Source: an uncultured Rhodospirillales bacterium
GTDB lineage: Bacteria > Pseudomonadota > Alphaproteobacteria > Azospirillales > Azospirillaceae
DNA: 64,000 nt
Reading direction: 5' to 3'
Assembly (NCBI GenBank): GCA_903931735.1
Contig: CAIZDL010000192.1
Coordinates: 18,608 to 82,607, forward strand
In this document: piece after piece, positions 1-64,000 of the stretch
How the letters are laid out: each line of letters opens with the position of its first letter
Position numbering within the stretch: the first letter of the stretch is position 1
The notes under the pieces: generated by a model
Seen by the model: only the letters and a program-made list of their open reading frames with translations
What the model was told of the DNA's origin: nothing
The model's database searches: none
Program-made: the position numbers and the translations under genes

Positions 1-446
1 CGAAACACCTTGGTTTGGCAGGCGGCGGCAACGGGGCGGGCGTGAGCGGCGGCCTTGACGCCAGGGGCGTGTGTGCCGGCCAAATCGGCAAACGCGGCCA
101 GCAACGCATCCCCCCGCACCCGGTCGGCCTGCTCCGGCCGTTCCAGCAACACCCGGATGTGATCGAGCGAAGCCAGGGTCAGCGAAATAAGGTCATGGCT
201 GGCGGTAAGCACGCCGTCGCGCACCTTTTGAAAGGCCGACTCGACGTGGTGGGTAAAGTCGGCCAAAGCCTCCCACCCAAACATCGCGCCCGACCCTTTA
301 AGAGTGTGCAACGAGCGGAACGCCTGATCGACCAGATCCTTGTCGTTTGGCGCGGCCTCAAGATCGAGCAACGTTGTCTCGAGAGTCGCCAGCAACTCGG
401 CGGCTTCCTGTCTGAACACATCCGCTGGATTTACCGCCGCCGCCAT
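1..446 (-). CDS. cheA: Chemotaxis histidine kinase CheA, N-terminal Hpt (P1) domain. 5' part only; the gene runs off the left edge.
   Basis: Minus-strand ATG at 446..444. Translation MAAAVNPADVFRQEAAELLATLETTLLDLE...FRSLHTLKGSGAMFGW carries the Hpt phospho-His motif (H-T-L-K-G). It lies directly 3' of STAS and cheY, as in alphaproteobacterial che operons. Confidence 0.85.
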   Translation of the reverse strand, partial: MAAAVNPADVFRQEAAELLATLETTLLDLEAAPNDKDLVDQAFRSLHTLKGSGAMFGWEALADFTHHVESAFQKVRDGVLTASHDLISLTLASLDHIRVLLERPEQADRVRGDALLAAFADLAGTHAPGVKAAAHARPVAAACQTKVF

Positions 447-458
447 GATTTTATCCTC

Positions 459-824
459 CTAGCCGAGCAATTTCTTGACCACCGCCAGCAACTGATCTTG
501 CTTGAAAGGCTTGACGATCCATCCGGTCGCCCCAGCAGCCTTCCCCTCAGCCTTTTTCGAATCCTCGGACTCGGTGGTCAGCAAAACAATCGGCACAAAC
601 TTGAAGTTCGGCAGCGCCCGCACCTGCTTGATCAAATCAATGCCGTTAAGGTTCGGCATATTCAGATCGGTGACGATCATATCGACCGTCGTGGTCTTAA
701 GGAGAGCCAGTGCTTCCCTACCGTCCTCCGCCTGTACCGTCTCGTAACCGGCTGTTTCCAGCGCGAATGTTACCATCTGACGCACGCTCGCCGAATCATC
801 GACGCTGAGAATCTTCTTCGCCAT
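459..824 (-). CDS. cheY: CheY-like single-domain response regulator (121 aa)
   Basis: MAKKILSVDDSASVRQM...MIVTDLNMPNLNG...GWIVKPF shows the complete REC signature (DD, phospho-Asp, T, K). I chose the internal ATG at 824. The stop lies 13 nt before the cheA start. Confidence 0.9.
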   Translation of the reverse strand: MAKKILSVDDSASVRQMVTFALETAGYETVQAEDGREALALLKTTTVDMIVTDLNMPNLNGIDLIKQVRALPNFKFVPIVLLTTESEDSKKAEGKAAGATGWIVKPFKQDQLLAVVKKLLG

Positions 825-832
825 TCTTACGT

Positions 833-1183
833 CTACTCCTTTCCCCACCAAAATCCGTCTTGCCCCGCGTCGGGTCCGCCGCCATCGACCCCCGGCCGAA
901 AACCGGCCACGACCAACGCCGCCAGCAGCACCCCCGCAGGTGCAGGCGCCAGCGTAATCCGCTTGCCGACCCGTTCGGCACTCCGCCGCGCCGCTATAAT
1001 AAGTTGAATCCCCGCCGCGTCCACTGCATCAAGAGCCAGGGTGTCGAGGGTCAGGCGCTCGCAAGCGGCCAAATCACGCGCCAACTGGTCGCGCACCGCC
1101 TCGGCACAATTGATGGTCAACCCCCCGGAAAGCACCGTCTGCCCACCCGCAGATTTCAGCACGGCAGCAACAGCCTCGTTCAT
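833..1183 (-). CDS. STAS-domain protein of the che operon (anti-sigma-antagonist fold, 116 aa)
   Basis: The ORF in the track is 833..1231. The ATG at 1183 is preceded by GGGAGG at 7 nt. The sequence MNEAVAAVLKSAGGQTVLSGGLTINCAEAVRDQL... resembles the small STAS proteins found upstream of cheY/cheA in alphaproteobacteria. Confidence 0.7.
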   Translation of the reverse strand: MNEAVAAVLKSAGGQTVLSGGLTINCAEAVRDQLARDLAACERLTLDTLALDAVDAAGIQLIIAARRSAERVGKRITLAPAPAGVLLAALVVAGFRPGVDGGGPDAGQDGFWWGKE

Positions 1184-1578
1184 CGGAAAGCCTCCAACGT
1201 CGGTTGCGCACCCGGCCTCGTCACTCTTCATGGACGATCATCGTGGCCTACAGTCGTCAAAGATAGCCTGAGCGTCACAAACTTTACAACAAGCATTTCC
1301 CACTAAACTATACAAAATCATCCTGCCCCGACAATTATCGCACCGCACAATACTCCATAAGCTCACTGAGCAACGAGCTATTTCTTCTCACTACAGCGGG
1401 ATTTACCTGCAAAATCATTACGAGTTTCTTAATAAAGACGTTTCAAATGCCCGCTTTTTTTCCACCACAAGGGAGGACGAATGCCGACACGCTTTGACGT
1501 ACAATTGTTCAATTGCCTTAGGGGACGCGCATCCGTATCATGGCTCAGGAGTCCCGTAACATTGAGGGGGGTATCAAC

Positions 1579-2433
1579 GTGTTGCTTGGCAAAAATCACT
1601 ATAACCGAACCGGCATCGCGCGGTCGGGCTTGGCTGCCATGGTCAGCGTTTCGCTTGTTCTTAGCAGCCTTACCGGATGCGTGACCACACGCGACGATCG
1701 GATCGGAGCCGACGACGGGTCCGACGCCTGCCTGGCCTATGTGGTCGCTCTCGACTCAACCGGCAACTATTTCGCCGAAGATATGATTAAGGGCGCAGCC
1801 ATTGGCGCGCTCGGCGGCGCGTTGATCGGCGGCATTGCGAGCGGCAACTGGCAAGGCGCGGCCATTGGCGCCGTCAGCGGTGCCGCAGTGGGCGCTCTCG
1901 GCGGCTACTGGAAGAGCAAAATGGATCAAGGCAAAGACCAAGCGGTCACCAGCCTGGCTTCCGACATGAACGCCGATGAAGCGCAACTGGACAAGAGCCA
2001 GGCCGCCTTCAAGCAACTCACCGCCTGCCGCCGCGATCAGGCTAAAAAGATCCGGGCGCAGTACACCGCAAAGTCGATCACCCGCGACGAAGCCCAAACC
2101 CGCCTGCGGATGCTGGGAACCCAGGCCCGTAAAGACGTTGATATCCTCAACGCCATTACTGGCAATGCCGATAAGCGCTTGGCCGAATACCAGTACGCCG
2201 CCAATCAAATCGACCCCAACGTTCCGGCACCGTCCGCATCGAACGAGAATTCGAGCAGTTCAAGCAGCTCGAGTGCCGACCGCAAGCCAAACCGTCCCCA
2301 CAAGCCGACACGGACGGGGCCGCCGACCACCCAGGGCTTTGCATCACTTCAGTCAAAAGCATCGACCCTCAAGCAGAACAGCTCCGACTACGCAGCAGAG
2401 TCGAGCGGTTGGGAAAGTGCCAAGCTGGGTTAA
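1579..2433 (+). CDS. Lipoprotein with a glycine-zipper segment, a coiled-coil region and a Ser-rich tail
   Basis: Lipobox LSSLTGC. Gly-zipper GAAIGALGGALIGGIASGNWQGAAIGAVSGAAVGALGG. The in-frame GTG at 1579 is preceded by GAGGGGGG; the track ORF starts at 1540. There is a poly-Ser run (SSSSSSSS) near the C-terminus. Confidence 0.75.
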   Translation: MLLGKNHYNRTGIARSGLAAMVSVSLVLSSLTGCVTTRDDRIGADDGSDACLAYVVALDSTGNYFAEDMIKGAAIGALGGALIGGIASGNWQGAAIGAVSGAAVGALGGYWKSKMDQGKDQAVTSLASDMNADEAQLDKSQAAFKQLTACRRDQAKKIRAQYTAKSITRDEAQTRLRMLGTQARKDVDILNAITGNADKRLAEYQYAANQIDPNVPAPSASNENSSSSSSSSADRKPNRPHKPTRTGPPTTQGFASLQSKASTLKQNSSDYAAESSGWESAKLG

Positions 2434-2493
2434 GGCATTTACCGGCTGGTATCGCAGGCTAAATGTACGAACCTTTTGAGTCCGAAGGTTTCG

Positions 2494-2520
2494 GGGGTGA
2501 CGGCCAATCGCCGTCACCCC
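2494..2520 (+). terminator. Stem-loop downstream of the lipoprotein gene
   Basis: GGGGTGACGGC / GCCGTCACCCC forms an 11-bp stem with a 5-nt loop, followed by TGGCTTTCC (weak U tract). Confidence 0.5.
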
Positions 2521-2647
2521 TGGCTTTCCGCCAGATTGTACGGGCCGTCTGATCATTTCATCAGGCGGATGGTTGCTTGAGTTGGCCGGTTCTTCAACAA
2601 GCTGCGTCATACCGGCGCCTTCGTGCCGGTTTCCGGGAGGGTTGCCG

Positions 2648-5600
2648 ATGTCTGTATTCCGGTTGGGCCGAGTGGGTTTGGCGCTGATTTTATCCCTGAC
2701 ACTCGCCATGGGGCGCTCCGCTCCGGCCGAGGCCGCCGATGGCGCCGCCTGGGTGGAACCACCGTCTGAGCCGTTCTTGCGCATCGAAACCGGGATGCAC
2801 ACCGCGATCATCAATCGAATTTCCGTGGACGCCACTGGGCGATTGGCGGCAACCGCCTCCGACGATAAAACCGTGCGCCTATGGTCTTTGCCGGAAGGGC
2901 GGCCGGTTGGAACGCTACGGGTGCCAATTGGCAATGGCCCCGAGGGCAGCCTTTACAGCGTCGCGCTGTCTCCCGATGGCGCCACCGTGGCTGCGGGCGG
3001 GTTCGTGGGCCAGCAATGGGACGGCCGCCCGTCCCTTTACCTTTTCGATGTCGCAAGCCGGAAGATCAAGGCACGGCTGCCAAAATTACCCAGCGAAATC
3101 CTCCATTTGGCCTTTTCTCCCGATGGCCGGCGGCTGGCGGCGGCCTTTGGCGGCGGCGCCGGATTGATCGTTTACGACATGGGCACCGGTAAAATCCTGG
3201 GGGAGGACCATAACTATAGCAACCAACCGTCAAATTGGGTCGCTTTCGCACAGGATGGACGCCTCGCCACCACCGGCTTTGACGGCAACGTGCGCCTTTA
3301 CGACGCCTCGGTGAAGTTGATCGCCAAGCGCACCCTGCCCGGCGCCAACCGGCCGTTTTCGGTCGCATTTTCACCCGACAATGCGACCTTGGCGGTGGGA
3401 TCGTTCGACACCCCGAAGGTTGATATCCTGTCGGCGGCCGACCTCAAATCCCGCTCCTCACCCGATACCAGCGACCTTAAAGGCGGCAATCTTGCGGCGG
3501 TGGCGTGGATCGAGGATGGACGCCAAGTCTTGCTGGCCGCAGGCGGCACCGCCAGCCGCGACGACGGCTCGCGCATCATCCGGGTTTGGTCGGGGGCCGG
3601 CACCGGGCGCTCGGTCGACATCTCCGCCGCAAAAGACTCGATCAACCAAATCGCGCCGCTCAGCGGGGGCGAGGCGCTGTTTGTGAGCGCCGCCCCGTCA
3701 TGGGGACGGATCGGCGCCGGCCGAAAACTGCTGGAGATAACCAGCCCCACCGCCAACTTCCGCGATATTTCCGCCGGTCGGTTCGCGGTTTCCGAAGATG
3801 GTCTCACCCTCGAATTTGGCATTGCGGCCAAGGGCCAGCGCCCGATGCGGTTGGACCTGCGCGACCATAGCTATGGCCCGGCTCCAAAAGCCGACCCAAC
3901 ACTTGCCAAAGCCATGACCGAGGCATCTGCCTTTAAAATAACAAATTGGCAGCATTCCAACGCGCCAATGATCGGAAACCGCAAGCTTCGGCTGGATGGC
4001 GAAGAAAGAACGCATAGTTTAGCGATCACTCCCGATGGTCAATCCTTTTTGCTGGGCGGTGACTATTGGCTCCGCTGGTTCAACAATACTGGTGCGTTGA
4101 TTGAAAAAGTGGCCATTCCCGCTGCTGCGACCGGCATCACCGTCACCCGATCAGGGACCACGGCGCTGGTCGCGCTCACCGATGGCACCCTTCATTGGTA
4201 TAACCTGGCCGGCGGCAGCAAACCTTTGGAGGAGCGCGCCTCCTTATTCGTTCATGGCGACGGCCAACGCTGGGTTGCCTGGACTCCGGAAGGATTCTTT
4301 GACCATGCTGAAAACGGCGGCAAGGATATGGTCGGATATCACTTCAACAAAGGACGAACCACCACGCCGGAGTTCATCAACTTCGCCCAGGTTTACCAAT
4401 TACTTCATAGCTCAGACTTGGTAATGAAGAAAATTACTGGCGGTTTTGACCCGGAAATTGCCCGAACCTATACCAATATCGGAAATCTGCGCGCCCGCTT
4501 TGAGCGCCATCCGCTGCCAAAGATTGAAAATCTTGAATATTGTTGGACCCAGGCGGGAGGGCAGGAAATGTGCCGTCCGATCAACGAAATTGGCACCCGC
4601 GGCTTTGTGCGCGACACCAGCCGACCAACCGCGCCCGGCAGCACGGTTTCAACCACCCCCTCCCCGGTCGCGGCTGCACTATCGGCGACAGTTCCTGCTG
4701 ATATTTCGCAAGTGAAGTTAAAGTTCAAAATTGTCGACGGCGGCGGCGGAGTGGGCGATATCGGCGTTTTTGTCAATGACCACAACATTGATCGCCAGGA
4801 TATCACCCGCGCATTTCGCCGCGATACTGGGTCCGCTGCTGCCATAACCTCGCCTGGCCCCCAGGGATTCAACCGACTTGTTTCGCTTGACCCGGGCAGT
4901 AACCGCATAGAACTTCGAATTTACGATGGCGCACGCACCGCCTTTGCCAGTTCCGGGCGGATAGAGCTGGTCCGCTCATCACCGCCGACCGAAGGCGGAC
5001 CGCAGCTAGCCCCCGCGAGCAAGCCCCGCCTGTTCGTTTTGGCGGCCGGCGTCGATGTCTACAAAAACCCGGCCTACCACCTGAATTTCCCCGTCGCCGA
5101 TGCCGAAGGGGTAACTGCGGCATTAAAAGACCGGGTGGGTGATCTATATGAAAAAGTATTTGTGCCAACCATTACGCCCAGTCGTGCTGTTGTGTTCGCC
5201 GAGGCAAAAACCGGCACCGCCGTTCTGGCCAACGAAAACGCGAGCCTTGAAATGATCGAAAAGGCATTCAAGGCCTTAACTACCGGTGATATCGTACGTC
5301 CCGCCGATACTGTCGTTATTTATTTGGCCGGACACGGCGTTCGTGAAGACGGTGGCGCCGGAAGCTCTCAGGCTGCTGGCAAATTCTACTTCATCACATC
5401 AAACGTCGACAGCCCCGATACCGTAGCCGGTCAAGCTCTTGGGCAAGATGTTCTGCTTCAACACCTCGTTGAGATTAACGGCAAAAAAGCGCACATTTTA
5501 CTTGTGCTGGATACGTGCCATTCGGGCGCTTTTGCCAAAGGCACCCCAATCGATGCCATCACCAACCTGAACGATGAAGCCGGGATCTCGGTGCTCGCCG

Positions 5601-5875
5601 CCGCCGCTTCAAACCAAGAAGCGCTCGATGGCTACCGACCCCAAGGACGCGGACGGGCCGAGCACGGCGTTTTTGCCTACGCGGTCATCTCGGGCATTGG
5701 CGGCGCTGCTACGGCCGATGAAACCGGGATCATTTACCCCACCTCATTGGCGCGCTATGTTAAAGAGGCCGTGATCAAGCTGGCAGCCGAGGTCAGCCCA
5801 AATCACAAGCAGCAAGCCAAATGGCAACCCCTTGGCGAACAAGACGACTTTCCTTTGGCACGGAAGTTTCGGTAG
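2648..5875 (+). CDS. Exported WD40-repeat / caspase-fold (peptidase C14) protein, 1075 aa
   Basis: ATG at 2648 after GGGAGGG. Signal peptide MSVFRLGRVGLALILSLTLAMGRSAPAEA. WD40-type repeats (DDKTVRLWSL, SPDGATVAAGG, SPDGRRLAAA, DGNVRLYD, SPDNATLAVGS). C-terminal C14 domain with YLAGHG (His codon 5333..5335) and LVLDTCHSG (Cys codon 5516..5518). Confidence 0.85.
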   Translation: MSVFRLGRVGLALILSLTLAMGRSAPAEAADGAAWVEPPSEPFLRIETGMHTAIINRISVDATGRLAATASDDKTVRLWSLPEGRPVGTLRVPIGNGPEGSLYSVALSPDGATVAAGGFVGQQWDGRPSLYLFDVASRKIKARLPKLPSEILHLAFSPDGRRLAAAFGGGAGLIVYDMGTGKILGEDHNYSNQPSNWVAFAQDGRLATTGFDGNVRLYDASVKLIAKRTLPGANRPFSVAFSPDNATLAVGSFDTPKVDILSAADLKSRSSPDTSDLKGGNLAAVAWIEDGRQVLLAAGGTASRDDGSRIIRVWSGAGTGRSVDISAAKDSINQIAPLSGGEALFVSAAPSWGRIGAGRKLLEITSPTANFRDISAGRFAVSEDGLTLEFGIAAKGQRPMRLDLRDHSYGPAPKADPTLAKAMTEASAFKITNWQHSNAPMIGNRKLRLDGEERTHSLAITPDGQSFLLGGDYWLRWFNNTGALIEKVAIPAAATGITVTRSGTTALVALTDGTLHWYNLAGGSKPLEERASLFVHGDGQRWVAWTPEGFFDHAENGGKDMVGYHFNKGRTTTPEFINFAQVYQLLHSSDLVMKKITGGFDPEIARTYTNIGNLRARFERHPLPKIENLEYCWTQAGGQEMCRPINEIGTRGFVRDTSRPTAPGSTVSTTPSPVAAALSATVPADISQVKLKFKIVDGGGGVGDIGVFVNDHNIDRQDITRAFRRDTGSAAAITSPGPQGFNRLVSLDPGSNRIELRIYDGARTAFASSGRIELVRSSPPTEGGPQLAPASKPRLFVLAAGVDVYKNPAYHLNFPVADAEGVTAALKDRVGDLYEKVFVPTITPSRAVVFAEAKTGTAVLANENASLEMIEKAFKALTTGDIVRPADTVVIYLAGHGVREDGGAGSSQAAGKFYFITSNVDSPDTVAGQALGQDVLLQHLVEINGKKAHILLVLDTCHSGAFAKGTPIDAITNLNDEAGISVLAAAASNQEALDGYRPQGRGRAEHGVFAYAVISGIGGAATADETGIIYPTSLARYVKEAVIKLAAEVSPNHKQQAKWQPLGEQDDFPLARKFR

Positions 5876-5896
5876 GTCTCTGCAACGATACAACCG

Positions 5897-7747
5897 ATGG
5901 AGTCAATAATGCGCTGGATGGTTGCCGGACTAACCGCTTTAACTTTTGTGGCTGGAGCCCCAGCCCCAAACGCTTTCGCCGCTGTTAACACCTTTGGCTT
6001 GGTTATCGGCGTCGACGACTACCAGTATATTAGCCCGAAGCTTGAAGGCTCGGTCAACGACGCCACCGATGTGGCAAACGCGCTTCAAAAAGACGGCGCC
6101 CAAGATGTCAGACTATTGCTTGATCAAAAGGCGAGTCGAGATGCGATCATGGGCGCCTGGAATGACCTGATGGCAAAAGTGCAGAAAGGCGACAACCTAA
6201 TCTTTCATTTTGCCGGCCATGGCGGACAGGAACCGGAACATGTCAAAGGCTCCGAGGAGTCAGGCTATGACTCAACTTTACTTCTCGCGGGATTTTCGCT
6301 AAAGGGTCCCGGCACCTACGAACGCATCGTGGACGATGAATTGGGAGCGATGTTCCAACGCGCCTCCGACGCGGGCGTCAACCTGCTGGTGGCAATCGAT
6401 GCCTGCCATTCCGGCACCATGACCCGCGCCTTCAACAACCCATCGATCGCAAAGCCCCGTGTTCGGGCGGTGACCTATCTGCCGATTGCCGCAAGTGAGG
6501 ATCGATTGCCGTTGATAGACCCGGCTTGGTCAAAAATTCCCAAAGAACTGCCCCATGTGTTTTACTTCGGGGCGGTCCATGACCACGAAGAGGCCCCCGA
6601 GATTGCAATTGGCGGCCAACAACGGGGCGCCCTTAGCTGGTCGCTGGCATCGGGTTTACGGGGCGCCGCCGATGCCAACAAAGACGGGGTGATTACGGTC
6701 AGCGAATTGCGCGACTATATCATCGACCAAATCCAGATCAAAGTTGAAGGGCAACAGCATCCATCGATCATTCCCACCAAGTCCCGTGGGGTTACGTTTG
6801 TCGACAGAGGCGAGTTTTCGATTTTAAGCCCCCAAGCACTCGAGATTGTTAAGGTCGCGTCAAAGGATGGGCTCACCGACTATGCCAAACAATTACTGGC
6901 ACAAGCGGTTAAGGAGGGTCCGGGAGATTCCGGAACTGACAAACTTCAAGCTATTATGAAGGCTATTCAAGAAAAAGCCAAGAGCAATGCCCAACAGATC
7001 CCGTCAACCGCAATCCAGATGGCAATTATCAATACCTCACTCGGAGCCATGCCCGAACTGAGGGCACCCCTGACCAATGTTCAAATCGTCGAACCTGCAA
7101 GCAGGCCGCTCCTGACATGGGATGTGGGGAAACGAAGGGTTCTGTCTTCGCTCGGCGATATCGTCGCCGATTTTTCCAGCAGCGCCAGCACAACGGCCGA
7201 TGACACACGGGCCTTTAAGCGTCAGGTCAATACCAGCGAGTCCAAGCAAACGATTGGCGCTGCAACCGATGTGCCGATGGCTCAGGCGGTTATCGACAAA
7301 TGGCACCTTACGGAATTGATTAAGACGCTCGCCGAGAAGCAAAGCCTCGGCATTTCGCTCCAACCCGGTGACGCTATTCATACCCTCGGGGAGAAAGTAA
7401 TGTTTTCCGTCGAGGGCCAGAACCAACCCTACTTAACGTTATTTAACCTTGCTTCCGATGGCACCGTAAACTTTATTTACCCACTCGCTACCGCCGAGGT
7501 TAAGGACCCGCTCAACATCCCCCTCGGGCGGCCCTATGATGTGCCTCTTGTGGTTGCCCCCCCCTATGGGGCCGATCACCTTGTGGCGATCGCCAGTGCC
7601 GAACCGCTTGTCGAGCTCCATAAAACCCTAACGGAGATTGACAACAAGCCAACAGCGCGCGCCCTCGAAACCGCTCTACGCACACAACTCAACGGCCGTA
7701 CCTACCAAATCGGCATTCACGGCTCCTACACGGCCAAGCAGCGCTAG
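5897..7747 (+). CDS. Exported caspase-fold (peptidase C14) protein with a C-terminal DUF4384-like domain, 616 aa
   Basis: Signal peptide MRWMVAGLTALTFVAGAPAPNAFA. FGLVIGVDDY...FHFAGHGG (His 6218..6220) and VAIDACHSG (Cys 6404..6406). The C-terminal GDAIHTLGEKVMFSVEGQNQPYLTLFNLASDGTVNFIYP matches my recall of DUF4384. It starts 22 nt after the preceding gene. Confidence 0.85.
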   Translation: MESIMRWMVAGLTALTFVAGAPAPNAFAAVNTFGLVIGVDDYQYISPKLEGSVNDATDVANALQKDGAQDVRLLLDQKASRDAIMGAWNDLMAKVQKGDNLIFHFAGHGGQEPEHVKGSEESGYDSTLLLAGFSLKGPGTYERIVDDELGAMFQRASDAGVNLLVAIDACHSGTMTRAFNNPSIAKPRVRAVTYLPIAASEDRLPLIDPAWSKIPKELPHVFYFGAVHDHEEAPEIAIGGQQRGALSWSLASGLRGAADANKDGVITVSELRDYIIDQIQIKVEGQQHPSIIPTKSRGVTFVDRGEFSILSPQALEIVKVASKDGLTDYAKQLLAQAVKEGPGDSGTDKLQAIMKAIQEKAKSNAQQIPSTAIQMAIINTSLGAMPELRAPLTNVQIVEPASRPLLTWDVGKRRVLSSLGDIVADFSSSASTTADDTRAFKRQVNTSESKQTIGAATDVPMAQAVIDKWHLTELIKTLAEKQSLGISLQPGDAIHTLGEKVMFSVEGQNQPYLTLFNLASDGTVNFIYPLATAEVKDPLNIPLGRPYDVPLVVAPPYGADHLVAIASAEPLVELHKTLTEIDNKPTARALETALRTQLNGRTYQIGIHGSYTAKQR

Positions 7748-7774
7748 GCCCCAAGCAACGCAATCACACCCAAC

Positions 7775-7800
7775 GTCAGCCAGCGCCTTCGCTGGCTGAC
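7775..7800. terminator. Hairpin between convergent genes (possible bidirectional terminator)
   Basis: GTCAGCCAGC (7775..7784) pairs with GCTGGCTGAC (7791..7800): a 10-bp perfect stem with a 6-nt loop. It lies between the stops at 7747 (+) and 7831 (-). Confidence 0.5.
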
Positions 7801-7830
7801 ACCCCGATAAACCCCGAGCCCCGAACGCTG

Positions 7831-8160
7831 CTACTTACAAACGTTCACGATATTCCGCGCGGTTACCACCGTTTCCCGGCCGCTATTGACACCGCCGACG
7901 TTCATCGTACAATCCCCCTTCCGGGCGTTCCCCATATGAACGAGCGTGTCGGAGGTCGGGTCGTAAGAGTTCCCCCCACCGGTGTCGTTACTGTTCATGC
8001 CGCCCGTGGTCCCATATTGCCTCGCCTTGACAGCGTTGACGGCGGTATTTCCTGAGTTGGTCAGATGTGTGGGGTTATTGATGTCCCCTGCGTAAGCCAC
8101 CCCACCGCTAAGCATGAACGCCGCGATGAGAGCCATCAGGGGTCGGGTGCAGCTATACAT
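7831..8160 (-). CDS. Small secreted Asn/Gly/Thr-rich protein (109 aa), member of the local paralog family
   Basis: GGAGGA lies 5 nt before the ATG at 8160. Signal peptide ...MLSGGVAYA. Mature part NSGNTAVNAV...GDCTMNVGGVNSGRETVVTARNIVNVCK has a Cys pair near the C-terminus. Confidence 0.75.
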   Translation of the reverse strand: MYSCTRPLMALIAAFMLSGGVAYAGDINNPTHLTNSGNTAVNAVKARQYGTTGGMNSNDTGGGNSYDPTSDTLVHMGNARKGDCTMNVGGVNSGRETVVTARNIVNVCK

Positions 8161-8370
8161 TACAGTCCTCCATCAGAGTTTGACGAGATGATTAGAGCAC
8201 ATCTCCAAGATAATAGGCGATGCCGCCCGAAAAGAAACATCCGGGAACGATGCCCCGCTCTAACAACAAAACATATGCCTATTTCTCGAGCCGCGATAAG
8301 CAAGCTGTCGCTGGTGAGCCTGCCCAACCCATGGTATCCTGTCGCCTATCGAACTGAACAGGAGGGTGAT

Positions 8371-8676
8371 ATGAAACCCGCGACCTGCATTTGCGCCATA
8401 GTGGCCCTTGCCATCCCGTTGCTCCCGTTGGGCCACGCCCAGGGCCAAACGGCGAGCCAAAATATTACCATCAACTCCATTGGTGAGGACAACAGCACCT
8501 CGTTCCAGAGTGGAATCGCCAACGACAGCCAAGTCGTCGGCATCACCATAATCAATAATGAGATATGGATCGACGGCGAAAAAGTCCCGCGCGGTGCCAC
8601 CAAATTTACCGGCCGCTCGGGGAAAAACTACCGTATCGAACGAGTCGGCGGCGCCATCCAAGTTCGGGACGAGTAA
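8371..8676 (+). CDS. Small secreted protein (101 aa)
   Basis: The ATG at 8371 is preceded by GGAGGG (8361..8366). Signal peptide MKPATCICAIVALAIPLLPLGHA. Mature N-terminus QNITINSIGEDNSTSFQSGIAND resembles the NTTINA motif of the neighbouring small proteins. Confidence 0.7.
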   Translation: MKPATCICAIVALAIPLLPLGHAQGQTASQNITINSIGEDNSTSFQSGIANDSQVVGITIINNEIWIDGEKVPRGATKFTGRSGKNYRIERVGGAIQVRDE

Positions 8677-8695
8677 TCGCCCCCCATACCAACCA

Positions 8696-8724
8696 CCGCC
8701 CGCGCGGCTCGACCACGCGGGCGG
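8696..8724. terminator. Hairpin between convergent genes
   Basis: CCGCCCGCG (8696..8704) pairs with CGCGGGCGG (8716..8724): a 9-bp GC stem with an 11-nt loop. It lies between the stops at 8676 (+) and 8790 (-). Confidence 0.4.
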
Positions 8725-8789
8725 CATTGTCGATTGCCCGCTGGCGCAAACACCACAACCATGGCGCGACCACCTGGAAACAGCCATGG

Positions 8790-9377
8790 CTAGCGGCACC
8801 CCCCTCCCCCAACGGCGATGGTATTAACACCCTGAGCGTTGCTGGTGGGGTCGCCAGACCGGTCGACAACCACCACATTGCCCACCGTTCCCAGTGACAC
8901 CGTGGCACTCGTGCACGGACGACGGCCGCCATCGCCGTCCGACCAAGACCGCGCCCGATCCATGGCAGTGTCCAACGGACGCTGACTATCCAACCCGCCC
9001 GGCGGCGTCCCGGGCAAAATCACCAACGTATTATTCCCGCTTCGATTGCCATCTTTGCCTTGGGATTGCGCCTTCGCACGCAGACGGTTGCGAATCATCG
9101 CCTCCCGGTTTTTTTCCGCTGCCGCCTCGGCGGCCGAGCCCTCCGGCGCAATAATTATAATGTTGGGAACCGTCCCACGATTCGGGTCCCCATACATCCG
9201 CGCCCGGGCCTCGTTATCGATTCCCGCCTCCCGATTTACCTGCCCCGGACTGGGTGAGGCCGAAGCCTCACCCGACCCCAGAGGGACAACGATCAACTCG
9301 CCAGCAAAGGCAACGCCACAAACAAACGTCAGCAACCCCGCCAGTTGGACAAATGCCATTTCAATTTTGATCGCCAT
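8790..9377 (-). CDS. Secreted protein (195 aa); its C-terminus is related to the small repeat-protein family
   Basis: The ATG at 9377 is preceded by GGGAGG at 5 nt. Signal MAIKIEMAFVQLAGLLTFVCGVAFA. The C-terminal CTSATVSLGTVGNVVVVDRSGDPTSNAQGVNTIAVGGGGCR shares the GVNTIAVG motif and the terminal Cys pair. The mature N-terminus ELIVVP resembles EIIVAP of ORF 13147..13494. Confidence 0.7.
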   Translation of the reverse strand: MAIKIEMAFVQLAGLLTFVCGVAFAGELIVVPLGSGEASASPSPGQVNREAGIDNEARARMYGDPNRGTVPNIIIIAPEGSAAEAAAEKNREAMIRNRLRAKAQSQGKDGNRSGNNTLVILPGTPPGGLDSQRPLDTAMDRARSWSDGDGGRRPCTSATVSLGTVGNVVVVDRSGDPTSNAQGVNTIAVGGGGCR

Positions 9378-9394
9378 CCAAGCCTCCCGTGAGT

Positions 9395-9422
9395 AATCGG
9401 GGCGGACCATTCCGCCCCGATT
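9395..9422 (-). promoter_or_regulatory. Strong intercistronic stem-loop between the CsgG-like gene and the downstream gene
   Basis: AATCGGGGCGGA (9395..9406) pairs with TCCGCCCCGATT (9411..9422): a 12-bp perfect stem with a 4-nt loop. There is no U tract, and the SD of the next gene follows immediately. Confidence 0.5.
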
Positions 9423-9427
9423 TCACA

Positions 9428-10915
9428 TTACTGCACGGTTATGTCGAGCCGCGACGTGGAAACATTGGGATTGGCCGCCCGGAAGATCCCATCAATCTCT
9501 TCGAGTGAGCCAACCGCCAACCTTGTCAGATCTTTTTCTTTCAACTTGGCCGGCAAGGGGACCTCCGACTCGCTCGCCAAGCACGAGACAACCTCGTGAC
9601 CGGCCTTATCAAAGCGGATTTTTACCGGCTGCTGCGGCGCCGACAAAGGCACCATCCGGCTACTCACATAGGCGTTCGGCTGGAAGCGGTTGGGGAACAA
9701 GCGCGCAATCGTGCCGTCCGCATCCTGATAGTAGCAGTAGAGGAACGAATTGCGCCCCAGATCGACCCTGGCGCTGAGGATGGAATTCGGCTCATACGTC
9801 GGGTTCGCGCCACGATCCGAAAGCACCGTAACCGGCACCAGCGTCTTGGTAACAGTCACCGGCGGCGGACGGCGGGTGTCGTCGGCAACCGGAGCTTCAT
9901 CGTCCAACAAGGCGAAATACAGCTCGAAATTAGTCTGGCCGTTCGCGATTAAGCCATTGCTGGCCTGATAGCGGCCAATCGCCTCGCGGGTCGCCGAATC
10001 AAGCTCGCCGTTCGCAGAACCCTGATAAATATTCGTGGCCGACAGCTTGCGCTGAACAAAGCTTACTTTGTCCTTCAGGCCCATCGCGTCGTACCATTCG
10101 CGCGCCTGCTCCCGCAGTTTTGGGTTGCTCTTCTCGATCTGCAAGCATTTCCAATACGGCGTATGGGAGAACTGGCCGACCATTTCGATCGCACCCAGTT
10201 CAATAAGTGCGCGCACCGCGGCACCAAGCCCTTCCGACGTATTAAACGAAATATTGATGCTAAGGCCCATCTTACCAATCTTGCCGCCCGCCTCACCTGA
10301 GCGACCAAGCCGGACCACCGCCATAGTATTACTGGAACCAGCATCGGAAATGATTTGGCGCGATACGGTCTCGCCAATATTCATATCCAACCCAACCAGC
10401 GAAACAATCTGGTCTTTCGAGATACCGAGATCGGCGAAGGGGGTTGATATCGCCCCGCCGAGTTGGCTTTCCAAGGCATTGTCATCCAACTGGGTGATGG
10501 CACCACGAATATAATATGATGGCACCTTATAACCAGCACCCGACGCCCGCTGCGCATCGATGAAGAAGCTGGCATTCAGTGGGTCATAATCAATATAGGA
10601 AAACGCTTTTGACTTCCGGGACATCAGGTTGAGCGCCCTGATCAGCATTTCTTTAGTGCCGACCGAAACTTTTTGGGTCGAATCTGTAATGCCGGCAGTC
10701 GTGATTGTGATATCATGCTTGCCGTAAGTCATCATCAAATTGTCCATGCACTGCAAGGCCGGCGTAAAGCTGGTGAAGGTCTTGCTGGCTGGTGTCTTCG
10801 GCGCGGCTGCAAGCGTCGCCGTATCCGGGTCTGGCGTCACGCAACCGACCACCATGCCCGCTGCAATCAGACATGCGGCAAGCTGGCGAGCCCTCTTCTT
10901 AAATGTTGGGTTCAT
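9428..10915 (-). CDS. Lipoprotein fusing a CsgG-like domain, a peptidoglycan-binding (PG_binding_1-like) domain and a DUF4384-like domain, 495 aa
   Basis: ATG at 10915 with GGAGGA upstream. Lipobox AAGMVVGC. YYIRGAITQLDDNALESQLGGA, SKDQIVSLVGLDMNIGETVSRQII and NTSEGLGAAVRALIELGAIEMVGQ align by eye with E. coli CsgG (IMVEGSIIGYESNVKSGGVGA, QLDQIAVNLRVVNVSTGEIL, SNEPVMLCLMSAIETGVIFLI). VQRKLSATNIYQGSANGELDSATREAIGRYQASNGLIANGQ looks like PG_binding_1. SARVDLGRNSFLYCYYQDADGTIARLFPNRF looks like DUF4384. Confidence 0.8.
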   Translation of the reverse strand: MNPTFKKRARQLAACLIAAGMVVGCVTPDPDTATLAAAPKTPASKTFTSFTPALQCMDNLMMTYGKHDITITTAGITDSTQKVSVGTKEMLIRALNLMSRKSKAFSYIDYDPLNASFFIDAQRASGAGYKVPSYYIRGAITQLDDNALESQLGGAISTPFADLGISKDQIVSLVGLDMNIGETVSRQIISDAGSSNTMAVVRLGRSGEAGGKIGKMGLSINISFNTSEGLGAAVRALIELGAIEMVGQFSHTPYWKCLQIEKSNPKLREQAREWYDAMGLKDKVSFVQRKLSATNIYQGSANGELDSATREAIGRYQASNGLIANGQTNFELYFALLDDEAPVADDTRRPPPVTVTKTLVPVTVLSDRGANPTYEPNSILSARVDLGRNSFLYCYYQDADGTIARLFPNRFQPNAYVSSRMVPLSAPQQPVKIRFDKAGHEVVSCLASESEVPLPAKLKEKDLTRLAVGSLEEIDGIFRAANPNVSTSRLDITVQ

Positions 10916-10960
10916 GGATACCAAGGTCCTCCGTTGTTGGTCGCGCTCCAATCCTGACCG

Positions 10961-11923
10961 TCAGGGCGAACGCGAACGCTCCTTTTGAAAAAATCGGCTC
11001 GGCGGCGCCCCCGCCCAGAACCGGCTCACTAAACCCTCGACTTCCCCCACCGTCAAACCAACCATAGCAGGGCTAAAAACGTCATGGGAAGGTGTATGGA
11101 TCAGATACGCCTGTGTCTCGTTAATCATCAGGTCGCCATTTTCGGGATCATACCCCTTACCGGCGAGAAACTTCCGAAACGCGGCCCGCTCACTCTCGGT
11201 TAGTCCCCTCGCCCAAAAATCCCGGCAATATTCCGAGTAGGCTGGGTTGGTATAATACTCGCCATGAGAAATCTCATGGTGAAGAATAGCCTTGCGAAGT
11301 TGGGGTGTAATAGCAGCCTGACCCGATTTCTTGCGAACAGCAACCGATCCGCCCCCACTCTGTGGAATTGAAATAATAACTCGCTCAGGTGGGACCGGGG
11401 TGTAGAACTCAAACTTGCGCTCCATCACCCCTTTAGCAATGAGAAAATCACGAAGGCCAATCTCATCGTTATTTAAATCGATTTTCTCGTCACTGGCGAT
11501 TGTATAAAACTTGGCTAAGTCAACACTGCGAAAATCATTACCGTATGCGTAAGTTGCGAAACCTTTGCCCGATGCCGTCATCAGGCCTTCCAACTGTGTG
11601 TCGGTCAACACATGTTCGCGTTCCCCGCCCTGACGCTCGATAAGGGCGAGGATGCGGCTAAACATCCGCCCTTGCTGCTCAAGCTCCGGAAAATCAAGGA
11701 TAAAGACCGCCGGATTACCGGCAACGACGTGAATGGCCAACTGCCGACTGTGAAACGACTCAAGCGCCGCCACACTGGCCGCCATCCGCACCTCGGCATC
11801 AAACGCCCAGGCTCCCCGACACTCAAAAACGCCAACCAGAAAAGCCGTGGCCGCGACACCAACCGCCGCGGCGAGCCCCGCGCCACCACAACCAGCGAAT
11901 ACGCGGGGACCTCGCCTCGACAT
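10961..11923 (-). CDS. Membrane-anchored hypothetical protein with an HExxH motif (possible metallohydrolase), ~320 aa
   Basis: The track ORF 10961..11950 starts at a GTG; an ATG at 11923 has GAGG upstream. N-terminal hydrophobic anchor AGLAAAVGVAATAFLVGVF. Motif ILHHEISHGEYY (H-E-I-S-H). I recognise no family. Confidence 0.6.
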   Translation of the reverse strand: MSRRGPRVFAGCGGAGLAAAVGVAATAFLVGVFECRGAWAFDAEVRMAASVAALESFHSRQLAIHVVAGNPAVFILDFPELEQQGRMFSRILALIERQGGEREHVLTDTQLEGLMTASGKGFATYAYGNDFRSVDLAKFYTIASDEKIDLNNDEIGLRDFLIAKGVMERKFEFYTPVPPERVIISIPQSGGGSVAVRKKSGQAAITPQLRKAILHHEISHGEYYTNPAYSEYCRDFWARGLTESERAAFRKFLAGKGYDPENGDLMINETQAYLIHTPSHDVFSPAMVGLTVGEVEGLVSRFWAGAPPSRFFQKERSRSP

Positions 11924-11978
11924 GAGCCTCACCAAATTTTGCGACCACACCCAGGACGCACCAAACGAAACGCGCCGA

Positions 11979-12695
11979 TCAGCCTTTCAATTCGAACTGA
12001 ACACGACGATTGGAGGGATCGCGAGGGCTCGCGCCATTGAGCGGCTGGCTTGGCCCTTTCCCAACGGCGGTAAGACGCGACCCTTCAAGACCATATTTTT
12101 GCATCAAAACATCGCGGACAGCATTGGCCCGCGCCATCGAAAGCTCCATGTTCCGAGCATAGACACCGCTCGCATCGGTATGACCCTCGATTGTCAACGA
12201 GTATTGCTTCTCTTCCGTCAAGATCTTGGCGATACCATCCAGAAACGCCTCGGACCCCGGCCGCAAAGACGCCGACCCGACATCAAACTGAATCCGCATC
12301 GCGACCTGTTTGCCGCCACCCGATTCCTGACTGCTCGAAGACGCCGCTGGCCGTGCTGGCCGCGGCCGTGACGCCGACGAAGGCTGTTGACGACGGGGTT
12401 GCTGACGTGCGGCCGGCGGCGAATCAGAGTCATCGGAGGCGGATGAGGCTGACGGCGCCGCAGGAGCGGCAGGGGCCGCCGGAGCAGCAGGGCCATCAAT
12501 CTGAATGCTGCGAGTCCGCACGGCGGGCTTGTGAGTCATGCCCAACGCATCGCGCAGCTCATCGACGCTCGGCGGGGCATCGAATACCTTGACACTCTCA
12601 GCATGAGCGGAAAGTCCCAACAAGAACACAACCGAGGCAAAACCAATAGTCGCGTGGATAAGCCTGGATCGGCGGCCTGTTAGTCTGCTCATCAT
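11979..12695 (-). CDS. OmpA-family peptidoglycan-binding protein with a Pro/Ala/Ser-rich linker
   Basis: Signal ...FLLGLSAHA. Linker PAAPAAPAAPAAPSASSAS. OmpA_C motifs: IQFDVGSASLRPGS...LTIEGHTDASGVYARNMELSMARANAVRDVL...NRRVQFEL. Confidence 0.85.
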   Translation of the reverse strand: MMSRLTGRRSRLIHATIGFASVVFLLGLSAHAESVKVFDAPPSVDELRDALGMTHKPAVRTRSIQIDGPAAPAAPAAPAAPSASSASDDSDSPPAARQQPRRQQPSSASRPRPARPAASSSSQESGGGKQVAMRIQFDVGSASLRPGSEAFLDGIAKILTEEKQYSLTIEGHTDASGVYARNMELSMARANAVRDVLMQKYGLEGSRLTAVGKGPSQPLNGASPRDPSNRRVQFELKG

Positions 12696-12789
12696 GACGT
12701 TACCCCTTCATAAAGATTCGCCCCGCGGGGCACTGTTCATACCGGCAAAATCTTAAGTCTGCTCCAAACCTTAGGTCTGGGCCTAAACC

Positions 12790-13101
12790 TTAGTCGCACT
12801 TGCCCGACGACCCGATATTGATGCACCCCTTGCGACCGTGACCGGTCACAATGTTATCGACGTTCTTCACATCGACCGTCACCGAAGTCGGCCCCCTGGT
12901 GCTTTCATCGATCACACCAATCCGCGTGTTGGCGGTATTGCCAGTCCCGGCCGCGATCGTGTTGACATTCCGTGCGGTGGCATCAATGTGCGTCGTCCCC
13001 TTTATCTGGACGCCGCCCGACTGCTGGGCCAACGCGGAGGTCCCCGCAACCAGTGCCAAAGACACCACCATGCCCCCGAGAACCATAGTTGAGCGACGCA
13101 T
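12790..13101 (-). CDS. Small secreted repeat protein (103 aa), paralog family
   Basis: ATG at 13101 with GGAGAA upstream. Signal MRRSTMVLGGMVVSLALVAGTSALA. VQIKGTTHIDATARNVNTIAAGTGNTANTRIGVI is a repeat homologous to that of ORF 13619..13951. The C-terminus GRKGCINIGSSGKCD has a Cys pair. Confidence 0.75.
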   Translation of the reverse strand: MRRSTMVLGGMVVSLALVAGTSALAQQSGGVQIKGTTHIDATARNVNTIAAGTGNTANTRIGVIDESTRGPTSVTVDVKNVDNIVTGHGRKGCINIGSSGKCD

Positions 13102-13146
13102 AGTGTTCTCCATATTTGAGCAAAACATTAACCAATCAAAGCCAAA

Positions 13147-13494
13147 CTACCGCGAGAGCAAAATGATTGTTTGGTGATTGGGTGCACTGGTCCCCCGCCG
13201 AAGATCTTCCGCGTGCCACAATGACCGGCTGACATTACTCTGGCTGGAGCGCAACGCACCAGAGCTACCGCCACCTCCACCCGGCAACGGCGCCAGCAGC
13301 GGCGTCTGGGGGTAATAAAGGATGGTCGACGGCACCGCCAGCGCAGACGAATGGACCACCAGGGGGATACCAATCCCCTCACCCGGCGCCACAATGATCT
13401 CTGCGCGGGCAGGCAGGATCGCGACCCAACCCAACGCGACGAAACCGACCAATCGGGCCGCACCCGAAATCAGGAGACGACAAACGCGTTTCAT
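13147..13494 (-). CDS. Small secreted protein (115 aa)
   Basis: The ATG at 13494 is preceded by GGGAGG at 7 nt. Signal MKRVCRLLISGAARLVGFVALGWVAILPARA. The mature N-terminus is EIIVAPGEG, and there is a Gly run PGGGGGSSG. Confidence 0.65.
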   Translation of the reverse strand: MKRVCRLLISGAARLVGFVALGWVAILPARAEIIVAPGEGIGIPLVVHSSALAVPSTILYYPQTPLLAPLPGGGGGSSGALRSSQSNVSRSLWHAEDLRRGTSAPNHQTIILLSR

Positions 13495-13570
13495 GACCAC
13501 GCCTCCCACCCATTATAAATGAGCCCAACACGTGCCATTATCAAGCAAACTACTATCAAGTAAACGACCC

Positions 13571-13610
13571 GGAGCCGGGCAACCTCGCTAAAAGCGCGCT
13601 GCCCGGCTCC
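13571..13610 (-). terminator. Stem-loop immediately after the first small-protein gene (partial terminator or attenuator candidate)
   Basis: GGAGCCGGGCA (13571..13581) pairs with TGCCCGGCTCC (13600..13610): an 11-bp stem with an 18-nt loop. It lies 8 nt downstream of the stop at 13619 and before the next gene in the same orientation. Confidence 0.45.
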
Positions 13611-13618
13611 AGTGCTGC

Positions 13619-13951
13619 TTACTTACCAATCCCACCAACGGTGGTCTTGGCCTTGTTGTTCTGCCCAACTGCGGTGGTGTTCACATCAACCGCAGTGGCG
13701 TTGATCGTGGTGTTGCCCTGAATCTGGGTGCCGCCACCGATGGCGCCAACCGCAGTTTCCGCAGTGTTACCCTGCCCAATGGCGGTGGTGTTCAGATTCC
13801 GGCCACTGGCGTTAATCGTCGTGTTGCCCTGAATCTGTACCCCGTCCGGATTGGTGCTCGACTGCATCCGAACGCCGCCCGCTGACTGCGCAAAAGCGGC
13901 ACCAGCCAAGGCAACGACGGCAACAGCGGTGAGGACTGCAAGCTTACGCAT
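13619..13951 (-). CDS. Small secreted tandem-repeat protein (110 aa), candidate major subunit of the family
   Basis: GGAGG lies 7 nt before the ATG at 13951. Signal MRKLAVLTAVAVVALAGAAFA. Two ~36-aa repeats: VQIQGNTTINASGRNLNTTAIGQGNTAETAVGAIGGG and TQIQGNTTINATAVDVNTTAVGQNNKAKTTVGGIGK. Confidence 0.8.
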   Translation of the reverse strand: MRKLAVLTAVAVVALAGAAFAQSAGGVRMQSSTNPDGVQIQGNTTINASGRNLNTTAIGQGNTAETAVGAIGGGTQIQGNTTINATAVDVNTTAVGQNNKAKTTVGGIGK

Positions 13952-14135
13952 CGAAAAACCTCCATAATAGGTTTAGTTTCAAGTTTCGTATCGTCTTCAA
14001 CTCATCTTTGGCGCCCCACCCGGCACGCGGCCCGGCACCCACCGCGCCGCTCAGCCTGGATCACCGCCACATGCTCATTGTCTCACGTTTCCGCATTTGC
14101 ATCAATTTTTTTCATAGGCGCCCCTCAACCGCCGG

Positions 14136-14999
14136 TTAACCAAGGGGTGGATCGCCGGAATCGGCATCAAAAACCACCCGCTCAGCGCCAGAAAGTACAG
14201 TAAACCTTTTTCCCCGCGCCCGCCCGATCAAGGTTAAGTTTACTTGCCGCGCCAGTTGAACCCCCCATGCTGTAAAGCCTGAGCGTGATACAAGAATTGG
14301 CAACCCCATTCTTACCGTCTTTATCACCATTTCGCTGGTCAACCTGCCCGTGGTGTAAAATATTTTGTCATCTGGATCGATAGATCGACGCGCCATCGCC
14401 CCCGCAATCTTGTCAACGGCATTGTGACGCCCAACATCTTCCATAAACAACAGGGGTTGATCGCGACAGCAAAGAACGCAACCATGAATAGCGCCGGCGG
14501 CACTATAGAGACTGGGCGTAGCCGTAATTCGGCTCGAAATAGCGTAAAGCCAGCTCGCGTGGATGCGTGCGGACTCCGATAATTTGGCCTGCGCAAAATT
14601 TTCCAGCACATCGCCAAATGCTGTGCCCTGCGCACAGCCTGAAGTCAGCGTCTTGCGCTTCAGTTTGGCCTCAAAGTCTGTGCGCCGCCCGGTTCGGACC
14701 ACCACCGCCTCAACCTCGGCATCATAGTCGATGCCGGTAATGGCGTCGTTGGGGCCAATCATGTTTTGGTTGAGCAAGTACCCCAACGCCAACTCTTCAA
14801 CATAGTCGCCGATGGTCATCAGCGTGACGATTTCCTGACCATTGAGGAACAGCGTCAGCGGCCGTTCAACCACCACCGGCAGCTCGACCGCCTGCCCGGT
14901 TTGATCGATACCGGTCACACGCTCGGTCAACCTCGGGTCTTCTGGATCGGGCTGAATGACATAAGGGGTCACGGGTCCGGCTCCGCTGGCTATGAACAC
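14136..14999 (-). CDS. fdhD: Formate dehydrogenase accessory sulfurtransferase FdhD
   Basis: PLTLFLNGQEIVTLMTIGDYVEELALGYLLNQ, EDVGRHNAVDKIAG, and TGRLTSEMVIKTVRMGLPILVSRSGFT are typical of FdhD. The start is uncertain. I chose the in-frame GTG at 14999 (287 aa); the track ORF extends to 15233. Confidence 0.85.
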   Translation of the reverse strand: MFIASGAGPVTPYVIQPDPEDPRLTERVTGIDQTGQAVELPVVVERPLTLFLNGQEIVTLMTIGDYVEELALGYLLNQNMIGPNDAITGIDYDAEVEAVVVRTGRRTDFEAKLKRKTLTSGCAQGTAFGDVLENFAQAKLSESARIHASWLYAISSRITATPSLYSAAGAIHGCVLCCRDQPLLFMEDVGRHNAVDKIAGAMARRSIDPDDKIFYTTGRLTSEMVIKTVRMGLPILVSRSGFTAWGVQLARQVNLTLIGRARGKRFTVLSGAERVVFDADSGDPPLG

Positions 15000-15077
15000 C
15001 GATTGACTCGGCTCCTGTCCCCTCGCACACTTCAACCGGGGTTTCAACCATGGCGGCAAACGGTGAGAACAGGCAAC

Positions 15078-16181
15078 ATGAGAAACCCGCTTGACCCGCC
15101 CATAAACGAGCGATGCGGCCCCACCCAGAGGGTGGATACCAACCACGCCCGAAGGGCCGATACCAACCAAGCCCGCACTTGGATCGATGGCTGGCCGCAG
15201 CTTGCCCGCAGCGAAATCGTTGACCGCACCCACGCCCTTGGCCGGGTCCTAGCGGAAACGGTGGCCGCCCCCCATGATATCCCGCCGTTCGATCAAGCGC
15301 TCATCGCCGGCTATGCTGTCCGCGCCGCCGCCACGGTGGGCGCCGGGAGCTACACGCCCTTGACGCAACCGCTGGCGCACGCGGTCACGCGAGGCCAGCC
15401 AATGCCGGATGGCGCCGACGCCGTGCTGCCGTTTGAGGCGACCACCTCTGGCCCCACGGGGCAGATTGAAGCAACGGGCACCGTCGCCGAGGGCGATGGC
15501 ATGGAGCCCCGCGGTCAAAGTTTGCGCGCCCACACCCCCGCCCTGAGTTATGGCCGCCCCCTTAGTCCCGAGGCCCTGGGGCTGCTCGCGCAGTTTGGCC
15601 ATCAAACGGTGCGGGTCCTGTGCCACCCCTGGGTGCGACTGGAGGACAGCGCCAACACGCCACTGCTGGCCCCCCTGATCAAGCGGGATGGCGGCATCGC
15701 CGCACCGGCGGGCACCGAACCGGACTTAATCCTCATCCCCGGCGGCGCCTACGCCCAGACCGAATTTGCGCTGGAACTCGATGGCCTAGCGCTGCGCCCG
15801 GGGGGTGAAGCCGGGCTCGGCCGCTGCCAGAACGTGCCGGTGATCCGGCTCCCACAAGAGCCTCTGGCCTGCCTCACCGCCTATGAACTGCTCGCCGGAC
15901 GATTGCTCCGGCGCTTGGGCGGGCGGCCCTGCGCCCTGCCTCACCCCACATGCCAAGTCCCGCTGACCCGCAAGATCAGCTCGGCCATTGGCTGGGTCGA
16001 GGTGGTGCGGGTGGTGCTTGCGGGAAACGGGGCCGAGCCGCTAGGCTCCACGGAAGGCGGCGGGCTGGTAACGGCCTGCCGCGCCGATGGCTTTGTTATT
16101 ATCCCGCCAGGCCGGGAAGGGTTTGGCTCGGGCGAAATCGTGACCGTCCATCTGCTGCACGCGAGGGATGATGACTGGTGA
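15078..16181 (+). CDS. Degenerate MoeA-like protein (MoeA N- and C-terminal domains, eroded central MoCF-binding domain)
   Basis: ALGRVLAETVAAPHDIPPFDQALIAGYAV replaces the usual SAMDGYAV. It lacks the STGDE and GGxSxGxxD motifs but keeps a MoeA_C-like end (GFVIIPPGREGFGSGEIVTVHLL). The start is uncertain: the ATG at 15078 is the first that does not overlap fdhD. Confidence 0.65.
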   Translation: MRNPLDPPINERCGPTQRVDTNHARRADTNQARTWIDGWPQLARSEIVDRTHALGRVLAETVAAPHDIPPFDQALIAGYAVRAAATVGAGSYTPLTQPLAHAVTRGQPMPDGADAVLPFEATTSGPTGQIEATGTVAEGDGMEPRGQSLRAHTPALSYGRPLSPEALGLLAQFGHQTVRVLCHPWVRLEDSANTPLLAPLIKRDGGIAAPAGTEPDLILIPGGAYAQTEFALELDGLALRPGGEAGLGRCQNVPVIRLPQEPLACLTAYELLAGRLLRRLGGRPCALPHPTCQVPLTRKISSAIGWVEVVRVVLAGNGAEPLGSTEGGGLVTACRADGFVIIPPGREGFGSGEIVTVHLLHARDDDW

Positions 16182-18147
16182 ACCAGAGCGCTTGGCCGCG
16201 GTGTGGCGCGCCGCCCGGCAGGAACAATTTCTAAACGTTGCCAGCCGCGACGAAGCAGAGGTGCGCTTTCGCCGCCATTTGCACCTCGAACCGCTGGGGG
16301 CCGAGCCCCTGGAGTTGGCACGGGCATTGGGCCGCATCCTCGCCCACGACGTGATCGCGCCGGTTGATGTTCCCAGCTTCGACCGGTCGGGCATGGATGG
16401 CTTTGCGGTGCGCACGGCCGACACCGTTGGCGCCCGCAGCGACACGCCGCGCATCCTGCGGCTCAACCCCGAGCTGCTAACCCCCGGCATCGTGCCGACC
16501 TATGTGGTGGAACCCGGCACCGCAACGGTGATCGCCACCGGAGGCATGGTGCCACGCGGCGCCGATGCCGTGATCATGATTGAGCACACCGACCCGGTGG
16601 AAGAGTCCCCTCGCTCCAGCCCGGGCGCCTATATCGCCATCCGCCGCACCGCCACGCCCGGCCAAGCCATCGCCGCCGCCGGCTCGGATATCGGACGCGG
16701 GGAAACCGTTTTACGGGCGGGACAACGGTTAAGCTCGCGGGAAATCGGTATTCTCGCTGCAATCGGGCTTGGGACGGTCGCAGTCTGGCGGCGTCCACGC
16801 GTTGCCATTTTTTCCACCGGCGATGAAATCATCGCGCCCGGCACGCCTCCCGGCCCCGGAAAGGTCTACGACAGCAACGCCGCGATTCTGGCCGCCGCCG
16901 TCACGGAATGCGGCGGCGAGCCGGTGCCATTCGGCATCGCCCCGGATGATGACGCCGCGCTCTCCCAGCTCTTAACCCAGGCGTTAGCAGCCGCCGATAT
17001 CGTGCTCCTTTCGGGTGGCACCTCCAAGGGGGCGGGCGACCTTGCCGCGATCGTGGTGAGCCGGCTGCGCGATCCTGGCGTGGTGGTGCATGGGGTTGCG
17101 CTTAAACCGGGCAAGCCACTGTGCCTTGCGGTCAGCGAGGGAAAGCCGGTGATTGTTCTGCCCGGTTTTCCCACCTCGGCAATCTTCACCTTTCACGAAT
17201 TTGTAGCGCCGGTCATCGGAATGCTCGCCGGGATGCCAACGGACCGCCAGCGCACCGTGGAGGCCACCCTTCCGGTGCCTTTATCGTCCGAAACGGGCCG
17301 GACCGAATATGTCATGGCCTCGCTCGTCCGCACGCGAGATGCTGGCCTGGCCGCGTATCCCATCGGCAAAGGCTCGGGCGCCGTCACCTCGTTCTGTCAG
17401 GCCGACGGGTTCTTCAGCGTACCCGCCCTCACCGAAAGCGTGCCGGCCGGCAGCACGGTTTTGGTCCACCTGATCGGCAACACCGCCGCCGAACCCGCCG
17501 ATCTGGTGTTGATCGGCAGCCATTGCGTCGGGCTTGATGTGCTGATTGGACACCTCGGCCGGGACGGAATCCGCGTAAAAGCACTGGCGGTCGGCAGTTC
17601 GGGCGGGTTGGCCGCCGCGCACCGGGGGGAGTGCGATGTCGCGGCCATCCACCTCCTCGACCCAGCGACCGGGCTTTATAACGCGCCGTTCCTCGGCCCC
17701 GACCTTGCGCTGATCCCCGGCTACGGCCGAATGCAAGGGCTGGTTTTCCGCCACAATGATCGCCGCTTTAATAGCCTCGAGGGCAACGCCGCACCCGAGC
17801 GCGTGCTGGCCATGGCCGACACCTGCCTGATGGTCAACCGCAACGCCGGCAGCGGCACCCGGTTGGTGATCGACCGCCTGCTGAAAGGCGCCCGCCCCCC
17901 CGGCTACCAATACCAAACACGCTCGCACAACGCGGTCGCGGCAGCGGTGGCCCAGGGGCGTGCCGATTGGGGGGTCGCCATCGAGACCGTCAGCCGCGAC
18001 TACGACCTTGGTTTCATCGCGCTTCAGGCCGAGCGCTTTGATTTTGTGGTCCCCAAACCCAGGCTGGACCTCGCCCCGGTACAACGCTTCATTGCGGCGC
18101 TCGATGAATGCCGCCCAACCCTCGCCAAGCTGGGGTTTCAACCATGA
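16168..18147 (+). CDS. MoeA-type molybdopterin molybdenumtransferase fused to a C-terminal periplasmic-binding-protein-like (PBP-like) domain, 659 aa
   Basis: SFDRSGMDGFAV, FSTGDEI and LSGGTSKGAGD define a full MoeA. An additional ~230-aa domain follows (LVLIGSHCVGLDVLIGHL...AAIHLLDPATGLYN...GYGRMQGLVFR). It overlaps the upstream gene by 14 nt. Confidence 0.85.
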   Translation: MMTGEPERLAAVWRAARQEQFLNVASRDEAEVRFRRHLHLEPLGAEPLELARALGRILAHDVIAPVDVPSFDRSGMDGFAVRTADTVGARSDTPRILRLNPELLTPGIVPTYVVEPGTATVIATGGMVPRGADAVIMIEHTDPVEESPRSSPGAYIAIRRTATPGQAIAAAGSDIGRGETVLRAGQRLSSREIGILAAIGLGTVAVWRRPRVAIFSTGDEIIAPGTPPGPGKVYDSNAAILAAAVTECGGEPVPFGIAPDDDAALSQLLTQALAAADIVLLSGGTSKGAGDLAAIVVSRLRDPGVVVHGVALKPGKPLCLAVSEGKPVIVLPGFPTSAIFTFHEFVAPVIGMLAGMPTDRQRTVEATLPVPLSSETGRTEYVMASLVRTRDAGLAAYPIGKGSGAVTSFCQADGFFSVPALTESVPAGSTVLVHLIGNTAAEPADLVLIGSHCVGLDVLIGHLGRDGIRVKALAVGSSGGLAAAHRGECDVAAIHLLDPATGLYNAPFLGPDLALIPGYGRMQGLVFRHNDRRFNSLEGNAAPERVLAMADTCLMVNRNAGSGTRLVIDRLLKGARPPGYQYQTRSHNAVAAAVAQGRADWGVAIETVSRDYDLGFIALQAERFDFVVPKPRLDLAPVQRFIAALDECRPTLAKLGFQP

Positions 18148-19418
18148 GCGATAGCGATAAATTTAATAATCCTGGTGGCAACGATGCGTTTGCCGTGAGC
18201 GCCGATATGCTGACTGCGGCCGAAGCCCTGACGACGCTGCTGCGGGCGGTGGCTCCGGTGAAGGAGCGCGAAACGGTTGGTCTGACCTTGGCGCTCGGCC
18301 GGGTGCTGGCCGAAGATATCGTCTCCCCCCGCGCTGTGCCGCCCCACGACAATGCGGCGGTGGATGGCTACGCGGTGTATGCCGATGATCTCGACCCGGC
18401 AAGCCCGGTGCTGCTGCCGGTAACCGGCCTGATCCCAGCCGGCCGCCCGCTGACCCGTCCGGCGTTGCGGGGCGAGGCGCTGCGGATCTTTACCGGCGCC
18501 CCGGTTCCGCCCGGCCCCGACACCATTTTGCCCCAGGAAATCTGCGAAGAAGCTCACGGCCATGTCACCGTGCCGCCCCAAAAACGCGGCGCCAACCTGC
18601 GCCGGGCTGGCGAGGATATCCAAACAGGCGCCGTCGTGCTGCGCCGGGGCACCCGGCTCCGGCCGCAGGAATTGGGGCTGGCCGCCTCAATCGGTGTTGG
18701 TGAGGTGAGCGTTTTTCGCCCGGTGCGCGTGGCCCTTTTTTCCACCGGCGATGAAGTGCGCGAGCCCGGTTGCAGCGCTGGTGCCGGCGCGATCTATGAT
18801 TCCAACCGCTTCATACTCCACGGCCTTTTGCGCGGGCTGGGCTGCGCGATCACCGATTTTGGTATCGTGCCCGACCGCCTCGGCGCCGTAACCGACACCC
18901 TCGCCCGCGCGGGCTACGGCCATGATTTGGTGCTCACCTCGGGGGGCGTTTCCGCTGGCGACGAAGACCATGTGCGCACGGCCGCAGCGGCGCTGGGCGC
19001 ACTGGAGTTCTGGCGCATTGCCATTCGCCCCGGCCGACCGCTGGCCTTTGGCCGGGTGGGCGATGCGATGTTCCTCGGCCTGCCCGGCAACCCGGTGGCC
19101 TGCATGATCACCTTTTTGATTTTCGCCCGGCCCCTGCTGCTGGCCCTGGCCGGTGCGACGGTCACCCCGCCCCAAACCTATCGGGTAATCGCCGGCTTCA
19201 GCGCCAAAAAGCGCCAAGGCCGGCGCGAATACCTTCGGGCCAGCCTGCACCGAACCGCCGATGGCAGCGTGATCGCAAACCGGTTCCCGCAGGAAGGCTC
19301 GTGGATTTTAACCTCGATGACCGCAAGTTGCGGCCTGATCGACCTCCCCGAGAGCCTCGGCGGTGTCGCTCCCGGCGATTGGGTGGAGTTTTTGCCGTTC
19401 AGCGAGGTGCTGGGGTAA
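18144..19418 (+). CDS. moeA: Molybdopterin molybdenumtransferase MoeA (canonical, 424 aa)
   Basis: ATGA start/stop overlap with the upstream gene (18144..18147). Motifs PHDNAAVDGYAV, FSTGDEV, TSGGVSAGDEDH, LPGNPVA. Confidence 0.9.
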   Translation: MSDSDKFNNPGGNDAFAVSADMLTAAEALTTLLRAVAPVKERETVGLTLALGRVLAEDIVSPRAVPPHDNAAVDGYAVYADDLDPASPVLLPVTGLIPAGRPLTRPALRGEALRIFTGAPVPPGPDTILPQEICEEAHGHVTVPPQKRGANLRRAGEDIQTGAVVLRRGTRLRPQELGLAASIGVGEVSVFRPVRVALFSTGDEVREPGCSAGAGAIYDSNRFILHGLLRGLGCAITDFGIVPDRLGAVTDTLARAGYGHDLVLTSGGVSAGDEDHVRTAAAALGALEFWRIAIRPGRPLAFGRVGDAMFLGLPGNPVACMITFLIFARPLLLALAGATVTPPQTYRVIAGFSAKKRQGRREYLRASLHRTADGSVIANRFPQEGSWILTSMTASCGLIDLPESLGGVAPGDWVEFLPFSEVLG

Positions 19419-19430
19419 ACGCCCCGGCCC

Positions 19431-21134
19431 TCACTTCACGCCTTCGGGGAAATATTTCAGCACCGAAAGCAGCGGGTTGGTGGCGGCTTGGCCGAGACCA
19501 CAAATCGAGGCATCGCGCATCGCTTCGCTAAGCTGGGTCAACAACACCTCATCCCACACCGGCCGTTCCATCAACTCGACCGCCTTTTGGGTCCCCACCC
19601 GGCAGGGCGAACACTGGCCGCAACTTTCATCGGCAAAAAAGCGCATCAAGTTGCGGGCGATGACCCGCACATCATCCTGGTCCGACAGAACCACCACCGC
19701 CGCCGACCCGATAAACGAGCCGTAAGCCTCCAGCGTACCGAAATCGAGCGGCAGATTATCGAGTCGCGCGGGCAGAATGCCGCCCGAGGCGCCACCGGGC
19801 AGATAAGCGCGGAAGCTGTGGCCGGGTGCCATGCCGCCGCAGAATTCGTCGATCAACTCGCGCACGGTGATGCCGGCCGGGGCGAGTTTGACCCCCGGAT
19901 TGCGGACCCGCCCCGAAACCGAGTAGCTGCGCAAACCGCGCCGCCCGTTGCGCCCCTGGCTCGAAAACCAACCCGGCCCGCGCTCCAGAATATCGCGCAC
20001 CCAATGCAGGGTCTCGATGTTGTGAATCAACGTCGGACGGCCGAAAAGGCCAACCTCGGAGGGATAGGGCGGCTTGTGCCGGGGTAACCCGCGCTTACCC
20101 TCGATCGATTCCAGCATTGCCGACTCTTCGCCACAGATGTAAGCCCCGGCACCCCGGCGCAACTGGATATCGCGCCCATGAGCCAGCCCGGAGGCGCTGA
20201 CGGTGGCAATCGCCCGGCTCAAAATCTCCCGCGCGGCGGGATATTCGTCGCGGACGTAAATCACGATGGTCTCGATCTCAACCGCCCAGGCGGCGATCAA
20301 AATCCCTTCAATGATCCGGTGCGGATCGCTTTCGATATAGCTCCGGTCTTTGAAAGTTCCGGGTTCGCCCTCGTCGCCGTTCACCGCAAGCATCCGCGGC
20401 GCCGACTTGGCCGACAGCAAACGCCACTTCTGGCCCACCGGAAAGCCAGCGCCGCCCAGGCCACGCAACCCCGACTCCGACATGGCATTCATCACCTGCT
20501 CGGGCGAACGCCGCCCGGCAAGGCAATCGCGCAGCAGGCTGTAGCCGCCGGCAGCGTTGTAATCGGCAAAATCCAGGTGCGGAGGAATGACCGGCTGAAG
20601 CTGGCAACGCTCAACCGCGCTACGGACCAGGGCGGCGTTGGCGTCGCCAATGTGGTTATGGCCAACCTCGACCACCGGCCCATGATCGCAGCGCCCCATG
20701 CACGGCGCCTTGACAACCCGCACCCCCGCGCCCAGCGTGCCATCGAGTTCGGCGTGAAGCGCCTCGGCCCCTTGCATGGCGCAACCAACGCTATCGCATA
20801 CCCGCACCGTCACCGGCGGCGGCATCGGCGCGCCGTCGGGCACCAGATCAAAATGGGCGTAAAAGCTGGCCACTTCCCACACCAGGGCCAACGGCAGGCG
20901 CATTTCTTTAGCCAGAGCCGCCAAATGCCGGGCGCTCAGCCCGTGCCATGCGTCTTGGATCAGGTGCAGATGCTCGATCAGCAAATCGCGCCGACGAGGA
21001 CGTCCGCCAAGTAACGCCCGAATTTCCGCCAGCGCCGCCGGCTCAACCTGTCGGCCTCTGGCTTCGGTCCGGGGCTCGCGGCTTTCACAGCCTTCGGGGC
21101 GGTCGGCGCGGGGTCCACCTGAACCATGATCCAT
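19431..21134 (-). CDS. fdsB: NAD-dependent formate dehydrogenase diaphorase subunit, a fusion of a NuoE-like (FdsG) and a NuoF-like (FdsB) part
   Basis: GGGGAGAA lies before the ATG at 21134. The N-terminal thioredoxin-like 2Fe-2S part has RVCDSVGC...CMGRCDHGP. GLRGLGGAGFPVGQKW is the FMN/NADH site. ESCGQCSPCRVG is the 4Fe-4S site. Confidence 0.85.
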   Translation of the reverse strand: MDHGSGGPRADRPEGCESREPRTEARGRQVEPAALAEIRALLGGRPRRRDLLIEHLHLIQDAWHGLSARHLAALAKEMRLPLALVWEVASFYAHFDLVPDGAPMPPPVTVRVCDSVGCAMQGAEALHAELDGTLGAGVRVVKAPCMGRCDHGPVVEVGHNHIGDANAALVRSAVERCQLQPVIPPHLDFADYNAAGGYSLLRDCLAGRRSPEQVMNAMSESGLRGLGGAGFPVGQKWRLLSAKSAPRMLAVNGDEGEPGTFKDRSYIESDPHRIIEGILIAAWAVEIETIVIYVRDEYPAAREILSRAIATVSASGLAHGRDIQLRRGAGAYICGEESAMLESIEGKRGLPRHKPPYPSEVGLFGRPTLIHNIETLHWVRDILERGPGWFSSQGRNGRRGLRSYSVSGRVRNPGVKLAPAGITVRELIDEFCGGMAPGHSFRAYLPGGASGGILPARLDNLPLDFGTLEAYGSFIGSAAVVVLSDQDDVRVIARNLMRFFADESCGQCSPCRVGTQKAVELMERPVWDEVLLTQLSEAMRDASICGLGQAATNPLLSVLKYFPEGVK

Positions 21135-21249
21135 TGCTGTTTTCTCCCCTTATGTCAGCCCGCTATCCGAGCACGCTCTGTCAGCTCAGGCGGGTCATTT
21201 TGGCTGGGAGTGTACGCCGGAGCCCTCTCTTCTCCCAGAGTTTCTTTGG

Positions 21250-21978
21250 CTACCAGAGCAAACCACCGGCGATAAAGGCGCGCGCCTCCGCTGTGGCGGG
21301 GCCGGTGAAAAAGGCTTCAGCCGGGCCACGTTCCAGCAACCGCCCCCGGTAAAGGAACAGCACATCCCCCGCCAATCGCCGGGCTTGGCCCAAATCGTGA
21401 GTGGTCATGACGATTTTGGTCCCGCTGGCATCAATCCCGGCAATCAACCGCTCCACGATGCCGGTCGCCGCCGGATCGAGGTTCGCAGTCGGCTCATCGA
21501 GAAACAACACCGAGGGCCGACACGCCCAGGCCCGCACAATGGCCAGGCGCTGCTGCTCTCCCCCCGACAAAACCCGGGCCGGCTGACCGCCCAGCGCCGT
21601 AAGGCCCCCCAGCAACAGCGCCTCCTCGACCCGTTGCTGGCGGGCGGCGCCGGCCAAACCATGACAGCCGACGGCATACTCCACATTGGCCGCGACCGAG
21701 CGCCGCAGCATCACCGGCCGTTGAAAAACCATGGCATGACGCCCCGGCCCGCACCCGCCGCCGTCATTCCAATCGACTCGGCCCAAGGTAGGGCTGAGCA
21801 GGCCATGACAAAGGCGCAGCAACAGGCTTTTTCCTGCCCCGTTCGGCCCCAAAATCACTGTCCGCGAGCCGCGATCGAGGGTGAACGACACCCGGTCCAA
21901 CAACGGCGCGCCCTTGACGGCATAACTAAGCTCAGACACCCGCAACGGCAGCAAATCCGGGCCAGACGGCGCGCTCAT
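21250..21978 (-). CDS. Orphan ABC transporter ATP-binding protein (no adjacent permease or binding protein)
   Basis: Walker A GPNGAGKSLLL, signature LSGGEQQRLAI, Walker B VLFLDEP. ATG at 21978 (the track ORF starts at the GTG at 21999). An oxyanion (Mo/W) role is suggested only by the neighbourhood. Confidence 0.8.
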   Translation of the reverse strand: MSAPSGPDLLPLRVSELSYAVKGAPLLDRVSFTLDRGSRTVILGPNGAGKSLLLRLCHGLLSPTLGRVDWNDGGGCGPGRHAMVFQRPVMLRRSVAANVEYAVGCHGLAGAARQQRVEEALLLGGLTALGGQPARVLSGGEQQRLAIVRAWACRPSVLFLDEPTANLDPAATGIVERLIAGIDASGTKIVMTTHDLGQARRLAGDVLFLYRGRLLERGPAEAFFTGPATAEARAFIAGGLLW

Positions 21979-22107
21979 GTCGCCCCCAGCCTGACCCACG
22001 AACGTTCTAACCAGCCGGGCGATGTGCTATGATCGGCCCAAGAGGTCATGGCCCACCACCAAAGGCCAGCATCACAGCCCAATTCCTTGACGATATGAGG
22101 GTATCGC

Positions 22108-22521
22108 ATGAACATCGAACTGGATACATCATTTCTGGTCGGGCACGATATGATCGATCGGGATCACCGGGAACTGGTGGGCCTTGTTCTTCACTTTTTT
22201 GAGGCGATCAAGAGGGGTGCGGACAAACACGCCATCTATGACGCCATCGACATTATTTCCGTTAAGTTCGCCGCCCACTTCGAACGTGAAAACGAGTTAA
22301 TGGTCGGGGCTCGCTATACCGACCTTCAAGCTCACGTCGCCGAACACCGGACCTTGCTCGGCGACCTTGGGAAGTTTTTGCACACCGTCGACGAAGCCAC
22401 CGACGACGACTTGCAAAATGTCGCCAAATACCTCGACGACTGGGTTGTGAAGCACGCCGCCTCCGCCGACAGAAAGCTGGCCAAGTTCCTGCGCGATCGC
22501 ACGACCCGGCCCACCTCCTAA
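22108..22521 (+). CDS. Single-domain hemerythrin-like protein (137 aa)
   Basis: HDMIDRDHRELVGLV, HFERENELM, HVAEHRTLL and DDWVVKHAASADRKL are the hemerythrin metal-ligand His/Glu/Asp pattern. Confidence 0.8.
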   Translation: MNIELDTSFLVGHDMIDRDHRELVGLVLHFFEAIKRGADKHAIYDAIDIISVKFAAHFERENELMVGARYTDLQAHVAEHRTLLGDLGKFLHTVDEATDDDLQNVAKYLDDWVVKHAASADRKLAKFLRDRTTRPTS

Positions 22522-22556
22522 CGACATCGGCACCGAGACAAACATCGGCAACAACG

Positions 22557-22584
22557 GAGGCGGCGGAGCCTAATCCGCCGCCTC
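22557..22584. terminator. Hairpin at the convergent junction hemerythrin / fdhA-catalytic gene
   Basis: GAGGCGGCGGA (22557..22567) pairs with TCCGCCGCCTC (22574..22584): an 11-bp stem with a 6-nt loop. It overlaps the last codons and stop of the minus-strand gene. Confidence 0.35.
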
Positions 22585-24678
22585 GGCCAACTCTCCCGCA
22601 GCGGCGATGCGAACCGCACAATATTTGAACTCGGGAATCTTGGACTGCGGGTCCAGCGCCGCGTTGGTCAAGACATTGGCCGCGGCCTCAACAAAGCAGA
22701 ACGGCATGAACACCATGCCGGTGCTCAGGCCGGGATCGACCCGGCATTTTGCCACGATTTCACCCCGGCGCGAGATTAGGCGCACCCGGTCGCCCGGGCG
22801 CACGCCGAAGCGCGGCATATCGGTCTCATTGAGGTAAATCACCGGGCCGGGCTCGATGGTATCGAGCACTTGGCTACGCCGGCTCATGGCGCCGGTGTGC
22901 CAATGCTCCAAAATCCGCCCGGTCAACAGCACCAGCGGATACCTCTCATCGGGCAACTCGGCCGGCTCGACCGTCGCCACCGGCACCAGCTTGCCCAAGC
23001 CGTCGATGGTCGGGAAGCGATCGCCAAACAGCACATCCTTGCCCGGCTCGCGTTCGTCGGTGCAGGGATACTGGCACCAGCCATCCCGCTCCAGCCGCGC
23101 CCAACTCACGCCCTTAACCGCAGGCCACAAAGACCGCACCTCTTCCCAAATTTCGCCAGGGTGGGTGAAGCGCCAATTCAACCCCAGCCGTTTCGCCAAC
23201 TCTTGAAGGATCCACCAATCCTGACGCGCCTCGCCCGGCGGTGTCACCACCGGCCGGGAAATCTGGATGTGGCGGTTGGTGTTGGTAAAGCTGCCCCATT
23301 TTTCCATCAGGGTGGAGGCGGGCAATACAACGTCGGCATACCATGCCGTCTCGGTCAGGAAAATGTCTTGGACCACCAGATGATCGAGCTTGGCCAGGGC
23401 GTGGCGGACATGGGTTGAATCCGGATCGCTCATCGCGGGATTTTCGCCCATGAAGAACATGCCGCGCACGATGCCCTCATCGGCAGCATTCAGCAGCTCG
23501 ATCATGGTCAGGCCCGCCTTCGACGGGATGGTCTCGCCGGCCCAGACCTTTTCAAACCGCGCCCGCTCTTCCGGCTTGCCCACAGCGGCGTAGCCGGGCA
23601 GCAAACCGGGCAGCAAGCCCATGTCGCAGACACCCTGAACGTTATTTTGCCCACGCAGCGGATGCAACCCACAGCCGGGACGGCCGATATTCCCGGTCAA
23701 CAGCCCAAGGTTAACCAACGTCCGGGCATTGCGCACCCCGTGAATGTGCTGGGTGATGCCCATCCCCCAAAAAATCATCGCCGATTTCGCGCGCCCAAAC
23801 ATGCGGGCAACATCACGAATCCGTGCCGCCGGAATCCCGGTTTCCACCTGGACCGCCTCGGGCGTGAAGCGCCGCACGCTTTCCCGAAACTCGGCAAATC
23901 CTTTGGTGCGCTGACGGAGAAACACCGCGTCGTGCAGATCTTCCTCGATGATCACCTGGGCGATGGCGTTGAAAAACGCAACATCGCTGCCCGGCCGGTG
24001 CGTGATCAATAGATCCGCCTCCTGCCCAAACTCGCTCATCCGGGGATCGACCACGATCAACTTGGCGCCGCGCCGCTTGGCCCGCCGGAAAAATGCCGCC
24101 GCCACCGGATGGTTGCGCACCGGATTGGAGCCAACCACCATCATCACGTTAGCGTTGTCGCACTGGGTGAAGGTGGCGGTAACCCCGCCCGAGCCAATCT
24201 GATCGATCAGCGCAACCAGCGAGCTGGAGTGGCAGAGCCGGGCGCAGTGATCCACCGAGTTGGTGCCAAAGCCGCTACGGACCAAGCGCTGAAACAGATA
24301 GCCTTCCTCGTTAGAGCCCTTGGCCGAGCCAAAACCGGCCAGCGCATCCGGCCCAAACTTACCCTTGATATGGCGAAAGCCGCCAGCGGCACGGTCAAGC
24401 GCCTCGTCCCAACTCGCTTCCCGAAACTGCGCCATCGGGTCGCCCGAAATAACCGGATATTTGCGGGCATCGTCGCGGCGCACCACCGGCCGGCTGAGGC
24501 GCTCCCTGTGGTGGGTATAGTCCCAGCCAAAGCGGCCCTTGACGCACAAACGGCCGTGGTTGGACGGGCCATCGATTCCCTCCGCCCACTGAATGCGCTC
24601 ACCATCGACGTGATAACGAACCTGACAGCCAACCCCGCAATAAGGGCAGAGGCTATCCACATGCCTGGTCGATTTCAT
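22570..24678 (-). CDS. fdsA: Formate dehydrogenase alpha subunit, molybdopterin catalytic part (Cys type), 702 aa
   Basis: The ATG at 24678 follows GGAGG at 5 nt and overlaps the upstream stop (ATGA). SLCPYCGVGCQ is the MopB 4Fe-4S site. VDHCARLCHSSS is the active-site Cys/His. The C-terminal molydopterin dinucleotide-binding region is PGDRVRLISRRGEI. Confidence 0.9.
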   Translation of the reverse strand: MKSTRHVDSLCPYCGVGCQVRYHVDGERIQWAEGIDGPSNHGRLCVKGRFGWDYTHHRERLSRPVVRRDDARKYPVISGDPMAQFREASWDEALDRAAGGFRHIKGKFGPDALAGFGSAKGSNEEGYLFQRLVRSGFGTNSVDHCARLCHSSSLVALIDQIGSGGVTATFTQCDNANVMMVVGSNPVRNHPVAAAFFRRAKRRGAKLIVVDPRMSEFGQEADLLITHRPGSDVAFFNAIAQVIIEEDLHDAVFLRQRTKGFAEFRESVRRFTPEAVQVETGIPAARIRDVARMFGRAKSAMIFWGMGITQHIHGVRNARTLVNLGLLTGNIGRPGCGLHPLRGQNNVQGVCDMGLLPGLLPGYAAVGKPEERARFEKVWAGETIPSKAGLTMIELLNAADEGIVRGMFFMGENPAMSDPDSTHVRHALAKLDHLVVQDIFLTETAWYADVVLPASTLMEKWGSFTNTNRHIQISRPVVTPPGEARQDWWILQELAKRLGLNWRFTHPGEIWEEVRSLWPAVKGVSWARLERDGWCQYPCTDEREPGKDVLFGDRFPTIDGLGKLVPVATVEPAELPDERYPLVLLTGRILEHWHTGAMSRRSQVLDTIEPGPVIYLNETDMPRFGVRPGDRVRLISRRGEIVAKCRVDPGLSTGMVFMPFCFVEAAANVLTNAALDPQSKIPEFKYCAVRIAAAGELAEAAD

Positions 24679-25301
24679 GCCGGCCTCCGGAAGGTAAGTG
24701 CCCCGGTCGGGCAGGTTTGCGCGCAAGCACCACAACTGGCGCAGGTCGATTGACCCATGGGAGCATCAAAATCAAAGATAATCTTGCTGTGACCATCGCG
24801 CCCCGACATGCCAATCACATCGTGAAGCACGAACTCCCGACACGCCTGAACGCACCGCAAACAGTGAATGCAGGCGGAAAGATCCACATCGATGCCCGGG
24901 TGGCTGCGATCCACCGGCAGGCTGTGCTGGGTACGGGGGTAGCGGGTGGCGGTCACGCCCATCACCTTGGCCCAGCGCGCGCATTCGGACTCCGGCGCAA
25001 CATCGGCTTCGGCGAGCAGCAACTCCATCACGGTGCGCCGGGCATTGGCCGCCTTGCCGCTGTTGGTCATCACCTGCATTCCCGGTTGCGGCTTTGTGAT
25101 GCAGCTCGCCGCCAGATTGCGCCGCCCCACCACATCAACCACACACAACCGGCAATTGCCATCGGGGTGAAAATCCGGTTCGCCCGAAAGGCAAAGGTGG
25201 GGAATTTCGGTGCCGTGGCGCATCGCCACCTGCCAAATCGTCTCGCCGGGCCGGGCCGTAACGGCTCGTCCATCGAGCGTAAAGGGAATTTCATCCGCCA
25301 T
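24675..25301 (-). CDS. fdsA: Formate dehydrogenase alpha subunit, N-terminal Fe-S (NuoG-like) part as a separate 208-aa polypeptide
   Basis: 2Fe-2S ferredoxin start (FTLDGRAVTARPGETIWQVA...HLCLSGEPDFHPDGNCRLCVV), then CIHCLRCVQAC and CASCGACAQTCPTGAL 4Fe-4S motifs. It ends at the TGA at 24677..24675. Confidence 0.85.
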   Translation of the reverse strand: MADEIPFTLDGRAVTARPGETIWQVAMRHGTEIPHLCLSGEPDFHPDGNCRLCVVDVVGRRNLAASCITKPQPGMQVMTNSGKAANARRTVMELLLAEADVAPESECARWAKVMGVTATRYPRTQHSLPVDRSHPGIDVDLSACIHCLRCVQACREFVLHDVIGMSGRDGHSKIIFDFDAPMGQSTCASCGACAQTCPTGALTFRRPA

Positions 25302-25456
25302 AATGCTCGCTCCCCCTCGGCGTTAACGTTTTTTTAGCTCTTCTTCGGTGCGAACTATACTCGAACGCGGAGGGCTGATCCATCATCAAGTACGGCCCCG
25401 TCGGCGCTGGCTCCCGGGCGCCTTTGCGGCCCGCCCCGATTTGATACGGGGCCACA

Positions 25457-25517
25457 CCTAGTGATGCCTACCTAGTGATGCCTACCTAGTGATGCCTACC
25501 TAGTGATGCCTACCTAG
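25457..25517. repeat. Perfect 14-bp tandem repeat CCTAGTGATGCCTA x4 plus a partial fifth unit (CCTAG)
   Basis: Units at 25457..25470, 25471..25484, 25485..25498 and 25499..25512, then CCTAG at 25513..25517. It lies in the divergent intergenic region between the fdh operon (start 25301, minus) and ORF 25678 (+). Confidence 0.95.
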
Positions 25518-25677
25518 GCAAGGCCACCTAAGCACGCAGACTTAGGTGCTCAACCGGATTTTTCGGAGATCCCTTAAGGGCTACCCTCGGTCACAGTTAA
25601 TACGGAGTAAACGACAGCTCCGAAACTGGGGAGCATCCGGCACCGGTGTTCGGGGGCGTTGGTAAGGGAGGAAATCG

Positions 25678-26331
25678 ATGGTTATCATTGTCGCACAAGG
25701 CGTGTTGCTGTTTGGCTCAGTGGTTGGGCTATTTCTGTTTGTTTATGCCAATGTCTTTATCTTCAAAAGACTGCTCGGCTTCGACAAGCGAATCAGCCGC
25801 CAAGAAGCGATTGCCCTCGCCGAAACGCCAACCACCGCCAATACCACGGTGACCACCCAGGTCGTCATGTTTGACAGCAACCCGCGCGACACCGCCGAGA
25901 CTTTGTTCCTGCTCTATCAGGAGCAACTGCGGCGCTTCATCGACGCCAAAATCGATATTATGCGCTCGACCGCCGAAACCCAAAACCGGGTGATGCTGCT
26001 CCAAGCGCAAGCGATGTGCAACACCACCGCCCAGCGCACCCCGCTGACCATCGAGTCGGCGGCGGCAAACCGTGACAGCATCCGCTACCTGCCGACCATG
26101 GTTCCGGCTGGTGGCGATATGGTCACCAGCGATGACTCCATGAGCGGCGACGATATGGACTTGATGGTTCCCGGCCGCAGAGACGTACTGGGTGCGCTGA
26201 TGGAACACCACGAGGTCATTCGCACCGAAACCAAGCGGCAACTCGACGAAATTGACGAGCAAATGCGCACCCTGCCCGGCCCCTCAATGGAAGGCTGGGC
26301 AATGGCAAACGTCCACCACACCATCAACTAA
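25678..26331 (+). CDS. Hypothetical membrane-anchored protein (217 aa)
   Basis: Strong SD AAGGGAGGAAATCG before the ATG at 25678. N-terminal TM VIIVAQGVLLFGSVVGLFLFVYANVFIF. The rest is acidic and helical. I recognise no family. Confidence 0.7.
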   Translation: MVIIVAQGVLLFGSVVGLFLFVYANVFIFKRLLGFDKRISRQEAIALAETPTTANTTVTTQVVMFDSNPRDTAETLFLLYQEQLRRFIDAKIDIMRSTAETQNRVMLLQAQAMCNTTAQRTPLTIESAAANRDSIRYLPTMVPAGGDMVTSDDSMSGDDMDLMVPGRRDVLGALMEHHEVIRTETKRQLDEIDEQMRTLPGPSMEGWAMANVHHTIN

Positions 26332-26377
26332 AGAAATTACACTGGAGGTTGCGCCCCCCGAGGATTAGCGCCAAGGA

Positions 26378-27034
26378 TTAGCGCACCACGGAGCGGCGCA
26401 GCCGAACGAAATCCCAGAATAACAGTAAGCACGCAAGACCAAGCCCGGCGCAGACCAACACAAGATCAAGAATTCCCAGCTTCAGGAACAGCCGGTTGGC
26501 AGCATCATATCCCGAGTCGGCGGCATGGCCCTGAAGAGAGATCAACTGCTTAACGGTACCGCGCACGACCTCGAGATTACGGCCGGCGTCAGCCAGCCGA
26601 ACGGCGGAAACCGGCTCCCCGGTCGAGGCCGGCGATGCGCCCAAAGTGGGCCGGATCGCGCCCAGATAGGCTTGCCAAGCGCGCTCGCTCCGCCGAATAA
26701 CCGCTTCCTCGTCGGACCCGATGGTGGTCGCGATGTATTCAAACCAAAAATGCGTCCGCTCGCTTTCCAACCGGGCCACATCCGCCACCAAGGCCCGCTG
26801 GCTGATTTCCCGTGGTTCGAGCGCCGCCTTGGTGATCAACGTTTCAATTTGGTGAACATCGTCGAGGATGCCCGAAAGCTGTACCAATGAAACCGTATGA
26901 TTTTCATTGGATAGCCGAAACTCGGATTTGATCCTCGCCATGCCGATCACACCGGTCACGCCGACAATCACGATCAATGCCAAATGAAACGCCTGGAGAC
27001 CAAAGACTTTAAGTCGGATATTGAGATCTTCCAA
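26378..27034 (-). CDS. Stand-alone MCP-type four-helix-bundle sensor-like protein (two TM helices, no HAMP or signalling domain)
   Basis: TM1 LQAFHLALIVIVGVTGVIGM, a ~150-aa helical periplasmic region (FWFEYIATTIGSDEE...WQAYL), TM2 LDLVLVCAGLGLACLLLFW, and then the stop. This resembles the N-terminal 4HB_MCP/TarH module only. Confidence 0.55.
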   Translation of the reverse strand: MEDLNIRLKVFGLQAFHLALIVIVGVTGVIGMARIKSEFRLSNENHTVSLVQLSGILDDVHQIETLITKAALEPREISQRALVADVARLESERTHFWFEYIATTIGSDEEAVIRRSERAWQAYLGAIRPTLGASPASTGEPVSAVRLADAGRNLEVVRGTVKQLISLQGHAADSGYDAANRLFLKLGILDLVLVCAGLGLACLLLFWDFVRLRRSVVR

Positions 27035-27187
27035 CGGACGGCCCTCGCGTTAGAGGCGGGTCACCCCCGCCACACCGGGCAGGACCGACCAACAAACACA
27101 AACACTGGGGCTTCTACCTAAGGGAATCAACCGGGGCATCCCACCTGCGCGCTATCGTCGCACCTCCCGGCCGGTCTCCGGGCGCGA

Positions 27188-28384
27188 TCATTCTGCCGCG
27201 AGCACGCTTTCCCGCTCATAAAGCCGGGTTGCCCAGCCGAACACCAGCACCGCCAAACCGAGCGTCATCGCCGCTGAAACCAGCGCATGAAGCGGATCGA
27301 CCGGTGCCCCCGCAATCATACGGGTAAACATTACCATCTGTCCGAACACCGGGATACACGCCGTCCACAATTGAGGCGCGAATGGACTCAGCGCCGACGC
27401 AACGCCAGGCAGGGCCGGAACCAATGGAAGCAACCCCAAATAAATCTGCGCTTCTTTCAAACTCCGCGCGATTGCACCAACCGCAAGCTGCAAGGTCACC
27501 GCCAAAACCATGATGGGCAGCGCCATTAAAAAAATCAGCAAAAAGATGCCGGTTCCCGGAGGTTGTTCGATTCCCGGCACTCCGGCGGCCAGAAGCCCCA
27601 ACACCAGCCGGAACGCAGCCAAGTTAACAACCACCGTCGCCACTGTAAAAATAAAAGCCGCGCAGGCTTTTCCCAACAAAAGCTCCCACCGTCGCAACGG
27701 TGTGGTGAGCAAAGGCTCCAGCGTTCCCCGCTCTCGTTCGCCAATTGTCGTATCGAGCGCGAGATAAACAGCGCCAAGAAAAATCATAAAAACAACTAAT
27801 GGCGGCACTAAATTATAAAACAACATCCCCATATTAAATCGCCGACCAACGTGGACCCGCTCAATATCCACCGGCTGAAGAAAGGCAGGATCGATCCCCC
27901 GCTCTATGAGATGACGCCTGGCAACACTACGGCCATACTCATGAATTAAGTCGGCAACAATGCCCGCGTTGCCGGCGCTGACCACGTTGTTGGCATCAAA
28001 AATCAACCGAACAGTATAGTGAGCGCTGGTTACCGCCTCCACCGGAATTTCCAGCACCAGCGCATCGCGGCTGACTTGGCCGGCGCCCCCCTCGACCGGC
28101 GTCACCAAACTCACCCGGTTGCGGCCGAGATAGTCTGAAAGATCAGGCGCATAAGTCCTGCCGCTCACCGCCACCGTGACCGCCCGCCCGCCCGGGGCCA
28201 CCCGCAGCGACGACGCGGAAACCTGAAGGAGCATCCCGACCACCAGCGGCCCCAGCAAAGGGTAAGCCAGCGCCAGCCACAAACTGCGACGATCGCGCAG
28301 ATGATCAAGCATTTCCTTGCCGAGCACCACCCACGCCCGCCACCACCACGGCAACACGCGCCCCTTGGGGCCAACACCAGACAT
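27188..28384 (-). CDS. ABC-2 type exporter permease (NatB-like)
   Basis: The ATG at 28384 overlaps the upstream stop (TGATG). An N-terminal TM is followed by a large extracytoplasmic loop and then 5 C-terminal TM helices, which is the typical ABC-2/NatB layout. Confidence 0.75.
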   Translation of the reverse strand: MSGVGPKGRVLPWWWRAWVVLGKEMLDHLRDRRSLWLALAYPLLGPLVVGMLLQVSASSLRVAPGGRAVTVAVSGRTYAPDLSDYLGRNRVSLVTPVEGGAGQVSRDALVLEIPVEAVTSAHYTVRLIFDANNVVSAGNAGIVADLIHEYGRSVARRHLIERGIDPAFLQPVDIERVHVGRRFNMGMLFYNLVPPLVVFMIFLGAVYLALDTTIGERERGTLEPLLTTPLRRWELLLGKACAAFIFTVATVVVNLAAFRLVLGLLAAGVPGIEQPPGTGIFLLIFLMALPIMVLAVTLQLAVGAIARSLKEAQIYLGLLPLVPALPGVASALSPFAPQLWTACIPVFGQMVMFTRMIAGAPVDPLHALVSAAMTLGLAVLVFGWATRLYERESVLAAE

Positions 28385-29154
28385 CAGACGGCGCCCCCCT
28401 GCAAACCGGCCCCAAAAAAGCCCGGGCGGCCAGCCGCGTGCGCCTCCAAGGCCTGGACAAACACCTCCTCCAGGTCGTCGCAGCCGATCCACGCCCGCAA
28501 TTCATCGGGCAAGCCCGCCGCCACCGCCCGCCCGCGATCAATAATCACCAACTGATCACACAAAGCGCCAACCTCAGACATCAAATGACTGGAGATTAAA
28601 ATACAATGTCCGGCGTCGCGCATCGCCCGCAACAGCCGCCGCACCGCCCGAGTGCTGACAACATCAAGACCATTGGTCGGCTCATCGAGAATAAGATTGG
28701 AAGGCTCATGAACCAACGCCCGCGCCAACGCCACCTTTAGTTCCTGCCCCCGGGAAAAGCCCCGCGCTCTGCGATCGGCGATCCCATCCATTTCCAAAAG
28801 ATCGATCAGCGTCTTGATGCGTGTCTCCAGCGCGGCGCCTTCCAGGCCATGCAGGCGGCCAAAATAGCGGATATGCTCCCGTGCCGTCAGGCGCGCATAA
28901 AGACCGCGAACATCGGGCAAAGCCCCGATCCGCCGTTGCGCTTCAAGACGATCAACGGCAACGTCGTGACCATCGATGGTCACTTGGCCTTCATCGGGGC
29001 GCATCAGCCCGAACACCACCCGAAAGGTGGTGGACTTGCCGGCGCCGTTGGGGCCAATCAGGCCAGTGATCCGGCCATCGCGCGCCTCCAGCGTCAACCC
29101 GTTCACCGCCTGAACCTTGCCAAACGCCTTTGTGAGACCCGAGATTTTTATCAT
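28384..29154 (-). CDS. ABC exporter ATP-binding protein (NatA-like)
   Basis: MIKISGLTKAFGKVQAVNGLTLEA..., Walker A GPNGAGKSTT, Walker B LILDEPTNGLD, H-loop ILISSH. Confidence 0.85.
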   Translation of the reverse strand: MIKISGLTKAFGKVQAVNGLTLEARDGRITGLIGPNGAGKSTTFRVVFGLMRPDEGQVTIDGHDVAVDRLEAQRRIGALPDVRGLYARLTAREHIRYFGRLHGLEGAALETRIKTLIDLLEMDGIADRRARGFSRGQELKVALARALVHEPSNLILDEPTNGLDVVSTRAVRRLLRAMRDAGHCILISSHLMSEVGALCDQLVIIDRGRAVAAGLPDELRAWIGCDDLEEVFVQALEAHAAGRPGFFGAGLQGGAV

Positions 29155-29422
29155 AAAAACGATTATAACCGCCTCGCCGGTCCGGAGCCACCCCTAGGTT
29201 TCGCCCAACGCCCCCATTTCCCGAAACCGCAAAAATTGCTGCACTGCGATATTAAAAATGGGCGCGTGTTCTTCGTTGCTCGCGGCAGTGGTTACGAGTA
29301 TGAAAGTCGCAGGGGATGCGCTCCTGGGGCGCCGCGGAAATCATGGCTTTCCTGCAGCGCCGCAAGCAATCCGTAAAGCTTCAAACGACCCGAATTTCCA
29401 TACTCATCTGGGAGAACACTTC

Positions 29423-30148
29423 ATGGCTCGCTTGGCATTGGTTACTGGTGGCGCCCGCGGTCTCGGCGCTGCGATTTCTATTGCTCTGAAGGACGCCGGC
29501 TACCGCGTCGTCGCCAACGACGTGAACGAAGAATCCGCCAAGGAATTCACCGCCAAGACCGGTATCCCAGTCGCGATCTTCGACGTTAGCAACTTCGAGT
29601 CGACCAAAGCCGGAATCGCCAAGATTGTCGCCGAAAACGGCGGTCCGATTGAAATCCTGGTCAACAACGCCGGCATCACCCGTGATGCCCCGTTGCACAA
29701 AATGACCCCGGAAAACTGGAACGCGGTTATCAACGTCAACCTGACATCGATGTTCAACACCACCCGCAATGTCATTGAGGGTATGCGCGAAAAGGGCTTC
29801 GGCCGTATCGTCAACATTTCGTCGGTGAACGGTCAGGTCGGCCAGTTCGGCCAAACCAATTACTCGGCCGCCAAGGCCGGCGTGTTGGGCTTCACCAAGG
29901 CCGTTGCTCACGAGGGCGCCGCCAAGGGGATCACCTCCAACGCCATTTGCCCCGGCTACATCAACACCGAAATGGTCGCCAAGATCGCTCCGGAAGTCCT
30001 CAAGACCATCGTTGCCAAGGTCCCGACCGGGCGTCTCGGCGAGCCCTCTGAAATCGCTCGGACCGTGGTGTTCCTGGCCGCCGACGAGGCCCAGTACCTC
30101 AATGGCGCAACCCTGTCGGTCAATGGCGCGCTGGCCATGTGTGGCTGA
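29423..30148 (+). CDS. phbB: Acetoacetyl-CoA reductase (SDR family, PhbB-like), 241 aa
   Basis: ATG at 29423 after GGGAGA. MARLALVTGGARGLGAAI, NNAGITRD, and NISSVNGQVGQFGQTNYSAAKAGVLGFTK are close to the classic PhaB signatures. Confidence 0.75.
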   Translation: MARLALVTGGARGLGAAISIALKDAGYRVVANDVNEESAKEFTAKTGIPVAIFDVSNFESTKAGIAKIVAENGGPIEILVNNAGITRDAPLHKMTPENWNAVINVNLTSMFNTTRNVIEGMREKGFGRIVNISSVNGQVGQFGQTNYSAAKAGVLGFTKAVAHEGAAKGITSNAICPGYINTEMVAKIAPEVLKTIVAKVPTGRLGEPSEIARTVVFLAADEAQYLNGATLSVNGALAMCG

Positions 30149-30178
30149 TTTTCCTGCTTTTTGCGGGGCTAAAGATTT

Positions 30179-30219
30179 GGGGGGAGCCTGCGGGTCGCGG
30201 GCTCCCCCTTTTCTTTTGT
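30179..30219 (+). terminator. Rho-independent terminator of phbB
   Basis: GGGGGGAGCCTGCG ... CGCGGGCTCCCCC forms a GC-rich stem followed by CTTTTCTTTTGT. Confidence 0.8.
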
Positions 30220-30335
30220 ACAAACCGGGCCAATCGCGGAGTCCCGTGGTGAGGCGAAAGACGACTCGCAAACAAAGCCCAATCACCACCAGAAATTGGC
30301 GCGCCCCGAGTGATGCGGGTTTACTGGGGATCTAA

Positions 30336-30366
30336 TATTAACTATAGATTGCCGATATATAGTTAA
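30336..30366. promoter_or_regulatory. Perfect 10-bp inverted repeat ATTAACTATA-N11-TATAGTTAAT (operator candidate) in an AT-rich intergenic region
   Basis: The arms are 30336..30345 and 30357..30366. It lies ~65 bp upstream of a TTGACA-N16-TAATTA sigma70-like element (30430..30457) that precedes the Rmf-like ORF. Confidence 0.4.
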
Positions 30367-30639
30367 TAACCCACCAATTGATAACCAAGGGCGACTCGGT
30401 GGACGGCAAATGACAAAAATGTTTTACCATTGACAATTTTTTCAACCGCGCTAATTATGCGCCCTTAGTGGGGTTTGCCTCTTGGTGAGAGGGCTCCTTA
30501 GTGAGATTTGAATAAACACTCGTCCGCTCGTCCGCTTTCAGCAGGAAGGGTCCATCCCATGGACAATCAGGCAGCGCTGGCGACAAAGGTGGGGCTTCAA
30601 TGGGTCGACAGCCTTAAGCCCCTCAGACGGAGCCATTAC

Positions 30640-30837
30640 ATGGGTAAGGAGCGACCGTCTCAGCCTATGGCGACCGAAGCGGGGGCGCGCATGTCGAAGG
30701 GCTGGTCGCTCAGCACCTTCCGCCAAGGGGTTGATGCGGCAAAAGCCGGGCAACCGCCCTCGGTCAACCCCTATGAGACGGGGACCGATCAGGCCGCGAT
30801 CTGGCTCGGTGGCTGGCAAGTCGGAACTTCTGTGTGA
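30640..30837 (+). CDS. Small Rmf/CrpP-like protein (start uncertain)
   Basis: The C-terminal FRQGVDAAKAGQPPSVNPYETGTDQAAIWLGGWQVG parallels E. coli Rmf (YQAGIAGRSKEMCPYQTLNQRSQWLGGWREA). The ATG at 30640 has GGAG at 7 nt. Alternative ATGs are at 30667 and 30691. Confidence 0.55.
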   Translation: MGKERPSQPMATEAGARMSKGWSLSTFRQGVDAAKAGQPPSVNPYETGTDQAAIWLGGWQVGTSV

Positions 30838-30862
30838 GCCTCGATATCAATATGAGCCCCGG

Positions 30863-34649
<3,787 letters not shown>

Positions 34650-34817
34650 GACAAGGATCGCGATAAGGTTCTGATTTCACCACTTTTCTTGAACCCGCCC
34701 AGCCAGAATGTCAATGGTGGTGGACGAGACCCAATTCATGGGAACACACCCGCCCTTTAAAACCGGGCGCCGTACCGCTATGGTGGGGCATCTTTAAGCG
34801 GGGCGTGAAAGCGGGAC

Positions 34818-36029
34818 ATGACGCAGCTCAATACGTATCGGGGCGGGCCGGACGAGCAAGGGCACTTCGGCATTTATGGCGGACGGTATGTTGCCGAGAC
34901 GCTGATGCCGCTTATCTTGAATGTGGAAAAGGCTTACGCCGCCGCCAAAGATGACCCGGAATTCCAAAAGGATTTCCGCTATCACATGACCTATTATGTG
35001 GGGCGGCCAAGCGCGCTCTATTATGCCAAGCGCCTGACCGAGGAGCTGGGCGGCGCTAAAATTTACTTTAAGCGTGAAGAGTTAAACCACACCGGCGCCC
35101 ACAAAATCAATAATTGTATTGGGCAGATCTTGCTGGCCCGCCGTATGGGCAAAACCCGGATCATCGCCGAAACCGGTGCCGGCCAACATGGCGTTGCCAC
35201 CGCCACCGTCTGCGCACTGTTCAACCTGCCCTGCACCATTTATATGGGCGAGGTGGATATCGAGCGTCAAAAGCCCAACGTTTTCCGAATGCGCTTGCTG
35301 GGCGCCGAGGTAAAGCCGGTGACTTCGGGCTCACGCACCCTTAAAGACGCAATGAACGAGGCGTTGCGCGACTGGGTGAGCAATGTTTCCGACACCTATT
35401 ACTTGATCGGCACCGTTGCCGGCCCCCACCCTTACCCGATGATTGTGCGCGATTTTCAAGCCGTAATCGGCGAGGAAACCCGCGAGCAAATGATGGCCGC
35501 CGAGGGCCGGTTGCCCGATAGCCTGATCGCCTGCATCGGTGGCGGCTCCAACGCCATGGGGCTGTTCTATCCCTTTCTCGACGACCCTTCTGTATCGCTG
35601 GTGGGTGTTGAAGCCGCCGGGCTCGGGCTTTCCACCACCAAACATGCGGCCTCGATGGCCGGAGGCGCGCCCGGCGTCCTGCACGGCAACCGCACCTATT
35701 TGCTGCAAGACCCCGATGGCCAAATACTAGAGGGCCACTCGATTTCAGCCGGACTGGATTATCCCGGTGTCGGACCGGAGCATTCGTGGCTCCACGACCT
35801 CGGCCGCGTCCGTTACGAGTCGGCCACCGACGCCGAGGCGCTCGAGGCCTTCAAACTCTGCTCCCGGACCGAAGGCATTTTACCAGCCCTCGAGCCGGCC
35901 CACGCCCTGGCCTACATCATCCGGGCCGCCGGAGCCCTGCCCGCCGATCACCTGATGGTACTCGGGCTATCCGGGCGCGGCGATAAAGACATCTTCACCG
36001 TCGCGGACGCGCTGGGGACCACGATATGA
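34818..36029 (+). CDS. trpB: Tryptophan synthase beta chain
   Basis: [17 protein letters not shown], the PLP-Lys motif [11 protein letters not shown], and GGGSNAMG. Confidence 0.97.
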
Positions 36030-36859
36030 GCACCGAGGGACGCATTACCCGCAGCTTCGCCGCCCTCAAAGCCGAAGGCCGGGCCGCGCTGATCACCTTT
36101 ATCACCGCCGGCGATCCCGATGCCGCGACCAGCCTCGCGTTGTTGCGCGGCCTGCCCGCTGCCGGCGCCGACCTTATCGAAATCGGGATGCCCTTCACCG
36201 ACCCGATGGCCGATGGCCCCGCTATTCAGGCGGCCTCGCTCAGGGCGCTGGCTGCCGGCATGACGCTGGCCGGCACCCTGGCGCTGGTGCGGGAGTTTCG
36301 CGCAGGGGATGCCGACACGCCCTTGATTTTAATGGGATACTTCAACCCGATCTACCGGTACGGCGTAGCACGCTTCCTTGTCGACGCCAAAACCGCCGGA
36401 GTCGATGGCCTGATCGTGGTCGATCTCCCGCCCGAAGAAGACCAAGAGCTGTGCCTGCCCGCCCTCGCCGCCGGAATCAGCTTTATCCGCCTTGCCACCC
36501 CCACCACCGACGATGCCCGGCTGCCGGCGGTGCTTCGCCATACGTCGGGTTTCGTGTATTACGTTTCCATCACGGGGATAACCGGCACCGCCGCCGCCAG
36601 CGATCAAGCGATCAGCGACGCCGTGACCCGGTTGCGCCGGCACACCAGCCTGCCGGTGGCGGTCGGATTCGGCATCACCAGCCCCGACCGCGCCGCCGCC
36701 GTAGCCACGGTTGCCGACGCCGCCGTGGTTGGGTCCGCGATTGTCAGCCGCATCGCAAATGGGTTGGATGACCGAGGCCATGCACCGGCCGGATTGGTGG
36801 AAAGCGTGCTGGAGTTCGTCCGCGAACTCGCGGACGCCGTGCACGGCGCGCGACGATAG
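36026..36859 (+). CDS. trpA: Tryptophan synthase alpha chain
   Basis: ATGA overlap with trp[38 protein letters not shown]-like GFGITSP. Confidence 0.95.
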
Positions 36860-36870
36860 GAGGCACAATC

Positions 36871-37392
36871 ATGGCCCATATTCGCGACACCGACGACGAC
36901 GATCTCGAATATCACCCGCCGACTCGGGAGGAAGTCTTTGCCCAGTTGGAAGACTGGCGGCAACGGCTGCACAAGCTCTACGCCGACATCATCTCGTGGC
37001 TGCCCGATGGCGAAGGCTACGAGACCAAAATCCGCGACTATATGACCGACGAAGGCCCCATGCGCCATGTCGGCGTTCCGCCGCAGCCGGTGCCGGAATT
37101 GGTGGTGCGCCGGCACGGGGAACAGGTGGCGGTATTTACGCCGGAGGCATGCTGGATTATTGGCGTGCTTGGCCGGGTGATGGTGTTCGGAAACCAGCAT
37201 CGTCCTCATAAGCTGGTGGAAGTTGACTTTCCCACATCGGAGACTGGATGGCACCTTTACCGGAGCGACTGGCCTTCGCCTTCATTACAGGACCCGTCGA
37301 GTCTCTTGCGACCTCTAGACCCCCGGCTTCTTTCCGGAGTCCGCTTTGATCGTGAGCAGCTTTACGGTTTGGTGGGGGGCAACCATGGATGA
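36871..37392 (+). CDS. Hypothetical protein (173 aa), first gene of an insertion between trpA and accD
   Basis: The ATG at 36871 is preceded by AGGAGG, which overlaps the trpA stop. I recognise no domain. The N-terminus is acidic (DTDDDDLEY). Confidence 0.65.
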   Translation: MAHIRDTDDDDLEYHPPTREEVFAQLEDWRQRLHKLYADIISWLPDGEGYETKIRDYMTDEGPMRHVGVPPQPVPELVVRRHGEQVAVFTPEACWIIGVLGRVMVFGNQHRPHKLVEVDFPTSETGWHLYRSDWPSPSLQDPSSLLRPLDPRLLSGVRFDREQLYGLVGGNHG

Positions 37393-37867
37393 CCTTGATA
37401 GCATTCATGGCGCCTATAAGGTGATCAATACTAATTTATCCGCACTCTCAATACCACAAGGCATTTCTAACGAAAACCGCCTAGAATACTATAAAATGCT
37501 CAAGGAATACGAAGAGATTAACAGCCACGCATATTTTTGCCTAGCATTTGCCCAGTGTGAAGATCTTATCAAGAAACGCTTTCGACAACTCGTTGGCACA
37601 TGCCGGACGACCACTAGGGGAGCCGATCAAGGCGCGTGGGACTATGTCGGCGGCAATAAAATAGACATCCTATTTATGGTTAAATTTTTACTGCCGGGCC
37701 ATGACAAAATTTATGCCACAGTCCGAGAGCTGTACCGGGATCGTAATCACATCGTCCATGAAGCCAAATTGACCCTTCCAATCGATCTGCCGCGGGTCAT
37801 AAAAGACATCAAAGACATCGCCAAGTTAATCGACGACACCCTCTCCACCCCCGAGGCCGCCCTATGA
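37385..37867 (+). CDS. Hypothetical all-alpha protein with a HEPN-type Rx4H motif (160 aa), low-GC
   Basis: The ATG at 37385 overlaps the upstream ORF by 8 nt (ATGGATGA). Motif [10 protein letters not shown] (R120..H125, nt 37742..37759). Its base composition is visibly AT-richer than the flanks. Its stop overlaps the accD ATG (ATGA at 37864). Confidence 0.6.
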
Positions 37868-38853
37868 ACTGGCTCAGCAATTACGTTCGCCCTAAGATCC
37901 GTGCTCTGGTCGCGCCGCGCGAGGTGCCGGAGAACCTTTGGCACAAGTGCCCGAGCTGCGAAGCGATGATTTTTCATCGCGAGATGGAGGATGATCTGCA
38001 TGTCTGCCGCCACTGCGGCCACCACATGCGAATCGATCCGGCCAAACGGCTTAGCATGTTGTTTGACAACGGCGATTACCAGTTGGTCGACCTGCCGAAA
38101 ACACCGGTGGACCCGCTGAAATTCCGCGATACCAAGCGCTACACCGACCGCCTCAAGGAGGCCCAGGCCAAAGCGGCGCGGAACGATGCGATTGTCGTCG
38201 CCTTCGGTAAAATGGGCGGAATGGACGTGGTGATCGCGGCCTTCGATTTCCGCTTCATGGGCGGCTCGATGGGCATTGCGGTGGGCGAAGGCCTGCTCTC
38301 GGCCGCCAAGCTGGCCGTGCTCCAAGAAGCACCGTTGATCGTGATCCCGGCCTCGGGCGGCGCACGGATGCAAGAGGGCATTCTCTCGCTGATGCAGATG
38401 CCGCGCACTGTGATCGCGGTCGAGATGGTGAAAGAAGCCGGCCTGCCCTATATCGTGGTGCTGACCGACCCCACCACCGGCGGCGTCACCGCGTCGTTCG
38501 CGATGCTCGGCGATATCCAGATCGCGGAAAAGGGTGCGCAAATCGGCTTTGCTGGCGCCCGGGTCATTGAGGACACCATCCGCGAAACCCTGCCCGAGGG
38601 CTTCCAGCGCTCGGAATATCTGCTCGATCACGGCATGGTCGATATGGTCGTGCATCGCAAGGATCTGCGCGACACCCTGACCCGCATCCTTCACCTGCTC
38701 CGCCATCCCGGCCCCTCGGGCGAGGTGGTGATTTTGGGCGGCCTCGAGCAAACCGAGGTGCCGAAACTCGGCTTCGAGGCCGATGCCAAAAAGGGCAAAG
38801 AGGGCGAGAAGGCTGCCGATCACGGCGATGTGGGAGAACGCCCTGCTTCCTGA
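37864..38853 (+). CDS. accD: Acetyl-CoA carboxylase carboxyltransferase beta subunit
   Basis: [12 protein letters not shown]; Zn ribbon [26 protein letters not shown]; FMGGSMG. Confidence 0.95.
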
Positions 38854-40141
38854 CCGCGCCGACCCGGTACTGGAGCGGCTTCGGCATCTCCATCCTAAAA
38901 TCATTGATCTTTCGCTTGGCCGAACCGTACGGCTACTGGCGGCGCTCGGACACCCCGAGCGCCGGCTGCCTCCGGTTGTTCATGTGGCTGGGACCAATGG
39001 CAAGGGCTCAACCCTGGCCTTTCTGCGCGCCTTTCTAGAGGCGGCAGGGTATCGGGTCCATGTTTACACCTCGCCTCATCTGGTGCGCTTTCATGAGCGC
39101 ATTCGGCTGGCCGGCACCCTGATTTCCGACGATCAACTAACGGCGCTCCTGGAAGAGTGCGAGGGTGCCAATAACGGCGAGCCGATCACCTATTTCGAGA
39201 TCACCACCGCCGCCGCCCTGCTCGCCTTTGCCCGCGAGCCAGCCGACGTGGTGTTGCTGGAAACCGGGCTGGGCGGCCGGCTCGATGCCACCAACGTGGT
39301 CGAGCGGCCGGCGGTGACCGCAATCACCCGAATTTCCTATGATCACTTATCCTACCTCGGCGATACGCTCACCGCCATCGCGGGGGAAAAGGCCGGAATC
39401 ATGAAGCCCGGCGTACCGGTGGTGCTGGCCCCCCAGCCGGCAGCCGAGGCCGCGCACACGCTTTTGCGCCACGCGACCAAAATTGGCGCGCCGCTGGTGC
39501 CTTGGGGCGTAAAGCGGCTGAAAAACGGCGGGTTCCGATTCGATGGCCGGGCACGCGCGCTTGATCTGCCAGCGCCGGCGCTGCTGGGCGGCCACCAAAT
39601 GATTAACGCCGGAACGGCGCTCGCCTGCCTCGACGCACTGGCCAAATCTTTGCCCGTTACCAATGAAGCGGTTTTACAAGGTTTAGCCACGGTAAACTGG
39701 CCGGGGCGCCTCCAACGCCTCACCCACGGCCCGCTCTCCCAATGCCTGCCGCCCGGCTGGGAGCTGTGGCTCGATGGAGGGCACAACGATTCGGCAGGCG
39801 AGGTGCTCGCCACCCAGGCCGCAACATGGGCCACCGAGCCGGCCGGATTGCCGCTCGCGATCGTGTTTGGAATGCTTGGCACCAAGGCGGCCGGAGACTT
39901 TTTGGCCCCCCTCGCCCGCTACGCCGAACACCTGCTCGCGGTGCCAATTCCGGGAGAGGCGGCGGCCCTTACCGCACATGAGGCCGCCAGCGCCGCCAGC
40001 GCCGCCGGTTTTAACTGCGCACACCCGGTCGACAGCCCCGAAGCCGCCCTCAAAATGCTAACCACCAACAGCCGCCCTCACCGGATATTGATCTGCGGCT
40101 CGCTCTATCTCTGCGGAAGCGTGCTCGCCCAAAATGGGTGA
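38828..40141 (+). CDS. folC: Bifunctional folylpolyglutamate synthase / dihydrofolate synthase
   Basis: P-loop [29 protein letters not shown]. The start is uncertain: I used the ATG at 38828, while the track ORF starts at 38783. Confidence 0.9.
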
Positions 40142-40377
40142 CCGGCGCCCCCACCCGGATCGTGAGCCGCGCCCCTGATCCTATTGACGACCGCGCCCCA
40201 CTCCTTTAGGTTAACTTTTAGCTAACAACAGACGGATAACGATAATCCGCTCGACAATAACAAGGTTTGAGCATTTTACGGCGCGATATGACGGTGCCGT
40301 ACCCTGAAAAGTAATCACTCTCCCCCAAAATTTTCTTTCCACGATCGGCAGCAAATGCGAAATTTTTTGGAGTCTCT

Positions 40378-40803
40378 ATGCCCGGTTTGACATGGAATGA
40401 TAGCCTGAAGCTGTGGATCGAGGTCATCGACGCTGAGCATGAAACCTTGCTCGCCATGCTCAACCACACAACCGAGCCGGACGGTGCGCTGGTAACCGCG
40501 CGTGACGGCACCGAACTCATCGACCGACTGCTGCTGTTTGTCACAGATCACTTCCGCCACGAAGAAGAAGTGATGGTGAAAATCAATTATCCAGACTTTG
40601 AAAGCCATCGCCGCGCTCACATTAAACTGCGCGAGCAGGCGCGCTTTTTCAAAACCGTCCTCATAGAGGAGGGCGACCCGGCGCTCGCACGAATCGAACT
40701 TGCTGGCTTCCTCTCCGATTGGCTAGCCAACCATCTGGTCCAAGTCGACCTGCTAATGGCCCCCCATATCGCGCGCCATATCGCATTAAAGGGGCCGTTG
40801 TGA
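40378..40803 (+). CDS. Single-domain hemerythrin-like protein (141 aa)
   Basis: WNDSLKLWIEVIDAEHETLL, HFRHEEEVM, ESHRRAHIKL, WLANHLVQVDLLM. Confidence 0.85.
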   Translation: MPGLTWNDSLKLWIEVIDAEHETLLAMLNHTTEPDGALVTARDGTELIDRLLLFVTDHFRHEEEVMVKINYPDFESHRRAHIKLREQARFFKTVLIEEGDPALARIELAGFLSDWLANHLVQVDLLMAPHIARHIALKGPL

Positions 40804-40836
40804 TACCAGTCGGCGGCACCTAAGGCCCGAAGTGTC

Positions 40837-41574
40837 ATGCCTCATCGACCCACCGTCGTTTTATCCGGCGCCAGCCGGGGTATCGGTCACGCGACCGTCA
40901 AACGCTTCAGCGACAAGGGCTGGCGGGTGATTACCTGCTCGCGGGAGGAGGTCCCCGATCACTGCCGGCGCGACCCCAACTGGACCCATCACATTGTGGC
41001 CGACCTTGGCTGCGAAGAGAGCCGGGCCGCCTTCATCACCGCCGCCAATCATGTGCTGAATGGGCAACCCCTCGCGGCCCTGGTCAACAACGCCGGAGTC
41101 TCGCCCAAAACACCGTTCAAGGAGCGCCTCGGCTGCCTCAACGGCGACATTGCCGGCTGGCGCACGGTTTATGAGCTGAACTTGTTTGCCCCGCTGGTGC
41201 TGGCCCGGGGGTTTGCCGCCGCCCTTGCCAAAGCCAAAGGGGCGATTGTTAATATCACCTCGATCGCCGGTCATTCGGTACACCCGTTCGCCGGGTCGGC
41301 CTATAGCACCTCAAAGGCGGCACTCTCGTGCCTGACCCGGGAAATGGCGGTGGAGTTCGCCCAACTGGGGGTTCGGGTCAACGCGGTGGCGCCGGGCGAG
41401 ATCGAAACCACCATGCTTTCCCCCGAAACTGAGGTGCTCTTGCCCCGAATTCCGCTCAACCGGCTGGGCTCGCCCGAAGACGTTGCGGCGATCGTGTTTC
41501 GCCTCTGCACCCCCGAAATGTCCTACATTACCGGCTCGGAAATATTCGTTACCGGCGGCCAACACCTGCTCTGA
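40837..41574 (+). CDS. SDR-family oxidoreductase
   Basis: VVLSGASRGIGHA, NNAGV, and the catalytic YSTSKAAL. Confidence 0.85.
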   Translation: MPHRPTVVLSGASRGIGHATVKRFSDKGWRVITCSREEVPDHCRRDPNWTHHIVADLGCEESRAAFITAANHVLNGQPLAALVNNAGVSPKTPFKERLGCLNGDIAGWRTVYELNLFAPLVLARGFAAALAKAKGAIVNITSIAGHSVHPFAGSAYSTSKAALSCLTREMAVEFAQLGVRVNAVAPGEIETTMLSPETEVLLPRIPLNRLGSPEDVAAIVFRLCTPEMSYITGSEIFVTGGQHLL

Positions 41575-41660
41575 TCGATTAGAGGCGCAGCGAGGTTGAA
41601 TTCTGTCGGCGCCGGGTCTAACTACAGCAGGCCAAAAACATAGGATTGAGGAGCAAATCA

Positions 41661-42071
41661 ATGTCCCTGATGGAATGGACGGAGAGCATGAGCGTCGGCG
41701 TCACCCAGTTTGACGACGAGCATAAAAAACTGATCGTCCTCATCAACGACCTCTTCGACGCGGTTCAGGCCGGTCGGGGCCGCCAAGCGCTCGGCAGCGT
41801 GCTGGATGAACTCGTCGACTACACAAAAACTCATTTTTCGCATGAGGAACACAACCTCAAGAAATTCAACTATCCTGATTTTGCGGCGCACAAAAAAGAG
41901 CACGACGTTCTGACAAAGCAGGTCATTGACATTCAGCGGAAATACCATGGTGGCGCCACCGCCATGCTGAGCATGGAAGTGATGTCCTTCCTTAAAAGCT
42001 GGTTGATCAATCATATCCAGGGCACGGACTCGCGCTATACCGCCTTTCTCAACGAAAAGGGCTTGCGCTGA
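41661..42071 (+). CDS. Single-domain hemerythrin-like protein (136 aa)
   Basis: GAGGAG lies before the ATG at 41661. WTESMSVGVTQFDDEHKKLI, HFSHEEHNL, AAHKKEHDVL, WLINHIQGTDSRY. Confidence 0.9.
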   Translation: MSLMEWTESMSVGVTQFDDEHKKLIVLINDLFDAVQAGRGRQALGSVLDELVDYTKTHFSHEEHNLKKFNYPDFAAHKKEHDVLTKQVIDIQRKYHGGATAMLSMEVMSFLKSWLINHIQGTDSRYTAFLNEKGLR

Positions 42072-42222
42072 ACCGCAAATCTCATCCAGCCAGCGCGTCA
42101 TTGCCTCTGCCGCGGCAAGCTGCTAGGGTCGAGGCCGACTCGACCCCCAACACTACTCCCGATTCGAACCCCGGCTCGACCCCCGGCTTGAACTGGGGCT
42201 CAGGAAGAACACGGTATCCGTC

Positions 42223-42789
42223 ATGAAGGTGAACGCTAACACGATGCGCCCCGGCCACATTATGGAACACAATGGCAAGCTGTGGGTGGTCGCAAAAACT
42301 CAGATCGTGCAGCCCGGCAAGGGAGGTGCCTTCATCCAAATCGAGATGAAGGACGTTCGCAGCGGGACCAAGACCATTGAGCGTTTCCGGACGCAAGAAT
42401 CGGTCGAGCGCGCGCGTCTCGATGATCACGAGATGCAGTTCCTCTTTAACGAGGGCGATGACTACACCTTCATGGACGACCACACCTTTGAACAGATCGT
42501 CATCAAGCGCGAAGTCATTGGCGATCCTGCGGTTTTTTTGCAGGAGGGCATGAAGGTCACGGTGCAGAGCCACGAGGGCTCACCGCTCGGGGTCGAAATT
42601 CCCCAAACTGTAACTCTTGCGATTATCGAGGCCGACCCGGTGGTGAAGGGGCAAACCGCCTCGTCCTCCTATAAGCCGGCCAAGCTGGAAAACGGCGTTC
42701 GCGTCATGGTGCCGCCGCACATCGAGGCCGGCACCCGCATCGTCGTCGACACGGCCGAGGGTACTTATCTAGAACGAGCCAAGGACTAA
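42223..42789 (+). CDS. efp: Elongation factor P
   Basis: MKVNANTMRPGHIMEHNGKLWVV and the QPGKGGAFIQIEMK loop. 188 aa. Confidence 0.95.
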   Translation: MKVNANTMRPGHIMEHNGKLWVVAKTQIVQPGKGGAFIQIEMKDVRSGTKTIERFRTQESVERARLDDHEMQFLFNEGDDYTFMDDHTFEQIVIKREVIGDPAVFLQEGMKVTVQSHEGSPLGVEIPQTVTLAIIEADPVVKGQTASSSYKPAKLENGVRVMVPPHIEAGTRIVVDTAEGTYLERAKD

Positions 42790-42799
42790 ACACACTCAT

Positions 42800-43636
42800 A
42801 TGGCTCCCCGTTCCGCTACCATCAATGTCATGGTCCGCGCTGCCGAAAAGGCCGGACGACTGTTGATCCGTGACTTCGGCGAAGTCGAACAGCTTCAGGT
42901 TTCACGCAAGGGGCCGGCGGATTTCGTTTCCACCGCCGACCTCAAGGCTGAAAACGCGATTAAGGGCGAGCTTCAAAAGGCCCGGCCCGAATTTGGCTTC
43001 CTTATGGAGGAATCCGGCTTCTCGGAGGGCCGCGACAAGGGGAGCCGCTGGATCGTCGACCCGCTCGACGGCACCACCAACTTTCTCCACGGCCTGCCTC
43101 ACTGGGCGATTTCAATCGCGTTGGAGCGGGAGGGGGAAATCGTCTCCGCCGTGGTTTACGAGCCGGTGCGCAACGAGATGTTCTGGGCCGAAAAGGGCCA
43201 GGGCTGCTTTCTCAACGCCCAACGGCTGCGCGTTTCTGAGCGACGCCGGCTCGACGACTCGCTGGTGGCAACCGGCATTCCCTTTAAGGGCCGGGGTGAT
43301 CACCCAGCCTTTCTTCGGCAACAAACAGCGGTGATGGCCGAAGTTGCGGGCATCCGCCGATTCGGTTCCGCCGCGCTCGACCTCGCCTATGTTGCCGCCG
43401 GCCGCTATGAAGGGTTTTGGGAAAGTGGGCTGAGCCCGTGGGACATTGCGGCCGGCATTCTTCTCGTTTCCGAGGCCGGGGGCTTTGTCACCGAAATCGC
43501 CGGGGGACGCAACCCGCTCTATGGTCCGGATTTGCTGGCCGCCAACTCCCATCTGCACCGGCCGCTCTCTAAATTGCTGGTCGCGGCCAACCCGAAAAAG
43601 GCAACGGAAGCCCCCAGCGGAAGCCCTCAACGATAG
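42800..43636 (+). CDS. suhB: Inositol monophosphatase family protein (SuhB-like)
   Basis: FLMEESG, WIVDPLDGTTNF, WDIAAG. Confidence 0.9.
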   Translation: MAPRSATINVMVRAAEKAGRLLIRDFGEVEQLQVSRKGPADFVSTADLKAENAIKGELQKARPEFGFLMEESGFSEGRDKGSRWIVDPLDGTTNFLHGLPHWAISIALEREGEIVSAVVYEPVRNEMFWAEKGQGCFLNAQRLRVSERRRLDDSLVATGIPFKGRGDHPAFLRQQTAVMAEVAGIRRFGSAALDLAYVAAGRYEGFWESGLSPWDIAAGILLVSEAGGFVTEIAGGRNPLYGPDLLAANSHLHRPLSKLLVAANPKKATEAPSGSPQR

Positions 43637-43727
43637 CCTTCAGCGATAGATTGTCCCGAGACGGCGACTGAGGTATGACCGGGAGTGGAAAAAAGCCGCT
43701 CCCGGCATTTCCGCGCTGAGGACATTC

Positions 43728-44504
43728 ATGATAGTGGCTCCGCCCCCGGGCTTAACCTCCAGAAGAACCGCGTGGAGCGTGGCGCTCGCCTGCCTCGTGC
43801 TGACCGGTTGCGCCGAAGATATGCCCCCCTCCGGGCTGCCCCAGCCGGCTCCGGCACCGATGGTGACGCCCCAGTCGCCGCCGTCCTCCCCCGAGTTCAA
43901 CGCCCAGGTGGCAAAGCCGCTACCAGTCCCCGAGCCGCCCAGCTTGAGGCCGCTTGCCGCGCCCGCGGCGCCAGGACCGCTTACCCGCATGACGCCGCTG
44001 CCGCGCCCCGAGCCGCTGGTGCTGAGCGCAATGCCGGTGCTGGAGCCCAATGTTCCCGCCGCCCTCGCCAAACCAATCCCCCGGCCGACATCCCCGCCGC
44101 CCTCAATAACCGAGGCGCCAACGGCCACCCCCGAAAGCGCGGCGACGACACAAGAGAGCGCAGCGCCCGCCAGCGCCAGCGCCGAAGCCGGAGTCGGGGG
44201 TGGTTACCGGCTCCTGTTCGAACCGGGCGCCCGAGAGCTGCCGGCCGCGGCAACGGCGCTCCTTCATGAGGTGGCCGAGAGCATGGGCCGAGAGCCGCTG
44301 TTACGGCTGAAAATCGCGGCCTATGCCAGCGGCGACCCGGAAAACCCGGTGCCCGCCCGCCGCTTGTCCTTGCAGCGTGCCCTCAAGGTGCGCGAAGCTC
44401 TGGCCGGCGAGGGTATTGTCAGCCTGCGGGTCGACATTTTGGCGCTTGGTCTCAACGCCCCAGCCCCACCCAATGATCGCGTCGACCTTATCCCCGTTCG
44501 CTAG
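43728..44504 (+). CDS. Pro-rich lipoprotein with a C-terminal OmpA/MotB-like domain
   Basis: GAGGA lies before the ATG. Lipobox LVLTGC. The long linker is P/A-rich. The C-terminal part is LRLKIAAYASGDPENPVPARRLSLQRALKVREAL...RVDLIPV. Confidence 0.7.
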   Translation: MIVAPPPGLTSRRTAWSVALACLVLTGCAEDMPPSGLPQPAPAPMVTPQSPPSSPEFNAQVAKPLPVPEPPSLRPLAAPAAPGPLTRMTPLPRPEPLVLSAMPVLEPNVPAALAKPIPRPTSPPPSITEAPTATPESAATTQESAAPASASAEAGVGGGYRLLFEPGARELPAAATALLHEVAESMGREPLLRLKIAAYASGDPENPVPARRLSLQRALKVREALAGEGIVSLRVDILALGLNAPAPPNDRVDLIPVR

Positions 44505-44530
44505 CCACCCCAGCCTCCGGAACCCCTGTC

Positions 44531-45676
44531 ATGTCGCGGCCGCAACGCTACCTCAATCGGATGTTTTTGTTCCTGATCGCCGTCTGCGGCGTGGCCTTTT
44601 TGCTGTTTCCGGCGCTGGCCAACGCATTCGCGGTCAACGGGCCGCTCAATGGCCTGATTTTGGGGGTGTTAGCCTTTGGCATCCTCTACATTTTCCGGCA
44701 AGTCACGCGGCTGTTTCGCGAGGTTCGCTGGCTCGACGAATTCCGCAAGGCCAAGCCGGGGACGACGATGCGTTCGCCCGAACCGGTCCTGCTCTCTCCG
44801 CTGGCAAATATGCTGGCCGACCGCTCGCCCGACCACATCCGGCTTTCGGCCCAATCGATGCGCTCGGTGCTGGATGGCATTGGCGCCCGACTCGACGAGT
44901 CGCGGGAATTGTCGCGCTACCTGATCAATCTGCTGATCTTTCTCGGCCTGCTCGGAACCTTCTGGGGCTTGCTGAACACCATCCAATCGGTGGCTGGGGT
45001 TATTTCCACGCTTTCGGTCGAGGGCAACGACCTCGGCACTATGTTCGGCAACCTGCAAACCGGGCTCGCGGCGCCGCTTTCGGGCATGGGCACCGCATTT
45101 AGCGCCTCGCTGTTCGGCCTCGCCGGCTCGCTGGTCCTGGGCTTCCTCGAACTCCAGGCCAGCCAAGCCCAAAACCGGTTTTTCCAAGAGGTGGAAGACT
45201 GGCTCGCCGGAGCGACCCGGCTTTCCGCCGGAGTCGGGCTCGGCGACAGCGAGCAGTCGGTGCCGGCCTACCTTGAAGCGCTGCTGGAGCAAACGGCCGA
45301 AAACATCGACGCGCTCCAGCGCACCATGGGCCACTATGAAGAGGGCCGCCGCTCCACCAACTCCAATCTCGCGGCGCTAGCCGATCGGTTGAGCACGCTT
45401 ACCGACCAAATGCGCGCCGAACAAGCACTGCTGCTCTCGCTGGCCGAGAATATGGTCGGCTTCAAGCCCCTGCTGGCGCGGCTATCGGAAGGCGGCGGCA
45501 ATTTTGGCATGGATGACGGCTCGCGGCAGCACATTCGCAACATCGACGTTCACCTCGCCCGACTGGTCCAGGAATCCACCAGCGGCCGTGACAAAACGGT
45601 GCAAGAACTGCGCAGCGACATTAAACTAATCGCCCGAACCATCGCCGCACTTGGCGAGACCGGGGATTCGCGCTGA
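44531..45676 (+). CDS. MotA/TolQ/ExbB-family proton-channel protein with an extended C-terminal helical tail (381 aa)
   Basis: There are two N-terminal TM helices, then LINLLIFLGLLGTFWGLL and MGTAFSASLFGLAGSLVLGFLEL (the MotA/ExbB TM3-TM4 signature), followed by a ~170-aa helical tail. Confidence 0.75.
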   Translation: MSRPQRYLNRMFLFLIAVCGVAFLLFPALANAFAVNGPLNGLILGVLAFGILYIFRQVTRLFREVRWLDEFRKAKPGTTMRSPEPVLLSPLANMLADRSPDHIRLSAQSMRSVLDGIGARLDESRELSRYLINLLIFLGLLGTFWGLLNTIQSVAGVISTLSVEGNDLGTMFGNLQTGLAAPLSGMGTAFSASLFGLAGSLVLGFLELQASQAQNRFFQEVEDWLAGATRLSAGVGLGDSEQSVPAYLEALLEQTAENIDALQRTMGHYEEGRRSTNSNLAALADRLSTLTDQMRAEQALLLSLAENMVGFKPLLARLSEGGGNFGMDDGSRQHIRNIDVHLARLVQESTSGRDKTVQELRSDIKLIARTIAALGETGDSR

Positions 45677-45697
45677 TCGCGCCGGGAGGACCGATTT

Positions 45698-47188
45698 ATG
45701 TACGGCAAGGGCCGCCGCTCGGCGCGACACGAGTTGAACATTTGGCCTGGTTGGGTCGATGCCCTGTCATCACTCATTATGGTCATTATCTTTGTTTTGA
45801 TGATTTTCGTGGTGGCGCAATTTTATCTTGCCCACACCCTTGCCGGGCGGGATCAAGCCCTGGTCCGGCTCAATCAGAAAATTATCGAACTCAGCGATCT
45901 GCTAGGGGTGGAAAAGCGCACCGGCGCCGAGCGCGCGCAAACCATCACCCGCCTTTCGGACCAGATTCGCGACCATCTGACGGCGCGGGAAAAGCTGGCG
46001 GCCGAACTCGCCTCGTTGCGAGGGGAGCGCGAGCAACTGCTGGCCAAGGCCGCCACACTCACCCAGCGCGCCGACGCCTCCAGCGCCGATGCCAGCCGGG
46101 TTTCTCGCGATCTTGAGAGCGCCTACAAGACCATCGAGGCCGACCGCGAGAAAATCACCCTGCACCTGCGCGAGATCGCAGGGCTCCAGGCCGATATCAA
46201 AGCCCTCACCGAGACCAGAACCCGCCTCGAAGCCGAGGCCGCGGCGCTGACCCTGCTGACCCGCGACCTGGAAGGCAAGTCTCAGGGGCTAACCGCGCAA
46301 GTTCAAGCTGCCGCCGTCGACAACGCCCGCCAAACCGAGGCACTCAAGCTTTCTGCCGAACAGCGCAGGCTGCTGATGGAGGAACTGGGAACGCTTCGCG
46401 ACCAATCCAAAGCGCTAGAGGCCCGCGTCGTTAGCGAAACAGAACGCACCGCGCTCGCCCAGCGGGATATCGTCACCCGGGAGACCCATATCCGGGAACT
46501 GGAAGCCACTCTCGAGTCGGCCCGGGGTGACCTCGCGGGGGAGCGGCAACGGAGCACCGAGAGCACCAAAACCATCGAACAACTCGCGACGGAAATCGCC
46601 GCCGTGCGCGCCGACCTTGCGCGACTCGCAAGCGCCCTAAGCGCCGCCGAAACCCGCGAAGGCGACCAGAAGCTCCAAATCACCGACCTCACAGGCCGGT
46701 TAAACGCCGCCCTCACCAGCAAAGTCGAGGAACTGGCCCGCTACCGCTCGGAATTCTTCGGGCGTCTGCGCGAGGCCATCGGGGCCCGGCCCGACATTCG
46801 AATCGTTGGCGACCGATTCGTTTTCCAATCCGAAGTTTTGTTCCCCACCGGCTCGGCAACACTTCAAGAGGCGGGAAAAACTCAATTGGACCAGTTGGCT
46901 CGCACGTTACTGGATATTGCCCAAACGATTCCCCCCGATGTGAACTGGATTCTCCGGGTTGACGGCCATACCGATCCGCGTCGAATCGCCACGTCTCAGT
47001 TTCCTTCGAACTGGGAACTCTCTACCGCCCGCGCGATTTCTGTGGTTAAGTTCTTGATAGAACGGGGAATTCCATCGGAACGACTGGCTGCCACCGGCTT
47101 TGGCGAATTCCAGCCCCTTGACCCTGGCACCGGCGAAGACGCCCTTGCCCGCAACCGCCGCATTGAGATGAAACTGGACCAACGCTAA
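45698..47188 (+). CDS. MotB-like protein: TM helix with conserved Asp, ~270-aa coiled coil, OmpA-like peptidoglycan-binding domain (496 aa)
   Basis: WPGWVDALSSLIMVIIFVLMIF (plug/TM with Asp). Heptad-rich region 45.9-46.8 kb. C-terminal FQSEVLFPTGSATL...LRVDGHTDPRRI...NWELSTARAISVVKFL...NRRIEMKL. Confidence 0.8.
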   Translation: MYGKGRRSARHELNIWPGWVDALSSLIMVIIFVLMIFVVAQFYLAHTLAGRDQALVRLNQKIIELSDLLGVEKRTGAERAQTITRLSDQIRDHLTAREKLAAELASLRGEREQLLAKAATLTQRADASSADASRVSRDLESAYKTIEADREKITLHLREIAGLQADIKALTETRTRLEAEAAALTLLTRDLEGKSQGLTAQVQAAAVDNARQTEALKLSAEQRRLLMEELGTLRDQSKALEARVVSETERTALAQRDIVTRETHIRELEATLESARGDLAGERQRSTESTKTIEQLATEIAAVRADLARLASALSAAETREGDQKLQITDLTGRLNAALTSKVEELARYRSEFFGRLREAIGARPDIRIVGDRFVFQSEVLFPTGSATLQEAGKTQLDQLARTLLDIAQTIPPDVNWILRVDGHTDPRRIATSQFPSNWELSTARAISVVKFLIERGIPSERLAATGFGEFQPLDPGTGEDALARNRRIEMKLDQR

Positions 47189-47652
47189 GAGTTTGGGCGG
47201 GGCCGACGATACCGGAGCGCAGGGCTGGGGATAAAACTCAGGACTGGCGCAAAGATGTCACAAAGTAGCCCAACACCAAGCGATAGCGCCGAATTTCGAC
47301 GCCTTTCAGGCAATTGAGAGCCGCCATGCGCCCAAAAATTCAGCGTTTTTCCGCCAATACCACCTAAAAACCAGTGACGGAATGCTCGCCAAATCGATCA
47401 TCGCGCCTGTATACTCCGTCGCAGCGCACAAGGGGCTTCCCGAACGCGCCCGGTTTCGTTTAAACATCACGCGATCCGGGGGTTGGTGCAGGGTGATGGC
47501 GGCAGAGGATTTCCTCAGAGGCTTGCCGGCACCATCTCGGGCCCGGCGTTGTGCGATTGCCGATGGTTGCGGCAGGTCAATTCTTTTAACCCGCAGTGGT
47601 ACAGTCTCTGTTAGAGCCGTCAGTGCCGCTGCATCTTGGAGGCGTGAAAACT

Positions 47653-47874
47653 ATGAACAAGTTTGTGAAGTCGTTCGCTACCGTTGCTCTGCTCGCTGGC
47701 GTCAGCCTCGGCGCTGTCGCTTGCAATACCGTTGACGAGAAGGCCCGCGCCGACGCGGCCGCCGCTCTGAGCACCGCTCAGCAGGCTTCGGCCGCCGCTC
47801 AGCAGGCTGCTGCCGCTGCCCAGGCTGCTGCCGACAAGGTGGAGCGTCTCTACAACAAGCATATGCGCAAGTAA
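47653..47874 (+). CDS. Small Ala-rich coiled-coil lipoprotein ending in Arg-Lys (Braun-lipoprotein-like, 73 aa)
   Basis: GGAGG lies before the ATG at 47653. Signal plus lipobox MNKFVKSFATVALLAGVSLGAVAC. The ~50-aa mature helix is EKARADAAAALSTAQQASAAAQQAAAAAQAAADKVERLYNKHMRK. Confidence 0.7.
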   Translation: MNKFVKSFATVALLAGVSLGAVACNTVDEKARADAAAALSTAQQASAAAQQAAAAAQAAADKVERLYNKHMRK

Positions 47875-47886
47875 GAGACCGGCTTT

Positions 47887-47939
47887 GGGGATGCCCGGCT
47901 TCGCTCGCCCTTGCGAGGGGGTCGGGACCGGGTATCCCC
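47887..47939 (+). terminator. Compound stem-loop after the small lipoprotein gene
   Basis: GGGGATGCCCGG (47887..47898) pairs with CCGGGTATCCCC (47928..47939), with one G-U pair. It encloses an inner hairpin CTCGC-CCTT-GCGAG and is followed by GCCGTTCTTCC. Confidence 0.55.
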
Positions 47940-48256
47940 GCCGTTCTTCCGTGACCAAGACCCGAGTTAACCGAGGGTCCACACGCAACCAAGACACAGC
48001 ACCAGCCACAGCCAGAGCAATTCGCGGGATGCGGCGCGCAGGATGCAGTGATTGCGGCGGTTGATGATATCCCGCTGCCGGTGTTTATCGCCGACCCAAC
48101 TTTTCCAACACGTTAAGAGTCTCCCGGCCCTGCTGAGCGCCGGTCCCGATTCCTGCCGGGGCACTCTTCCAAACCCGCGATGCCAAACCCGCACGGGCAG
48201 CACGCCCTTCCCCAGAGAGAGCCGGCGGCCCCCCTGGGAAATGCGGTCCCAGTGGC

Positions 48257-49198
48257 CTACTGGGTGATTCTGATCGGGTATCCGCGCCGTTCTCTTGCCG
48301 CCCGCAGCACGGTCGGCTCATCGAGGCGCGAAATGGCGTCGCCTGCGGCCTTCCTCGCCAACGGAAGCGCCTCAGTCGCTTCAACTTCGGTCATGTGGTG
48401 GGTCTCTTCGAGTTCGTCGGCCTGTTGCTTGGTCGGATGAACCTCCAGATAAAGCTCGCCATTCACCCAACCAACCTTAACCGGCTGATCGATGATCGTG
48501 ACCGACGTTCCCGAATCGACCTTGTGAAACAAGTCTTCAATATCTTCGGGATAAAGACGCATACAGCCATGGGTGACCCGGCGCCCGACCGCATAGGGCT
48601 CATTGGTGCCGTGAATCCGCCAATTGCCACCGGGAAAGCCGAGATAGAGCGCGAACAGCCCCATCGGATTATCCGGCCCCGCCGCCACCACCGCCGGCAG
48701 CTCGGGCTTTTCCTTGCGGATCGAGGCCGGGGGCACCCACACCGGGTTCGCCATCTTATGGGTGACATGGGTGGTGGAAACCGGGGTGTTATTCCCCTCC
48801 GAACCGATGCCCACCGGGTGGGTCTCGGGCGGTTGACCGGCGTGACGGTAATAGTACATCCGCATTTCGGTCAGATTGACGACAATGCCCTGACGAATCC
48901 CGTCCGGCAGCAGGTGCGCCGTCGGAATCAACAAGGTCACGCCCTCCCCCGGCAACCAGGGATCGAGCCCCGGATTGGCCGCCACCAACTCGACGAAGCC
49001 AAGATCGTACCTGCGGGCAACGTCGAGCAACGTGTCCTCGTGAACCGTGGTGTACGTTTGAAGCGACCCGATTATAGTCGGCTCACCCTGATTGGCGCGC
49101 GCCGTTCCAACCAGCCCGACCGTTGCCAACCCCACCGCCGCCAACACCGCGCCGCCTACCAGCGCGTTTCCCAGTACCAGCCACTTACCCGTCGCCAT
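48257..49198 (-). CDS. L,D-transpeptidase (LysM + YkuD domains), exported
   Basis: The ATG at 49198 follows GGAGGG. Signal MATGKWLVLGNALVGGAVLAAVGLATVGLVGTARA. The LysM-like segment is YTTVHEDTLLDVARRYDLGFVELVAANP. The YkuD catalytic motif is IHGTNEPYAVGRRVTHGCMRL. Confidence 0.85.
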   Translation of the reverse strand: MATGKWLVLGNALVGGAVLAAVGLATVGLVGTARANQGEPTIIGSLQTYTTVHEDTLLDVARRYDLGFVELVAANPGLDPWLPGEGVTLLIPTAHLLPDGIRQGIVVNLTEMRMYYYRHAGQPPETHPVGIGSEGNNTPVSTTHVTHKMANPVWVPPASIRKEKPELPAVVAAGPDNPMGLFALYLGFPGGNWRIHGTNEPYAVGRRVTHGCMRLYPEDIEDLFHKVDSGTSVTIIDQPVKVGWVNGELYLEVHPTKQQADELEETHHMTEVEATEALPLARKAAGDAISRLDEPTVLRAARERRGYPIRITQ

Positions 49199-49359
49199 AA
49201 TCACCCTCCGGCCACACAACCGCCGCGCCGCCGTGATCGGCGCCGCGACTCTTATATAGCGGCCAAAACAGCCAACGTTAACCAGACAAAAACAAGCCCC
49301 AGCGCGTTTTCCGCGGGCGTGTCCGCGAAAAAGCACAGCCAATGACCAACGCCCGCTGA

Positions 49360-49659
49360 TCAATGCCGAGGATAATGGCGCCGCTCGACCCCCGCCGGCA
49401 AATCACGACAGGCATCGCGATAAAGAGCCGACAGCTCATCCGCATGTTTCCAAGAACCATGGCCGGCAGCAATCGCGACATCATCCTGGATAACCTGCCT
49501 GAGCGCAGGCGGCCCCCAAGGTTGGTCCATCATCCATGCGCCTTTTTCAACGGCCACGATAAAGGGGATATTCTCATGTTCGGCCAAAGCCTCAATTTCA
49601 TCGCGGTTGATACCGGCTTCTGTGCAGGCAAGGTCAACGCAGTCTTGCAACGTGAGCAT
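49360..49659 (-). CDS. Hypothetical protein (99 aa)
   Basis: GGAGGA lies 5 nt before the ATG at 49659. The remainder of track ORF 49360..50154 is antisense to parE and was rejected. I recognise no domain. Confidence 0.5.
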   Translation of the reverse strand: MLTLQDCVDLACTEAGINRDEIEALAEHENIPFIVAVEKGAWMMDQPWGPPALRQVIQDDVAIAAGHGSWKHADELSALYRDACRDLPAGVERRHYPRH

Positions 49660-49824
49660 GATTTCCTCCGCTGTCACGCCATCTTGTTCCGCCCCGATAA
49701 CGGCTCTCCCAGGGCGGCGGCGTTTTGTTAGAGATAAGAAGCCGGCATCGGGCTCAGCCATGCCATTTGACGGCGACAGCCCCGCAGCTTGCACCCGGCA
49801 GCGCCCACCGCCATAATGCCGGCC

Positions 49825-51816
49825 ATGACCGACCTGTTCCGCCCCCCCGCCGCCGCCCCCGCCGAAGCCTATTCCGCCCACGACATCGAGGTGTTGGAAG
49901 GGCTGGAACCGGTGCGCCGACGCCCCGGCATGTATATCGGCGGCACCGATGAGCGGGCGCTCCACCATCTGGTGGCCGAAATCCTCGATAACGCCATGGA
50001 TGAGGCGGTCGCCGGCCACGCCAACCGGATCGATCTCGACCTCGGCAACGACGGCACCGTCACCGTGCGCGACAACGGCCGCGGCATTCCGGTGGACGAA
50101 CACCCGAAATATCCCGGGATATCGGCGCTTGAGGTTATTTTGACCACCCTCCATTCCGGAGGCAAGTTCAGCGGCAAGGTTTATGCCACCTCGGGCGGGT
50201 TACACGGTGTTGGTCTCAGCGTGGTCAACGCTCTTTCCGATAGCTTGGTGGTCGAAGTCGCACGCGACCGTCAGCTTTATGTTCAGGAGTACAGCCGGGG
50301 CAAGCCGCAGGGGCCGATACTCCATCGCGGCGGGACGCCCAACCGGCGTGGAACGACCATTCGCTTTCACCCCGACCCTGAGATTTTTGGCACCGAGGCG
50401 CGGTTCATCCCGTCTCGGCTTTACCGCCTCGCCCGCTCCAAGGCTTACCTCTTCCGGGGGGTCGAAATCCGCTGGAGTTGCGACGCCGACCTGCTCGGCT
50501 CCGACGGGTCGGTTCCGGCGAGCGAAAGCCTGCATTTTCCCAACGGCCTCCTGGATTACCTCACCGCCGCCCTCAAAACCCGCAAGACCGTGACGCCGGC
50601 GCCATTCTCGGGCGAGGCGCTGTTTGCCGCCGATGCCGGCCGCGTCGAGTGGGCAATCGGCTGGCCCGAGGATGACGACGGCTTCACCCACTCCTATTGC
50701 AACACCATCCCCACCCCCCAGGGCGGCAGCCACGAGCAGGGGTTGCGGAGCGCCCTCACCCGCGCGCTAAAAGATTATGGCGAACGAGTCAAAAACACCA
50801 AAGCCTCCCAGATCACCGCCGACGACGTAATGGGCGACGCCGCGATACTGCTCTCGGTGTTCATCCGCGAGCCCTCGTTTCAGGGCCAAACCAAGGAGAA
50901 GCTCTCCTCGCCCGAGGCAACCCGGTTGGTTGAACAAGCGGTCAAGGATCGGTTTGATCAGTGGCTTACCACCGACCGCGCCAGCAGCAACGCCCTCCTC
51001 GAACGCCTGATCGAAAAGGCCGAGGAGCGCGCCCGCAAGCGTGCCGCCAAAGATCAGGCCCGCAAGACCGCCACCCGCAAGCTGCGCCTACCGGGCAAGC
51101 TCGCCGATTGCTCCCGCACCTCCTCCGAGGGGACCGAGTTGTTTCTGGTCGAGGGCGACTCGGCGGGCGGCTCGGCCAAACAGGCCCGAAACCGCGAGAC
51201 TCAGGCGATATTGCCCCTGCGCGGTAAAATCCTCAACGTCGCCTCGGCCAGCCTCGATAAGCTGCGCGCCAACCAGGAAATCAACGATCTTATCCTGGCG
51301 CTCGGATGCGGCACCGGCAAGGAGTTTTCCTCCGACAAGCTGCGCTACGAAAAGATCGTCATCATGACCGATGCCGACGTCGACGGCGCCCACATCGCCT
51401 CCCTGCTTATGACCTTTTTCTTTCGGGAAATGCCGGCGCTCATCGAGGCGGGGCACCTTTACCTCGCCCTGCCGCCGCTTTACCGCCTCGCGGCCGGAGG
51501 CAAAAGCGTTTATGCCCGCGACGACGCCCACAAAGACCAATTGCTGAAAAAAGGCTTTGGCGGCAAAGGAAAGGTCGATATCAGCCGCTTTAAAGGTCTT
51601 GGCGAAATGATGCCGGCCCAACTCAAAGAAACCACCATGGCCCCCGGCAAACGCCAACTCTTGCGCGTGACCGTTCCCAACTCCCGCGATCCCGAAGACC
51701 GGGAAGACGCCGAAGCCACCAGCAACTTGGTGGAAAAGTTAATGGGCCGCAAACCCGAGCTGCGCTTCCGGTTTATTCAGGAAAACGCCAAATTTGTGCA
51801 AGATATCGATGTGTGA
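49825..51816 (+). CDS. parE: DNA topoisomerase IV subunit B
   Basis: VLEGLEPVRRRPGMYIGG, EILDNAMDE, and the Toprim motif LVEGDSAGGSAKQAR. At 663 aa it lacks the GyrB-specific insertion, so it fits ParE rather than GyrB. Confidence 0.85.
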   Translation: MTDLFRPPAAAPAEAYSAHDIEVLEGLEPVRRRPGMYIGGTDERALHHLVAEILDNAMDEAVAGHANRIDLDLGNDGTVTVRDNGRGIPVDEHPKYPGISALEVILTTLHSGGKFSGKVYATSGGLHGVGLSVVNALSDSLVVEVARDRQLYVQEYSRGKPQGPILHRGGTPNRRGTTIRFHPDPEIFGTEARFIPSRLYRLARSKAYLFRGVEIRWSCDADLLGSDGSVPASESLHFPNGLLDYLTAALKTRKTVTPAPFSGEALFAADAGRVEWAIGWPEDDDGFTHSYCNTIPTPQGGSHEQGLRSALTRALKDYGERVKNTKASQITADDVMGDAAILLSVFIREPSFQGQTKEKLSSPEATRLVEQAVKDRFDQWLTTDRASSNALLERLIEKAEERARKRAAKDQARKTATRKLRLPGKLADCSRTSSEGTELFLVEGDSAGGSAKQARNRETQAILPLRGKILNVASASLDKLRANQEINDLILALGCGTGKEFSSDKLRYEKIVIMTDADVDGAHIASLLMTFFFREMPALIEAGHLYLALPPLYRLAAGGKSVYARDDAHKDQLLKKGFGGKGKVDISRFKGLGEMMPAQLKETTMAPGKRQLLRVTVPNSRDPEDREDAEATSNLVEKLMGRKPELRFRFIQENAKFVQDIDV

Positions 51817-51946
51817 AGGTTTGGACACAATGACACCCGAAGATCGTGTTCCCGAAAGCTCCCTGGCCGAAGGCTTCCTGGCGCTGCCGGAGCAAACCCG
51901 ATAGGCTGCCAGCCCGAGAAACAACAAGGGTCCGCTAACAACCGCC

Positions 51947-52948
51947 ATGACGGAAAATACCTACGGCCTGATCGACGCAGTTGTGATAGAGCCCGGCGCC
52001 AGCGCGATTCGCTGGATGCGTGATGCGTTGGGCCACATGGGCGTCCGCAAAACCCACCCCTTTCAAAGCCTGAAAGGCTCCTCCGAACAAATCGTTTCTC
52101 TTACCCCCGATCTTATCATTGTCGATATCGATGCTCCCGAGATCGATGGCTTCAAGTTTATCCACTGGGTCCGTAGCGATCCCGTCTACCCGAACCCCTT
52201 TGTTTGCATCATTGCAACGACTTGGCACCCAACGGCCTCACTGCTGCAAAAGGTCGATAACTCCGGGGCCGACGCCTTGCTGGTCAAACCTTTTTCGCCA
52301 AAACAAATAATGGATCAGCTTCACCACCTGATCGAAGCCCGCAAGCGCTTTGTGGTTTCAACCGACTACATCGGCCCCGACCGCCGCAAAAACCCGCGCG
52401 ACGACCCGGAGATTCCAACGCTGGAGGCCCCCAACACCCTTCGATTGAAGGTCTCCGGACACTGGGACACCAACACCGCCCGCGATCTGCTCGCCAAAGG
52501 CATCGGCTGGCTGAGCGAACATAAAGCCCAGCGCGACGCCTTCCAAATCGCCTTCCTGCTCGAATATGCCAAGCCGGGCCTGCTCACCCACCCCCCCGAC
52601 CGAATCGCCTTTCTTCATGCCCTCAAAGTTGGCGCCCTCGTGGACGATATGGTCAAGCGCTTGATCACCCGCGACCACGACCCCAACCTCGAAACAACCT
52701 GCAAGGCGTTGCTGACGCTGATCGAACGCATTCGGCGCAAACCCGAAACCGCCGCCGCCAGCGCCGATATGGAGCAACTCCATACGCTCTCCTTCCGTTT
52801 GGCTCAGGCGATCGAGCCCAGCCGAACGCTGGAGCAACTCACCCACCAAATCGCCGAGTCCACGGTGGACTATCGCGCCCGGATGGAATGCCTGAAAGCA
52901 ACCAAGGCCCAATCCGCCATCAACGGTCCCGCCAAACCGTCCCATTAG
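51947..52948 (+). CDS. Response-regulator receiver domain protein with an uncharacterised ~200-aa C-terminal domain
   Basis: REC features: DLIIVDIDAPEIDG (phospho-Asp), IIATTW, LLVKPF. The N-terminal acidic pair is replaced (AVVIEPG). This is followed by YIGPDRRKNPRDD and a helical domain I do not recognise. Confidence 0.7.
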   Translation: MTENTYGLIDAVVIEPGASAIRWMRDALGHMGVRKTHPFQSLKGSSEQIVSLTPDLIIVDIDAPEIDGFKFIHWVRSDPVYPNPFVCIIATTWHPTASLLQKVDNSGADALLVKPFSPKQIMDQLHHLIEARKRFVVSTDYIGPDRRKNPRDDPEIPTLEAPNTLRLKVSGHWDTNTARDLLAKGIGWLSEHKAQRDAFQIAFLLEYAKPGLLTHPPDRIAFLHALKVGALVDDMVKRLITRDHDPNLETTCKALLTLIERIRRKPETAAASADMEQLHTLSFRLAQAIEPSRTLEQLTHQIAESTVDYRARMECLKATKAQSAINGPAKPSH

Positions 52949-53018
52949 CAAAATTTTTCCCTCGCCGGTCAAATGGGGGCCTATCATCGGGCATCCTTGG
53001 ATCTATGGGGGCTTTTGC

Positions 53019-55226
53019 GTGACCGACCTCTGCCGCCTTGCCAAACTGGTTGGTATCGAACCTTTTTTTTTCGATATCTGGGGCAATCGCACCGACGTTA
53101 GCGAGGAGGCCCAACGGGCGTTAATCGCCGCGCTCGGCCATGCCAGCGGCACCAGCGCCGAAATCGCTGCAAGCCTCCGCACCGTGGAAGCCGCCCCCTG
53201 GCAACGCCTCGCCCCCCCGGTGCGTGTTGTGGGTGGGGACGAAGCCATCCTGCTTCCGGTCACGATTTTCGACTCTGAACGAGATCTGCCGATCACCTGG
53301 ACGGTGACCCTCGAATCGGGCGCCGTTTATAACGGCGATGCCCCGCCCGCCAGCCTCGCCCGGGAAGCCGAGACCGAGCTGGCAGGTGTGGCCCTGGCCC
53401 GCCTCGCCCTGCCGATCCCGTTGCGGTTGCCCCTGGGCTACCACACCCTTACCGTGTGCCATGGCCGGCGAGAGGTCCGGCTCAGCCTGATCATCGCGCC
53501 CGAACAATGCCTTACTCCGGAAGATATCGTGCCCGGCGGTCGCACCTGGGGAGTGGGCGTGCAGCTTTACGGCATCCGCAGCACCGGCAATTGGGGTATC
53601 GGCGATTTTTCCGACCTCGCCGATCTTGGCGAACTTGCGGCCGGTCTGGGTGCCGGCACCGTCGGGCTGAACCCGCTACACGCCCTTTTTGGCGCCGATC
53701 CGCATCATTATAGCCCCTATTCGCCCTCGCACCGGGGGTTGCTCAACGCTCTCTATATTGACCCGGTGGCGGTGCCCGACCTCGCCGAATGCCCCGAAGC
53801 CCGCGATCTGATCGGCGGCCCCGAATTTCAGCGCACCCTTGCCAAAGCCCGCGCCTCGGAACTCGTGGATTACCCAGCGGTGGCCGCCCTCAAACGCCCG
53901 GTGCTGGAGCTGCTGTTCCGCAGTTTCCAGGCGCGCCACCTGGGACCGGCAGCCGCTGGCACCCCAAGCACCAGGGTCGCGGCGTTCCGTGCTTTTCAAG
54001 CCGAAGGCGGACGGCAGCTCTATCGCTTCGCACTGTTCGAGACCCTGCACGAGCATATCTTTGGCCGCGATTTCACGCGCTGGAACTGGCAAGAATGGCC
54101 GCCGGGCTTCCGCGATCCCGCCAGCCCGGAGGTTGCGGCCTTTGCCGCCGATCATGCCGATCGCGTAACCTTCTTCCAATATCTGCAATGGCTGGCCGAT
54201 GACCAACTGGCCGAGGCCGCCGCCAAGGCGCGGGCGGCCGGGCTCACCTTTGGTTTCTATCGCGATCTTGCGGTGGCGATCAGCCCCGGCGGCGCTGCCG
54301 CCTGGGCCGATCCGGTGGCAATCGCGGTTAACGCGCGCATCGGTTGCCCGCCGGACCAATTCAACCTTCAGGGACAAAACTGGGGCCTTGCACCCTTCTC
54401 GCCGGTGGGGTTGGTGGAAACCGCCTATCAACCGTTCATCGAGGTTCTGCGCGCCAACATGCGCCACGCCGGCGTGCTGCGCATCGACCACGTTATGGCG
54501 CTCCAACACCTTTACTGGATTCCCCCCAATGGTGGCATCGGCGGCTATCTCAGCTATCCGTTTCGGGATTTGGTTCGGCTGATCGCGCTGGAGTCTCACC
54601 GTAATCGTTGCATCGTCATCGGCGAGGATCTCGGCACCGTGCCCGATGGTTTCCGCCCGGCCATGGCCCGCGCGGGCATCCTGTCCTGCCGGGTATTCTA
54701 CTTTGAACGCGACCATCACGGCGCCTTCCAGCCGCCCGAAGCCTACCCCGTCAATGCCCTGGTAACGGCCACCACTCACGACCTCGCGACGCTGGCTGGC
54801 TTCTGGCAAGGCCGCGACATCGCGTGGCGGACCCGGCTCGGGCTCTACCCCACCGCCGCGATACGCGACGACGAAACACGCAATCGCGAGCACGACCGGT
54901 GGCGGCTGCTCGAAGCCCTGGCCCATGCCGGCGTGCTGCCCGACCGCTTGCACCCCCGCCACGGCCGCCTCGCCCCCCTCGACCACGACCTGGTAACGGC
55001 GATTTACGGCTTCCTCGCCCGCAGCCGGGCTCAGGTGTTGATGGTGCAGAGTGAAGACCTGCTCCTAGAGCCCGAGCAACCCAACCTCCCCGGCACCGTG
55101 ACTGAACATCCCAACTGGCGCCGCCGTCTCGCCCTAACCCTCGACCAAATCGGCCGTCTGCCGGGAACCAAGCAGCTCGCCAAGGAACTCTCGGCGCAAG
55201 GCCGCTCGCCCCTGATCAAGGGATAA
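53019..55226 (+). CDS. malQ: 4-alpha-glucanotransferase (amylomaltase, GH77)
   Basis: GTG start. WGVGVQLYGIRSTGNWGIGDFSDL, SPYSPSHRGLLN, LRIDHVMAL, IGEDLGTVP. Confidence 0.9.
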   Translation: MTDLCRLAKLVGIEPFFFDIWGNRTDVSEEAQRALIAALGHASGTSAEIAASLRTVEAAPWQRLAPPVRVVGGDEAILLPVTIFDSERDLPITWTVTLESGAVYNGDAPPASLAREAETELAGVALARLALPIPLRLPLGYHTLTVCHGRREVRLSLIIAPEQCLTPEDIVPGGRTWGVGVQLYGIRSTGNWGIGDFSDLADLGELAAGLGAGTVGLNPLHALFGADPHHYSPYSPSHRGLLNALYIDPVAVPDLAECPEARDLIGGPEFQRTLAKARASELVDYPAVAALKRPVLELLFRSFQARHLGPAAAGTPSTRVAAFRAFQAEGGRQLYRFALFETLHEHIFGRDFTRWNWQEWPPGFRDPASPEVAAFAADHADRVTFFQYLQWLADDQLAEAAAKARAAGLTFGFYRDLAVAISPGGAAAWADPVAIAVNARIGCPPDQFNLQGQNWGLAPFSPVGLVETAYQPFIEVLRANMRHAGVLRIDHVMALQHLYWIPPNGGIGGYLSYPFRDLVRLIALESHRNRCIVIGEDLGTVPDGFRPAMARAGILSCRVFYFERDHHGAFQPPEAYPVNALVTATTHDLATLAGFWQGRDIAWRTRLGLYPTAAIRDDETRNREHDRWRLLEALAHAGVLPDRLHPRHGRLAPLDHDLVTAIYGFLARSRAQVLMVQSEDLLLEPEQPNLPGTVTEHPNWRRRLALTLDQIGRLPGTKQLAKELSAQGRSPLIKG

Positions 55227-55279
55227 TCAAGGCGATGGCAGTGTGACCCGAATAACCCTACATGACCCTGAAGGATACG

Positions 55280-55354
55280 CTGGCTGGGGCGCCAGGGATC
55301 GAACCTGGGAATGGTGGAATCAAAATCCACTGCCTTACCGCTTGGCTACGCCCC
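55280..55354 (-). tRNA. tRNA-Gln (anticodon UUG), 75 nt with encoded CCA
   Basis: The reverse complement is TGGGGCGTAGCCAAGCGGTAAGGCAGTGGATTTTGATTCCACCATTCCCAGGTTCGATCCCTGGCGCCCCAGCCA. It folds as a cloverleaf with a U1-A72 pair, anticodon loop TT-TTG-AT and a GGTTCGATCC T-arm. It is near-identical in layout to E. coli tRNA-Gln. Confidence 0.95.
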
Positions 55355-55557
55355 AATCTAACCGCGGACCGCACCATAGGGCGGTCCGCGCCGAGTTTCA
55401 AGCCTCTCTCGTCCCCATTTTGCCGCAAAAATAAAACCGGGGCCGATAACACCGCCAGCGAGCACCCTTTTGCCACGCCCCCCGCTATAGTGCTATTGTT
55501 TGGGCGGGGGAGCAAATGGCCGCCGCACAGGCTCCGAAACGTCAGGTGGTGCGTCGC

Positions 55558-56451
55558 ATGAAACTCGCGGTGGTGTTGAACGAAAACGCGGGCGCCTTGG
55601 TGGGAATCCCCGCTGCGGCTACCATCGCGAAGCTTCACCAGCACTTCGCCGCAGCCGGCGTTGAAGCCCACATCACCGCCGCCCCCGGAGCTGCCATTGA
55701 CCCCGCAATTCGGGCCGCCGTCGCCTCCGACGCCGAAGCCGTCATCATCGGTGGCGGCGACGGCACTCTTGCCACCGCAGCCGGCCACCTGCTCGGCACC
55801 GGCAAGGCGCTCGGGCTGTTGCCGTTGGGAACCATCAACCTCCTGGCCCGGGACCTTGGCATTCCCACCGATCTGGCAACCGCGGTGTTGGTGCTGACAA
55901 AAGGAACGCGCAGAATCATCGATGTTGGCGAAGTCAACGGCCACGTTTTTCTCAACAATACCCTAATTGGTCTTTATCCAACCTTGGTCAAAGCCCGAGA
56001 ACGTCAGCGCGGCGTACCCGGTTGGCGCAAATGGCCCGCGATGGCTTCTGCGGTGCTTAAGGCGCTGCGGTATTATAACCTCATCGATGTGGTGGCCGAC
56101 CTTGGCGAGGGGCCGCGCCCGATCCGCACCCCCGCGCTGGCAGTGGTCAACAACGCCTATCGCGACCCCGCCGCCACCTTCCTCAACCGCCCGACTCTCG
56201 ATGCCGGCCACCTCGCGGTTTACGTTGCCAAGCACCAAACCCCCCTCGGCTTGGTCCGACTGATGGCCGGGCTGGCGCTTGGCGGCTGGCAAAGCAACAC
56301 CGAACTTGCGTCCCTCATCATGACAGAACTCACTGTCAATAGCCAATCCCACCGCAAGCTTAAAGTTGCCATCGACGGCGAGGTCTTCCGGCTTGCAGCG
56401 CCGTTGGTTTATCGCATCCGGCCCAAAGCCCTGGCAGTATTGGTGCCATGA
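55558..56451 (+). CDS. Diacylglycerol/lipid kinase family protein (YegS-like)
   Basis: MKLAVVLNENAG, IIGGGDGTL, LGLLPLGTINLLARDLGIP. An alternative start is at 55516. Confidence 0.8.
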   Translation: MKLAVVLNENAGALVGIPAAATIAKLHQHFAAAGVEAHITAAPGAAIDPAIRAAVASDAEAVIIGGGDGTLATAAGHLLGTGKALGLLPLGTINLLARDLGIPTDLATAVLVLTKGTRRIIDVGEVNGHVFLNNTLIGLYPTLVKARERQRGVPGWRKWPAMASAVLKALRYYNLIDVVADLGEGPRPIRTPALAVVNNAYRDPAATFLNRPTLDAGHLAVYVAKHQTPLGLVRLMAGLALGGWQSNTELASLIMTELTVNSQSHRKLKVAIDGEVFRLAAPLVYRIRPKALAVLVP

Positions 56452-57266
56452 GAACAATCGCTCACCTCTCCGACCTCCATTTTGGCCGCATCGACCACGA
56501 AGTTCTGGAAGCGCTGATCTCTGACCTTACCATGGTTAGACCATCACTTGTGGTCATCAGCGGTGATTTGGTCCAGCGCGCCCGGAAACGGCACTTTCGA
56601 GCCGCCCGCGCCTTCCTCGACCGCCTGCCCGCGCCCTGGCTGGTCGTGCCCGGCAATCACGATATTCCGGCCTATAACCTCCTGGCCCGCTTCACGATGC
56701 CGTTCCGAAACTATCGCCGCTATATTACCCCCGATCTTAGCCCCTTCATCGAGGATGATGAAATCGCGGTGCTGGGGATCAATACCGCCCGGCCTCTAAT
56801 CCTCAATTTCGCCCATGGCCGCATCAATCACCGGCAAATAGAGCACATCGTCACCGCATTTAGAGATGTTCCGGCTCGCGTCTTCAAAATTTTAGTGACT
56901 CACCACCCATTTTTACCATCACCTGACAAACCATCGGGCAAAATATTACTTGGAAGAGCGCGCGAGGCGCTGCCGGCGCTTGAAACATGTGGCATTGATC
57001 TTTTGCTCGCAGGGCATTTCCATCGGGGGTTTTCCGGTAAAATCACCGACCATCACCGCCACCTCACGCGCCCGATTCTGGCAGCTCACGCCTCGACCGC
57101 AACCTCAACCCGGCTGCGGGACGAACCCAATGGCTACAACCTGATCACCGTGGCAGAGCCAAGCGTGACCTTTGAGGAGCGCGTCTGGACCGGATATGGC
57201 TTCAGCGCGTCGGAATGCGACACGTACGCCCGTACGCCTCGCCATCATATGGCGACACCGGCCTAA
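56448..57266 (+). CDS. Metallophosphoesterase
   Basis: ATGA overlap with the upstream gene. Motifs HLSDLHFG, ISGDLV, VPGNHD, THHP, GHFH. Confidence 0.85.
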   Translation: MRTIAHLSDLHFGRIDHEVLEALISDLTMVRPSLVVISGDLVQRARKRHFRAARAFLDRLPAPWLVVPGNHDIPAYNLLARFTMPFRNYRRYITPDLSPFIEDDEIAVLGINTARPLILNFAHGRINHRQIEHIVTAFRDVPARVFKILVTHHPFLPSPDKPSGKILLGRAREALPALETCGIDLLLAGHFHRGFSGKITDHHRHLTRPILAAHASTATSTRLRDEPNGYNLITVAEPSVTFEERVWTGYGFSASECDTYARTPRHHMATPA

Positions 57267-57271
57267 ATCAC

Positions 57272-59632
57272 TCAGTGTAAGGTGTCGGCCACCAAAACTC
57301 GCTCCTTGGGAAACCCGGCAACCACGGTGGTCCCAACCGGAGACGTGTTTTCAATAATCAAGGAGCCACCATGAAGCTCCATCAACCAGCGACAAATCGG
57401 CAGACCGAGACCAATACCCCGGCCCTTATTGGCTTTAAAAGCATCGGCATGATGGAACGGATCGAGCACATGATCGATCATATCGGGAGCAATCCCCCGC
57501 CCGGTATCCACCACCGCGAGCAAGAGCCGGCCATCGAGCGAGCGCTCAGCGCTGACCCGAACCGACCCACCGCGCGGCGTGAACTTAACCGCGTTGCTGA
57601 CCAAATTGATCAACACCTGCCGGATCGCCCGCGCATCGCCGCGCAACTTAGGCAGCGACTCGGCAACGCCCTCGGTCAGCACAATACCGCTGTCATCGGC
57701 GCGCGGACGCAACATGGCAAGAGCGCCAGCAACCGCGCTGTGCAAGTCGACAACGCCATCCGAAAGGGTAAACTTGCCAAGTTGCAGCCGGGAAACATCG
57801 AGCAAATCATCGATAATGCCGATTAACTGTCGGCCGCTGTCATTGATATTCCGGGCATAGTCAAGATAAACCGCCGACAATGCCCCCATCATTTCTTGCC
57901 GCATCATATCGGAAAACCCGATAATCGCGTTAAGCGGCGTCCGCAACTCGTGGCTCATATGGGCAAGGAACTGGGTTTTTGCCTGATTCGCGGCCTCGGC
58001 ATCGAGCTTGGCGGACCGGAGGGCGGCGTGCGCCTCCTTGCGCTCGGTGATATCGGCAACGGCGGCGATAAACAGCGGGCCGTCCGGCCGATCCAACAAG
58101 CTCACGGCGATTTCCAGAGCAAACTCGGTGCCATCCTTCCGCCGGGCAACCACCTCGCGCCGCTGCGCAAGGCCACCAAGATCGCGCCTGCGGGCGCAAC
58201 CGGCCAACGCATCGCCATGACCACCCCGAGTAGCCGGCGGCATCAGCATGGTCACGTTCTGACCAATCATTTCGGCGACCTCGAAGCCAAAAATACGTCC
58301 GGCGGCGGCGTTCACCGTCTCCATCCGGCCGCCCTGGTCGATGGCGATAATGCCCTCTGCGGCAGCCGCCAGAATCGCGGCATTGCGTTCCTGGCTCTCG
58401 CGCAAGGCCGCTGCTGCCGCCCGGCGCTCGCTCAGATCGCGCACGGTGCCAATCACCAAATGCTGGTCGCCGCTGGCGTCCGCAGGCAATTCCGTGAGCA
58501 CCAACTCAATGGGGATTTCGCGGCCACTGCGGTGAAGCCCAAAATATTCCCGAACCTCGCCCGCCCGATTGCGCAGACTGTCGCCCTTCAGCCCGGGAAT
58601 GAGCACCGCCACCGGCCAGCCCACCACCTCGGATTCATGATACCCAAAAATACGTTCCGCCGCCCGGTTAAGCCCCTGAAGGCCGCACCCCTCATCGATG
58701 GTCACCAAACCATCGACGGTTGCATCGAGAATGCCCCGCTGATGCGCGGCGGCGGCAGTGGCCAAACGCTCCTTTTCAGCGCGGGCCAGCGCCGTGCTAT
58801 AACTTTGATACCGAAGCAGCCAAGCATAAATCAGCGCCACCACGGCCAGGGCAAGAACAACCAACCCATAAAGCACAAGATTCTGCCGCCATGAGGCAAG
58901 AATGGTGTCGACCGACATGCCGACCGCAACCACCAACGGATCACCATCCACCGGCCGCACCGCCACCAATCGCTCGCCCGCCCCATCGGGATCGATTTGC
59001 CGCACCAATTGCGCCGCGCGCCGACCGGGGGGCAATGCCAACACGCCGCCAGCGGTCCCCTGGGGCACGACCGCCAATATCCGGCCATTATCCTGCGCCA
59101 GCCACGCCCGCCCCCCATCCCCCAAGGGCAGGGCCGCCAAAATATCGGCGACTGGCGCCGCCAACACGCCGATCACCGCAGAGCCGAGTTGAACGCCATC
59201 CGCGCCAACCAACGGCCGCGCAGTGACGATGATATCCCCCCCACGCCCCGCCAAAGGGTCACCCACGCGCGCCACCGACTGCGCCTCGCGTCCCTTCAGG
59301 TCGACCAGCACCAGCGAATTCAAATCAGGATAAGCAGCCAGACGATCAAGCAACACCGGCTGCAACCCAATATCGCCAACCTCATGCCCGGCCAGTAACA
59401 CTTCGAGGTCACGCGCCAGCATTCCAGCGCCGCGCAGGCTGCCGACCACCTGCAATTCGGCGGTCCGGGCCAGGGCCATCGCCTGCTTGCCAGCCTCGAC
59501 CAACACCGTCTGGCGCACCGCAAACATCTGCCACCCAAACAACGCAGCCATCGCCACCACCACCAGGGCGGTTGCAAGGCGCGCATCGATCGGCTTGAGC
59601 CTGCTCATGGAGGTTGGGATGTCCCCGGCCAT
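57272..59632 (-). CDS. Sensor histidine kinase: periplasmic sensor domain, two PAS domains, HisKA, HATPase
   Basis: There are two TM helices. PAS-like segments are DATVDGLVTIDE... and AEGIIAIDQGG.... The H-box is FLAHMSHELRTPLNAI. The N/G boxes are NLVSNAVKFTP and DTGRGI...GIGLGL. Confidence 0.85.
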   Translation of the reverse strand: MAGDIPTSMSRLKPIDARLATALVVVAMAALFGWQMFAVRQTVLVEAGKQAMALARTAELQVVGSLRGAGMLARDLEVLLAGHEVGDIGLQPVLLDRLAAYPDLNSLVLVDLKGREAQSVARVGDPLAGRGGDIIVTARPLVGADGVQLGSAVIGVLAAPVADILAALPLGDGGRAWLAQDNGRILAVVPQGTAGGVLALPPGRRAAQLVRQIDPDGAGERLVAVRPVDGDPLVVAVGMSVDTILASWRQNLVLYGLVVLALAVVALIYAWLLRYQSYSTALARAEKERLATAAAAHQRGILDATVDGLVTIDEGCGLQGLNRAAERIFGYHESEVVGWPVAVLIPGLKGDSLRNRAGEVREYFGLHRSGREIPIELVLTELPADASGDQHLVIGTVRDLSERRAAAAALRESQERNAAILAAAAEGIIAIDQGGRMETVNAAAGRIFGFEVAEMIGQNVTMLMPPATRGGHGDALAGCARRRDLGGLAQRREVVARRKDGTEFALEIAVSLLDRPDGPLFIAAVADITERKEAHAALRSAKLDAEAANQAKTQFLAHMSHELRTPLNAIIGFSDMMRQEMMGALSAVYLDYARNINDSGRQLIGIIDDLLDVSRLQLGKFTLSDGVVDLHSAVAGALAMLRPRADDSGIVLTEGVAESLPKLRGDARAIRQVLINLVSNAVKFTPRGGSVRVSAERSLDGRLLLAVVDTGRGIAPDMIDHVLDPFHHADAFKANKGRGIGLGLPICRWLMELHGGSLIIENTSPVGTTVVAGFPKERVLVADTLH

Positions 59633-59824
59633 ATTCAGAGTGCACTATAACCGGACATGCCATCCGGACGCGACGCCGCAATTGGAGAGCAGCACCGAAT
59701 CTCACAAATCGCTCGGCTCCCCCAAAGCCACTAAACCTAATCCTCAGTTCCTGAACAAAATATTGACGGGTACAATTTGTCGCAGCGAATATTTTGCCGC
59801 ACACTCACCGCCGCTTTGGCTAAA

Positions 59825-60151
59825 TCAGCCTTTCAAGGCCGCCTTCAGATCGCGATAGGCGGAGGCAGTCAGGGGAATCGGCACACCACCTTCCCCCGCC
59901 CGCTCCAAAAAAGCCCGATCGGCGGGGGGGATGCAGGCATAGATATTTTCGAGCGCCGCCCGCATAACACGCAGCCGCTCGATCAACCCGCCATCTTCAA
60001 CATAGGCCGAAAGAATCTGGGCCTGAACCAACGACTCGAGGGCCGACAGCAAGCCCTCGTTCGAGCGGTCCCGCACCGCCCTCCCCACGTTTTCACGCGC
60101 GCCCTCAAGCCGGGCCTTGATCCCCGCAACATCGACCGGCTTGATTGCCAT
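59825..60151 (-). CDS. Hypothetical helical protein (108 aa) downstream of lpdA
   Basis: The ORF starts 13 nt after the lpdA stop on the same strand. I recognise no domain. The call rests on position and ORF integrity only. Confidence 0.45.
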   Translation of the reverse strand: MAIKPVDVAGIKARLEGARENVGRAVRDRSNEGLLSALESLVQAQILSAYVEDGGLIERLRVMRAALENIYACIPPADRAFLERAGEGGVPIPLTASAYRDLKAALKG

Positions 60152-60164
60152 GGAGTTAAGCCAT

Positions 60165-61550
60165 TCAAATGTGGATCGCGCGCCCGTACGCCGCGAGCAC
60201 CGACTCGTGCATCATCTCAGAAAGGGTTGGATGCGGGAACACCGTATGCATCAACTCGTCCTCAGTCGTCTCAAGTGTACGTGCCACCGTGTATCCTTGG
60301 ATCATCTCCGTCACTTCGGCGCCGATCATGTGTGCGCCCAACAGTTCTCCGGTTGCGGCGTCAAACACCGTTTTGACCAACCCCTCGGGCTCACCGAGGG
60401 CAATCGCTTTGCCATTGCCGACAAACGGAAACCGGCCAACCCGGACGCTATACCCCAGCGCCTTGGCCTTCGCCTCGGTCAGGCCAACACTGGCCACCTG
60501 GGGCGTCGCATAGGTACAGCCGGGAATATTGCGCGGGTCCAGCGGGTGTACGCCCGGCACACCGGCAATTTTCTCGACGCAAATCACCGCCTCATGGCTC
60601 GCCTTATGAGCGAGCCAGGGCGCGCCCGCGACATCCCCGATCGCATAAACCCCCGGCTCGTCGGTCTGGCACCATTGGTCGGTGATGATGTGCGTTTTTT
60701 CCACCCGCACCTTTGTGGCCTCAAGCCCAATGTCCTCAACGTTTCCAACGATGCCCAGCGCCAAAATCACCCGGTCGAAAGTGAGCGTTTCACTTTTTCC
60801 GCCCGCTTCCAGTGTGGTGGTAACGCTCGAAGCACCAGCCTGAAGAGGGCCGACCTTGGCCCCGGTCACGATACGCATCCCTTGCTTTTCAAAGGACTTG
60901 CGTGCCAACGCCGAAATTTCCTCGTCTTCGACCGGAAGAACCCGGTCCAACACCTCGGCCACAGTAACGCTGGTGCCAAGCGCATTGTAAAAACTGGCAA
61001 ATTCAATGCCAATCGCCCCAGAGCCGACCACCAGCAAAGATTTCGGCAGCGCCGTCGGCACCATCGCTTCTTTATAGGTCCAGATCAGCTTGCCGTCGGG
61101 AACCAACCCGGGAAACGACCGCGCGCGCGCGCCTGTGGCCAAAATAATGTGCTTGGCCGCATAGGTCGCATCGCCGACCCGCACCTTGCCCACGCCCGCC
61201 AGCTTGGCGCTACCATCAATGATGGTGACCTTGTTCTTCTTGAGGAGGTGCTTTACGCCACCCGCGAGCTGACCCGCGACCCCCCGCGACCGCTTTACCA
61301 CCTTAGCAAGATCCACTCGGGGGTTATCGGCTCCGACCCCATACGCATCGAGGTGATGCAGGAGTCGATAGATCTCCGCCGAGCGCAACAACGCCTTGGT
61401 CGGAATACAACCCCAATTCAGGCAAATACCGCCAAGATGTTCCCGCTCGATCAGCGCCGTATTCAACCCCAACTGCGCGGCCCGGATCGCCGCGACATAC
61501 CCGCCCGGACCGCCCCCAACCACGATGATATCAAACTGCTTATCGGCCAT
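60165..61550 (-). CDS. lpdA: Dihydrolipoyl dehydrogenase (E3)
   Basis: The ATG at 61550 gives MADKQFDIIVVGGGPGGYVAA. The redox disulfide is GGICLNWGCIPTK. The C-terminal motif is HPTLSE. Confidence 0.95.
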   Translation of the reverse strand: MADKQFDIIVVGGGPGGYVAAIRAAQLGLNTALIEREHLGGICLNWGCIPTKALLRSAEIYRLLHHLDAYGVGADNPRVDLAKVVKRSRGVAGQLAGGVKHLLKKNKVTIIDGSAKLAGVGKVRVGDATYAAKHIILATGARARSFPGLVPDGKLIWTYKEAMVPTALPKSLLVVGSGAIGIEFASFYNALGTSVTVAEVLDRVLPVEDEEISALARKSFEKQGMRIVTGAKVGPLQAGASSVTTTLEAGGKSETLTFDRVILALGIVGNVEDIGLEATKVRVEKTHIITDQWCQTDEPGVYAIGDVAGAPWLAHKASHEAVICVEKIAGVPGVHPLDPRNIPGCTYATPQVASVGLTEAKAKALGYSVRVGRFPFVGNGKAIALGEPEGLVKTVFDAATGELLGAHMIGAEVTEMIQGYTVARTLETTEDELMHTVFPHPTLSEMMHESVLAAYGRAIHI

Positions 61551-61577
61551 GGATTTGGTCTCCTTCAGCCGCAATTT

Positions 61578-62855
61578 TCACAACAACATCAACATCGGCT
61601 CTTCGAGCAACGTCTTGAAGGCTGCCAAGAACTGCGCCCCAACCGCCCCATCAACCACACGATGATCTACCGAGAGGGTACAGGTCATCACCGTTGCGAT
61701 AGCAAGAGCACCATCGCGGACCACGGCGCGTTGTTCGCCGGCCGCAACCGCCAAAATACAAGCCTGGGGCGGGTTTATGATCGCGGAAAAAGCGCTAACC
61801 CCAAACATCCCAAGGTTCGAGATTGTAAACGTCCCGCCCTGAAACTCTTCAGGCTTCAGCTTGCCGTCGCGGGCGCGCCCGGCCAACTCCTTCATTTCAG
61901 TGGAAATTGCCGCCAAGCCCTTGGTATCGGCCGCCTTGATGATCGGGGTGATCAAACCGGCCGGCGTTGCCACCGCCACCGACACGTCCACCTGATCGTA
62001 CAGCAACACATTTTCCTCGGTCCACGCGCTGTTTGCGGCCGGAACCTTACGCAACGCCAGAGATACCGCCCGGATGACGAAATCGTTGACCGAAAGCTTG
62101 TAGCCATCTGATTTCGCGTTCAAACCCGCGCGAACTTTAAGTAACGCTTCAAGATCGACGTCGACGCTCAGATAAAAGTGCGGGATCGTCTGCTTAGCCT
62201 CTGTCAAACGACGGGCAATCACCTTCCGCATCCCGCTATTCGCCTGTAAGCGGTATTTAAGCCCGAACGTATCAGACCACGCGCGCGCATCCACCCCGGC
62301 GCTCGCCTTTGGCGCTGCAACCGCCGATGCCGGAGGCGCCACCCCTGAAACGGGAGCCGGACCAGCGACGTCCCCTGCCACCGCCCTTTGCACCGGGCCA
62401 CGGGCCAGCACCTCGACCACATCGTGCTTGATAATCCGTCCGCGCGGCCCCGAGCCGGTAACGCCCGCCAAATCGAGGCCCGCCGCCGCTGCCAACCGCT
62501 TAGCCAACGGACTTGCCACGACACGCGATGACGCACGGGAGACCGGCGCCGGAGCAGGCACCGCCACCGCTGGCTTTATCGCCACAACCGGCGCGCGTTC
62601 ACCCTCCGCCTCCCCCTCTGCCCGCAGCAGAGCGATCGGGGCATTGACCTTCACGCCCTTACTGCCGCCTGGGACAAGGATTTGCAGAAGAACACCCTCG
62701 TCTACCGCCTCGACCTCCATAGTTGCTTTATCGGTTTCGATTTCACAAATGGCCTCACCGGCCTTAATGGAATCGCCCTCTTTTTTCAACCACTTGGCTA
62801 GGTTACCCTCAGTCATGGTCGGCGAGAGGGCCGGCATCAGAATATCGATCGGCAT
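61578..62855 (-). CDS. pdhC: Pyruvate dehydrogenase E2, dihydrolipoyllysine-residue acetyltransferase
   Basis: The lipoyl domain has [13 protein letters not shown]. The E3-binding domain is [15 protein letters not shown]. The catalytic motif is [10 protein letters not shown]. Confidence 0.92.
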
Positions 62856-62883
62856 GGATGCGTTCCCGTTTCACTGATGGCGG

Positions 62884-64000
62884 TTAGCTGCGATAGCAGA
62901 CCGATTTTGCGGCATCGACAATCGCCTCGGGCTGCGGCAGGGCCAGTTGCTCCAGGTTGGCGGCGTAAGGCAACGGCACATCCGCGCCGCACACCCGAAC
63001 CACGGGCGCATCAAGGTCGTCGAACGCACGCTCCATCACCAAAGCTGCGATCTCCGCGCCAATGCCGGCGTAGCCCCACCCCTCTTCGACCGTCACCAAC
63101 CGGTTGGTCTTTTTCAGCGACGCCAAAATGGTTTCGGTGTCAAGCGGCCGCAACGACCGCAAGTTGATGACTTCAGCCTCAATGCCCATTGCCGCCAACG
63201 TCTCGGCCGCGGTCAGCGCATGACCAACCATCCGCGAAAACGCAGTAATCGTCACATCGCGCCCAGCCCGTTCGATCCGCGCCTTGCCGATCGGCAACAC
63301 GAATTCCGGGTCGTCTGGCACATCGAACGACTGCCCGTACATGATCTCATTTTCAAGGAAGATCACCGGGTTAGGGTCACGAATCGCAGCCTTCAATAAG
63401 CCTTTGGCATCTGCTGCAGACCAAGGCGCAACCACTTTCAACCCAGGGCAATGAGCATACCAAGAGGCATAGCATTGGGAATGCTGGGCGCCGACCCGTG
63501 CCGCCGCGCCGTTTGGCCCCCGAAACACAATCGGACACCCCATCTGGCCGCCTGACATGTAAAGCGTCTTTGCGGCCGAGTTAATAATGTGATCGATAGC
63601 CTGCATCGAAAAGTTAAATGTCATAAACTCGACGATCGGTTTCAATCCACCAAAGGCCGCACCAACGGCCAAGCCTGCAAAGCCATGCTCCGTAATGGGC
63701 GTATCAATAACGCGGCTGGCGCCAAACTCTTGCAACAAGCCCTGCGTCACTTTATAGGCACCTTGATACTCGGCAACTTCTTCCCCCATCACGAAAACGC
63801 CGGGGTCGCGCCGCATCTCTTCAGCCATCGCATCCCGAAGTGCATCGCGAACGGTACGCCGGGACGCCTTGGCGAAGAATTTCGCCTCGTCATCAACCCT
63901 CGGCGCTACCGTCACCGGGGGGGCCTTCGCTGGTGGGGTTGGGGCCGCTGCCACGGCGACCGGAATGCCAACCGGAGCACCCTGCGTCGCGCTTCCGGCA
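62884..64000 (-). CDS. pdhB: Pyruvate dehydrogenase E1 beta subunit (partial; the frame stays open to the right edge)
   Basis: [37 protein letters not shown] and the transketolase-like Pyr/C-terminal domains. Upstream of the GTG at 63954 the frame continues as a Pro/Ala linker ([21 protein letters not shown]). This suggests the N-terminal lipoyl domain typical of alphaproteobacterial PdhB lies outside the window. Confidence 0.9.

Follow-up and report, generated by a model that had tools for sequence, protein, structure and literature searches.

The window, a stretch of 64 kb of DNA, contains a gene cluster that is real, conserved in proteobacteria and apparently without an earlier description. 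We tentatively read this locus (Table 1) as a type VIII (CsgG/HfaB)-like envelope system, which may export small β-stack repeat proteins and assemble them on the cell surface, the product being most likely a surface fibre or layer. No paper and no Pfam, NCBIfam or PADLOC model describing the system was found in the sources searched, in agreement with the first-pass annotation, which had proposed an undescribed system lying between a che cluster and fdhD. Both flanks are as it described, with FdhD matched at 253 bits on one side and a STAS/CheY/CheA cluster on the other. All the genes lie where it placed them, and they were also called independently on metagenome contigs of identical sequence. 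The products had been described as exclusively envelope-targeted, and all of them indeed begin with a signal-peptide-like or lipobox N-terminus, as read by eye from the sequences.

Table 1. Genes of the locus, in order of position in the window.
Feature	Coordinates	Strand	Length (aa)	Independent gene call (aa)	Characteristics
Gly-zipper lipoprotein-like protein	1540..2433	+	297	297	Outside the extent given in the first-pass annotation
WD40 β-propeller/C14 caspase-like protease	2648..5875	+	1075	1075	Exported
C14 caspase-like protease with C-terminal DUF4384	5897..7747	+	612-616	612	Exported
sm109, small exported protein	7831..8160	-	109	109	Asn/Thr/Gly-rich; C-terminal Cys...Cys segment
sm101p, small exported protein	8371..8676	+	101	101	Called as gene
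p206, exported protein	8790..9377	-	195	195	
Lipoprotein, putative outer-membrane pore tethered to peptidoglycan	9428..10915	-	495	495	CsgG-superfamily N-domain, PG_binding_1, DUF4384
HExxH protein, putative zinc metalloprotease	10961..11923	-	~320	274/320	Exported
OmpA_C-like peptidoglycan-binding protein	11979..12695	-	238	238	Exported; Pro/Ala-rich linker
sm112, class II repeat protein	12790..13101	-	103	103	Single repeat unit and C-terminal unit ending ...KGCINIGSSGKCD
sm120, small exported protein	13147..13494	-	115	115	Called as gene
sm110, class I repeat protein, presumed main subunit	13619..13951	-	110	110	Two 36-aa units

The lipobox cysteine of the lipoprotein family is nearly invariant, and the N-terminal domain of the window protein is followed by a PG_binding_1 domain (Pfam, 30.8 bits; Pfam matches were counted only above the gathering score) and by a DUF4384 (37.1 bits), which is an Ig-like domain. 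Models and profiles indicate that the N-terminal domain has a divergent CsgG-superfamily fold. Pfam CsgG (PF03783) leaves the window protein unmatched even at E<=10, and the CsgG-like assignment is therefore based on fold and profile evidence. The 13 best Foldseek matches of its AlphaFold2 model are all CsgG (best 4uv2, E 1.3e-6), and hhalign aligns it with Escherichia coli CsgG over 166 columns that start at the lipobox and take in the first hairpin (E 7e-5). The best-scoring named family is NCBIfam HfaB (E 2.4e-6, 27 bits), for which the equivalog cut-off is 300. Members of the lipoprotein family reach 17-20.1 bits on PF03783 (cut-off 20.8), and a faint precomputed match is on record for the homologue in locus L086.

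The membrane barrel of CsgG is formed by its two hairpin insertions. Both are kept at CsgG-like length in the window protein, and residues 213-225 alternate between hydrophobic and polar across 24 sequences, as in amphipathic hairpin segments. Further down the Foldseek list (E 1e-4 to 5e-3) are PelC, FlgT and HpaA, ring-forming non-pore lipoproteins that share the fold, work on the inward-facing side of the outer membrane and are not known to have the hairpin insertions. Points against a pore are this sharing of the fold, the failure of the window protein to reach the cut-off of either Pfam CsgG or NCBIfam HfaB, and the absence of about 12 residues at the position of the CsgG constriction loop (hhalign). 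The DUF4384 present both here and in one protease had been suggested to be a shared docking element; the two copies show no specific kinship (BLASTP E 0.07) and the module is promiscuous, occurring also on Ser/Thr kinases, so that this role is unsupported.

All six small proteins of the first-pass annotation appear to be exported, but the repeats that most of them were thought to share are significantly related only between sm110 and sm112 (pairwise z 12), the other four showing no significant similarity to these two or to one another. The units of sm110 are of the type (I/V)QGNTxINAxxxNVNTTAxGxGNTAxxxVGxIxGG (internal 36-aa duplication, z 15); the family has 37 homologues and was seen in 42 loci. 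The mature part is predicted by AlphaFold2 to be all-β (pLDDT ~95), with one strand pattern occurring twice to give two stacked layers, much as the β-solenoid-like subunits envisaged earlier. The best Foldseek matches of this model are the amyloids FapC (top, a solved fibril) and CsgA, both non-significant, and no homology to curlin was detected; the repeat proteins form a new family. The lack of curlin homology and the non-significance of the structural matches also count against the type VIII-like reading.

Among the remaining small proteins, sm109 belongs to a family of 33 loci, mostly adjoining the lipoprotein gene. In 25 loci the p206 gene directly follows the pore gene; the p206 protein has the mature N-terminus GE(L/I)I(V/I)V, then a linker of low complexity and, at the C-terminus, a segment bracketed by Cys. 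The p206-like mature N-terminus EIIVAP is found in sm120, for which L004, the closest relative, has the sole other copy (44% identity). Conserved in 22 loci, sm101p is encoded on the strand opposite to the pore gene here and on the same strand in Rhodocyclales. The OmpA-like anchor is borne out by Pfam (75.1 bits). The HExxH protein, also noted earlier, has no sequence match in Pfam, NCBIfam or the PDB; its 69 homologues are all unannotated, it is present in 22 loci, and H216, E217, H220, E222, N268, E269 and Q271 are invariant in 11 sequences.

The two tandem exported C14 proteins are likewise confirmed by Pfam and by their dyad motifs. The first, whose signal-peptide-like N-terminus reads MSVFRLGRVGLALILSLTLAMGRSAPAEA, combines WD40 (71.7 bits, E 4e-20) with Peptidase_C14 at residues 802-1022 (28.8 bits; AGHG and DTCHSG); the second combines Peptidase_C14 (57.7 bits; AGHG and DACHSG) with DUF4384 (31.8 bits). 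The WD40-C14 protein has an orthologue in the gammaproteobacterial locus L085 (E 4e-129), and the C14-DUF4384 protein has orthologues in L003 (E 5e-101) and L085. The catalytic dyad is retained in 61-62 of 63 C14 domains. The Gly-zipper protein (Gly-zipper_YMGG, 38.2 bits) belongs to the same caspase module: homologues adjoin WD40-C14 in L005, L010 and L085 (E 7e-32 in L085). The unit, previously delimited to 2648-13951, reaches left to 1540, as elsewhere too this lipoprotein and WD40-C14 travel together.

More than 80 species, spread over the Alpha-, Beta- and Gammaproteobacteria, have the cluster, its gene set recurring around lipoprotein homologues in 82 loci from other species. Of 83 loci, 72 have an OmpA gene no more than 10 kb away from the pore gene (46 of the 49 that are fully flanked). 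The proposed pairing of caspases with a pore system holds in that several bacterial classes carry the caspase genes together with the minus-strand cluster; a C14 gene is found within 10 kb in 39 of the 49 fully flanked loci and in 7/10 clusters at 55% identity, but is missing from that distance in the other 10. The caspases are common accessories that the system can do without. The tightest partnership comprises, in gene order, the repeat protein, the sm109-like protein and the CsgG-like lipoprotein, the distance of the first two genes to that of the pore being 0.4-2.9 kb in ~40 loci. In nearly all lineages these two genes adjoin the pore gene, and they directly precede it even where it has lost DUF4384, alone or together with PG_binding_1; sm109 precedes such stripped-down genes in L087-L089 (the contigs of L087 and L089 are not long enough to show whether caspase or CHASE2 is present). 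A search seeded with repeat proteins of other lineages recovered the same neighbourhood. The profile assignments hold as well, and the locus is one conserved system.

Under the favoured reading, the lipoprotein would oligomerise into an outer-membrane pore hanging from peptidoglycan, through which the two-layer class I subunits would pass unfolded. Once exported, these would assemble into fibres or sheets by end-to-end stacking, since a subunit of only two layers should not be stable by itself. The Cys-capped sm112, sm109 and p206 may serve to nucleate or cap the polymer or as adaptors of the pore, and the conserved free N-terminus of p206 could bind the pore by analogy with CsgF in curli. The C14 proteases, catalytically intact by motif, and the HExxH protein might trim, mature or clear periplasmic subunits, which for the caspases is conjecture, with WD40 or DUF4384 modules possibly guiding the former. 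Many relatives, but not the window, also have a CHASE2 adenylate/guanylate cyclase, which may couple the system to nucleotide signalling.

Curli resembles the locus in its CsgG-fold outer-membrane lipoprotein with two hairpin insertions (predicted here), in the neighbouring small Sec-exported Gln/Asn/Gly-rich repeat proteins of main and minor classes, and in several small secreted accessory proteins. By contrast, the pore protein of the locus lacks the constriction loop and carries additional C-terminal domains, the subunits are built of 36-aa units, homologues of CsgE, CsgF, CsgC and CsgD were undetected in the locus, and curli has nothing that corresponds to the OmpA partner, the HExxH protein or the C14 proteases. 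The Pseudomonas Fap operon (FapA-F) also encodes secreted repeat subunits and includes a dedicated cysteine protease, FapD. However, it uses the trimeric β-barrel FapF instead of a CsgG-like lipoprotein, and FapD is of C39 and not of C14 type; no similarity in sequence was detected. The holdfast anchor system HfaA/HfaB/HfaD(/HfaE) of Caulobacter, also an alphaproteobacterium, relies on HfaB, a CsgG-like lipoprotein required for the surface placement of the small amyloid-like proteins HfaA and HfaD (PMC6707917). The locus differs in leaving HfaA and HfaD unmatched, in having no holdfast polysaccharide genes nearby, and in its extra C-terminal domains and proteases. By Pfam score and dyad, both window proteases are ordinary members of the bacterial orthocaspases/metacaspases. 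Surveys of this family have catalogued C14 fusions with WD40, DUF4384 and FGE-sulfatase, N-terminal signal-like helices and OmpA neighbours, but as architectures only, with no tie to a CsgG-like lipoprotein or repeat proteins (PMC3501461, PMC7475262).

The main alternative, which we consider unlikely though far from negligible, is an envelope sensing or signalling complex, in which the lipoprotein would be a peptidoglycan-bound scaffold (as PelC, FlgT and LpoB) and not a pore, the caspase a signal-generating protease, the cyclase the output in relatives, and the small proteins ligands, decoys or substrates. Window-type and Azospirillum-type loci have the lipoprotein, OmpA and C14 in common, and ~40 of the latter keep these together with the CHASE2 cyclase and show no recognisable repeat gene nearby. 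This counts against the favoured reading, in that secretion of these repeat proteins cannot be all that the lipoprotein family does. The cyclase is present in 47 of the 82 loci, a further DUF4384 protein is a frequent addition, L085 has an extra FHA-C14 protein and a PP2C phosphatase, DUF4384 and FGE-sulfatase are alternative sensor modules of one bacterial Ser/Thr kinase family, and the fold is one that non-pore lipoproteins share. Yet CHASE2 is absent from the whole window, the hairpin insertions and amphipathic pattern are typical of CsgG-type pores, and the minimal conserved module consists of the repeat, sm109-type and lipoprotein genes: L088, without DUF4384, keeps the pairing of repeat and pore genes and has neither caspase nor CHASE2 cyclase in the 8 kb of downstream flank read.

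Several bacterial conflict systems use caspase-fold proteases as effectors, and an improbable third explanation is an envelope cell-death or anti-phage module, in which the exported caspases would degrade envelope proteins upon damage or infection. The generic PADLOC caspase model matches both C14 proteins (E 8e-11 and 5e-18), and the G+C content of the locus (0.53-0.62) is below that beyond fdhD (0.66-0.69). Against this, PADLOC matches nothing beyond the caspase domain as such and the OmpA/MotB domain, and no defence-specific family; NTPase, nuclease, TIR and sensor partners are all absent, no adjoining mobile-element genes were seen, and the locus is chromosomal, syntenic across long evolutionary distances and composed predominantly of structural repeat proteins.

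Very improbable, finally, is that unrelated envelope genes lie together by chance, or that the locus is a diverged copy of a characterised curli, Hfa or Fap operon: the caspase genes do form a separate transcription unit on the strand opposite to the pore gene, and promoter and terminator scans gave no excess over shuffled expectation, but the CsgA/B/E/F, HfaA/D and Fap families were undetected, and the comparative data contradict chance, since the genes are linked, in differing orders, in all three of the Alpha-, Beta- and Gammaproteobacteria.

The locus lies between a divergent STAS/CheY/CheA cluster on its left and FdhD on its right and comprises twelve genes, for all of which the listing of open reading frames (ORFs) agrees with a gene call made independently on metagenome contigs of identical sequence (see table). 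Seven minus-strand genes, from sm110 to p206, follow one another with gaps of at most about 125 nt. Every product starts with a signal-peptide-like segment or, in the 495-aa protein, with a lipobox, as judged by reading the sequences. Pfam matches above the gathering cut-offs comprise WD40, two C14 (caspase-like) domains, two DUF4384 domains, PG_binding_1 and OmpA (PF00691, 75.1 bits against a cut-off of 27.2). The first-pass annotation, which had reported an envelope locus with these domains and a CsgG-like domain besides, is thereby confirmed as an observation, with three corrections; the one expected family that Pfam does not return is CsgG (PF03783), on the N-domain of the lipoprotein.

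Genes of the locus and their positions in the window; the minus-strand genes run from 13951 down to 7831
Gene product	Coordinates	Strand	Support
Gly-zipper lipoprotein-like protein	1540-2433	+	ORF listing and independent gene call
WD40/C14 protein, 1075 aa	2648-5875	+	ORF listing and independent gene call; Pfam
C14/DUF4384 protein, 612-616 aa	5897-7747	+	ORF listing and independent gene call; Pfam
sm109, small exported protein	7831-8160	-	
sm101p, small exported protein	8371-8676	+	
p206, small exported protein	8790-9377	-	
Lipoprotein, 495 aa	9428-10915	-	
HExxH protein		-	
OmpA-like protein		-	
sm112, small exported protein	12790-13101	-	
sm120, small exported protein	13147-13494	-	
sm110, small exported protein	13619-13951	-	

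A promoter and terminator scan of the region returned as many sites as expected from shuffled sequence, and Rfam contains no riboswitch or other known RNA element matching any of seven loci. One terminator-like hairpin (13567-13580, minus strand), of a kind that occurs at the shuffled expectation, is located between the sm110 stop codon and the next gene, where it would favour a higher expression of sm110, the presumed main subunit. The G+C content is 0.53-0.57 within the locus (9500-11500), as against 0.66-0.69 beyond fdhD (15000-18000). To the right of fdhD (~15250-20500) three consecutive MoeA-type molybdopterin genes, one of them with a fused PBP_like domain, precede an NADH-dehydrogenase-like gene.

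The N-domain of the lipoprotein (residues ~24-265) had been called CsgG-like, an assignment that holds at the level of fold and profile and not at the Pfam gathering cut-off. PF03783 (cut-off 20.8 bits) gives no match to the window N-domain at E ≤ 10; three relatives, each matching the profile of the N-domain at E ≤ 1e-53, have scores of 17, 19.9 and 20.1 bits, under the cut-off, and a further homologue, from locus L086, has a faint precomputed PF03783 match on record. The HfaB model (NCBIfam NF037935) matches the lipoprotein at 27 bits (E 2.4e-6, model positions 143-260 of 264), far short of the equivalog cut-off of 300 bits. With an AlphaFold2 model of the N-domain, built from 24 homologues (mean pLDDT 74), Foldseek returns CsgG at all of PDB ranks 1-13 (best E 1.3e-6, TM-score 0.39-0.49 by target length), with FlgT, PelC and HpaA, proteins that share this fold, in the ranks below. 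The lipoprotein family profile aligns with E. coli CsgG (reference sequence identical to PDB 3x2r) over 166 columns from the lipobox on (hhalign E 7e-5), and the homologues had in part already been labelled CsgG-like by JGI annotators. Because the HfaB score, the Foldseek ranking, the hhalign alignment, the near-threshold relatives and the JGI labels are five independent lines, the N-domain is placed in the CsgG superfamily; the lipoprotein is a putative pore. Against PDB sequences the family profile finds weak matches to peptidoglycan-binding domains and nothing else, and canonical CsgG is not among the best 150 matches of the N-domain profile in 1.84 billion representatives; these 150 are all of the same family.

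The lipobox (VVGC in the window, LAGC in the family consensus, with the Cys at least 90% conserved) aligns with that of CsgG. In CsgG two amphipathic hairpins build the 36-stranded barrel; the lipoprotein has insertions of CsgG-like length at the sites of these hairpins (residues 146-169 and 203-226), and residues 213-225, within the second segment, alternate between hydrophobic and polar in 24/24 sequences. The constriction loop of CsgG, a Tyr-Asn-Phe ring, is by contrast largely deleted, as hhalign sets gaps of 8 and 4 columns opposite CsgG KPYPASNFSTAV. A CsgG-like putative pore lacking the usual constriction loop is of possible interest to nanopore engineers. Elsewhere, an apparent lipoprotein-C14 fusion in locus L072 was rejected, since the reading is out of frame and free of stops in high-G+C DNA, the C14 gene simply coming after the lipoprotein gene, and in locus L077 (~10000-11660) the lipoprotein gene appears as two separate matches, through a frameshift or an assembly error.

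Asn/Thr/Gly-rich repeats had been attributed to most of the small exported proteins. They are present in sm110, which consists of two 36-aa units (22/36 identical, z 15), and in the related sm112 (z 12); sm109, sm101p, p206 and sm120 have no significant similarity to these two or to each other. The repeat family has many members across genomes and is regular in build, with the unit (I/V)QGNTNINAxAxNVNAVAVGxGNTAKNxVGAIKGGT, and occurs as two units ending in GxIGGK, as one unit followed by a Cys-bracketed C-terminal unit, or, in Rhodocyclales, as three to four units. In the AlphaFold2 model of sm110 (35 sequences) the mature part (pLDDT ~95) is all-beta and runs twice through the same three-strand pattern, forming two layers. 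Foldseek finds nothing significant for this model, the top two entries being the amyloid fibrils FapC (E 0.88) and CsgA (E 1.4). Homology to curlin was considered and rejected: hhalign of the profile against CsgA aligns the signal peptide only, Curlin_rpt has no match at E ≤ 1 among the window products, and the GxGNxA string common to both families is a by-eye resemblance. As the profile neither aligns with curlin nor matches anything in Pfam, NCBIfam or the PDB sequences, the repeats constitute a new family, which resembles functional-amyloid subunits in style and not through homology.

For the small proteins of the window there is likewise no Pfam or NCBIfam match to CsgE, CsgF or CsgC. The C-termini of p206, sm109 and sm112 share a Cys...Cys-bracketed segment with a Cys at the penultimate position, and in their mature form p206 and sm120 both begin with the conserved motif GE(I/L)I(I/V)V. 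As (G/A)E(I/L)I(I/V)(V/A), this motif stands directly after the predicted signal-peptide cleavage site of two exported proteins in each locus that are otherwise unrelated (p206 and sm120 in the window; 11561-12049 and 12457-12996 in L001, from Sulfuricystis multivorans), and it could serve as a tag for pore binding or sorting.

Full-length homologues of the lipoprotein number at least 419. A pattern scan in which each GTDB species was represented by one genome yielded 99 relatives; 80 loci, read with flanks of up to 10 kb, were retained, and the six-frame ORFs of the loci were searched with iterated profiles from the window proteins. Among 82 fetched loci plus the window, the families found at most 10 kb from the lipoprotein gene are OmpA (72 loci), C14 (56), CHASE2 adenylate/guanylate cyclases (47), the repeat family (42), sm109 (33), p206 (25), and HExxH and sm101p (22 each). 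Where at least 8 kb could be read on both sides (n=49), OmpA occurs in 46/49, C14 in 39/49, the CHASE2 cyclase in 35/49 and the repeat family in 23/49; with the lipoproteins clustered at 55% identity, repeat proteins accompany 9/10 clusters, OmpA 8/10 and C14 7/10. C14 proteins are rare in genomes, and the only two in the 64-kb window are both within the locus, so the linkage is far beyond chance, on counts that are phylogenetically non-independent.

Two layouts prevail. The one shared by the window and Rhodocyclales combines repeat genes, OmpA, sm109, the pore gene, p206, sm101p and HExxH with one or two C14 genes; in Rhodocyclales it forms two divergent operons, extended by an autotransporter-type barrel and a hydrolase. 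Reciprocal searches begun from repeat proteins of distant lineages lead back to the same neighbourhood. Locus L085, from a gammaproteobacterial metagenome-assembled genome, contains PP2C, FHA-C14, WD40-C14 (E 4e-129 to its counterpart in the window), a Gly-zipper homologue (E 7e-32), C14 and DUF4384, Sel1, two repeat genes, the lipoprotein and OmpA, while L086 contains sm101p, sm109, repeat genes, the lipoprotein, HExxH, OmpA, C14, an autotransporter barrel and a CHASE2 cyclase. From these neighbourhoods it follows that the whole caspase module of the window is part of the system, including the Gly-zipper gene, which the span first proposed (2648-13951) had left out. An sm109-type gene also directly precedes lipoprotein-family genes without DUF4384 (368 aa) or without both C-terminal domains (276 aa), and the 368-aa variants have a recognisable repeat-family gene upstream as well. 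Since the pairing is kept in these shortened variants, the tightest partnership is that of repeat protein, sm109-type protein and lipoprotein. In locus L088 no caspase is present within the 8 kb of flank read.

The two C14 domains of the window (PF00656, 28.8 and 57.7 bits against a cut-off of 21.4) have the catalytic His and Cys, in AGHG and D(A/T)CHSG motifs, and this dyad is intact in 61-62 of the 63 locus-linked C14 domains. In the C14/DUF4384 protein, residues 257-272 (6665-6712) display the EF-hand-loop pattern DANKDGVITVSE (Pfam EF-hand_5 E 0.0015, below cut-off), by which the exported caspase may be under calcium control. DUF4384 (PF14326, 31.8 and 37.1 bits against a cut-off of 27) occurs in the C14 protein and the lipoprotein, and had been taken for a shared docking element. 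This role is not supported: the two copies are not specifically alike (pairwise E 0.07), so that a recent duplication or specific kinship is rejected, and because DUF4384 and FGE-sulfatase are also alternative C-terminal modules of one bacterial Ser/Thr kinase family, they are general extracytoplasmic modules and no private docking pair. The HExxH family (69 detected members, all without Pfam domain or name) has an invariant HEISH and a downstream NExQ, which fits a putative zinc protease; it has no match in Pfam, NCBIfam or PDB sequences, apart from one spurious PDB match.

Leaving aside the roles suggested for DUF4384 and the caspases, which stay hypothetical, the original idea of one system proves largely right: the locus is a variant of the CsgG/HfaB kind of system in which the subunit family and the accessory enzymes are new. 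It differs from curli, of which the characteristic curlin-repeat subunits and CsgE/CsgF/CsgC were not detected in the window. Our leading, though tentative, interpretation is a type VIII-like system of secretion and assembly. What is shown is the fold of the pore protein, the adjacency of its cargo genes and their conservation; the formation of a pore, export, polymerisation and proteolysis are inferred. The lipoprotein would be a peptidoglycan-tethered pore exporting the two-layer beta-stack subunits, with its PG_binding_1 and Ig-like DUF4384 domains dangling in the periplasm under the pore, by analogy with CsgG topology. Once outside the cell the subunits would polymerise, the Cys-capped paralogues and p206 may serve as nucleators or adaptors, and the exported C14 and HExxH proteases as accessory enzymes of processing or clearance. 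It is rather doubtful that the locus represents a third independent surface-amyloid machinery after curli and Fap, with new subunits, a peptidoglycan-tethered pore and maturation or policing by periplasmic caspase-fold proteins.

The main rival, a sensing or signalling complex of lipoprotein, OmpA, caspase and CHASE2 cyclase, is less likely, and is favoured by the loci of the second layout, the Azospirillum type, in which DUF4399, lipoprotein, OmpA, a small exported protein, a DUF4384 protein, the CHASE2 cyclase and a C14-Big_9-FGE-sulfatase protein follow one another in this order, with no recognisable repeat protein nearby. Polymer assembly and signalling are not exclusive, and the family may couple the one to the other at the cell surface. 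A role in defence or cell death is very improbable: PADLOC reports a generic caspase model and ZorB/MotB models, the latter on the OmpA domain, with no system-specific anti-phage match, and defence membership is rejected. That the genes are neighbours by chance, or form a system already known, is the least credible reading. In NCBIfam, Pfam and PADLOC no system is named for the locus. In the full-text literature open without subscription the system is undescribed, and the matches are domain-architecture surveys only; these already catalogue WD40, FGE-sulfatase and DUF4384 fusions and signal-like N-termini of metacaspases, as well as OmpA in 14 metacaspase operons (PMC3501461, PMC7475262).

If the type VIII-like interpretation is true, the few CsgG-type (type VIII) secretion systems would gain a further branch and the bacterial functional amyloids another subunit family. 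The carriers include Rhodocyclales and Azospirillum, groups of the kind that are dominant in flocs, biofilms and the rhizosphere. Catalogues of bacterial caspase homologues go back more than 10 years and, to our knowledge, almost no function has been assigned to these proteins. The exported ones now gain a concrete, testable context, in which the neighbours are defined, there are candidates for the substrates, and hosts can be cultured (Azospirillum, Rhodocyclus, Propionivibrio, Sulfuricystis), and the amyloid-machinery reading, if true, would give secreted bacterial orthocaspases their first physiological role.

Several loci show peculiarities of their own. In L001 two paralogues of 262 and 300 aa (19297-21017) end a long operon after two C14 genes; they have no Pfam match, the 300-aa one has a lipobox, and they occur in 8 loci and not in the window. 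The FHA/YscD-like C14 protein (1301-2911) and PP2C phosphatase (428-1297) adjoining the system in L085 hint at a phospho-signalling link, and the C14-DUF4384 gene of that locus (7317-9093) is split into genes of 178 and 429 aa by a frameshift or assembly error. Three Azospirillum ORFs (127, 220 and 309 aa) were discarded as Arg-rich artefacts. A plausible 108-aa exported protein, outside the repeat family, is encoded between the OmpA and DUF4384 genes of Azospirillum brasilense (L062, 12519-12845), where longer overlapping ORFs look spurious. Finally, a contig labelled 'Candidatus Micrarchaeota archaeon' (L009, JBBITJ010000042.1) bears this proteobacterial, outer-membrane type of locus in full; the lipoprotein there shares 53% identity with that of the window, a level equal to that of Rhodocyclales homologues, and the locus is probably a contamination of the genome bin.

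Follow-up and report, generated by a model that had tools for sequence, protein, structure and literature searches.

How are two adjacent genes for caspase-fold proteases, each beginning with an apparent export signal, to be understood? The pair lies in a window of 64,000 nucleotides of DNA from an uncultured Rhodospirillales bacterium, whose numbering is used below. We consider it probable, with some reserve, that these genes belong to a conserved protease module of the cell envelope, made up of three genes in the same orientation for a lipoprotein, a WD40-caspase and a second caspase, and that this module is tethered to the outer membrane and works in the periplasm. Since the module recurs in hundreds of bacterial species, it is likely to represent a real cell-envelope protease system rather than a one-off oddity. 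Export signals can be recognized in the sequences of all three predicted products.

The initial annotation described two tandem caspase-fold proteins, and this description is borne out by Pfam C14 domains, confident AlphaFold models and conserved His/Cys dyads. Both ORFs are intact, closely spaced and on the same (+) strand. ORF1 (2648..5875, 1075 aa) starts with an ATG located 6 nt after a Shine-Dalgarno-like GGGAGG read from the sequence (2636..2641). Its product comprises a predicted Sec-type signal peptide (aa 1-29, 2648..2734), tandem WD40 propellers (aa 43-578, 2774..4381), a helical linker, an all-beta, sandwich-like spacer domain seen in the secondary structure of the model (aa 625-776, 4520..4975) and a Peptidase_C14 domain (PF00656; aa 795-1060, 5030..5827). 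With Pfam, the WD40 match has an E-value of 4e-20 and the C14 match one of 1.2e-6 (28.8 bits for a cut-off of 21.4). The AlphaFold model (pLDDT 89.8, pTM 0.88) displays a double propeller. Foldseek matches this region, over about 560-650 aligned columns, to 2ymu at the top (E 8e-25) and to Aip1 (1nr0), whose structure contains two seven-bladed propellers; the model is therefore consistent with two propellers in aa 43-578. Apaf-1 (3shf) is also among the matches.

ORF2 may start at either of two ATG codons. The one at 5909 (5909..7747, 612 aa) is likelier than that at 5897 (5897-7747, 616 aa) because GGAG precedes it by 5 nt, the protein is 612 aa long in the database (P0121) and homologs begin with MRWM or MRxI. 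The intergenic distance, previously put at 22 nt, becomes 33 nt from the likelier start, or 21 nt from 5897. The ORF2 product carries a predicted Sec-type signal peptide (5909..5980), a metacaspase-like C14 domain with a p20 and a p10-like part (5990..6778; Pfam E 1.8e-15, also found with phmmer and Foldseek), a middle domain and a DUF4384 domain (PF14326; 7385..7606; E 1.5e-7, 31.8 bits for a cut-off of 27). In its AlphaFold model (pLDDT 87.3, pTM 0.88) the DUF4384 region is confident and mainly beta. Beyond the catalytic residues, an EF-hand-like loop, DANKDGVITVSEL, is matched by EF-hand_5 with an E-value of 0.0015, under the cut-off.

Are these proteins equipped as proteases? The dyads are found where they had been annotated. 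In ORF1, YLAGHG starts at 5321, with His896 encoded by CAC 5333-5335, and DTCHSG at 5510, with Cys957 encoded by TGC 5516-5518; in ORF2, FAGHGG begins at 6209 and its His is encoded by CAT 6218-6220, while DACHSG begins at 6398 and its Cys is encoded by TGC 6404-6406. H896, G897, D955, C957 and D818 are invariant in the ORF1 family (86 sequences). Among the 56 sequences of the ORF2 family, G103, G105, D164 and D51 are invariant, H104 is conserved in at least 90% and C166 in 98%. Structural comparisons also support the caspase fold. The best match of the ORF2 model is GSU0716 from Geobacter sulfurreducens (PDB 3BIJ, a C14 protein solved by structural genomics; Foldseek E 9e-12, TM 0.65 on the target; sequence E 2e-9), followed by MALT1, AtMC4, TbMCA2 and caspases. 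GSU0716 differs, however, in being a single-domain protein of 285 aa devoid of DUF4384 and with no known partner genes. Using phmmer, the ORF2 caspase domain is related to yeast Yca1 (4f6o, E 1e-12) and to TbMCA2 (E 1e-5). For the ORF1 caspase domain, no direct match to a solved structure was obtained by sequence; hhalign relates it to the ORF2-family domain with a probability of 99.8% (E 2.8e-28), and in its model the His and the Cys lie among the final residues of two successive long strands.

Both domains thus resemble orthocaspases and metacaspases (MEROPS C14B; Microcystis MaOC1, T. brucei MCA2, yeast Yca1) in their caspase-hemoglobinase fold, their His-Gly and Asp-x-Cys-His-Ser-Gly motifs and their two acidic S1-pocket Asp. 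The S1-pocket residues of TbMCA2, Asp95 and Asp211 (PMC4357240, PMC6426788), align with D51 and D164 of ORF2 and with D818 and D955 of ORF1. Because both proteases have this metacaspase-type pair, cleavage after Arg or Lys is predicted. ORF2 keeps three of the four Asp of the Ca2+ site of TbMCA2 (Asp173, Asp189 and Asp190 align with D121, D142 and D143), and its sequence suggests that it is probably Ca2+-dependent. The acidic Ca2+-site insertion is absent from ORF1, unlike in orthocaspases and metacaspases.

Where would these enzymes act? Sec-type signal peptides had been assigned to both, and this assignment is supported by a heuristic based on hydrophobicity and charge together with conservation in homologs. 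Cleavage would separate MSVFRLGRVGLALILSLTLAMGRSAPAEA (ending in APAEA) from AD in ORF1, and MRWMVAGLTALTFVAGAPAPNAFA from AV in ORF2, where MESI precedes this segment if translation starts at 5897. The hydrophobic core scores 2.56 in ORF1, with two basic residues ahead, and 2.06 in ORF2. Signal-peptide-like N-termini occur in 97/120 ORF1 homologs and 47/57 ORF2 homologs, as compared with 0/9 cytoplasmic controls. Across homologs 33-77% identical, the hydrophobic character of the N-terminus is kept while its sequence is not; together with dyad residues kept in all, or in at least 90%, of the homologs, this makes the observation more than chance.

It could be argued that the N-terminal segments are not export signals, or that translation starts downstream, so that the proteins are ordinary cytoplasmic orthocaspases. 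The modest ORF2 core and the heuristic nature of the export call speak for this explanation, and the characterised orthocaspases, to our knowledge, have no signal peptide. We regard it as very improbable. The hydrophobic segment is directly followed by a conserved mature motif, EPPxxPFLRIETGxHTA, in the ORF1 alignment, and the cleavage-site region of ORF2 by the first caspase strand, GLVIGIDDY. Downstream starts are poor: no Shine-Dalgarno sequence precedes the next in-frame ATG of ORF1 (M21, nt 2708), and in ORF2 the hydrophobic segment is not followed by another Met until about residue 80, so that a start there would remove the first strand. The product of the partner gene, described below, is a lipoprotein whose lipobox is conserved. 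Moreover, Cys makes up 0.16-0.28% of the residues, whereas eight of nine cytoplasmic controls from the same window have 0.9-2.3% and the ninth has none. The only Cys of ORF1 are the catalytic one and a pair, C632/C642, at the start of the spacer domain, found in about 75% of 86 homologs; in the ORF2 family the median is a single Cys, the catalytic residue. Against a periplasmic site, it may be noted that a catalytic thiol needs protection in this oxidising compartment, a situation with which L,D-transpeptidases cope. As to the earlier proposal that the active proteases are periplasmic or exported, the Sec-type signals conserved on both proteins make a site outside the cytoplasm the best prediction; the N-terminal helices may, however, be anchors that are not cleaved.

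Exported caspase homologs are nevertheless not the rarity that had been supposed. A 2012 survey (Asplund-Samuelsson et al., PMC3501461) reported N-terminal helices, probably signal peptides, in many prokaryotic metacaspases, with 98 of 671 metacaspases classed as membrane and 30 as extracellular. In the same survey there were operons containing several metacaspases, and WD40 was the most frequent accessory domain (10.9%). A secreted caspase-YARHG protein, A5ECX2, has been noted in Bradyrhizobium (PMC3355149). In our searches the family comprises about 1,195 clusters at 50% identity, with at least 578 matches in species-representative genomes. The present module, with its extended versions, resembles these published cases in predicted export, multi-metacaspase operons, OmpA-family genes and WD40 repeats. 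However, PMC3501461 and PMC3355149 give counts of architectures only, and neither the order signal peptide, propellers, beta-sandwich, caspase nor coupling to a TagQ-like lipoprotein was found there. In addition, the tandem propellers of ORF1 are N-terminal, unlike the C-terminal WD40 of described metacaspases. A literature search gave no characterised exported member, in agreement with the initial annotation, which took the characterised prokaryotic caspase homologs to be cytoplasmic; no member appears to have been characterised.

The initial annotation recognized the caspase pair but missed the gene upstream, which is the commoner partner. This gene (1540..2433, + strand) encodes a 297-aa glycine-zipper protein, predicted from Pfam, NCBIfam and its lipobox to be an outer-membrane lipoprotein distantly related to TagQ. 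The lipobox, LTG-C47, is kept in 65/69 homologs, and the only Cys are the lipid-modified C47 and the pair C64/C163, all three invariant in the family. Gly-zipper_YMGG is matched with an E-value of 1.1e-9. The NCBIfam model NF041250 (VI_TagQ) gives E 1.2e-18 and 67.5 bits, under its cut-off of 300, a score to which the low-complexity glycine zipper contributes in part; it matches 24/25 family members over about 200 residues, with a best E-value of 2.9e-21.

A lipoprotein homolog lies directly upstream of the WD40-caspase gene, on the same strand, in 58/74 loci, whereas an ORF2-type second caspase adjoins it in only 18/74. The tight linkage of the first two genes extends across bacterial classes, and in some loci their ORFs, as called, abut or share 4 nt. 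Extended versions of the module include OmpA-family and stand-alone DUF4384 genes, and SH3_3 is also a recurrent partner. In the present window, the 214-nt gap and the strong hairpin between the first and second genes count against a three-gene unit. This 11-bp hairpin (2494..2520, + strand) has no proper T-run and could act as a partial terminator or stabilise the mRNA; the fold of 2434-2560 reaches -51.4 kcal/mol (z = -3.2), with 0/200 shuffles as stable.

COG1262 corresponds to the FGE-sulfatase fold. In the threonine-phosphorylation pathway of the Pseudomonas aeruginosa H1-T6SS, TagQ is an outer-membrane lipoprotein working with the periplasmic TagR, a COG1262 protein (PMC13584744). Among the domains to which bacterial caspases are fused, FGE-sulfatase is one of the most frequent (PMC3501461). 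The present locus similarly associates an outer-membrane lipoprotein with an adjacently encoded exported partner. Nevertheless, the score is far under the equivalog cut-off, the partner is a protease rather than a TagR-type protein, and no tagR/S/T, ppkA or T6SS genes were found among the window genes examined (annotation to about 35 kb).

By analogy with TagQ-TagR and from gene order, we infer a physical interaction between lipoprotein and protease. Once exported by Sec and cleaved by signal peptidase, the lipoprotein would reach the outer membrane, at whose inner leaflet it would dock the propeller-caspase. The propellers would choose the protein partner or substrate, and both enzymes would cut after Arg or Lys. 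Their role would be to cleave envelope proteins in a limited and regulated manner, for envelope surveillance, remodelling or damage signalling, and not to execute cell death in the cytoplasm. Propellers that gate or recruit substrates are known from prolyl oligopeptidase, tricorn and Apaf-1/caspase-9, where a beta-propeller is likewise joined to or works with a protease. These systems differ in being cytoplasmic and in catalytic fold or topology, and in Apaf-1 the WD40 domain and the caspase are on separate polypeptides, unlike in ORF1. A periplasmic propeller, judged unusual at first, has precedents in TolB, BamB and cd1 nitrite reductase.

Alternatively, the proteases may be secreted past the outer membrane or displayed at the surface, acting on other cells, host or plant tissue or environmental proteins as toxins or in nutrition or fratricide. 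The lipoprotein would then assist secretion or anchoring, or provide immunity. In favour of this are the Sec signals of both proteins and the fact that many hosts live in soil or the rhizosphere (e.g., Azospirillum, Acetobacteraceae); other clan CD proteases, such as gingipains and clostripain, are secreted. Extracellular or fratricidal roles have also been proposed for signal-bearing metacaspases (PMC3501461). This explanation seems unlikely, however, as neither T1SS, T2SS, T5SS or T9SS genes accompanying the module nor recognisable C-terminal secretion signals were seen in the loci examined. The recurrent partners (lipoprotein, OmpA-family peptidoglycan-binding proteins, SH3_3) face the periplasm, and the compact packing of propeller and caspase in the ORF1 model (pTM 0.88) fits a regulated rather than a broadly degradative enzyme.

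The association of WD40 with a caspase also recalls apoptosome-type logic. An envelope suicide or anti-phage (abortive-infection) device can therefore be envisaged, where the lipoprotein or the propellers sense envelope damage or phage attack and a two-step cascade of ORF2 and ORF1 destroys envelope proteins and kills the cell. Two caspase-fold enzymes per locus, and up to three in one of them (L019), would suit such a device, as would TagQ being a membrane-damage sensor in Pseudomonas (PMC13584744). Caspase models of defence libraries do match (PADLOC PDLC02987, E 4e-18 and 8e-11; NF047832 caspase_w_EACC1), but they cover the bare caspase domain only, with 43 bits for a cut-off of 140. Partners typical of conflict systems, such as an NTPase, a TIR or a nuclease, were not seen at the loci; flanking genes are housekeeping and differ between genomes, with an integrase nearby only at the Contendobacter locus. 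The wide vertical distribution of the family in Acetobacteraceae and Azospirillum does not resemble that of a patchy defence island, and we find such a function rather doubtful. The periplasmic, outer-membrane-tethered module remains our preferred reading.

At its downstream end, the locus is bordered by a second 11-bp hairpin (7775..7800), probably a bidirectional terminator, which separates ORF2 from a convergent minus-strand gene (7831-8160); the fold of 7748-7830 has an energy of -23.6 kcal/mol (z = -4.7).

The reading of the locus made in the initial annotation, as encoding two caspase-fold proteins with export signals, is real and was rightly made. The two-gene unit that it described is present but lacked a third component, a lipoprotein gene located directly upstream on the same strand (1540-2433, +). 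The WD40-caspase gene (ORF1; 2648-5875, +) encodes 1075 aa, and its ATG is preceded by a GGGAGG motif (2636-2641). A TTG at 2573 was considered as an alternative start and rejected, because homologs begin at the ATG 2648 and the SD-like sequence precedes that ATG. The caspase-DUF4384 gene (ORF2) can be read from the ATG at 5897 (5897-7747, +; 616 aa). The more probable start codon is the ATG at 5909: a GGAG motif is found 5 nt upstream, the identical database protein has 612 aa, and ORF2 homologs open with MRWM... or MRxI..., which fits this codon. The gap between ORF1 and ORF2 is therefore 33 nt (21 nt if 5897 is used) rather than the 22 nt first given. Motif and codon positions were exact, with YLAGHG (His codon at 5333) and DTCHSG (Cys codon at 5516) in ORF1, and FAGHGG (His codon at 6218) and DACHSG (Cys codon at 6404) in ORF2.

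Profile searches agree with the proposed domains. Both proteins score above the gathering cut-off of PF00656 (21.4 bits), ORF1 with 28.8 bits and ORF2 with 57.7 bits. Pfam assigns WD40 (E 4e-20) and Peptidase_C14 to ORF1, and Peptidase_C14 (E 1.8e-15) and DUF4384 (E 1.5e-7) to ORF2. The sequence of the ORF2 p20 region directly matches the yeast metacaspase Yca1 (E 1e-12), Geobacter GSU0716 (E 2e-9) and T. brucei MCA2 (TbMCA2; E 1e-5). Moreover, the AlphaFold model of ORF2 (pLDDT 87.3, pTM 0.88) superposes best on GSU0716 (3bij, E 9e-12), then on MALT1, Arabidopsis metacaspase 4 (AtMC4), TbMCA2 and animal caspases, with E values ranging from 9e-12 to 1e-6 for solved C14 structures. A direct sequence search of solved structures with the ORF1 caspase domain, which is too divergent for this approach, gave no meaningful match, and a profile-profile comparison was therefore used. 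With hhalign, this domain aligns with that of the ORF2 family at a probability of 99.8% (E 2.8e-28), the AGHG and DxCHSG motifs being in register. Hence, superposition on solved caspases and metacaspases supports the fold for ORF2, and for ORF1 the support comes from the ORF2-domain profile and from the strand order of the model, in which His896 and Cys957 are among the final residues of two long consecutive strands within an alpha/beta domain. In alignments of full-length relatives, H896, G897, D955 and C957 are invariant in the ORF1 family (86 sequences). In the ORF2 family (56 sequences), the glycines flanking the histidine and D164 are invariant, H104 is conserved in at least 90% and C166 in 98%. 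Both proteins are predicted to be catalytically intact metacaspase-type proteases.

The S1 pocket of TbMCA2 comprises Cys92, Asp95, Ser156 and Asp211, and its two aspartates accommodate a basic P1 residue (PMC4357240, PMC6426788). D51 and D164 of ORF2 are equivalent to Asp95 and Asp211 in the HMMER alignment, and hhalign relates them to D818 and D955 of ORF1; all four residues are invariant within their own families. Because these S1-pocket equivalents are invariant in both families, the two enzymes are predicted to cut after Arg or Lys, like metacaspases and orthocaspases, and not after Asp. The pocket specificity, left as a question in the initial annotation, would accordingly be basic, with an acidic S1 pocket of the metacaspase/orthocaspase (C14B) kind shared by ORF1 and ORF2. 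Three ORF2 residues, D121, D142 and D143, align with three of the four Ca2+-site aspartates of TbMCA2 (Asp173, Asp189, Asp190 and Asp220), the fourth falling outside the alignment, and an EF-hand-like loop (DANKDGVITVSEL) with a weak Pfam match follows the caspase part. In contrast to TbMCA2 and to ORF2, ORF1 lacks the acidic Ca2+-site insertion in the hhalign alignment.

Export was judged from a heuristic based on hydrophobicity and charge, combined with conservation among homologs and cytoplasmic controls. The N-terminus of ORF1 displays R5 and R8, the h-region LALILSLTLAM and A-E-A at the cleavage site; that of ORF2 displays R2, the h-region MVAGLTALTFVAGA and A-F-A. Signal-peptide-like N-termini are found in 97 of 120 ORF1 homologs and 47 of 57 ORF2 homologs, their character being kept while their sequences differ, and none of nine cytoplasmic enzymes and regulators of the window passes the same test. 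Many of the homologs that fail begin within the conserved mature part or have an obvious N-terminal over-extension, and these misses look like gene-calling errors due to mis-called starts. Directly after the predicted cleavage site begins the conserved EPPxxPFLRIETGxHTA segment in the ORF1 family, and GLVIGIDDY, the first strand of the fold, in the ORF2 family. The Sec signal peptides ending in AxA that had been proposed are thus supported by the n-region, the h-region and the AxA motif, present here and conserved in relatives. Starts downstream of the hydrophobic segments are implausible: M21 of ORF1 lacks a Shine-Dalgarno sequence, and in ORF2 a start at the first Met past the hydrophobic segment would delete the first strand. 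A Tat route can be set aside, the twin-arginine motif being absent from both proteins, as can a lipoprotein nature of ORF1, which has no Cys in or after its signal peptide. Cysteine content was also compared. For ORF2 and its relatives the median is a single Cys, namely the catalytic residue, and ORF1 has three in 1075 aa, the catalytic residue and a pair, C632/C642, that about 75% of its relatives share. Of the nine cytoplasmic controls, eight contain 0.9-2.3% Cys and one contains none. Cysteine usage of ORF1 and ORF2 fits an oxidising compartment.

In the AlphaFold model of ORF1 (pLDDT 89.8, pTM 0.88), the signal peptide spans aa 1-29, the beta-propeller region aa 43-578, a helical linker aa 579-620, an all-beta domain aa 625-776 and the caspase domain aa 795-1060. 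The high pTM suggests that these predicted domains pack together. WD40 propellers dominate the matches of the whole chain in Foldseek. The best structural matches of the N-terminal half are double propellers, 2ymu (E 8e-25) and Aip1 (1nr0), over about 560-650 columns; 1nr0 is described as two seven-bladed propellers.

The 297-aa product of the upstream gene, which adjoins ORF1, carries a lipobox (LTG-C47) and a YMGG-type glycine zipper. It matches the NCBIfam model NF041250 for TagQ, an outer-membrane lipoprotein associated with the T6SS, over positions 8-206 of 301 (E 1.2e-18). Because its score of 67.5 bits falls below the equivalog cut-off of 300, the protein is best called TagQ-like and not TagQ. 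The same model is matched by 24 of 25 diverse lipoprotein relatives (best E 2.9e-21). Like TagQ, the window protein has a lipobox signal, which occurs in 65 of 69 homologs, and among its relatives the lipid-modified C47 and the pair C64/C163 are invariant. The genes tagR/S/T, ppkA and those of the T6SS, which are co-encoded in the TagQ system, are in contrast absent from the flanks of the lipoprotein gene and from the related loci examined. Searches of solved structures with the lipoprotein returned weak glycine-zipper matches only (SlyB, an OmpA-family protein; E > 0.1). Its C-terminal third (aa ~225-297) is a low-complexity tail rich in Ser, Pro, Lys and Arg (SSSSSSSSADRKPNRPHKPTRTGPP...), at the position of which many relatives have an SH3_3 domain instead. 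Such a tail, basic and putatively disordered, would be a plausible candidate substrate for an Arg/Lys-specific protease.

The association was studied in a scan of species-representative genomes, which yielded at least 578 ORF1 relatives; 80 loci were kept, 74 of them with enough flanking sequence. Of the 74 loci, 58 have a co-oriented lipoprotein homolog directly upstream of the ORF1 homolog, and in some of these the called ORFs touch or share 4 nt. The pairing is seen independently in Azospirillum, Contendobacter and Stellaceae, and is absent from the acidobacterial locus examined. A full-length ORF2-type gene adjoins the ORF1 homolog in 18 of the 74 loci (8 tandem downstream, 10 divergent upstream). 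Extended "caspase islands" occur in four related loci, L019 (4794-14750), L050 (9090-14771), L017 and L085. In L019, from an Azospirillaceae MAG, the lipoprotein and WD40-caspase genes are followed by genes for an OmpA-family protein, a caspase, a protein with a pair of DUF4384 domains and a caspase-DUF4384. Four loci have an OmpA-family gene directly ahead of the ORF2-type gene, so close that it touches or overlaps the start of the latter. The partners that recur are thus all envelope proteins. Membership of a defence system was also considered and rejected. Searches with PADLOC and with the NCBIfam EACC1-type caspase model produced only generic caspase matches below threshold; in PADLOC-DB, only the generic PDLC02987 "caspase" was matched, and the lipoprotein had no match.

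The ORF1 family is large. Its C-terminal 496 aa (linker, beta-sandwich and caspase), compared with 1.84 billion cluster representatives, retrieved 1,195 proteins at E <= 1e-10 and 6,592 at E <= 1e-3. The best matches are mostly 950-1,200 aa long and match at their C-terminus, which is the architecture of ORF1. At 50% identity, the family comprises about 1,200 clusters. Its hosts include Azospirillaceae, Acetobacteraceae, other Rhodospirillales, Magnetococcales, Competibacteraceae, Methylococcaceae, Gallionella, Desulfococcaceae and Acidobacteria. Azospirillum oryzae, A. melinis, Belnapia, Roseomonas and Roseospira are among the culturable hosts, some of which are genetically tractable. NCBI names ORF1 relatives "caspase family protein" or "WD40 repeat protein", and lipoprotein relatives "YMGG-like glycine zipper-containing protein", "SlyB" or "SH3 domain-containing protein".

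To our knowledge, few bacterial caspase homologs have been studied, and those are cytoplasmic and discussed in terms of cell death or defence. Among 671 prokaryotic metacaspases surveyed in 2012, 30 were predicted to be extracellular (Asplund-Samuelsson et al., PMC3501461). In that survey, WD40 was the commonest accessory domain (10.9%) and FGE-sulfatase the fifth (4.9%), operons held up to three metacaspases, OmpA was found in 14 metacaspase operons, and surface or fratricidal roles were speculated (PMC3501461). A secreted caspase-YARHG protein of Bradyrhizobium (PMC3355149) and Tat-like signals on cyanobacterial pseudo-orthocaspases (PMC6426788) have also been noted. In view of these earlier catalogues, exported caspase homologs are not new as a category. 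Our literature search found no paper characterising an exported caspase homolog and no description of the propeller-caspase architecture or of a lipoprotein partner; nothing relevant was retrieved for caspase with glycine zipper. The novelty initially proposed thus holds insofar as no characterised exported member was found, but not for the category, catalogued in 2012, nor for the family, which is large. ORF1 and ORF2 are members of a large family of exported homologs, annotated but never studied, and are less exceptional than first thought. The present analysis adds the definition of the module (TagQ-like lipoprotein and propeller-caspase, with or without metacaspase-DUF4384, OmpA-family and stand-alone DUF4384 proteins) and the predicted basic P1 specificity.

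The three co-oriented genes all have products with export or lipoprotein signals, and the linkage of the lipoprotein to the WD40-caspase is tight and widespread. It is likely that the locus encodes exported, catalytically competent envelope proteases in a conserved module. The fuller proposal, combining an exported module, periplasmic residence and tethering by the lipoprotein, is favoured with less assurance. TagQ interacts with the periplasmic protein TagR (PMC13584744). By analogy with this pair, the lipoprotein would go to the outer membrane and dock the propeller-caspase there. The propellers may then recruit a partner or substrate, leading to limited Arg/Lys-specific proteolysis of envelope proteins. 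ORF2 would be Ca2+-dependent and targeted by DUF4384, in some genomes together with an OmpA-family protein. The physiological role could lie in surveillance or remodelling, in damage signalling, or in suicide or defence. A much more speculative and rather improbable version is that the TagQ-like lipoprotein senses outer-membrane damage and frees or activates the tethered propeller-caspase, with the Ca2+-dependent metacaspase acting second in a cascade on envelope proteins that leads to repair signalling or altruistic lysis. In this version, with damage caused for example by T6SS attack, phage or antimicrobials, the module would be the periplasmic equivalent of an apoptosome-type device; if true, it would be the first caspase cascade known outside the cytoplasm.

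As predicted, the ORF1 family sites caspase chemistry in the cell envelope, with the TagQ-like lipoprotein as a defined candidate partner. If tethering holds, caspase-fold proteases would be tied to outer-membrane surveillance. In one family of bacterial Ser/Thr kinases, DUF4384 and FGE-sulfatase alternate with each other (bioRxiv 10.1101/2025.01.12.632604), and tethering would also help to explain why these two domains recur with bacterial caspases and Ser/Thr kinases (PMC3501461; bioRxiv 10.1101/2025.01.12.632604). If ORF1 and ORF2 are ordinary periplasmic processing proteases, the finding would still correct the common view of prokaryotic caspase homologs as cytoplasmic enzymes.

A consensus promoter and terminator scan of the locus was uninformative. 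Two unusually stable 11-bp hairpins were found, both lacking a T-run. The first (2494-2520, z = -3.2) lies in the 214-nt gap after the lipoprotein gene and, having no T-run, may cause transcription attenuation or mRNA stabilisation without full termination. The second (7775-7800, z = -4.7), between ORF2 and the convergent minus-strand gene, probably marks the end of the transcription unit.

This minus-strand gene belongs to a cluster encoding exported proteins (7831-13951), convergent with ORF2. Its inclusion in the module was considered and rejected: across 85 loci, only the OmpA-family kind among its genes recurs near ORF1 homologs, and the adjacency is therefore treated as local. The cluster comprises a 507-aa lipoprotein (9428-10951, -) with PG_binding_1 and DUF4384 domains and a very weak HfaB/CsgG-like match (E 2.4e-6, 27 bits for a cut-off of 300), an OmpA-family protein (11979-12695, -), and small signal-peptide proteins rich in G/N/T/Q without family match (7831-8160, 12790-13128 and 13619-13951, -), the last containing IQGNTTINA twice. 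Between the OmpA-family and HfaB-like genes, a 329-aa ORF (10961-11950, -) with a hydrophobic N-terminus has no match in Pfam, NCBIfam or PADLOC. The cluster may represent a system for fibre secretion resembling those of curli or holdfast anchors. The genes flanking the module are unrelated housekeeping or regulatory ones. Those upstream (459-1231, -) encode a CheY-like receiver and a protein with a STAS domain. On the downstream side (14136-24735), FdhD, a NuoF-like subunit, a molybdopterin oxidoreductase and two MoeA paralogs, of which one is fused to a PBP-like domain, probably form a formate-dehydrogenase-type cluster, beyond which LigA and NadE are encoded.

Follow-up and report, generated by a model that had tools for sequence, protein, structure and literature searches.

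A conserved gene cluster encoding 37-residue repeat proteins and a CsgG-fold lipoprotein points to a possible new surface-fibre system of environmental Proteobacteria

Introduction

What does a locus encoding six small, exported proteins, two of them made of Asn/Thr/Gly-rich repeats, build? We addressed this question by computational analysis of a 64,000-nucleotide stretch of contig CAIZDL010000192.1 from an uncultured Rhodospirillales bacterium, here called the window. An initial annotation had read the six proteins as one paralog family resembling curlin or YadA-head repeats. To our knowledge, only a few export pathways of bacterial functional amyloids or fibres are understood (curli, Fap, Hfa, chaplins and TasA). 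The gene cluster described here is conserved and previously undescribed.

Results

All six open reading frames are present at the coordinates and on the strands first assigned to them, and public gene callers predict the same six. We refer to them as A (13619..13951, 110 aa), B (13147..13494, 115 aa), C (12790..13101, 103 aa), D (8790..9377, 195 aa), E (8371..8676, 101 aa) and F (7831..8160, 109 aa), with E on the plus strand and the others on the minus strand. Strong Shine-Dalgarno sequences (GGAG/GGAGG, 6-9 nt 5' of the start) precede each of them, and all six products carry Sec signal peptides with AxA-type cleavage sites, which were read straight off the sequence (AFA/Q, ARA/E, ALA/Q, AFA/G, GHA/Q and AYA/G, with the slash marking cleavage). 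They are genuine, conserved genes for exported proteins.

Three further genes lie between D and C on the minus strand. These encode an exported OmpA-like peptidoglycan-binding protein with a Pro/Ala/Ser-rich linker (11979..12695, Pfam OmpA 5.7e-21), a protein of no known family with an invariant HExxHxE motif (10961..11950) and a 495-aa lipoprotein (9428..10915). Together with A-F they form the core of a conserved, extracytoplasmic nine-gene system. Every core product has a signal peptide and the core contains no cytoplasmic or inner-membrane component, which is a hallmark of curli-type secretion. In the case of the HExxH gene the public gene callers place the start at 11785, but as its orthologs carry signal peptides an upstream start near 11923 is likely. 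Two peptidoglycan-binding modules are found in the core, the OmpA-like protein and the PG_binding_1 domain of the lipoprotein. At least seven protein families can be defined, namely A/C, B, D, E, F, the HExxH protein and the CsgG-PG-DUF4384 architecture of the lipoprotein. Six of the seven have no Pfam or NCBIfam model, and in the lipoprotein only PG_binding_1 and DUF4384 are modelled. A-F gave zero family matches in NCBIfam, and neither a paper nor a family model matching the gene cluster was found.

Alpha-, Beta-, Gamma- and Deltaproteobacteria carry, at the same locus, a separate ortholog of each of A-F. We examined 46 related loci with a length of 20 kb or more. The OmpA-like gene lies no further than 10 kb from an A gene in 40 of them, the CsgG-like gene in 39, the HExxH gene and F in 38 each and E in 36. 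The gene order of the cluster is conserved across related loci; a compact relative retains A-B-C-OmpA-CsgG-D-F, so that the HExxH and E genes are dispensable there. The system is common in Rhodocyclales (including Accumulibacter), Gallionellaceae, Comamonadaceae and magnetotactic Alphaproteobacteria, with iron oxidisers, magnetotactic bacteria and floc formers among its hosts. Next to the core, an exported caspase-like (C14) protease with a C-terminal DUF4384 is encoded on the plus strand (5897..7747; Pfam, AGHGG and DACHSG motifs) and is possibly an associated module. Caspase genes also flank the locus in L001, L003, L004, L085 and L086, and in many genomes the system may be tied to CHASE2-cyclase and exported caspase-like proteases.

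The six proteins had been described as sharing a motif in four members, and the quoted motifs do occur in the sequences. Significant similarity is nevertheless limited to A and C, which match each other in pairwise blastp (E = 1e-12) and are recovered by a repeat HMM from the 700 open reading frames of the window with E-values of 1e-34 and 1.6e-12, respectively. These two small exported proteins thus constitute a genuine repeat family. Its period is not about 18 residues, as initially proposed; the true unit comprises 37 residues and is composed of a 19-residue and an 18-residue half, each centred on GNT. A is indeed an almost pure two-repeat protein. Its signal peptide is followed by an SSNP peptide that is conserved and disordered, and then by two 37-aa QIQGNT...GxGNTA...GAIGG repeats, identical at 23 of 37 positions, and the mature chain of only 89 residues contains neither Cys nor aromatic residues. 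C combines one canonical rung with a degenerate second rung, the last arc of which lies between two Cys (GCINIGSSGKCD). We propose A as the major subunit and C, its paralog, as a minor, capping or nucleating subunit.

The A family comprises 280 clusters in a representative library of 1.84 billion proteins, and A genes occur in tandems of one to three copies (157 open reading frames at 80 loci). The hairpin noted after A is real: a GC-rich structure at 13557..13625 on the minus strand (core stem ~13568-13612, then a weak U-tract) directly follows the A stop codon and may act as terminator or attenuator. The predicted folding energy of the 116 nt 3' of the stop is -55 kcal/mol (z = -6.2), and in related loci strong structure is usually found 3' of the last A gene in the tandem.

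Using an alignment of 35 homologs, AlphaFold2 models residues 40-110 of A with a pLDDT of about 90 or above and with two equal sets of strands, of 4, 17 and 6 residues. This pattern is consistent with two parallel stacked beta-solenoid rungs, where the model is that of a monomer and the parallel stacking follows from the matching strand lengths, not from coordinates. The top Foldseek matches of the model are all beta-solenoids (the CsgA fibril, the FapC fibril at second place with E = 1.9, Ag43 and ice-binding proteins) and none is significant. The beta-solenoid fold suggested at the outset is supported by the two-rung prediction for A.

Homology to the known repeat families is not seen. No Curlin_rpt (PF07012) match at E <= 10 was obtained in 35 A/C-family members, and YadA_head (PF05658) appears only below threshold in 9 of the 35 (best E = 0.073, 12 bits compared to a 25-bit cutoff). 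When the A family was compared with E. coli CsgA and CsgB by hhalign, the alignments covered no more than the signal peptide or four residues. A search of PDB sequences with the A-family profile gave no match at E <= 10; the copy searched presumably contains those of the CsgA fibril (8enq) and FapC (9u4u). A ends after its second repeat with no C-terminal YadA or trimeric-autotransporter anchor. Neither Fap genes, including the FapF barrel, nor holdfast polysaccharide genes were seen at or near the locus, and a Pfam scan gave no bactofilin match.

B, D, E and F represent four separate families, none of them paralogous to A. With the repeat HMM, D, E and F come 3rd, 5th and 6th among the 700 open reading frames, at E-values of only 0.23-3.2, which allows at most short repeat fragments in each; in B no repeat was found. 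B has the mature N-terminus AEIIV, is Pro-rich and contains a SNVSRSLW...LRR motif. Its ortholog in locus L087 is 45% identical (E = 1e-17), and equivalents by position and motif are found in L001, L003, L004 and L025. D starts with GELIVV after cleavage, has recurring N-x-x-R-A-R-x-Y-like motifs and ends with Cys...VGGGGCR; its L087 ortholog is 54% identical (E = 7e-60), with positional equivalents in other loci. E has the conserved core GVTIINxxxWIDGxxVP...YRIER and F an invariant Cys pair (C..MNVG....VNVCK). The C-terminal Cys pairs that had been pointed out in three members (C, D and F) are present and conserved: they occur in all of the C-type and D-type orthologs that we translated at three distant loci and in 23 of the 24 C-family sequences listed, and C84 and C108 are invariant in the F alignment. 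Comparison of the E family with CsgE and of the F family with CsgF by hhalign gave probabilities below 1%.

The lipoprotein gene, which the initial annotation had passed over, encodes a CsgG-fold domain followed by PG_binding_1 and an Ig-like DUF4384. Four tests identify the CsgG fold. CsgG (4uv2) is the top Foldseek match (E = 9e-7, probability 1.0), with an E-value over two orders of magnitude better than the next, and hhalign aligns the two over 164 columns (E = 1.5e-4). Pfam CsgG matches 10 of 25 homologs weakly (best E = 7.5e-4), with no match at E <= 1 for the window lipoprotein and the gathering threshold not reached. HfaB, the sole CsgG/HfaB-type family of NCBIfam to match, does so at 2.4e-6 with 27 bits, far under its 300-bit cutoff. 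The VVGC lipobox aligns with the lipobox Cys of E. coli CsgG and the DxTG motif is kept. Segments corresponding to both transmembrane-hairpin inserts of E. coli CsgG are retained at equal length in the alignment. Hydrophobic and polar columns alternate in them (e.g. K-I-G-K-V-G-F-S-F-N-M-S-L-N), and the pLDDT of the monomer model is low over the first. The constriction (C-) loop with its Tyr/Asn/Phe is absent, being removed by a 12-residue deletion in both alignments. Foldseek matches also include FlgT, HpaA and an LPHT ring, which are non-channel proteins of the CsgG fold. We propose that the lipoprotein forms an outer-membrane channel.

Discussion

These data suggest that environmental Proteobacteria possess a new surface-fibre system of the curli or holdfast type. 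We judge it probable, by a small measure, that the cluster exports and assembles a new beta-solenoid fibre in a type-VIII-like manner. The channel function, export of A, polymerisation and individual component roles are inferred. Sec would carry all products over the inner membrane, and the lipoprotein would oligomerise into a CsgG-type outer-membrane channel that its PG_binding_1 domain and the OmpA-like partner fix to the cell wall. Exported A could then polymerise head-to-tail into a cross-beta or beta-solenoid fibre or surface layer. C, with its disulfide-locked last rung, may serve as nucleator, cap or anchor, and B, D, E and F may be chaperones, adaptors or anchors by analogy with CsgC/E/F/B or HfaD. 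A more specific version falls somewhat short of probable. Here, an unrecognised type VIII (CsgG-family) branch would use a loop-less, wall-tethered channel to export a functional-amyloid-like fibre built of two-rung beta-solenoids with 37-residue repeats and disulfide-locked minor subunits.

The likeness to curli and HfaA proposed earlier holds as a functional analogy, strengthened by the adjoining CsgG-fold lipoprotein gene and not by the sequences of A and C, which show no homology to curlin. In common with curli are the CsgG-fold outer-membrane lipoprotein with lipobox, DxTG motif and segments matching both hairpin inserts, small Sec-exported Gln/Asn/Gly-rich subunits for which stacked strand-turn-strand rungs are predicted here, the pairing of a major subunit with a minor paralog, a number of small exported accessories and the lack of a cytoplasmic or inner-membrane energy component. 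In contrast, a curli subunit has five rungs of about 22 residues compared to two of 37 here, and A and C lack the Curlin_rpt signature. CsgG has the constriction loop that our lipoprotein lacks, while the latter has the additional PG_binding_1 and DUF4384 domains. The accessories are unrelated to CsgC, CsgE or CsgF, and the cluster adds three components with Cys pairs as well as the OmpA-like and HExxH partners. In the Caulobacter holdfast anchor (HfaA, HfaB, HfaD), small exported amyloid-like proteins form an anchor at the cell surface and depend for this on a CsgG-like lipoprotein. The HfaB model matches our lipoprotein below its equivalog cutoff, and the Hfa system lacks the PG-binding and DUF4384 domains. 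Pseudomonas FapC is, like A and C, a secreted N/G/A/T/Q-rich repeat protein, with repeats of similar length (~35-40 residues), but is exported by the FapF barrel and not by a CsgG-fold protein. YadA heads and other trimeric autotransporter adhesins have short N/T/G/A-rich beta repeats as well, which differ from those of A and C in length and register.

Several observations argue against export of a fibre. The sequences of A and C are not homologous to those of curlin, FapC or any other protein of solved structure, and E and F do not correspond to CsgE and CsgF. The constriction loop is deleted, and the CsgG fold is also that of proteins which are not channels, such as FlgT, HpaA and the LPHT ring. 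The Cys pairs of C, D and F imply periplasmic folding, unlike curli substrates. A loop-less channel may be wide enough for these disulfide-containing proteins.

The main rival is a periplasmic, wall-anchored polymer or scaffold, which we regard as unlikely. The lipoprotein would then be an outer-membrane-anchored, non-channel ring like FlgT or HpaA, with A and C polymerising between outer membrane and peptidoglycan, the OmpA-like protein and PG_binding_1 attaching this polymer to the cell wall, and peptidoglycan being modified by the HExxH protein. The role would be in cell shape or envelope mechanics, following the logic of nucleotide-independent polymers such as bactofilin, a cytoplasmic beta-solenoid, and CrvA, a periplasmic polymer; in a more unusual variant, the polymer may itself determine curvature or shape. 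Two peptidoglycan-binding modules in the core, the non-channel rings among the Foldseek matches, the missing loop and the oxidative periplasmic folding suggested by the Cys pairs fit such a scaffold. Many of the named hosts have cells with a curved, spiral or ring shape (Rhodocyclus purpureus, Giesbergeria anulus, Simplicispira, Terasakiella, Propionivibrio, Azonexus, Gallionella and Rhodoferax), and much-sequenced straight-rod relatives are, as far as we know, missing from the host list. Yet the carriers Accumulibacter and Dechloromonas are not known to be curved, the compact relative does without the HExxH and E genes, CsgG itself is by far the best structural match, and segments matching both hairpin inserts are kept with amphipathic beta patterns.

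It is improbable that A and C are instead soluble monomeric or small-oligomer beta-solenoids whose flat Thr/Asn/Gln faces bind mineral, ice or polysaccharide, making the cluster a surface-binding or adhesion module. Thr/Asn-rich ladders, weak Foldseek matches to beta-helical ice-binding proteins and a host range of iron oxidisers, magnetotactic bacteria and floc formers would agree with this. These matches are, however, non-significant (E > 4, TM ~0.1), an open-ended two-rung solenoid would probably be unstable as a monomer, and the tight linkage to a CsgG-fold protein and many accessories would be left unexplained. The literal reading of six divergent curlin or YadA-head paralogs, which draws on the common N/T/G-rich composition, sub-threshold YadA_head matches and high but non-significant HMM ranks of D, E and F, is highly improbable and is contradicted by the restriction of the family to A and C, the separate families of B, D, E and F, the null results for Curlin_rpt and CsgA/CsgB and the lack of a trimeric-autotransporter anchor.

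If the fibre-export reading is true, the cluster would provide a new subunit architecture together with a distinct CsgG-type channel that is loop-less and fused to peptidoglycan-binding and Ig-like domains. Such a channel bears on the mechanism of secretion and on nanopore engineering. The hosts include key bacteria of wastewater and groundwater (Accumulibacter, Dechloromonas, Propionivibrio, Gallionella and Sulfuritalea), whose floc, granule and biofilm matrices hold uncharacterised amyloid-like material.

Six exported-protein genes and one repeat family

The six ORFs proposed in the initial annotation, here termed A (13619-13951, minus strand), B (13147-13494, minus), C (12790-13101, minus), D (8790-9377, minus), E (8371-8676, plus) and F (7831-8160, minus), are all present exactly at these coordinates, and public gene calling, done independently on a metagenomic contig of identical sequence, recovers all six, with products of 110, 115, 103, 195, 101 and 109 aa. 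Each has the Shine-Dalgarno site (GGAG/GGAGG) and the signal peptide ascribed to it, the latter with an AxA-type cleavage site as read from the sequence, and the hairpin reported 3' of A is indeed strong (-55 kcal/mol over 116 nt, z = -6.2). A closely related locus, L087, whose lipoprotein is 77% identical to that of the window, encodes orthologs of five of the six, i.e. A (74% identity), B (45%, E 1e-17), C (62%), D (54%, E 7e-60) and F (60%). Since these orthologs exist, B and D, the least convincing ORFs, are real genes.

In pairwise BLASTP among the six proteins A and C are similar (E 1e-12), while all other pairs are not significant (E at least 0.04). We then searched a 37-residue repeat HMM built on 34 A homologs against 700 ORFs of the window. 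It matches A twice (E 1e-34) and C once (1.6e-12); the next ranks fall to D, E and F, yet with E values of 0.23-3.2, and B gives nothing. Based on BLASTP, the repeat HMM and family alignments, A and C thus constitute one family with the other four outside it, so that the paralogy suggested for the whole set is retained for A and C and withdrawn for B, D, E and F.

Predicted fold of the A/C repeat

The repeat unit comprises 37 residues (consensus VQIQGNTTINANAKNVNTTAVGQGNTAKNTVGAIGGG), and the two copies in A share 62% identity. Each unit contains two GNT turns spaced 19 and 18 residues apart, which explains why a periodicity of about 18 residues had been perceived, although the true unit is 37 residues long. 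Mature A lacks cysteine and aromatic residues and consists to 56% of Asn, Thr, Gly and Gln. In family alignments the second rung of C is degenerate, and two cysteines bracket its last arc.

An AlphaFold2 model of A, calculated from a 35-sequence alignment, has a pLDDT of about 90 or higher for residues 40-110, and the same set of strands occurs in it twice (38-41, 44-60, 63-68 and 75-78, 81-97, 100-105). This fits a flattened two-rung beta-solenoid, in which the equal strand lengths in successive repeats suggest parallel in-register stacking of the rungs. Foldseek finds no significant match of the model in the PDB; the highest-ranking matches, none significant, belong without exception to beta-solenoids (CsgA fibril, FapC fibril, Ag43 and ice-binding proteins).

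Homology to curlin or YadA, as originally envisaged, is not borne out by the profile comparisons. None of the six proteins matches Pfam or NCBIfam. Among 35 family members Pfam gives no Curlin_rpt match and a sub-threshold YadA_head match at most, comparison with E. coli CsgA and CsgB by hhalign is null, and the A-family profile retrieves no PDB sequence at E ≤ 10. Assignments of E as CsgE and of F as CsgF were rejected on null results, and the E, F and HExxH family profiles retrieve nothing meaningful from the PDB.

When 1.84 billion representative proteins were searched exhaustively by HMM, the A family was found in 280 clusters, nearly all of 95-150 aa with few fusions. Two rare fusions, P0247 (588 aa) and P0183 (371 aa), have three or four A-type rungs that end in a Cys-bracketed arc, CAETRxGxIGxRxC, followed by an uncharacterised domain of about 200 aa. 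A giant match of 7296 aa, P0297, looks by eye like fibronectin-type repeats and was discarded as a chance match through 'IQIQGNTT'.

Residues 22-37 of A, before the first rung, are disordered and carry a peptide, Q-x-S-S-N-P-x-G, conserved in almost all members of the A-family alignment and reminiscent of the targeting segment at the N-terminus of CsgA. At the other end, A, C, D, F and their orthologs mostly terminate in Lys or Arg (…IGK, …CK, …CR); in A this position is not invariant and can also be N, Q or H. The terminal Lys/Arg may be recognised by Arg/Lys-specific caspase-like proteases or may serve to attach the proteins to the wall.

A CsgG-like lipoprotein and the neighbouring genes

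Three further genes lie among the six ORFs, coding for an OmpA-like protein (11979-12695, minus), an HExxH protein (10961-11950, minus) and a 495-aa lipoprotein (9428-10915, minus) with PG_binding_1 and DUF4384 domains. According to model and alignment, the N-terminal half of the lipoprotein has the CsgG fold. Its AlphaFold2 model matches CsgG (4uv2) best in the PDB (Foldseek, E 9e-7, probability 1.0), followed by FlgT, HpaA and CsgFG complexes, and hhalign aligns it with E. coli CsgG over 164 columns (E 1.5e-4). The relationship is detectable by fold search and hhalign only, as phmmer and hmmsearch against PDB CsgG are null. Pfam CsgG matches weakly in 10 of 25 homologs, NCBIfam HfaB matches the lipoprotein at 2.4e-6, and JGI names some homologs 'CsgG'. 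A global alignment with CsgG shows that the lipoprotein has kept the lipobox Cys and the DxTG motif, as well as both transmembrane-hairpin inserts with the same lengths as in CsgG, but that the 12-residue constriction loop is deleted; the insert columns alternate between hydrophobic and polar residues as in membrane beta-strands. Two lipoproteins of the related locus L003 that appeared CsgG-like by eye have no Pfam support.

The HExxH protein contains an invariant HExxHxE motif and belongs to no known family. Public callers start it at an internal ATG (274 aa, without signal peptide). Because its orthologs carry signal peptides and a hydrophobic segment precedes this ATG in the window ORF, the true start probably lies further upstream than annotated.

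Directly behind the signal peptide, mature D and B proteins begin alike with (A/G)E(I/L)I(I/L)V, and both families repeat N-x-x-(K/R)-A-(R/H)-x-(Y/F) motifs (window 8790-9377 and 13147-13494, both minus; locus L025 6428-7012 and 7363-7710). These shared features may represent a docking or targeting peptide common to both families.

The cluster is flanked by a Gly-zipper lipoprotein (1540-2433, plus), a WD40-caspase protein (2573-5875, plus) and, adjoining the latter, an exported caspase-like protease (5897-7747, plus) with a signal peptide, AGHGG and DACHSG motifs and a DUF4384 domain, which has no special similarity to that of the CsgG-like lipoprotein. As a similar set of a Gly-zipper lipoprotein and WD40-caspases adjoins a Terasakiella locus, these genes may form a module associated with the cluster. 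Between 14136 and 19418 lie FdhD and then, on the other strand, a run of three MoeA-like molybdopterin molybdotransferase genes, of which one has a PBP-like domain; these genes are unrelated to the cluster.

Conservation and variants of the cluster

Scanning one genome per species we found 79 loci. The hosts are mostly Betaproteobacteria (Accumulibacter, Dechloromonas, Propionivibrio, Sulfuritalea, Sterolibacterium, Azonexus, Rhodocyclus, Gallionella, Rhodoferax, Simplicispira and Giesbergeria), together with Rhodospirillales, magnetotactic Alphaproteobacteria, Desulfobulbaceae and one gammaproteobacterium. In the 46 loci of at least 20 kb, genes within 10 kb of an A gene include OmpA-like (40 loci), CsgG-like (39), HExxH (38), F (38) and E (36). 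The genes typically follow the order CsgG-like, D, E, B, HExxH, C, F, OmpA and one to three copies of A, where D and B have diverged past BLAST detection and are recognised by position, the (A/G)E(I/L)I(I/L)V N-terminus and N-x-x-R-A-R-x-Y motifs.

In the 'divergent' betaproteobacterial form a CHASE2-guanylate/adenylate cyclase always adjoins the A genes (L003 4810-6717, L004 5774-7678, L085 4934-6799, L086 5524-7458), which suggests cyclic-nucleotide control. The opposite flank always holds a protein of 208-222 aa that resembles FecR by eye and has no Pfam match, together with an autotransporter-like barrel, an alpha/beta-hydrolase and caspases (one or two). The cyclase, FecR-like, barrel and hydrolase genes have no match in the 64-kb window (tblastn, E ≤ 1e-3). 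The compact A-B-C-OmpA-CsgG-like-D-F cluster of L087 (6128-10422), which adjoins an alpha-2-macroglobulin/PBP1c pair, is devoid of the HExxH and E genes, suggesting that these two are not strictly essential.

A putative export and polymerisation system

The core products are all extracytoplasmic and an energy-coupling component is absent, a design shared with curli-type (type VIII) nucleation-precipitation secretion and with the Caulobacter Hfa anchor. For this reason we favour, with slightly better than even confidence, a reading in which A and C would be exported through the putative CsgG-like channel and then polymerise at the surface. Here A would serve as major subunit and C, locked by its cysteines, as a cap or nucleator, with accessory roles for B, D, E and F, while the PG-binding modules would tie the complex to the wall. 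Absence of the constriction loop may accommodate disulfide-containing proteins.

The main rival is a polymer that would lie in the periplasm, anchored to the wall, with the lipoprotein forming a ring but no channel. It would account for the PG-binding modules and for the FlgT and HpaA fold matches. Many of the named hosts are curved or spiral, which fits it as well. The amphipathic hairpin inserts retained by the lipoprotein speak against it, and we regard this rival as rather unlikely. An anti-phage defence system was rejected because PADLOC matches a generic caspase model only, and the stalk-formation (sfz/sfb) cluster of iron oxidisers consists of unrelated polysaccharide genes (PMC8250860).

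Pfam and NCBIfam hold no model of the system as such and PADLOC gives no specific defence-system match, and literature searches by domain, protein name and repeat peptide returned no paper that describes it. It is best filed among the CsgG-dependent fibre or anchor systems, as a variant not previously described.

Follow-up and report, generated by a model that had tools for sequence, protein, structure and literature searches.

A gene on the minus strand of the 64-kb window (the whole stretch of DNA analysed, 64,000 nucleotides) encodes a 495-aa lipoprotein that joins a CsgG/HfaB-like domain to a peptidoglycan-binding domain (PG_binding_1) and a DUF4384 domain (9428–10915, stop codon at 9428–9430). 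The N-terminal domain is a remote member of the CsgG/HfaB superfamily by fold and by profile–profile comparison, and it fails the Pfam CsgG threshold. Our main reading, to which we assign a probability of about 0.45, is that the protein is an outer-membrane lipoprotein from a large, uncharacterised and deeply diverged branch of this superfamily and that it would form a conduit stapled to the cell wall. The three-way fusion proposed in the initial annotation was upheld, with two domains above their Pfam thresholds and the CsgG part recovered through profile and fold.

The open reading frame was confirmed as real on the minus strand. Its longest version (9428–10951) begins with TTG; translation from the ATG at 10915 yields the 495-aa protein. 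Public gene callers make the same call, the N-termini of homologues line up at this ATG, and a GGAGG lies 12 nt upstream of it. Residues 1–25 (10841–10915, minus strand) were read from the sequence as a putative signal peptide and lipobox, MNPTFKKRARQLAACLIAAGMVVG/C, in which the lipobox VVGC occupies residues 22–25, cleavage is predicted at VVG/C, Cys25 would be the lipidated residue and the +2 residue is Val. Cys25 is conserved in at least 90% of relatives. A scan for promoters and terminators between 7.5 and 14.3 kb gave a number of sites not above that in shuffled sequence.

The CsgG/HfaB-superfamily domain comprises residues 26–262 (10130–10840, minus strand). When a profile of 87 family members was compared by hhalign with E. 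coli CsgG, whose sequence had been checked against PDB 3x2r, the probability was 95.5% (E = 1.5e-8) over 220 columns covering CsgG residues 5–253. Without the signal peptide it was 84.6–89% (E = 6.8e-6), and an enriched CsgG profile, for which the listed matches were all enterobacterial and at least 83% identical, raised it slightly, to 89%. Eight CsgG shuffles scored 0.1–0.5%, and no shuffled or reversed version of CsgG exceeded 1.2%. The diverse 87-sequence alignment was required, as a shallow alignment of 38 sequences reached only 38.7%. The target domain and CsgG were ~16–17% identical, and their alignment was collinear from the lipobox to the C-terminal helix: YYIRGAITQLD...GG pairs with IMVEGSIIGYE...GG of CsgG, DQIVSLVGLDMNIGETVSRQI with DQIAVNLRVVNVSTGEILSSV, and AVRALIELGAIEMV with LMSAIETGVIFLI. 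The sequence blocks that had initially been matched to CsgG by eye were thus reproduced by profile–profile alignment, beyond what the shuffles gave by chance.

In a Foldseek search with the AF2 monomer, ranks 1–9 were all CsgG chains of 4uv2 (E = 1.3e-6 to 8.9e-6, probability 1.00), with modest TM-scores (0.38–0.52, normalised to the CsgG chains) and high rmsd. Further significant matches were FlgT (3w1e, E = 1.1e-5; LPHT ring 8z5n), PelC, HpaA and GNA1162. Single-sequence phmmer against the PDB returned only noise, and the family HMM searched against PDB sequences did not reach CsgG. The initial annotation had staked its CsgG assignment on recovery of PF03783; the direct HMM search of the target at E ≤ 1 and E ≤ 10 did not list this family (gathering threshold 20.8 bits), whereas the profile–profile and fold methods did recover the relationship. 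Weak PF03783 matches were found in 14–15 relatives (best E = 6.1e-6), and the A. brasilense homologue (NZ_QOKV01000001.1, ~706.2–707.8 kb) scored 17.4 bits, below the 20.8-bit threshold. The NCBIfam HfaB model (NF037935) matched the target with E = 2.2e-6 and 27.1 bits, below its equivalog cut-off of 300 bits, and gave weak matches in 63 of 87 relatives (best E = 1.3e-10). Judged by HMM, the N-terminal domain is nearer to HfaB than to CsgG. Cys56 and Cys257 within the domain are invariant in the family and are likely to form a periplasmic disulfide.

According to the alignment and the AF2 secondary structure, a short loop of eight residues (STQKVSVG, residues 79–86; 10657–10680, minus strand) replaces the ~20-residue constriction loop of CsgG. 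A 12-residue alignment gap falls exactly over CsgG F63–A74, and the target loop contains no aromatic residue. The loop had the same length in 76 of 87 relatives, and only 9 of the 87 had any aromatic in it. As far as these alignments indicate, the constriction loop, including its Tyr51/Asn55/Phe56 core, is deleted family-wide. The CsgG authors stated that the stacked Phe/Asn/Tyr constriction (phi-clamp) is required in CsgG-like translocators (PMC4594475).

The segments equivalent to the two CsgG barrel hairpins were aligned without deletion and measure 25 and 26 residues, compared with 21 and 25 in CsgG. The TM1 equivalent (residues 147–171; 10403–10477, minus strand) aligns to CsgG 149–169 with four extra residues, and the TM2 equivalent (residues 201–226; 10238–10315, minus strand) aligns to CsgG 199–223. 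We take these to be the hairpin boundaries of CsgG, and the residue numbers reportedly come from the CsgG structure of Goyal et al. in 2014. In CsgG the two hairpins build a 36-stranded barrel, and the pore is nonameric. Over 87 family members, the length of the hairpin segments had a hard lower bound. The TM1 equivalent showed alternating hydrophobicity at 154–166 and low pLDDT at 149–164, and it was weakly amphipathic, with a mean beta-moment at background level. Within the domain, beta-amphipathicity was strongest in the TM2 equivalent, at 218–222, and AF2 placed long strands in and around this segment, at 188–202 and 209–224. The domain has ~235 aa, compared with 216–257 residues for the CsgG chains, 156–158 for PelC and 144 for GNA1162 in the Foldseek table. 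A compact, hairpin-less domain of the PelC/GNA1162 type (~145–160 residues) does not fit this length and the presence of both insertions. Since both hairpins appear to be retained, pore formation is plausible.

The PG_binding_1 domain spans residues 276–340 (9896–10090, minus strand), with a Pfam match (PF01471) at residues 282–331 (E = 3.2e-7; 30.9 bits against a gathering threshold of 23). It is predicted to bind peptidoglycan. When the PDB was searched with the family HMM, solved PG_binding_1 domains were matched weakly (E ≥ 0.1). An acidic, Pro-rich linker (residues 341–360; 9836–9895, minus strand), recognised in the sequence and with pLDDT below 50 at 349–357, follows it. The remainder of the protein is the DUF4384 domain (residues 361–495; 9431–9835, minus strand), supported by Pfam, AF2 and Foldseek, with a Pfam match (PF14326) at residues 374–450 (E = 3.2e-9; 37.2 bits against a gathering threshold of 27). 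AF2 gave a confident beta-sandwich (pLDDT 85–95), and we call this module Ig-like. Both C-terminal Pfam domains were present in 38 of 38 close relatives, across which Cys394 and Cys445 of DUF4384 were invariant. The neighbouring exported orthocaspase (Peptidase_C14; 5909–7747, plus strand), with an intact His/Cys dyad, likewise carries a C-terminal DUF4384 (E = 1.5e-7), in agreement with the earlier suggestion of a module shared with a caspase-like protease. BLASTP detected no similarity between the DUF4384 copies of the two proteins, which led us to reject the idea that they had recently exchanged the domain.

The family comprises ~870 clusters at 50% identity and is widespread in Proteobacteria. 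All three domains were found in 101 of the 149 best-scoring cluster representatives, and the combination was seen in the cultured Azospirillum, Rhodocyclus and Propionivibrio as well as in others. In RefSeq, members are named only "DUF4384 domain-containing protein", and some are automatically labelled as CsgG or peptidoglycan-binding proteins by JGI. Our literature search found no paper describing the three-domain architecture and no functional study of the family. The initial annotation knew of no description of the architecture; the combination proved to be common, with hundreds of 50%-identity clusters, but lacks a functional annotation.

The most constant neighbour of the family, in 39 of 43 loci with full flanks, is a gene for an exported OmpA-like peptidoglycan-binding protein (11979–12695, minus strand; Pfam OmpA, E = 5.7e-21). 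Adjoining the target is a 320-aa exported putative metallopeptidase that is conserved in this clade and has invariant HExxHxE and NExQAY motifs (10961–11923, minus strand). Directly downstream of the target lies a 195-aa exported protein (8790–9377, minus strand), weak homologues of which occupy the same position in Rhodocyclales loci. A 109-aa exported protein of the GDIN...C...CK family (7831–8160, minus strand) makes up a minimal conserved trio with OmpA and the target; in one minimal locus, the target homologue is accompanied only by OmpA and an exported protein of 110 aa. A 110-aa exported protein with two 37-aa Gly/Asn/Thr repeats (13619–13951, minus strand) and its 103-aa paralogue (12790–13101, minus strand) are candidate cargo. 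Beyond the orthocaspase, a second exported protein combines a WD40 beta-propeller with an orthocaspase (2648–5875, plus strand). PADLOC matched the caspases to its generic caspase model and the OmpA-like protein to ZorB/MotB-type models, and none of its defence-system models matched the target, the 320-aa protein or the small proteins.

Across the 43 full-flank loci, a caspase was present in 36, a CHASE2-cyclase gene lay within 10 kb in 31, and the small repeat proteins occurred, in multiple copies, in 13–15. No CHASE2 cyclase was found in the 64-kb window. Loci of Sulfuricystis, Terasakiella and Rhodocyclales contain the same families of neighbour genes. Azospirillum loci show the order target, OmpA, DUF4384 protein, CHASE2 cyclase and caspase-FGE, with a Crp/Fnr regulator nearby and an ECF sigma/anti-sigma pair upstream. 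Loci of the Azospirillum type contain none of the small repeat proteins and have OmpA, the DUF4384 protein, the CHASE2 cyclase and the caspase-FGE protein as their constant partners; cargo can therefore not be the family-wide explanation. CsgE, CsgF and Curlin_rpt gave no Pfam or NCBIfam matches in any neighbour scanned, and HfaA and HfaD gave none among the neighbours scanned with NCBIfam. The idea that the repeat proteins are curlin homologues was rejected at the sequence level, as hhalign against CsgA aligned the signal peptide only. In a Foldseek search with the repeat protein, the best rows were the CsgA fibril and FapC, which were not significant (E = 0.66–1.2).

HfaB and CsgG are translocons for small amyloid-like subunits (PMC6707917, PMC4594475). 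By analogy with these two proteins, the lipoprotein may oligomerise into a ring, whose lipid anchors and hairpins would enter the outer membrane to create a conduit. Both its own PG_binding_1 domains and the OmpA-like protein encoded alongside would staple this ring to the cell wall underneath. DUF4384, on its flexible tether, could serve as a periplasmic docking or capping module, with partners that might include the exported caspases bearing the same module. In this clade, the small Sec-exported beta-repeat proteins that are rich in Gly/Asn/Thr and have their genes around that of the target would be the likeliest cargo, much as CsgA/B are for CsgG and HfaA/D are for HfaB. As the constriction is missing, a wide lumen would be expected, unless the C-terminal domains or a partner plugged it. 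The pore, inferred from sequence, and the cargo are both hypothetical. An unplugged barrel of ~4 nm would be a leak, which speaks against the conduit reading, as do the weakly amphipathic TM1 equivalent, the absent constriction loop and the missing PF03783 match. The repeat proteins also weigh against it, being absent from Azospirillum-type loci and showing neither detectable CsgA homology nor a significant fold match. We consider improbable a fuller scheme, in which a wall-stapled channel lacking the constriction is capped in cis by PG_binding_1 and DUF4384 in place of CsgE and exports small, possibly folded beta-solenoid subunits into an unrecognised surface fibre or matrix, with the DUF4384-sharing orthocaspases controlling or processing the system and a CHASE2 cNMP link in many genomes.

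It is very improbable that the CsgG resemblance reflects chance or composition and that an unrelated lipoprotein domain makes up the N-terminal region. The identity of ~16–17%, the modest TM-scores with high rmsd, the phmmer search that gave nothing relevant in the PDB and the family HMM that did not reach CsgG there would fit this explanation, but four independent lines (controlled profile–profile comparison, Foldseek ranking, the HfaB HMM in 63 of 87 relatives and the weak PF03783 matches) agree with one another, and the alignment stays collinear from the lipobox to the C-terminal helix. Scarcely tenable, and already contradicted, is the view that the protein is a bona fide curli CsgG of canonical type VIII secretion merely with added domains. 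Some relatives carry a CsgG-type label in the JGI automatic annotation, and the overall fold and alignment match CsgG; however, PF03783 is absent or under threshold, the constriction loop is deleted, the scanned neighbours have no CsgE, CsgF or Curlin_rpt match, and the repeat proteins share no homology with CsgA. Of the "CsgG-like channel domain" in the initial annotation, the superfamily assignment held by fold and profile; the failed Pfam threshold, the closer HMM match to HfaB, the missing constriction loop and the lack of csgE, csgF and curlin genes call for a narrower wording.

The conduit could also be replaced by an outer-membrane-anchored ring or scaffold that, like PelC or FlgT, does not cross the membrane and forms no pore; with its PG_binding_1 domain and the OmpA-like partner, it would serve mainly as a tether to peptidoglycan that positions exported caspases or other DUF4384 partners beneath the outer membrane. 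This is on the unlikely side, but several observations agree with it: the significant Foldseek matches to FlgT, PelC, HpaA and GNA1162, the family-wide absence of the constriction loop, the weak amphipathicity of the TM1 equivalent, and two peptidoglycan-binding modules, in the target and its constant OmpA neighbour, that point to tethering. In FlgT, too, a CsgG-like N-domain is followed by additional beta domains. Nevertheless, CsgG itself gives the best fold and profile matches, along its entire length, both hairpin insertions have CsgG-like length with a strict lower bound (PelC and GNA1162 lack them by chain size), and no other part of the domain has an amphipathic beta signal as strong as that of the TM2 equivalent. 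Unlikely, in our judgement, is an inward-working gateway of envelope signalling, in which the conduit would admit or present an extracellular, possibly proteinaceous signal, caspases would process it, and a CHASE2 adenylate/guanylate cyclase would sense it and act through cNMP on a Crp/Fnr regulator. The frequencies of CHASE2 cyclases and caspases near family members, and the Azospirillum loci that combine both with the target and a nearby Crp/Fnr regulator, are in line with such a route, and in S. meliloti a plant protein is sensed, via the outer-membrane protein NsrA, by CHASE2 cyclases that act through the CRP-family regulator Clr (PMC13001267). However, the 64-kb window has no CHASE2 cyclase anywhere, the beta-barrel NsrA is unrelated, genes that lie within 10 kb of each other need not share a pathway, and CsgG and HfaB are described as export channels only (PMC6707917, PMC4594475).

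CsgG-type lipoprotein channels are described as export routes for amyloid-like subunits, namely curli and probably holdfast anchors (PMC6707917, PMC4594475). Our analysis indicates that the CsgG scaffold has a large unstudied branch of ~870 clusters at 50% identity, which includes the genetically tractable Azospirillum. The constriction by which CsgG transport is defined appears to have been lost in this branch, and a cell-wall anchor and an Ig-like module to have been added. The family offers a test of whether a CsgG barrel can work without the phi-clamp, and possibly a wide-bore pore of the CsgG type. CsgG itself is also used as a pore for nanopore sequencing. The function of the lipoprotein would give a handle on the roles of bacterial exported caspases and of DUF4384. 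If the capped-channel reading is true, the family would add to type VIII-like secretion a new branch in which regulation by periplasmic caspases is built in; if the protein is a tether only, the gain would be smaller, one more staple between outer membrane and peptidoglycan.

Among known systems, E. coli CsgG (PF03783; 4uv2, 4uv3, 3x2r) shares with the target a lipobox-Cys lipoprotein form, the fold over the whole ~235-residue domain, the DxTG motif and C-terminal amphipathic helix in collinear alignment, the two segments equivalent to its barrel hairpins, aligned without deletion, and a gene placed among small exported repeat proteins. The target differs in being ~17% identical and under the Pfam threshold, in the deletion of the 12-residue constriction core (Tyr51/Asn55/Phe56), in the added invariant Cys56/Cys257, PG_binding_1 and DUF4384, and in lacking CsgE, CsgF and curlin partners. 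HfaB of Caulobacter (the holdfast anchor translocon, NF037935) is the closest named HMM, matching 63 of 87 members, and is likewise a CsgG-like outer-membrane protein from a proteobacterium, probably the exporter of the small amyloid-like surface proteins HfaA and HfaD. However, the target reaches ~27 bits where the cut-off is 300, the neighbours scanned with NCBIfam gave no match to HfaA or HfaD, and HfaB has no PG_binding_1/DUF4384 extension, as judged from its HMM length of 264. Sinorhizobium meliloti NsrA, with the CHASE2 cyclases CyaD1/CyaD2/CyaK and Clr, resembles many loci of the family in that an outer-membrane protein is encoded with a CHASE2 cyclase and a CRP-family regulator, but its beta-barrel is unrelated and the window of the target has no CHASE2 cyclase.

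Vibrio FlgT (flagellar H-ring, 3w1e) and PelC (5t0z) were significant Foldseek matches to the target model. Both use a CsgG-like fold in periplasmic rings associated with the outer membrane, and FlgT has extra beta domains after its CsgG-like domain. They differ from the target in lacking the two long hairpins (PelC chains have ~157 residues) and a peptidoglycan-binding domain, and in their gene contexts, the flagellum and Pel polysaccharide, respectively. The Pal/OmpA_C lipoproteins resemble the target in logic only, as outer-membrane lipoproteins with a peptidoglycan-binding domain; they use the OmpA_C fold, whereas the target uses PG_binding_1 and carries a CsgG-type domain between its lipid anchor and its peptidoglycan-binding domain.

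The gene for the three-domain lipoprotein lies in a single open reading frame that spans 9428–10951 on the minus strand. Its start codon was the ATG at 10915, which was also the start in public gene callers and the position to which the N-termini of homologues aligned. A GGAGG is located 12 nt 5' of this ATG, and the preceding gene ends with its stop codon at 10961–10963. The product (9428–10915) is 495 aa long and begins with MNPTFKKRARQLAACLIAAGMVVG followed by cysteine, comprising a basic n-region, a hydrophobic core, and the lipobox VVGC. Cys25 was conserved in at least 90% of relatives, and the +2 residue is Val. Identical copies of the protein, with the same neighbours, were found on several metagenome contigs; the nearest species-representative genome was an alphaproteobacterial MAG with a 67% identical homologue, and none was closer in that collection.

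Both C-terminal domains scored above the Pfam cut-offs, PG_binding_1 at residues 282–331 (30.9 bits, cut-off 23) and DUF4384 at residues 374–450 (37.2 bits, cut-off 27), and both were present in all 38 close relatives. The AlphaFold2 model (mean pLDDT 74.7) showed a helical bundle at residues 265–338, a disordered acidic, Pro-rich linker (pLDDT < 50 at 349–357), and a confident beta-sandwich at residues 361–495 (pLDDT 85–95). Cys394 and Cys445 were invariant in the close relatives. DUF4384 is an uncharacterised family that is often fused to proteases (bioRxiv 10.1101/2022.08.17.504292). The adjoining exported caspase (5909–7747, plus strand) also contains DUF4384 (31.8 bits), in agreement with the shared module proposed in the initial annotation, but the two copies had no detectable pairwise similarity; they belong to one family and do not reflect a recent exchange.

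The N-terminal domain is remotely CsgG-like. PF03783 was not returned for the lipoprotein by hmmscan against Pfam, phmmer against the PDB gave nothing relevant, and a 38-sequence family HMM did not reach CsgG among PDB sequences. The NCBIfam model for HfaB, the CsgG-like translocon of Caulobacter (PMC6707917), matched residues 133–249 (E 2.2e-6). Among 87 diverse relatives, 63 matched this model (best E 1.3e-10), and PF03783 weakly matched 15 of the 38 close and 14 of the 87 diverse relatives (best E 6.1e-6). When the 87-member alignment was compared with E. coli CsgG (query identical to PDB 3x2r) using hhalign, the probability was 95.5% (E 1.5e-8), and the match was collinear over 220 columns (CsgG 5–253 of 277), starting at the lipobox and ending at the C-terminal helix. 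The blocks matched to CsgG by eye in the initial annotation were the same ones paired by this profile alignment. Without signal peptides, the probabilities were 84.6% against CsgG and 89.0% against a 60-sequence CsgG alignment; eight CsgG shuffles gave 0.1–0.5% and reversed CsgG gave 1.2%. In a Foldseek search of the PDB with the model, CsgG chains occupied ranks 1–9 (E 1.3e-6 to 8.9e-6, probability 1.00), and generic Ig-like chains appeared beneath the CsgG-fold matches. The TM-scores, normalised to the CsgG chains, were modest (0.38–0.52), which was expected because the query is multi-domain with floppy hairpins. The description as a three-domain lipoprotein was confirmed, with a remote likeness to CsgG supported by hhalign, the HfaB model, weak PF03783 hits, and Foldseek.

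The three-domain fusion is common rather than unique. A full-length search identified 419 relatives among the scored candidates, and the best 120 of these all had at least 95% query coverage and 48–100% identity. An exhaustive N-domain HMM search yielded 866 clusters at 50% identity (E ≤ 1e-3), including 316 with E ≤ 1e-30. Among the 149 best cluster representatives, 101 contained all three domains, 28 lacked DUF4384, 6 lacked PG_binding_1, and 14 had the N-domain only, some of the incomplete ones being fragments. The gene was found in species-representative genomes of many Azospirillum species, Skermanella, Rhodocyclus purpureus, Propionivibrio dicarboxylicus, Sulfuricystis, Terasakiella, Magnetospirillum, and Dokdonella. 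A 53% identical homologue was on a contig labelled "Candidatus Micrarchaeota archaeon", which is most likely mis-binned. RefSeq names family members "DUF4384 domain-containing protein", and the automatic annotation of JGI labels some of them with a combination of CsgG and a peptidoglycan-binding domain. In the searchable literature, DUF4384 was named in seven papers, none of them in the context of a CsgG-like lipoprotein fusion, and the architecture was nowhere described in papers on "CsgG-like" proteins or CsgG with "peptidoglycan-binding domain". The fusion is therefore ancient and widespread, seen by databases as a DUF and uncharacterised as far as the literature is searchable; the earlier view of it as undescribed holds for that literature. 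The interpretation as a CsgG channel was partly supported: the domain has the CsgG/HfaB-superfamily fold but is not canonical CsgG, given the unreturned PF03783 and a missing constriction loop. The lipoprotein belongs to a new, large variant family within this superfamily.

The lipoprotein gene is part of a same-strand run with short gaps, encoding 110-aa (13619–13951), 115-aa, and 103-aa (12790–13101) exported proteins, an OmpA-like protein (11979–12695), a 320-aa exported protein (10961–11923), the lipoprotein, and a 195-aa exported protein (8790–9377), all on the minus strand. Beyond the run are 101-aa and 109-aa (7831–8160, minus strand) exported proteins and two divergently oriented exported orthocaspases, and every product of the cluster in the window has a signal peptide. 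These gene families also flank the homologue elsewhere, for example in Sulfuricystis, Terasakiella, and a Rhodocyclales MAG, and one alphaproteobacterial MAG locus contained only OmpA, a 110-aa exported protein, and the homologue. In the 43 genomic loci whose 10-kb flanks were complete, the neighbours within 10 kb of the homologue included an OmpA-like protein in 39, a caspase in 36, small repeat proteins (usually 2–4 copies) in 13–15, the 109-aa family in 11, and the 320-aa family in 8. Repeat proteins were absent from Azospirillum loci (e.g., homologue locus L059, 9917–19384, and A. ramasamyi plasmid NZ_CP029832.1, locus L087), where the order was two DUF4399 proteins, the lipoprotein, OmpA, a hypothetical protein, a second DUF4384 protein, a CHASE2 cyclase, and a caspase-Ig(Big_9)-FGE-sulfatase, with an ECF sigma/anti-sigma pair and a Crp/Fnr regulator nearby. 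A glycine-zipper lipoprotein at 1540–2433 (plus strand) weakly resembled TagQ, a T6SS-associated lipoprotein, with an NCBIfam match below cut-off (E 1.2e-18); such a protein was near homologues in only 2 of 80 loci and is not conserved there. Adjoining the cluster, ~14136–21134 encodes FdhD, an NADH-dehydrogenase 51K-type subunit, and three consecutive MoeA-like molybdopterin proteins, one fused to a PBP-like domain. The G+C content was 0.54–0.59 in the envelope cluster (4000–14000) versus 0.62–0.67 in the molybdenum-cofactor region (14000–22000), and the lower value could reflect horizontal acquisition.

The 110-aa and 103-aa proteins each comprise a tandem pair of 37-aa repeats that are rich in Gly, Asn, and Thr and have a hexad period of hydrophobic residues. 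Such proteins were multi-copy in related loci, and neither of the two matched a known family. The 110-aa protein was modelled as all-beta (pLDDT > 90). It had no match in Pfam or NCBIfam and no detectable relationship to CsgA, and its best Foldseek rows were beta-solenoids (CsgA fibril, FapC, ice-binding proteins), none significant. The 320-aa protein contains H216-E-x-x-H220-x-E222 and N268-E-x-Q-A-Y, invariant in nine homologues, which form a gluzincin-like zinc-peptidase signature at the sequence level; as it had no sequence match in Pfam, NCBIfam, or the PDB, it may represent an undescribed, putative metallopeptidase family. Several otherwise dissimilar small exported proteins, namely the 109-aa, 195-aa, and 103-aa proteins and one at 9558–9890 of homologue locus L006, end in a Cys...Cys-[K/R/D] loop (...GDCTMNVGG...NVCK; ...PCTSATVSLG...GGGCR; ...GCINIGSSGKCD), which may serve these proteins as a common signal for sorting or recognition. 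The orthocaspases, one fused to a WD40 propeller (2648–5875, plus strand) and the other to DUF4384, have intact motifs (AGHG/DACHSG and AGHG/DTCHSG) and signal peptides, and are therefore predicted to be active enzymes that are exported to the envelope.

The lipoprotein signal, the CsgG/HfaB-superfamily fold, the kept hairpin segments, the absent constriction loop, the PG_binding_1 and DUF4384 domains, and the conserved envelope gene neighbourhood together suggest a tentative mechanism (probability about 0.45). The lipoprotein would form a CsgG-like ring whose hairpins serve as an outer-membrane conduit, stapled to peptidoglycan through its own PG_binding_1 domain and the OmpA-like partner. 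DUF4384 would act in the periplasm as a tethered module for docking or capping, and in the window's clade the small repeat proteins would be the cargo, analogous to CsgA/B and HfaA/D (PMC4594475, PMC6707917). A non-pore tethering ring resembling PelC or FlgT is an unlikely alternative; these two, with HpaA and GNA1162, are other CsgG-fold proteins and followed the CsgG chains in the Foldseek rows, and the N-terminal domain of ~235 residues is the size of a CsgG chain, versus 156–158 in hairpin-less PelC and 144 in GNA1162. Less probable again is an inward signal gateway for a caspase and CHASE2-cyclase module, for which the pairing of NsrA and CHASE2 cyclases in S. meliloti is a precedent (PMC13001267); a CHASE2 adenylate/guanylate cyclase was within 10 kb in 31 of the 43 loci, and none was in the window. 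A chance resemblance to CsgG and a canonical curli system are both effectively excluded.

The CsgG barrel, as reportedly described by Goyal and colleagues in 2014, is built by two hairpins at precursor residues 149–169 and 199–223. These segments aligned without deletion to residues 147–171 and 201–226 of the lipoprotein, whose hairpins are longer by 4 and 1 residues, respectively. Some of the 87 relatives had insertions here, and none had hairpin regions shorter than those of the lipoprotein except one member, by 1 residue in the first hairpin. The second hairpin showed hydrophobic/polar alternation at 207–213 and 216–224 and the peak of the beta-amphipathic signal (2.14 versus a domain mean of 0.58, sd 0.47), on a par with the CsgG hairpins; alternation in the first was limited to 154–166, and this hairpin was weakly amphipathic overall. 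The model had long strands at 188–202 and 209–224 and low confidence exactly at both hairpin tips. CsgG-like translocators are stated to require a stacked phi-clamp and H-bond ring, and the CsgG constriction is 0.9 nm compared with a barrel lumen of 4 nm (PMC4594475). In the lipoprotein, a 12-residue alignment gap covers CsgG F63–A74, which holds Tyr51, Asn55, and Phe56 (mature numbering), and the loop at this site is 8 residues (STQKVSVG) without an aromatic. Its length was identical in 76 of the 87 relatives (maximum +3), and only 9 had an aromatic residue in it. This loss, in combination with the kept hairpins and the constant association with caspases, had not featured in the initial annotation. 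An invariant Cys56/Cys257 pair, new relative to CsgG, connects helix 1 with the stretch that follows the C-terminal helix, probably as a periplasmic disulfide. The family is most distinctive in its family-wide loss of the CsgG constriction, its kept barrel hairpins, and its constant association with exported caspases.
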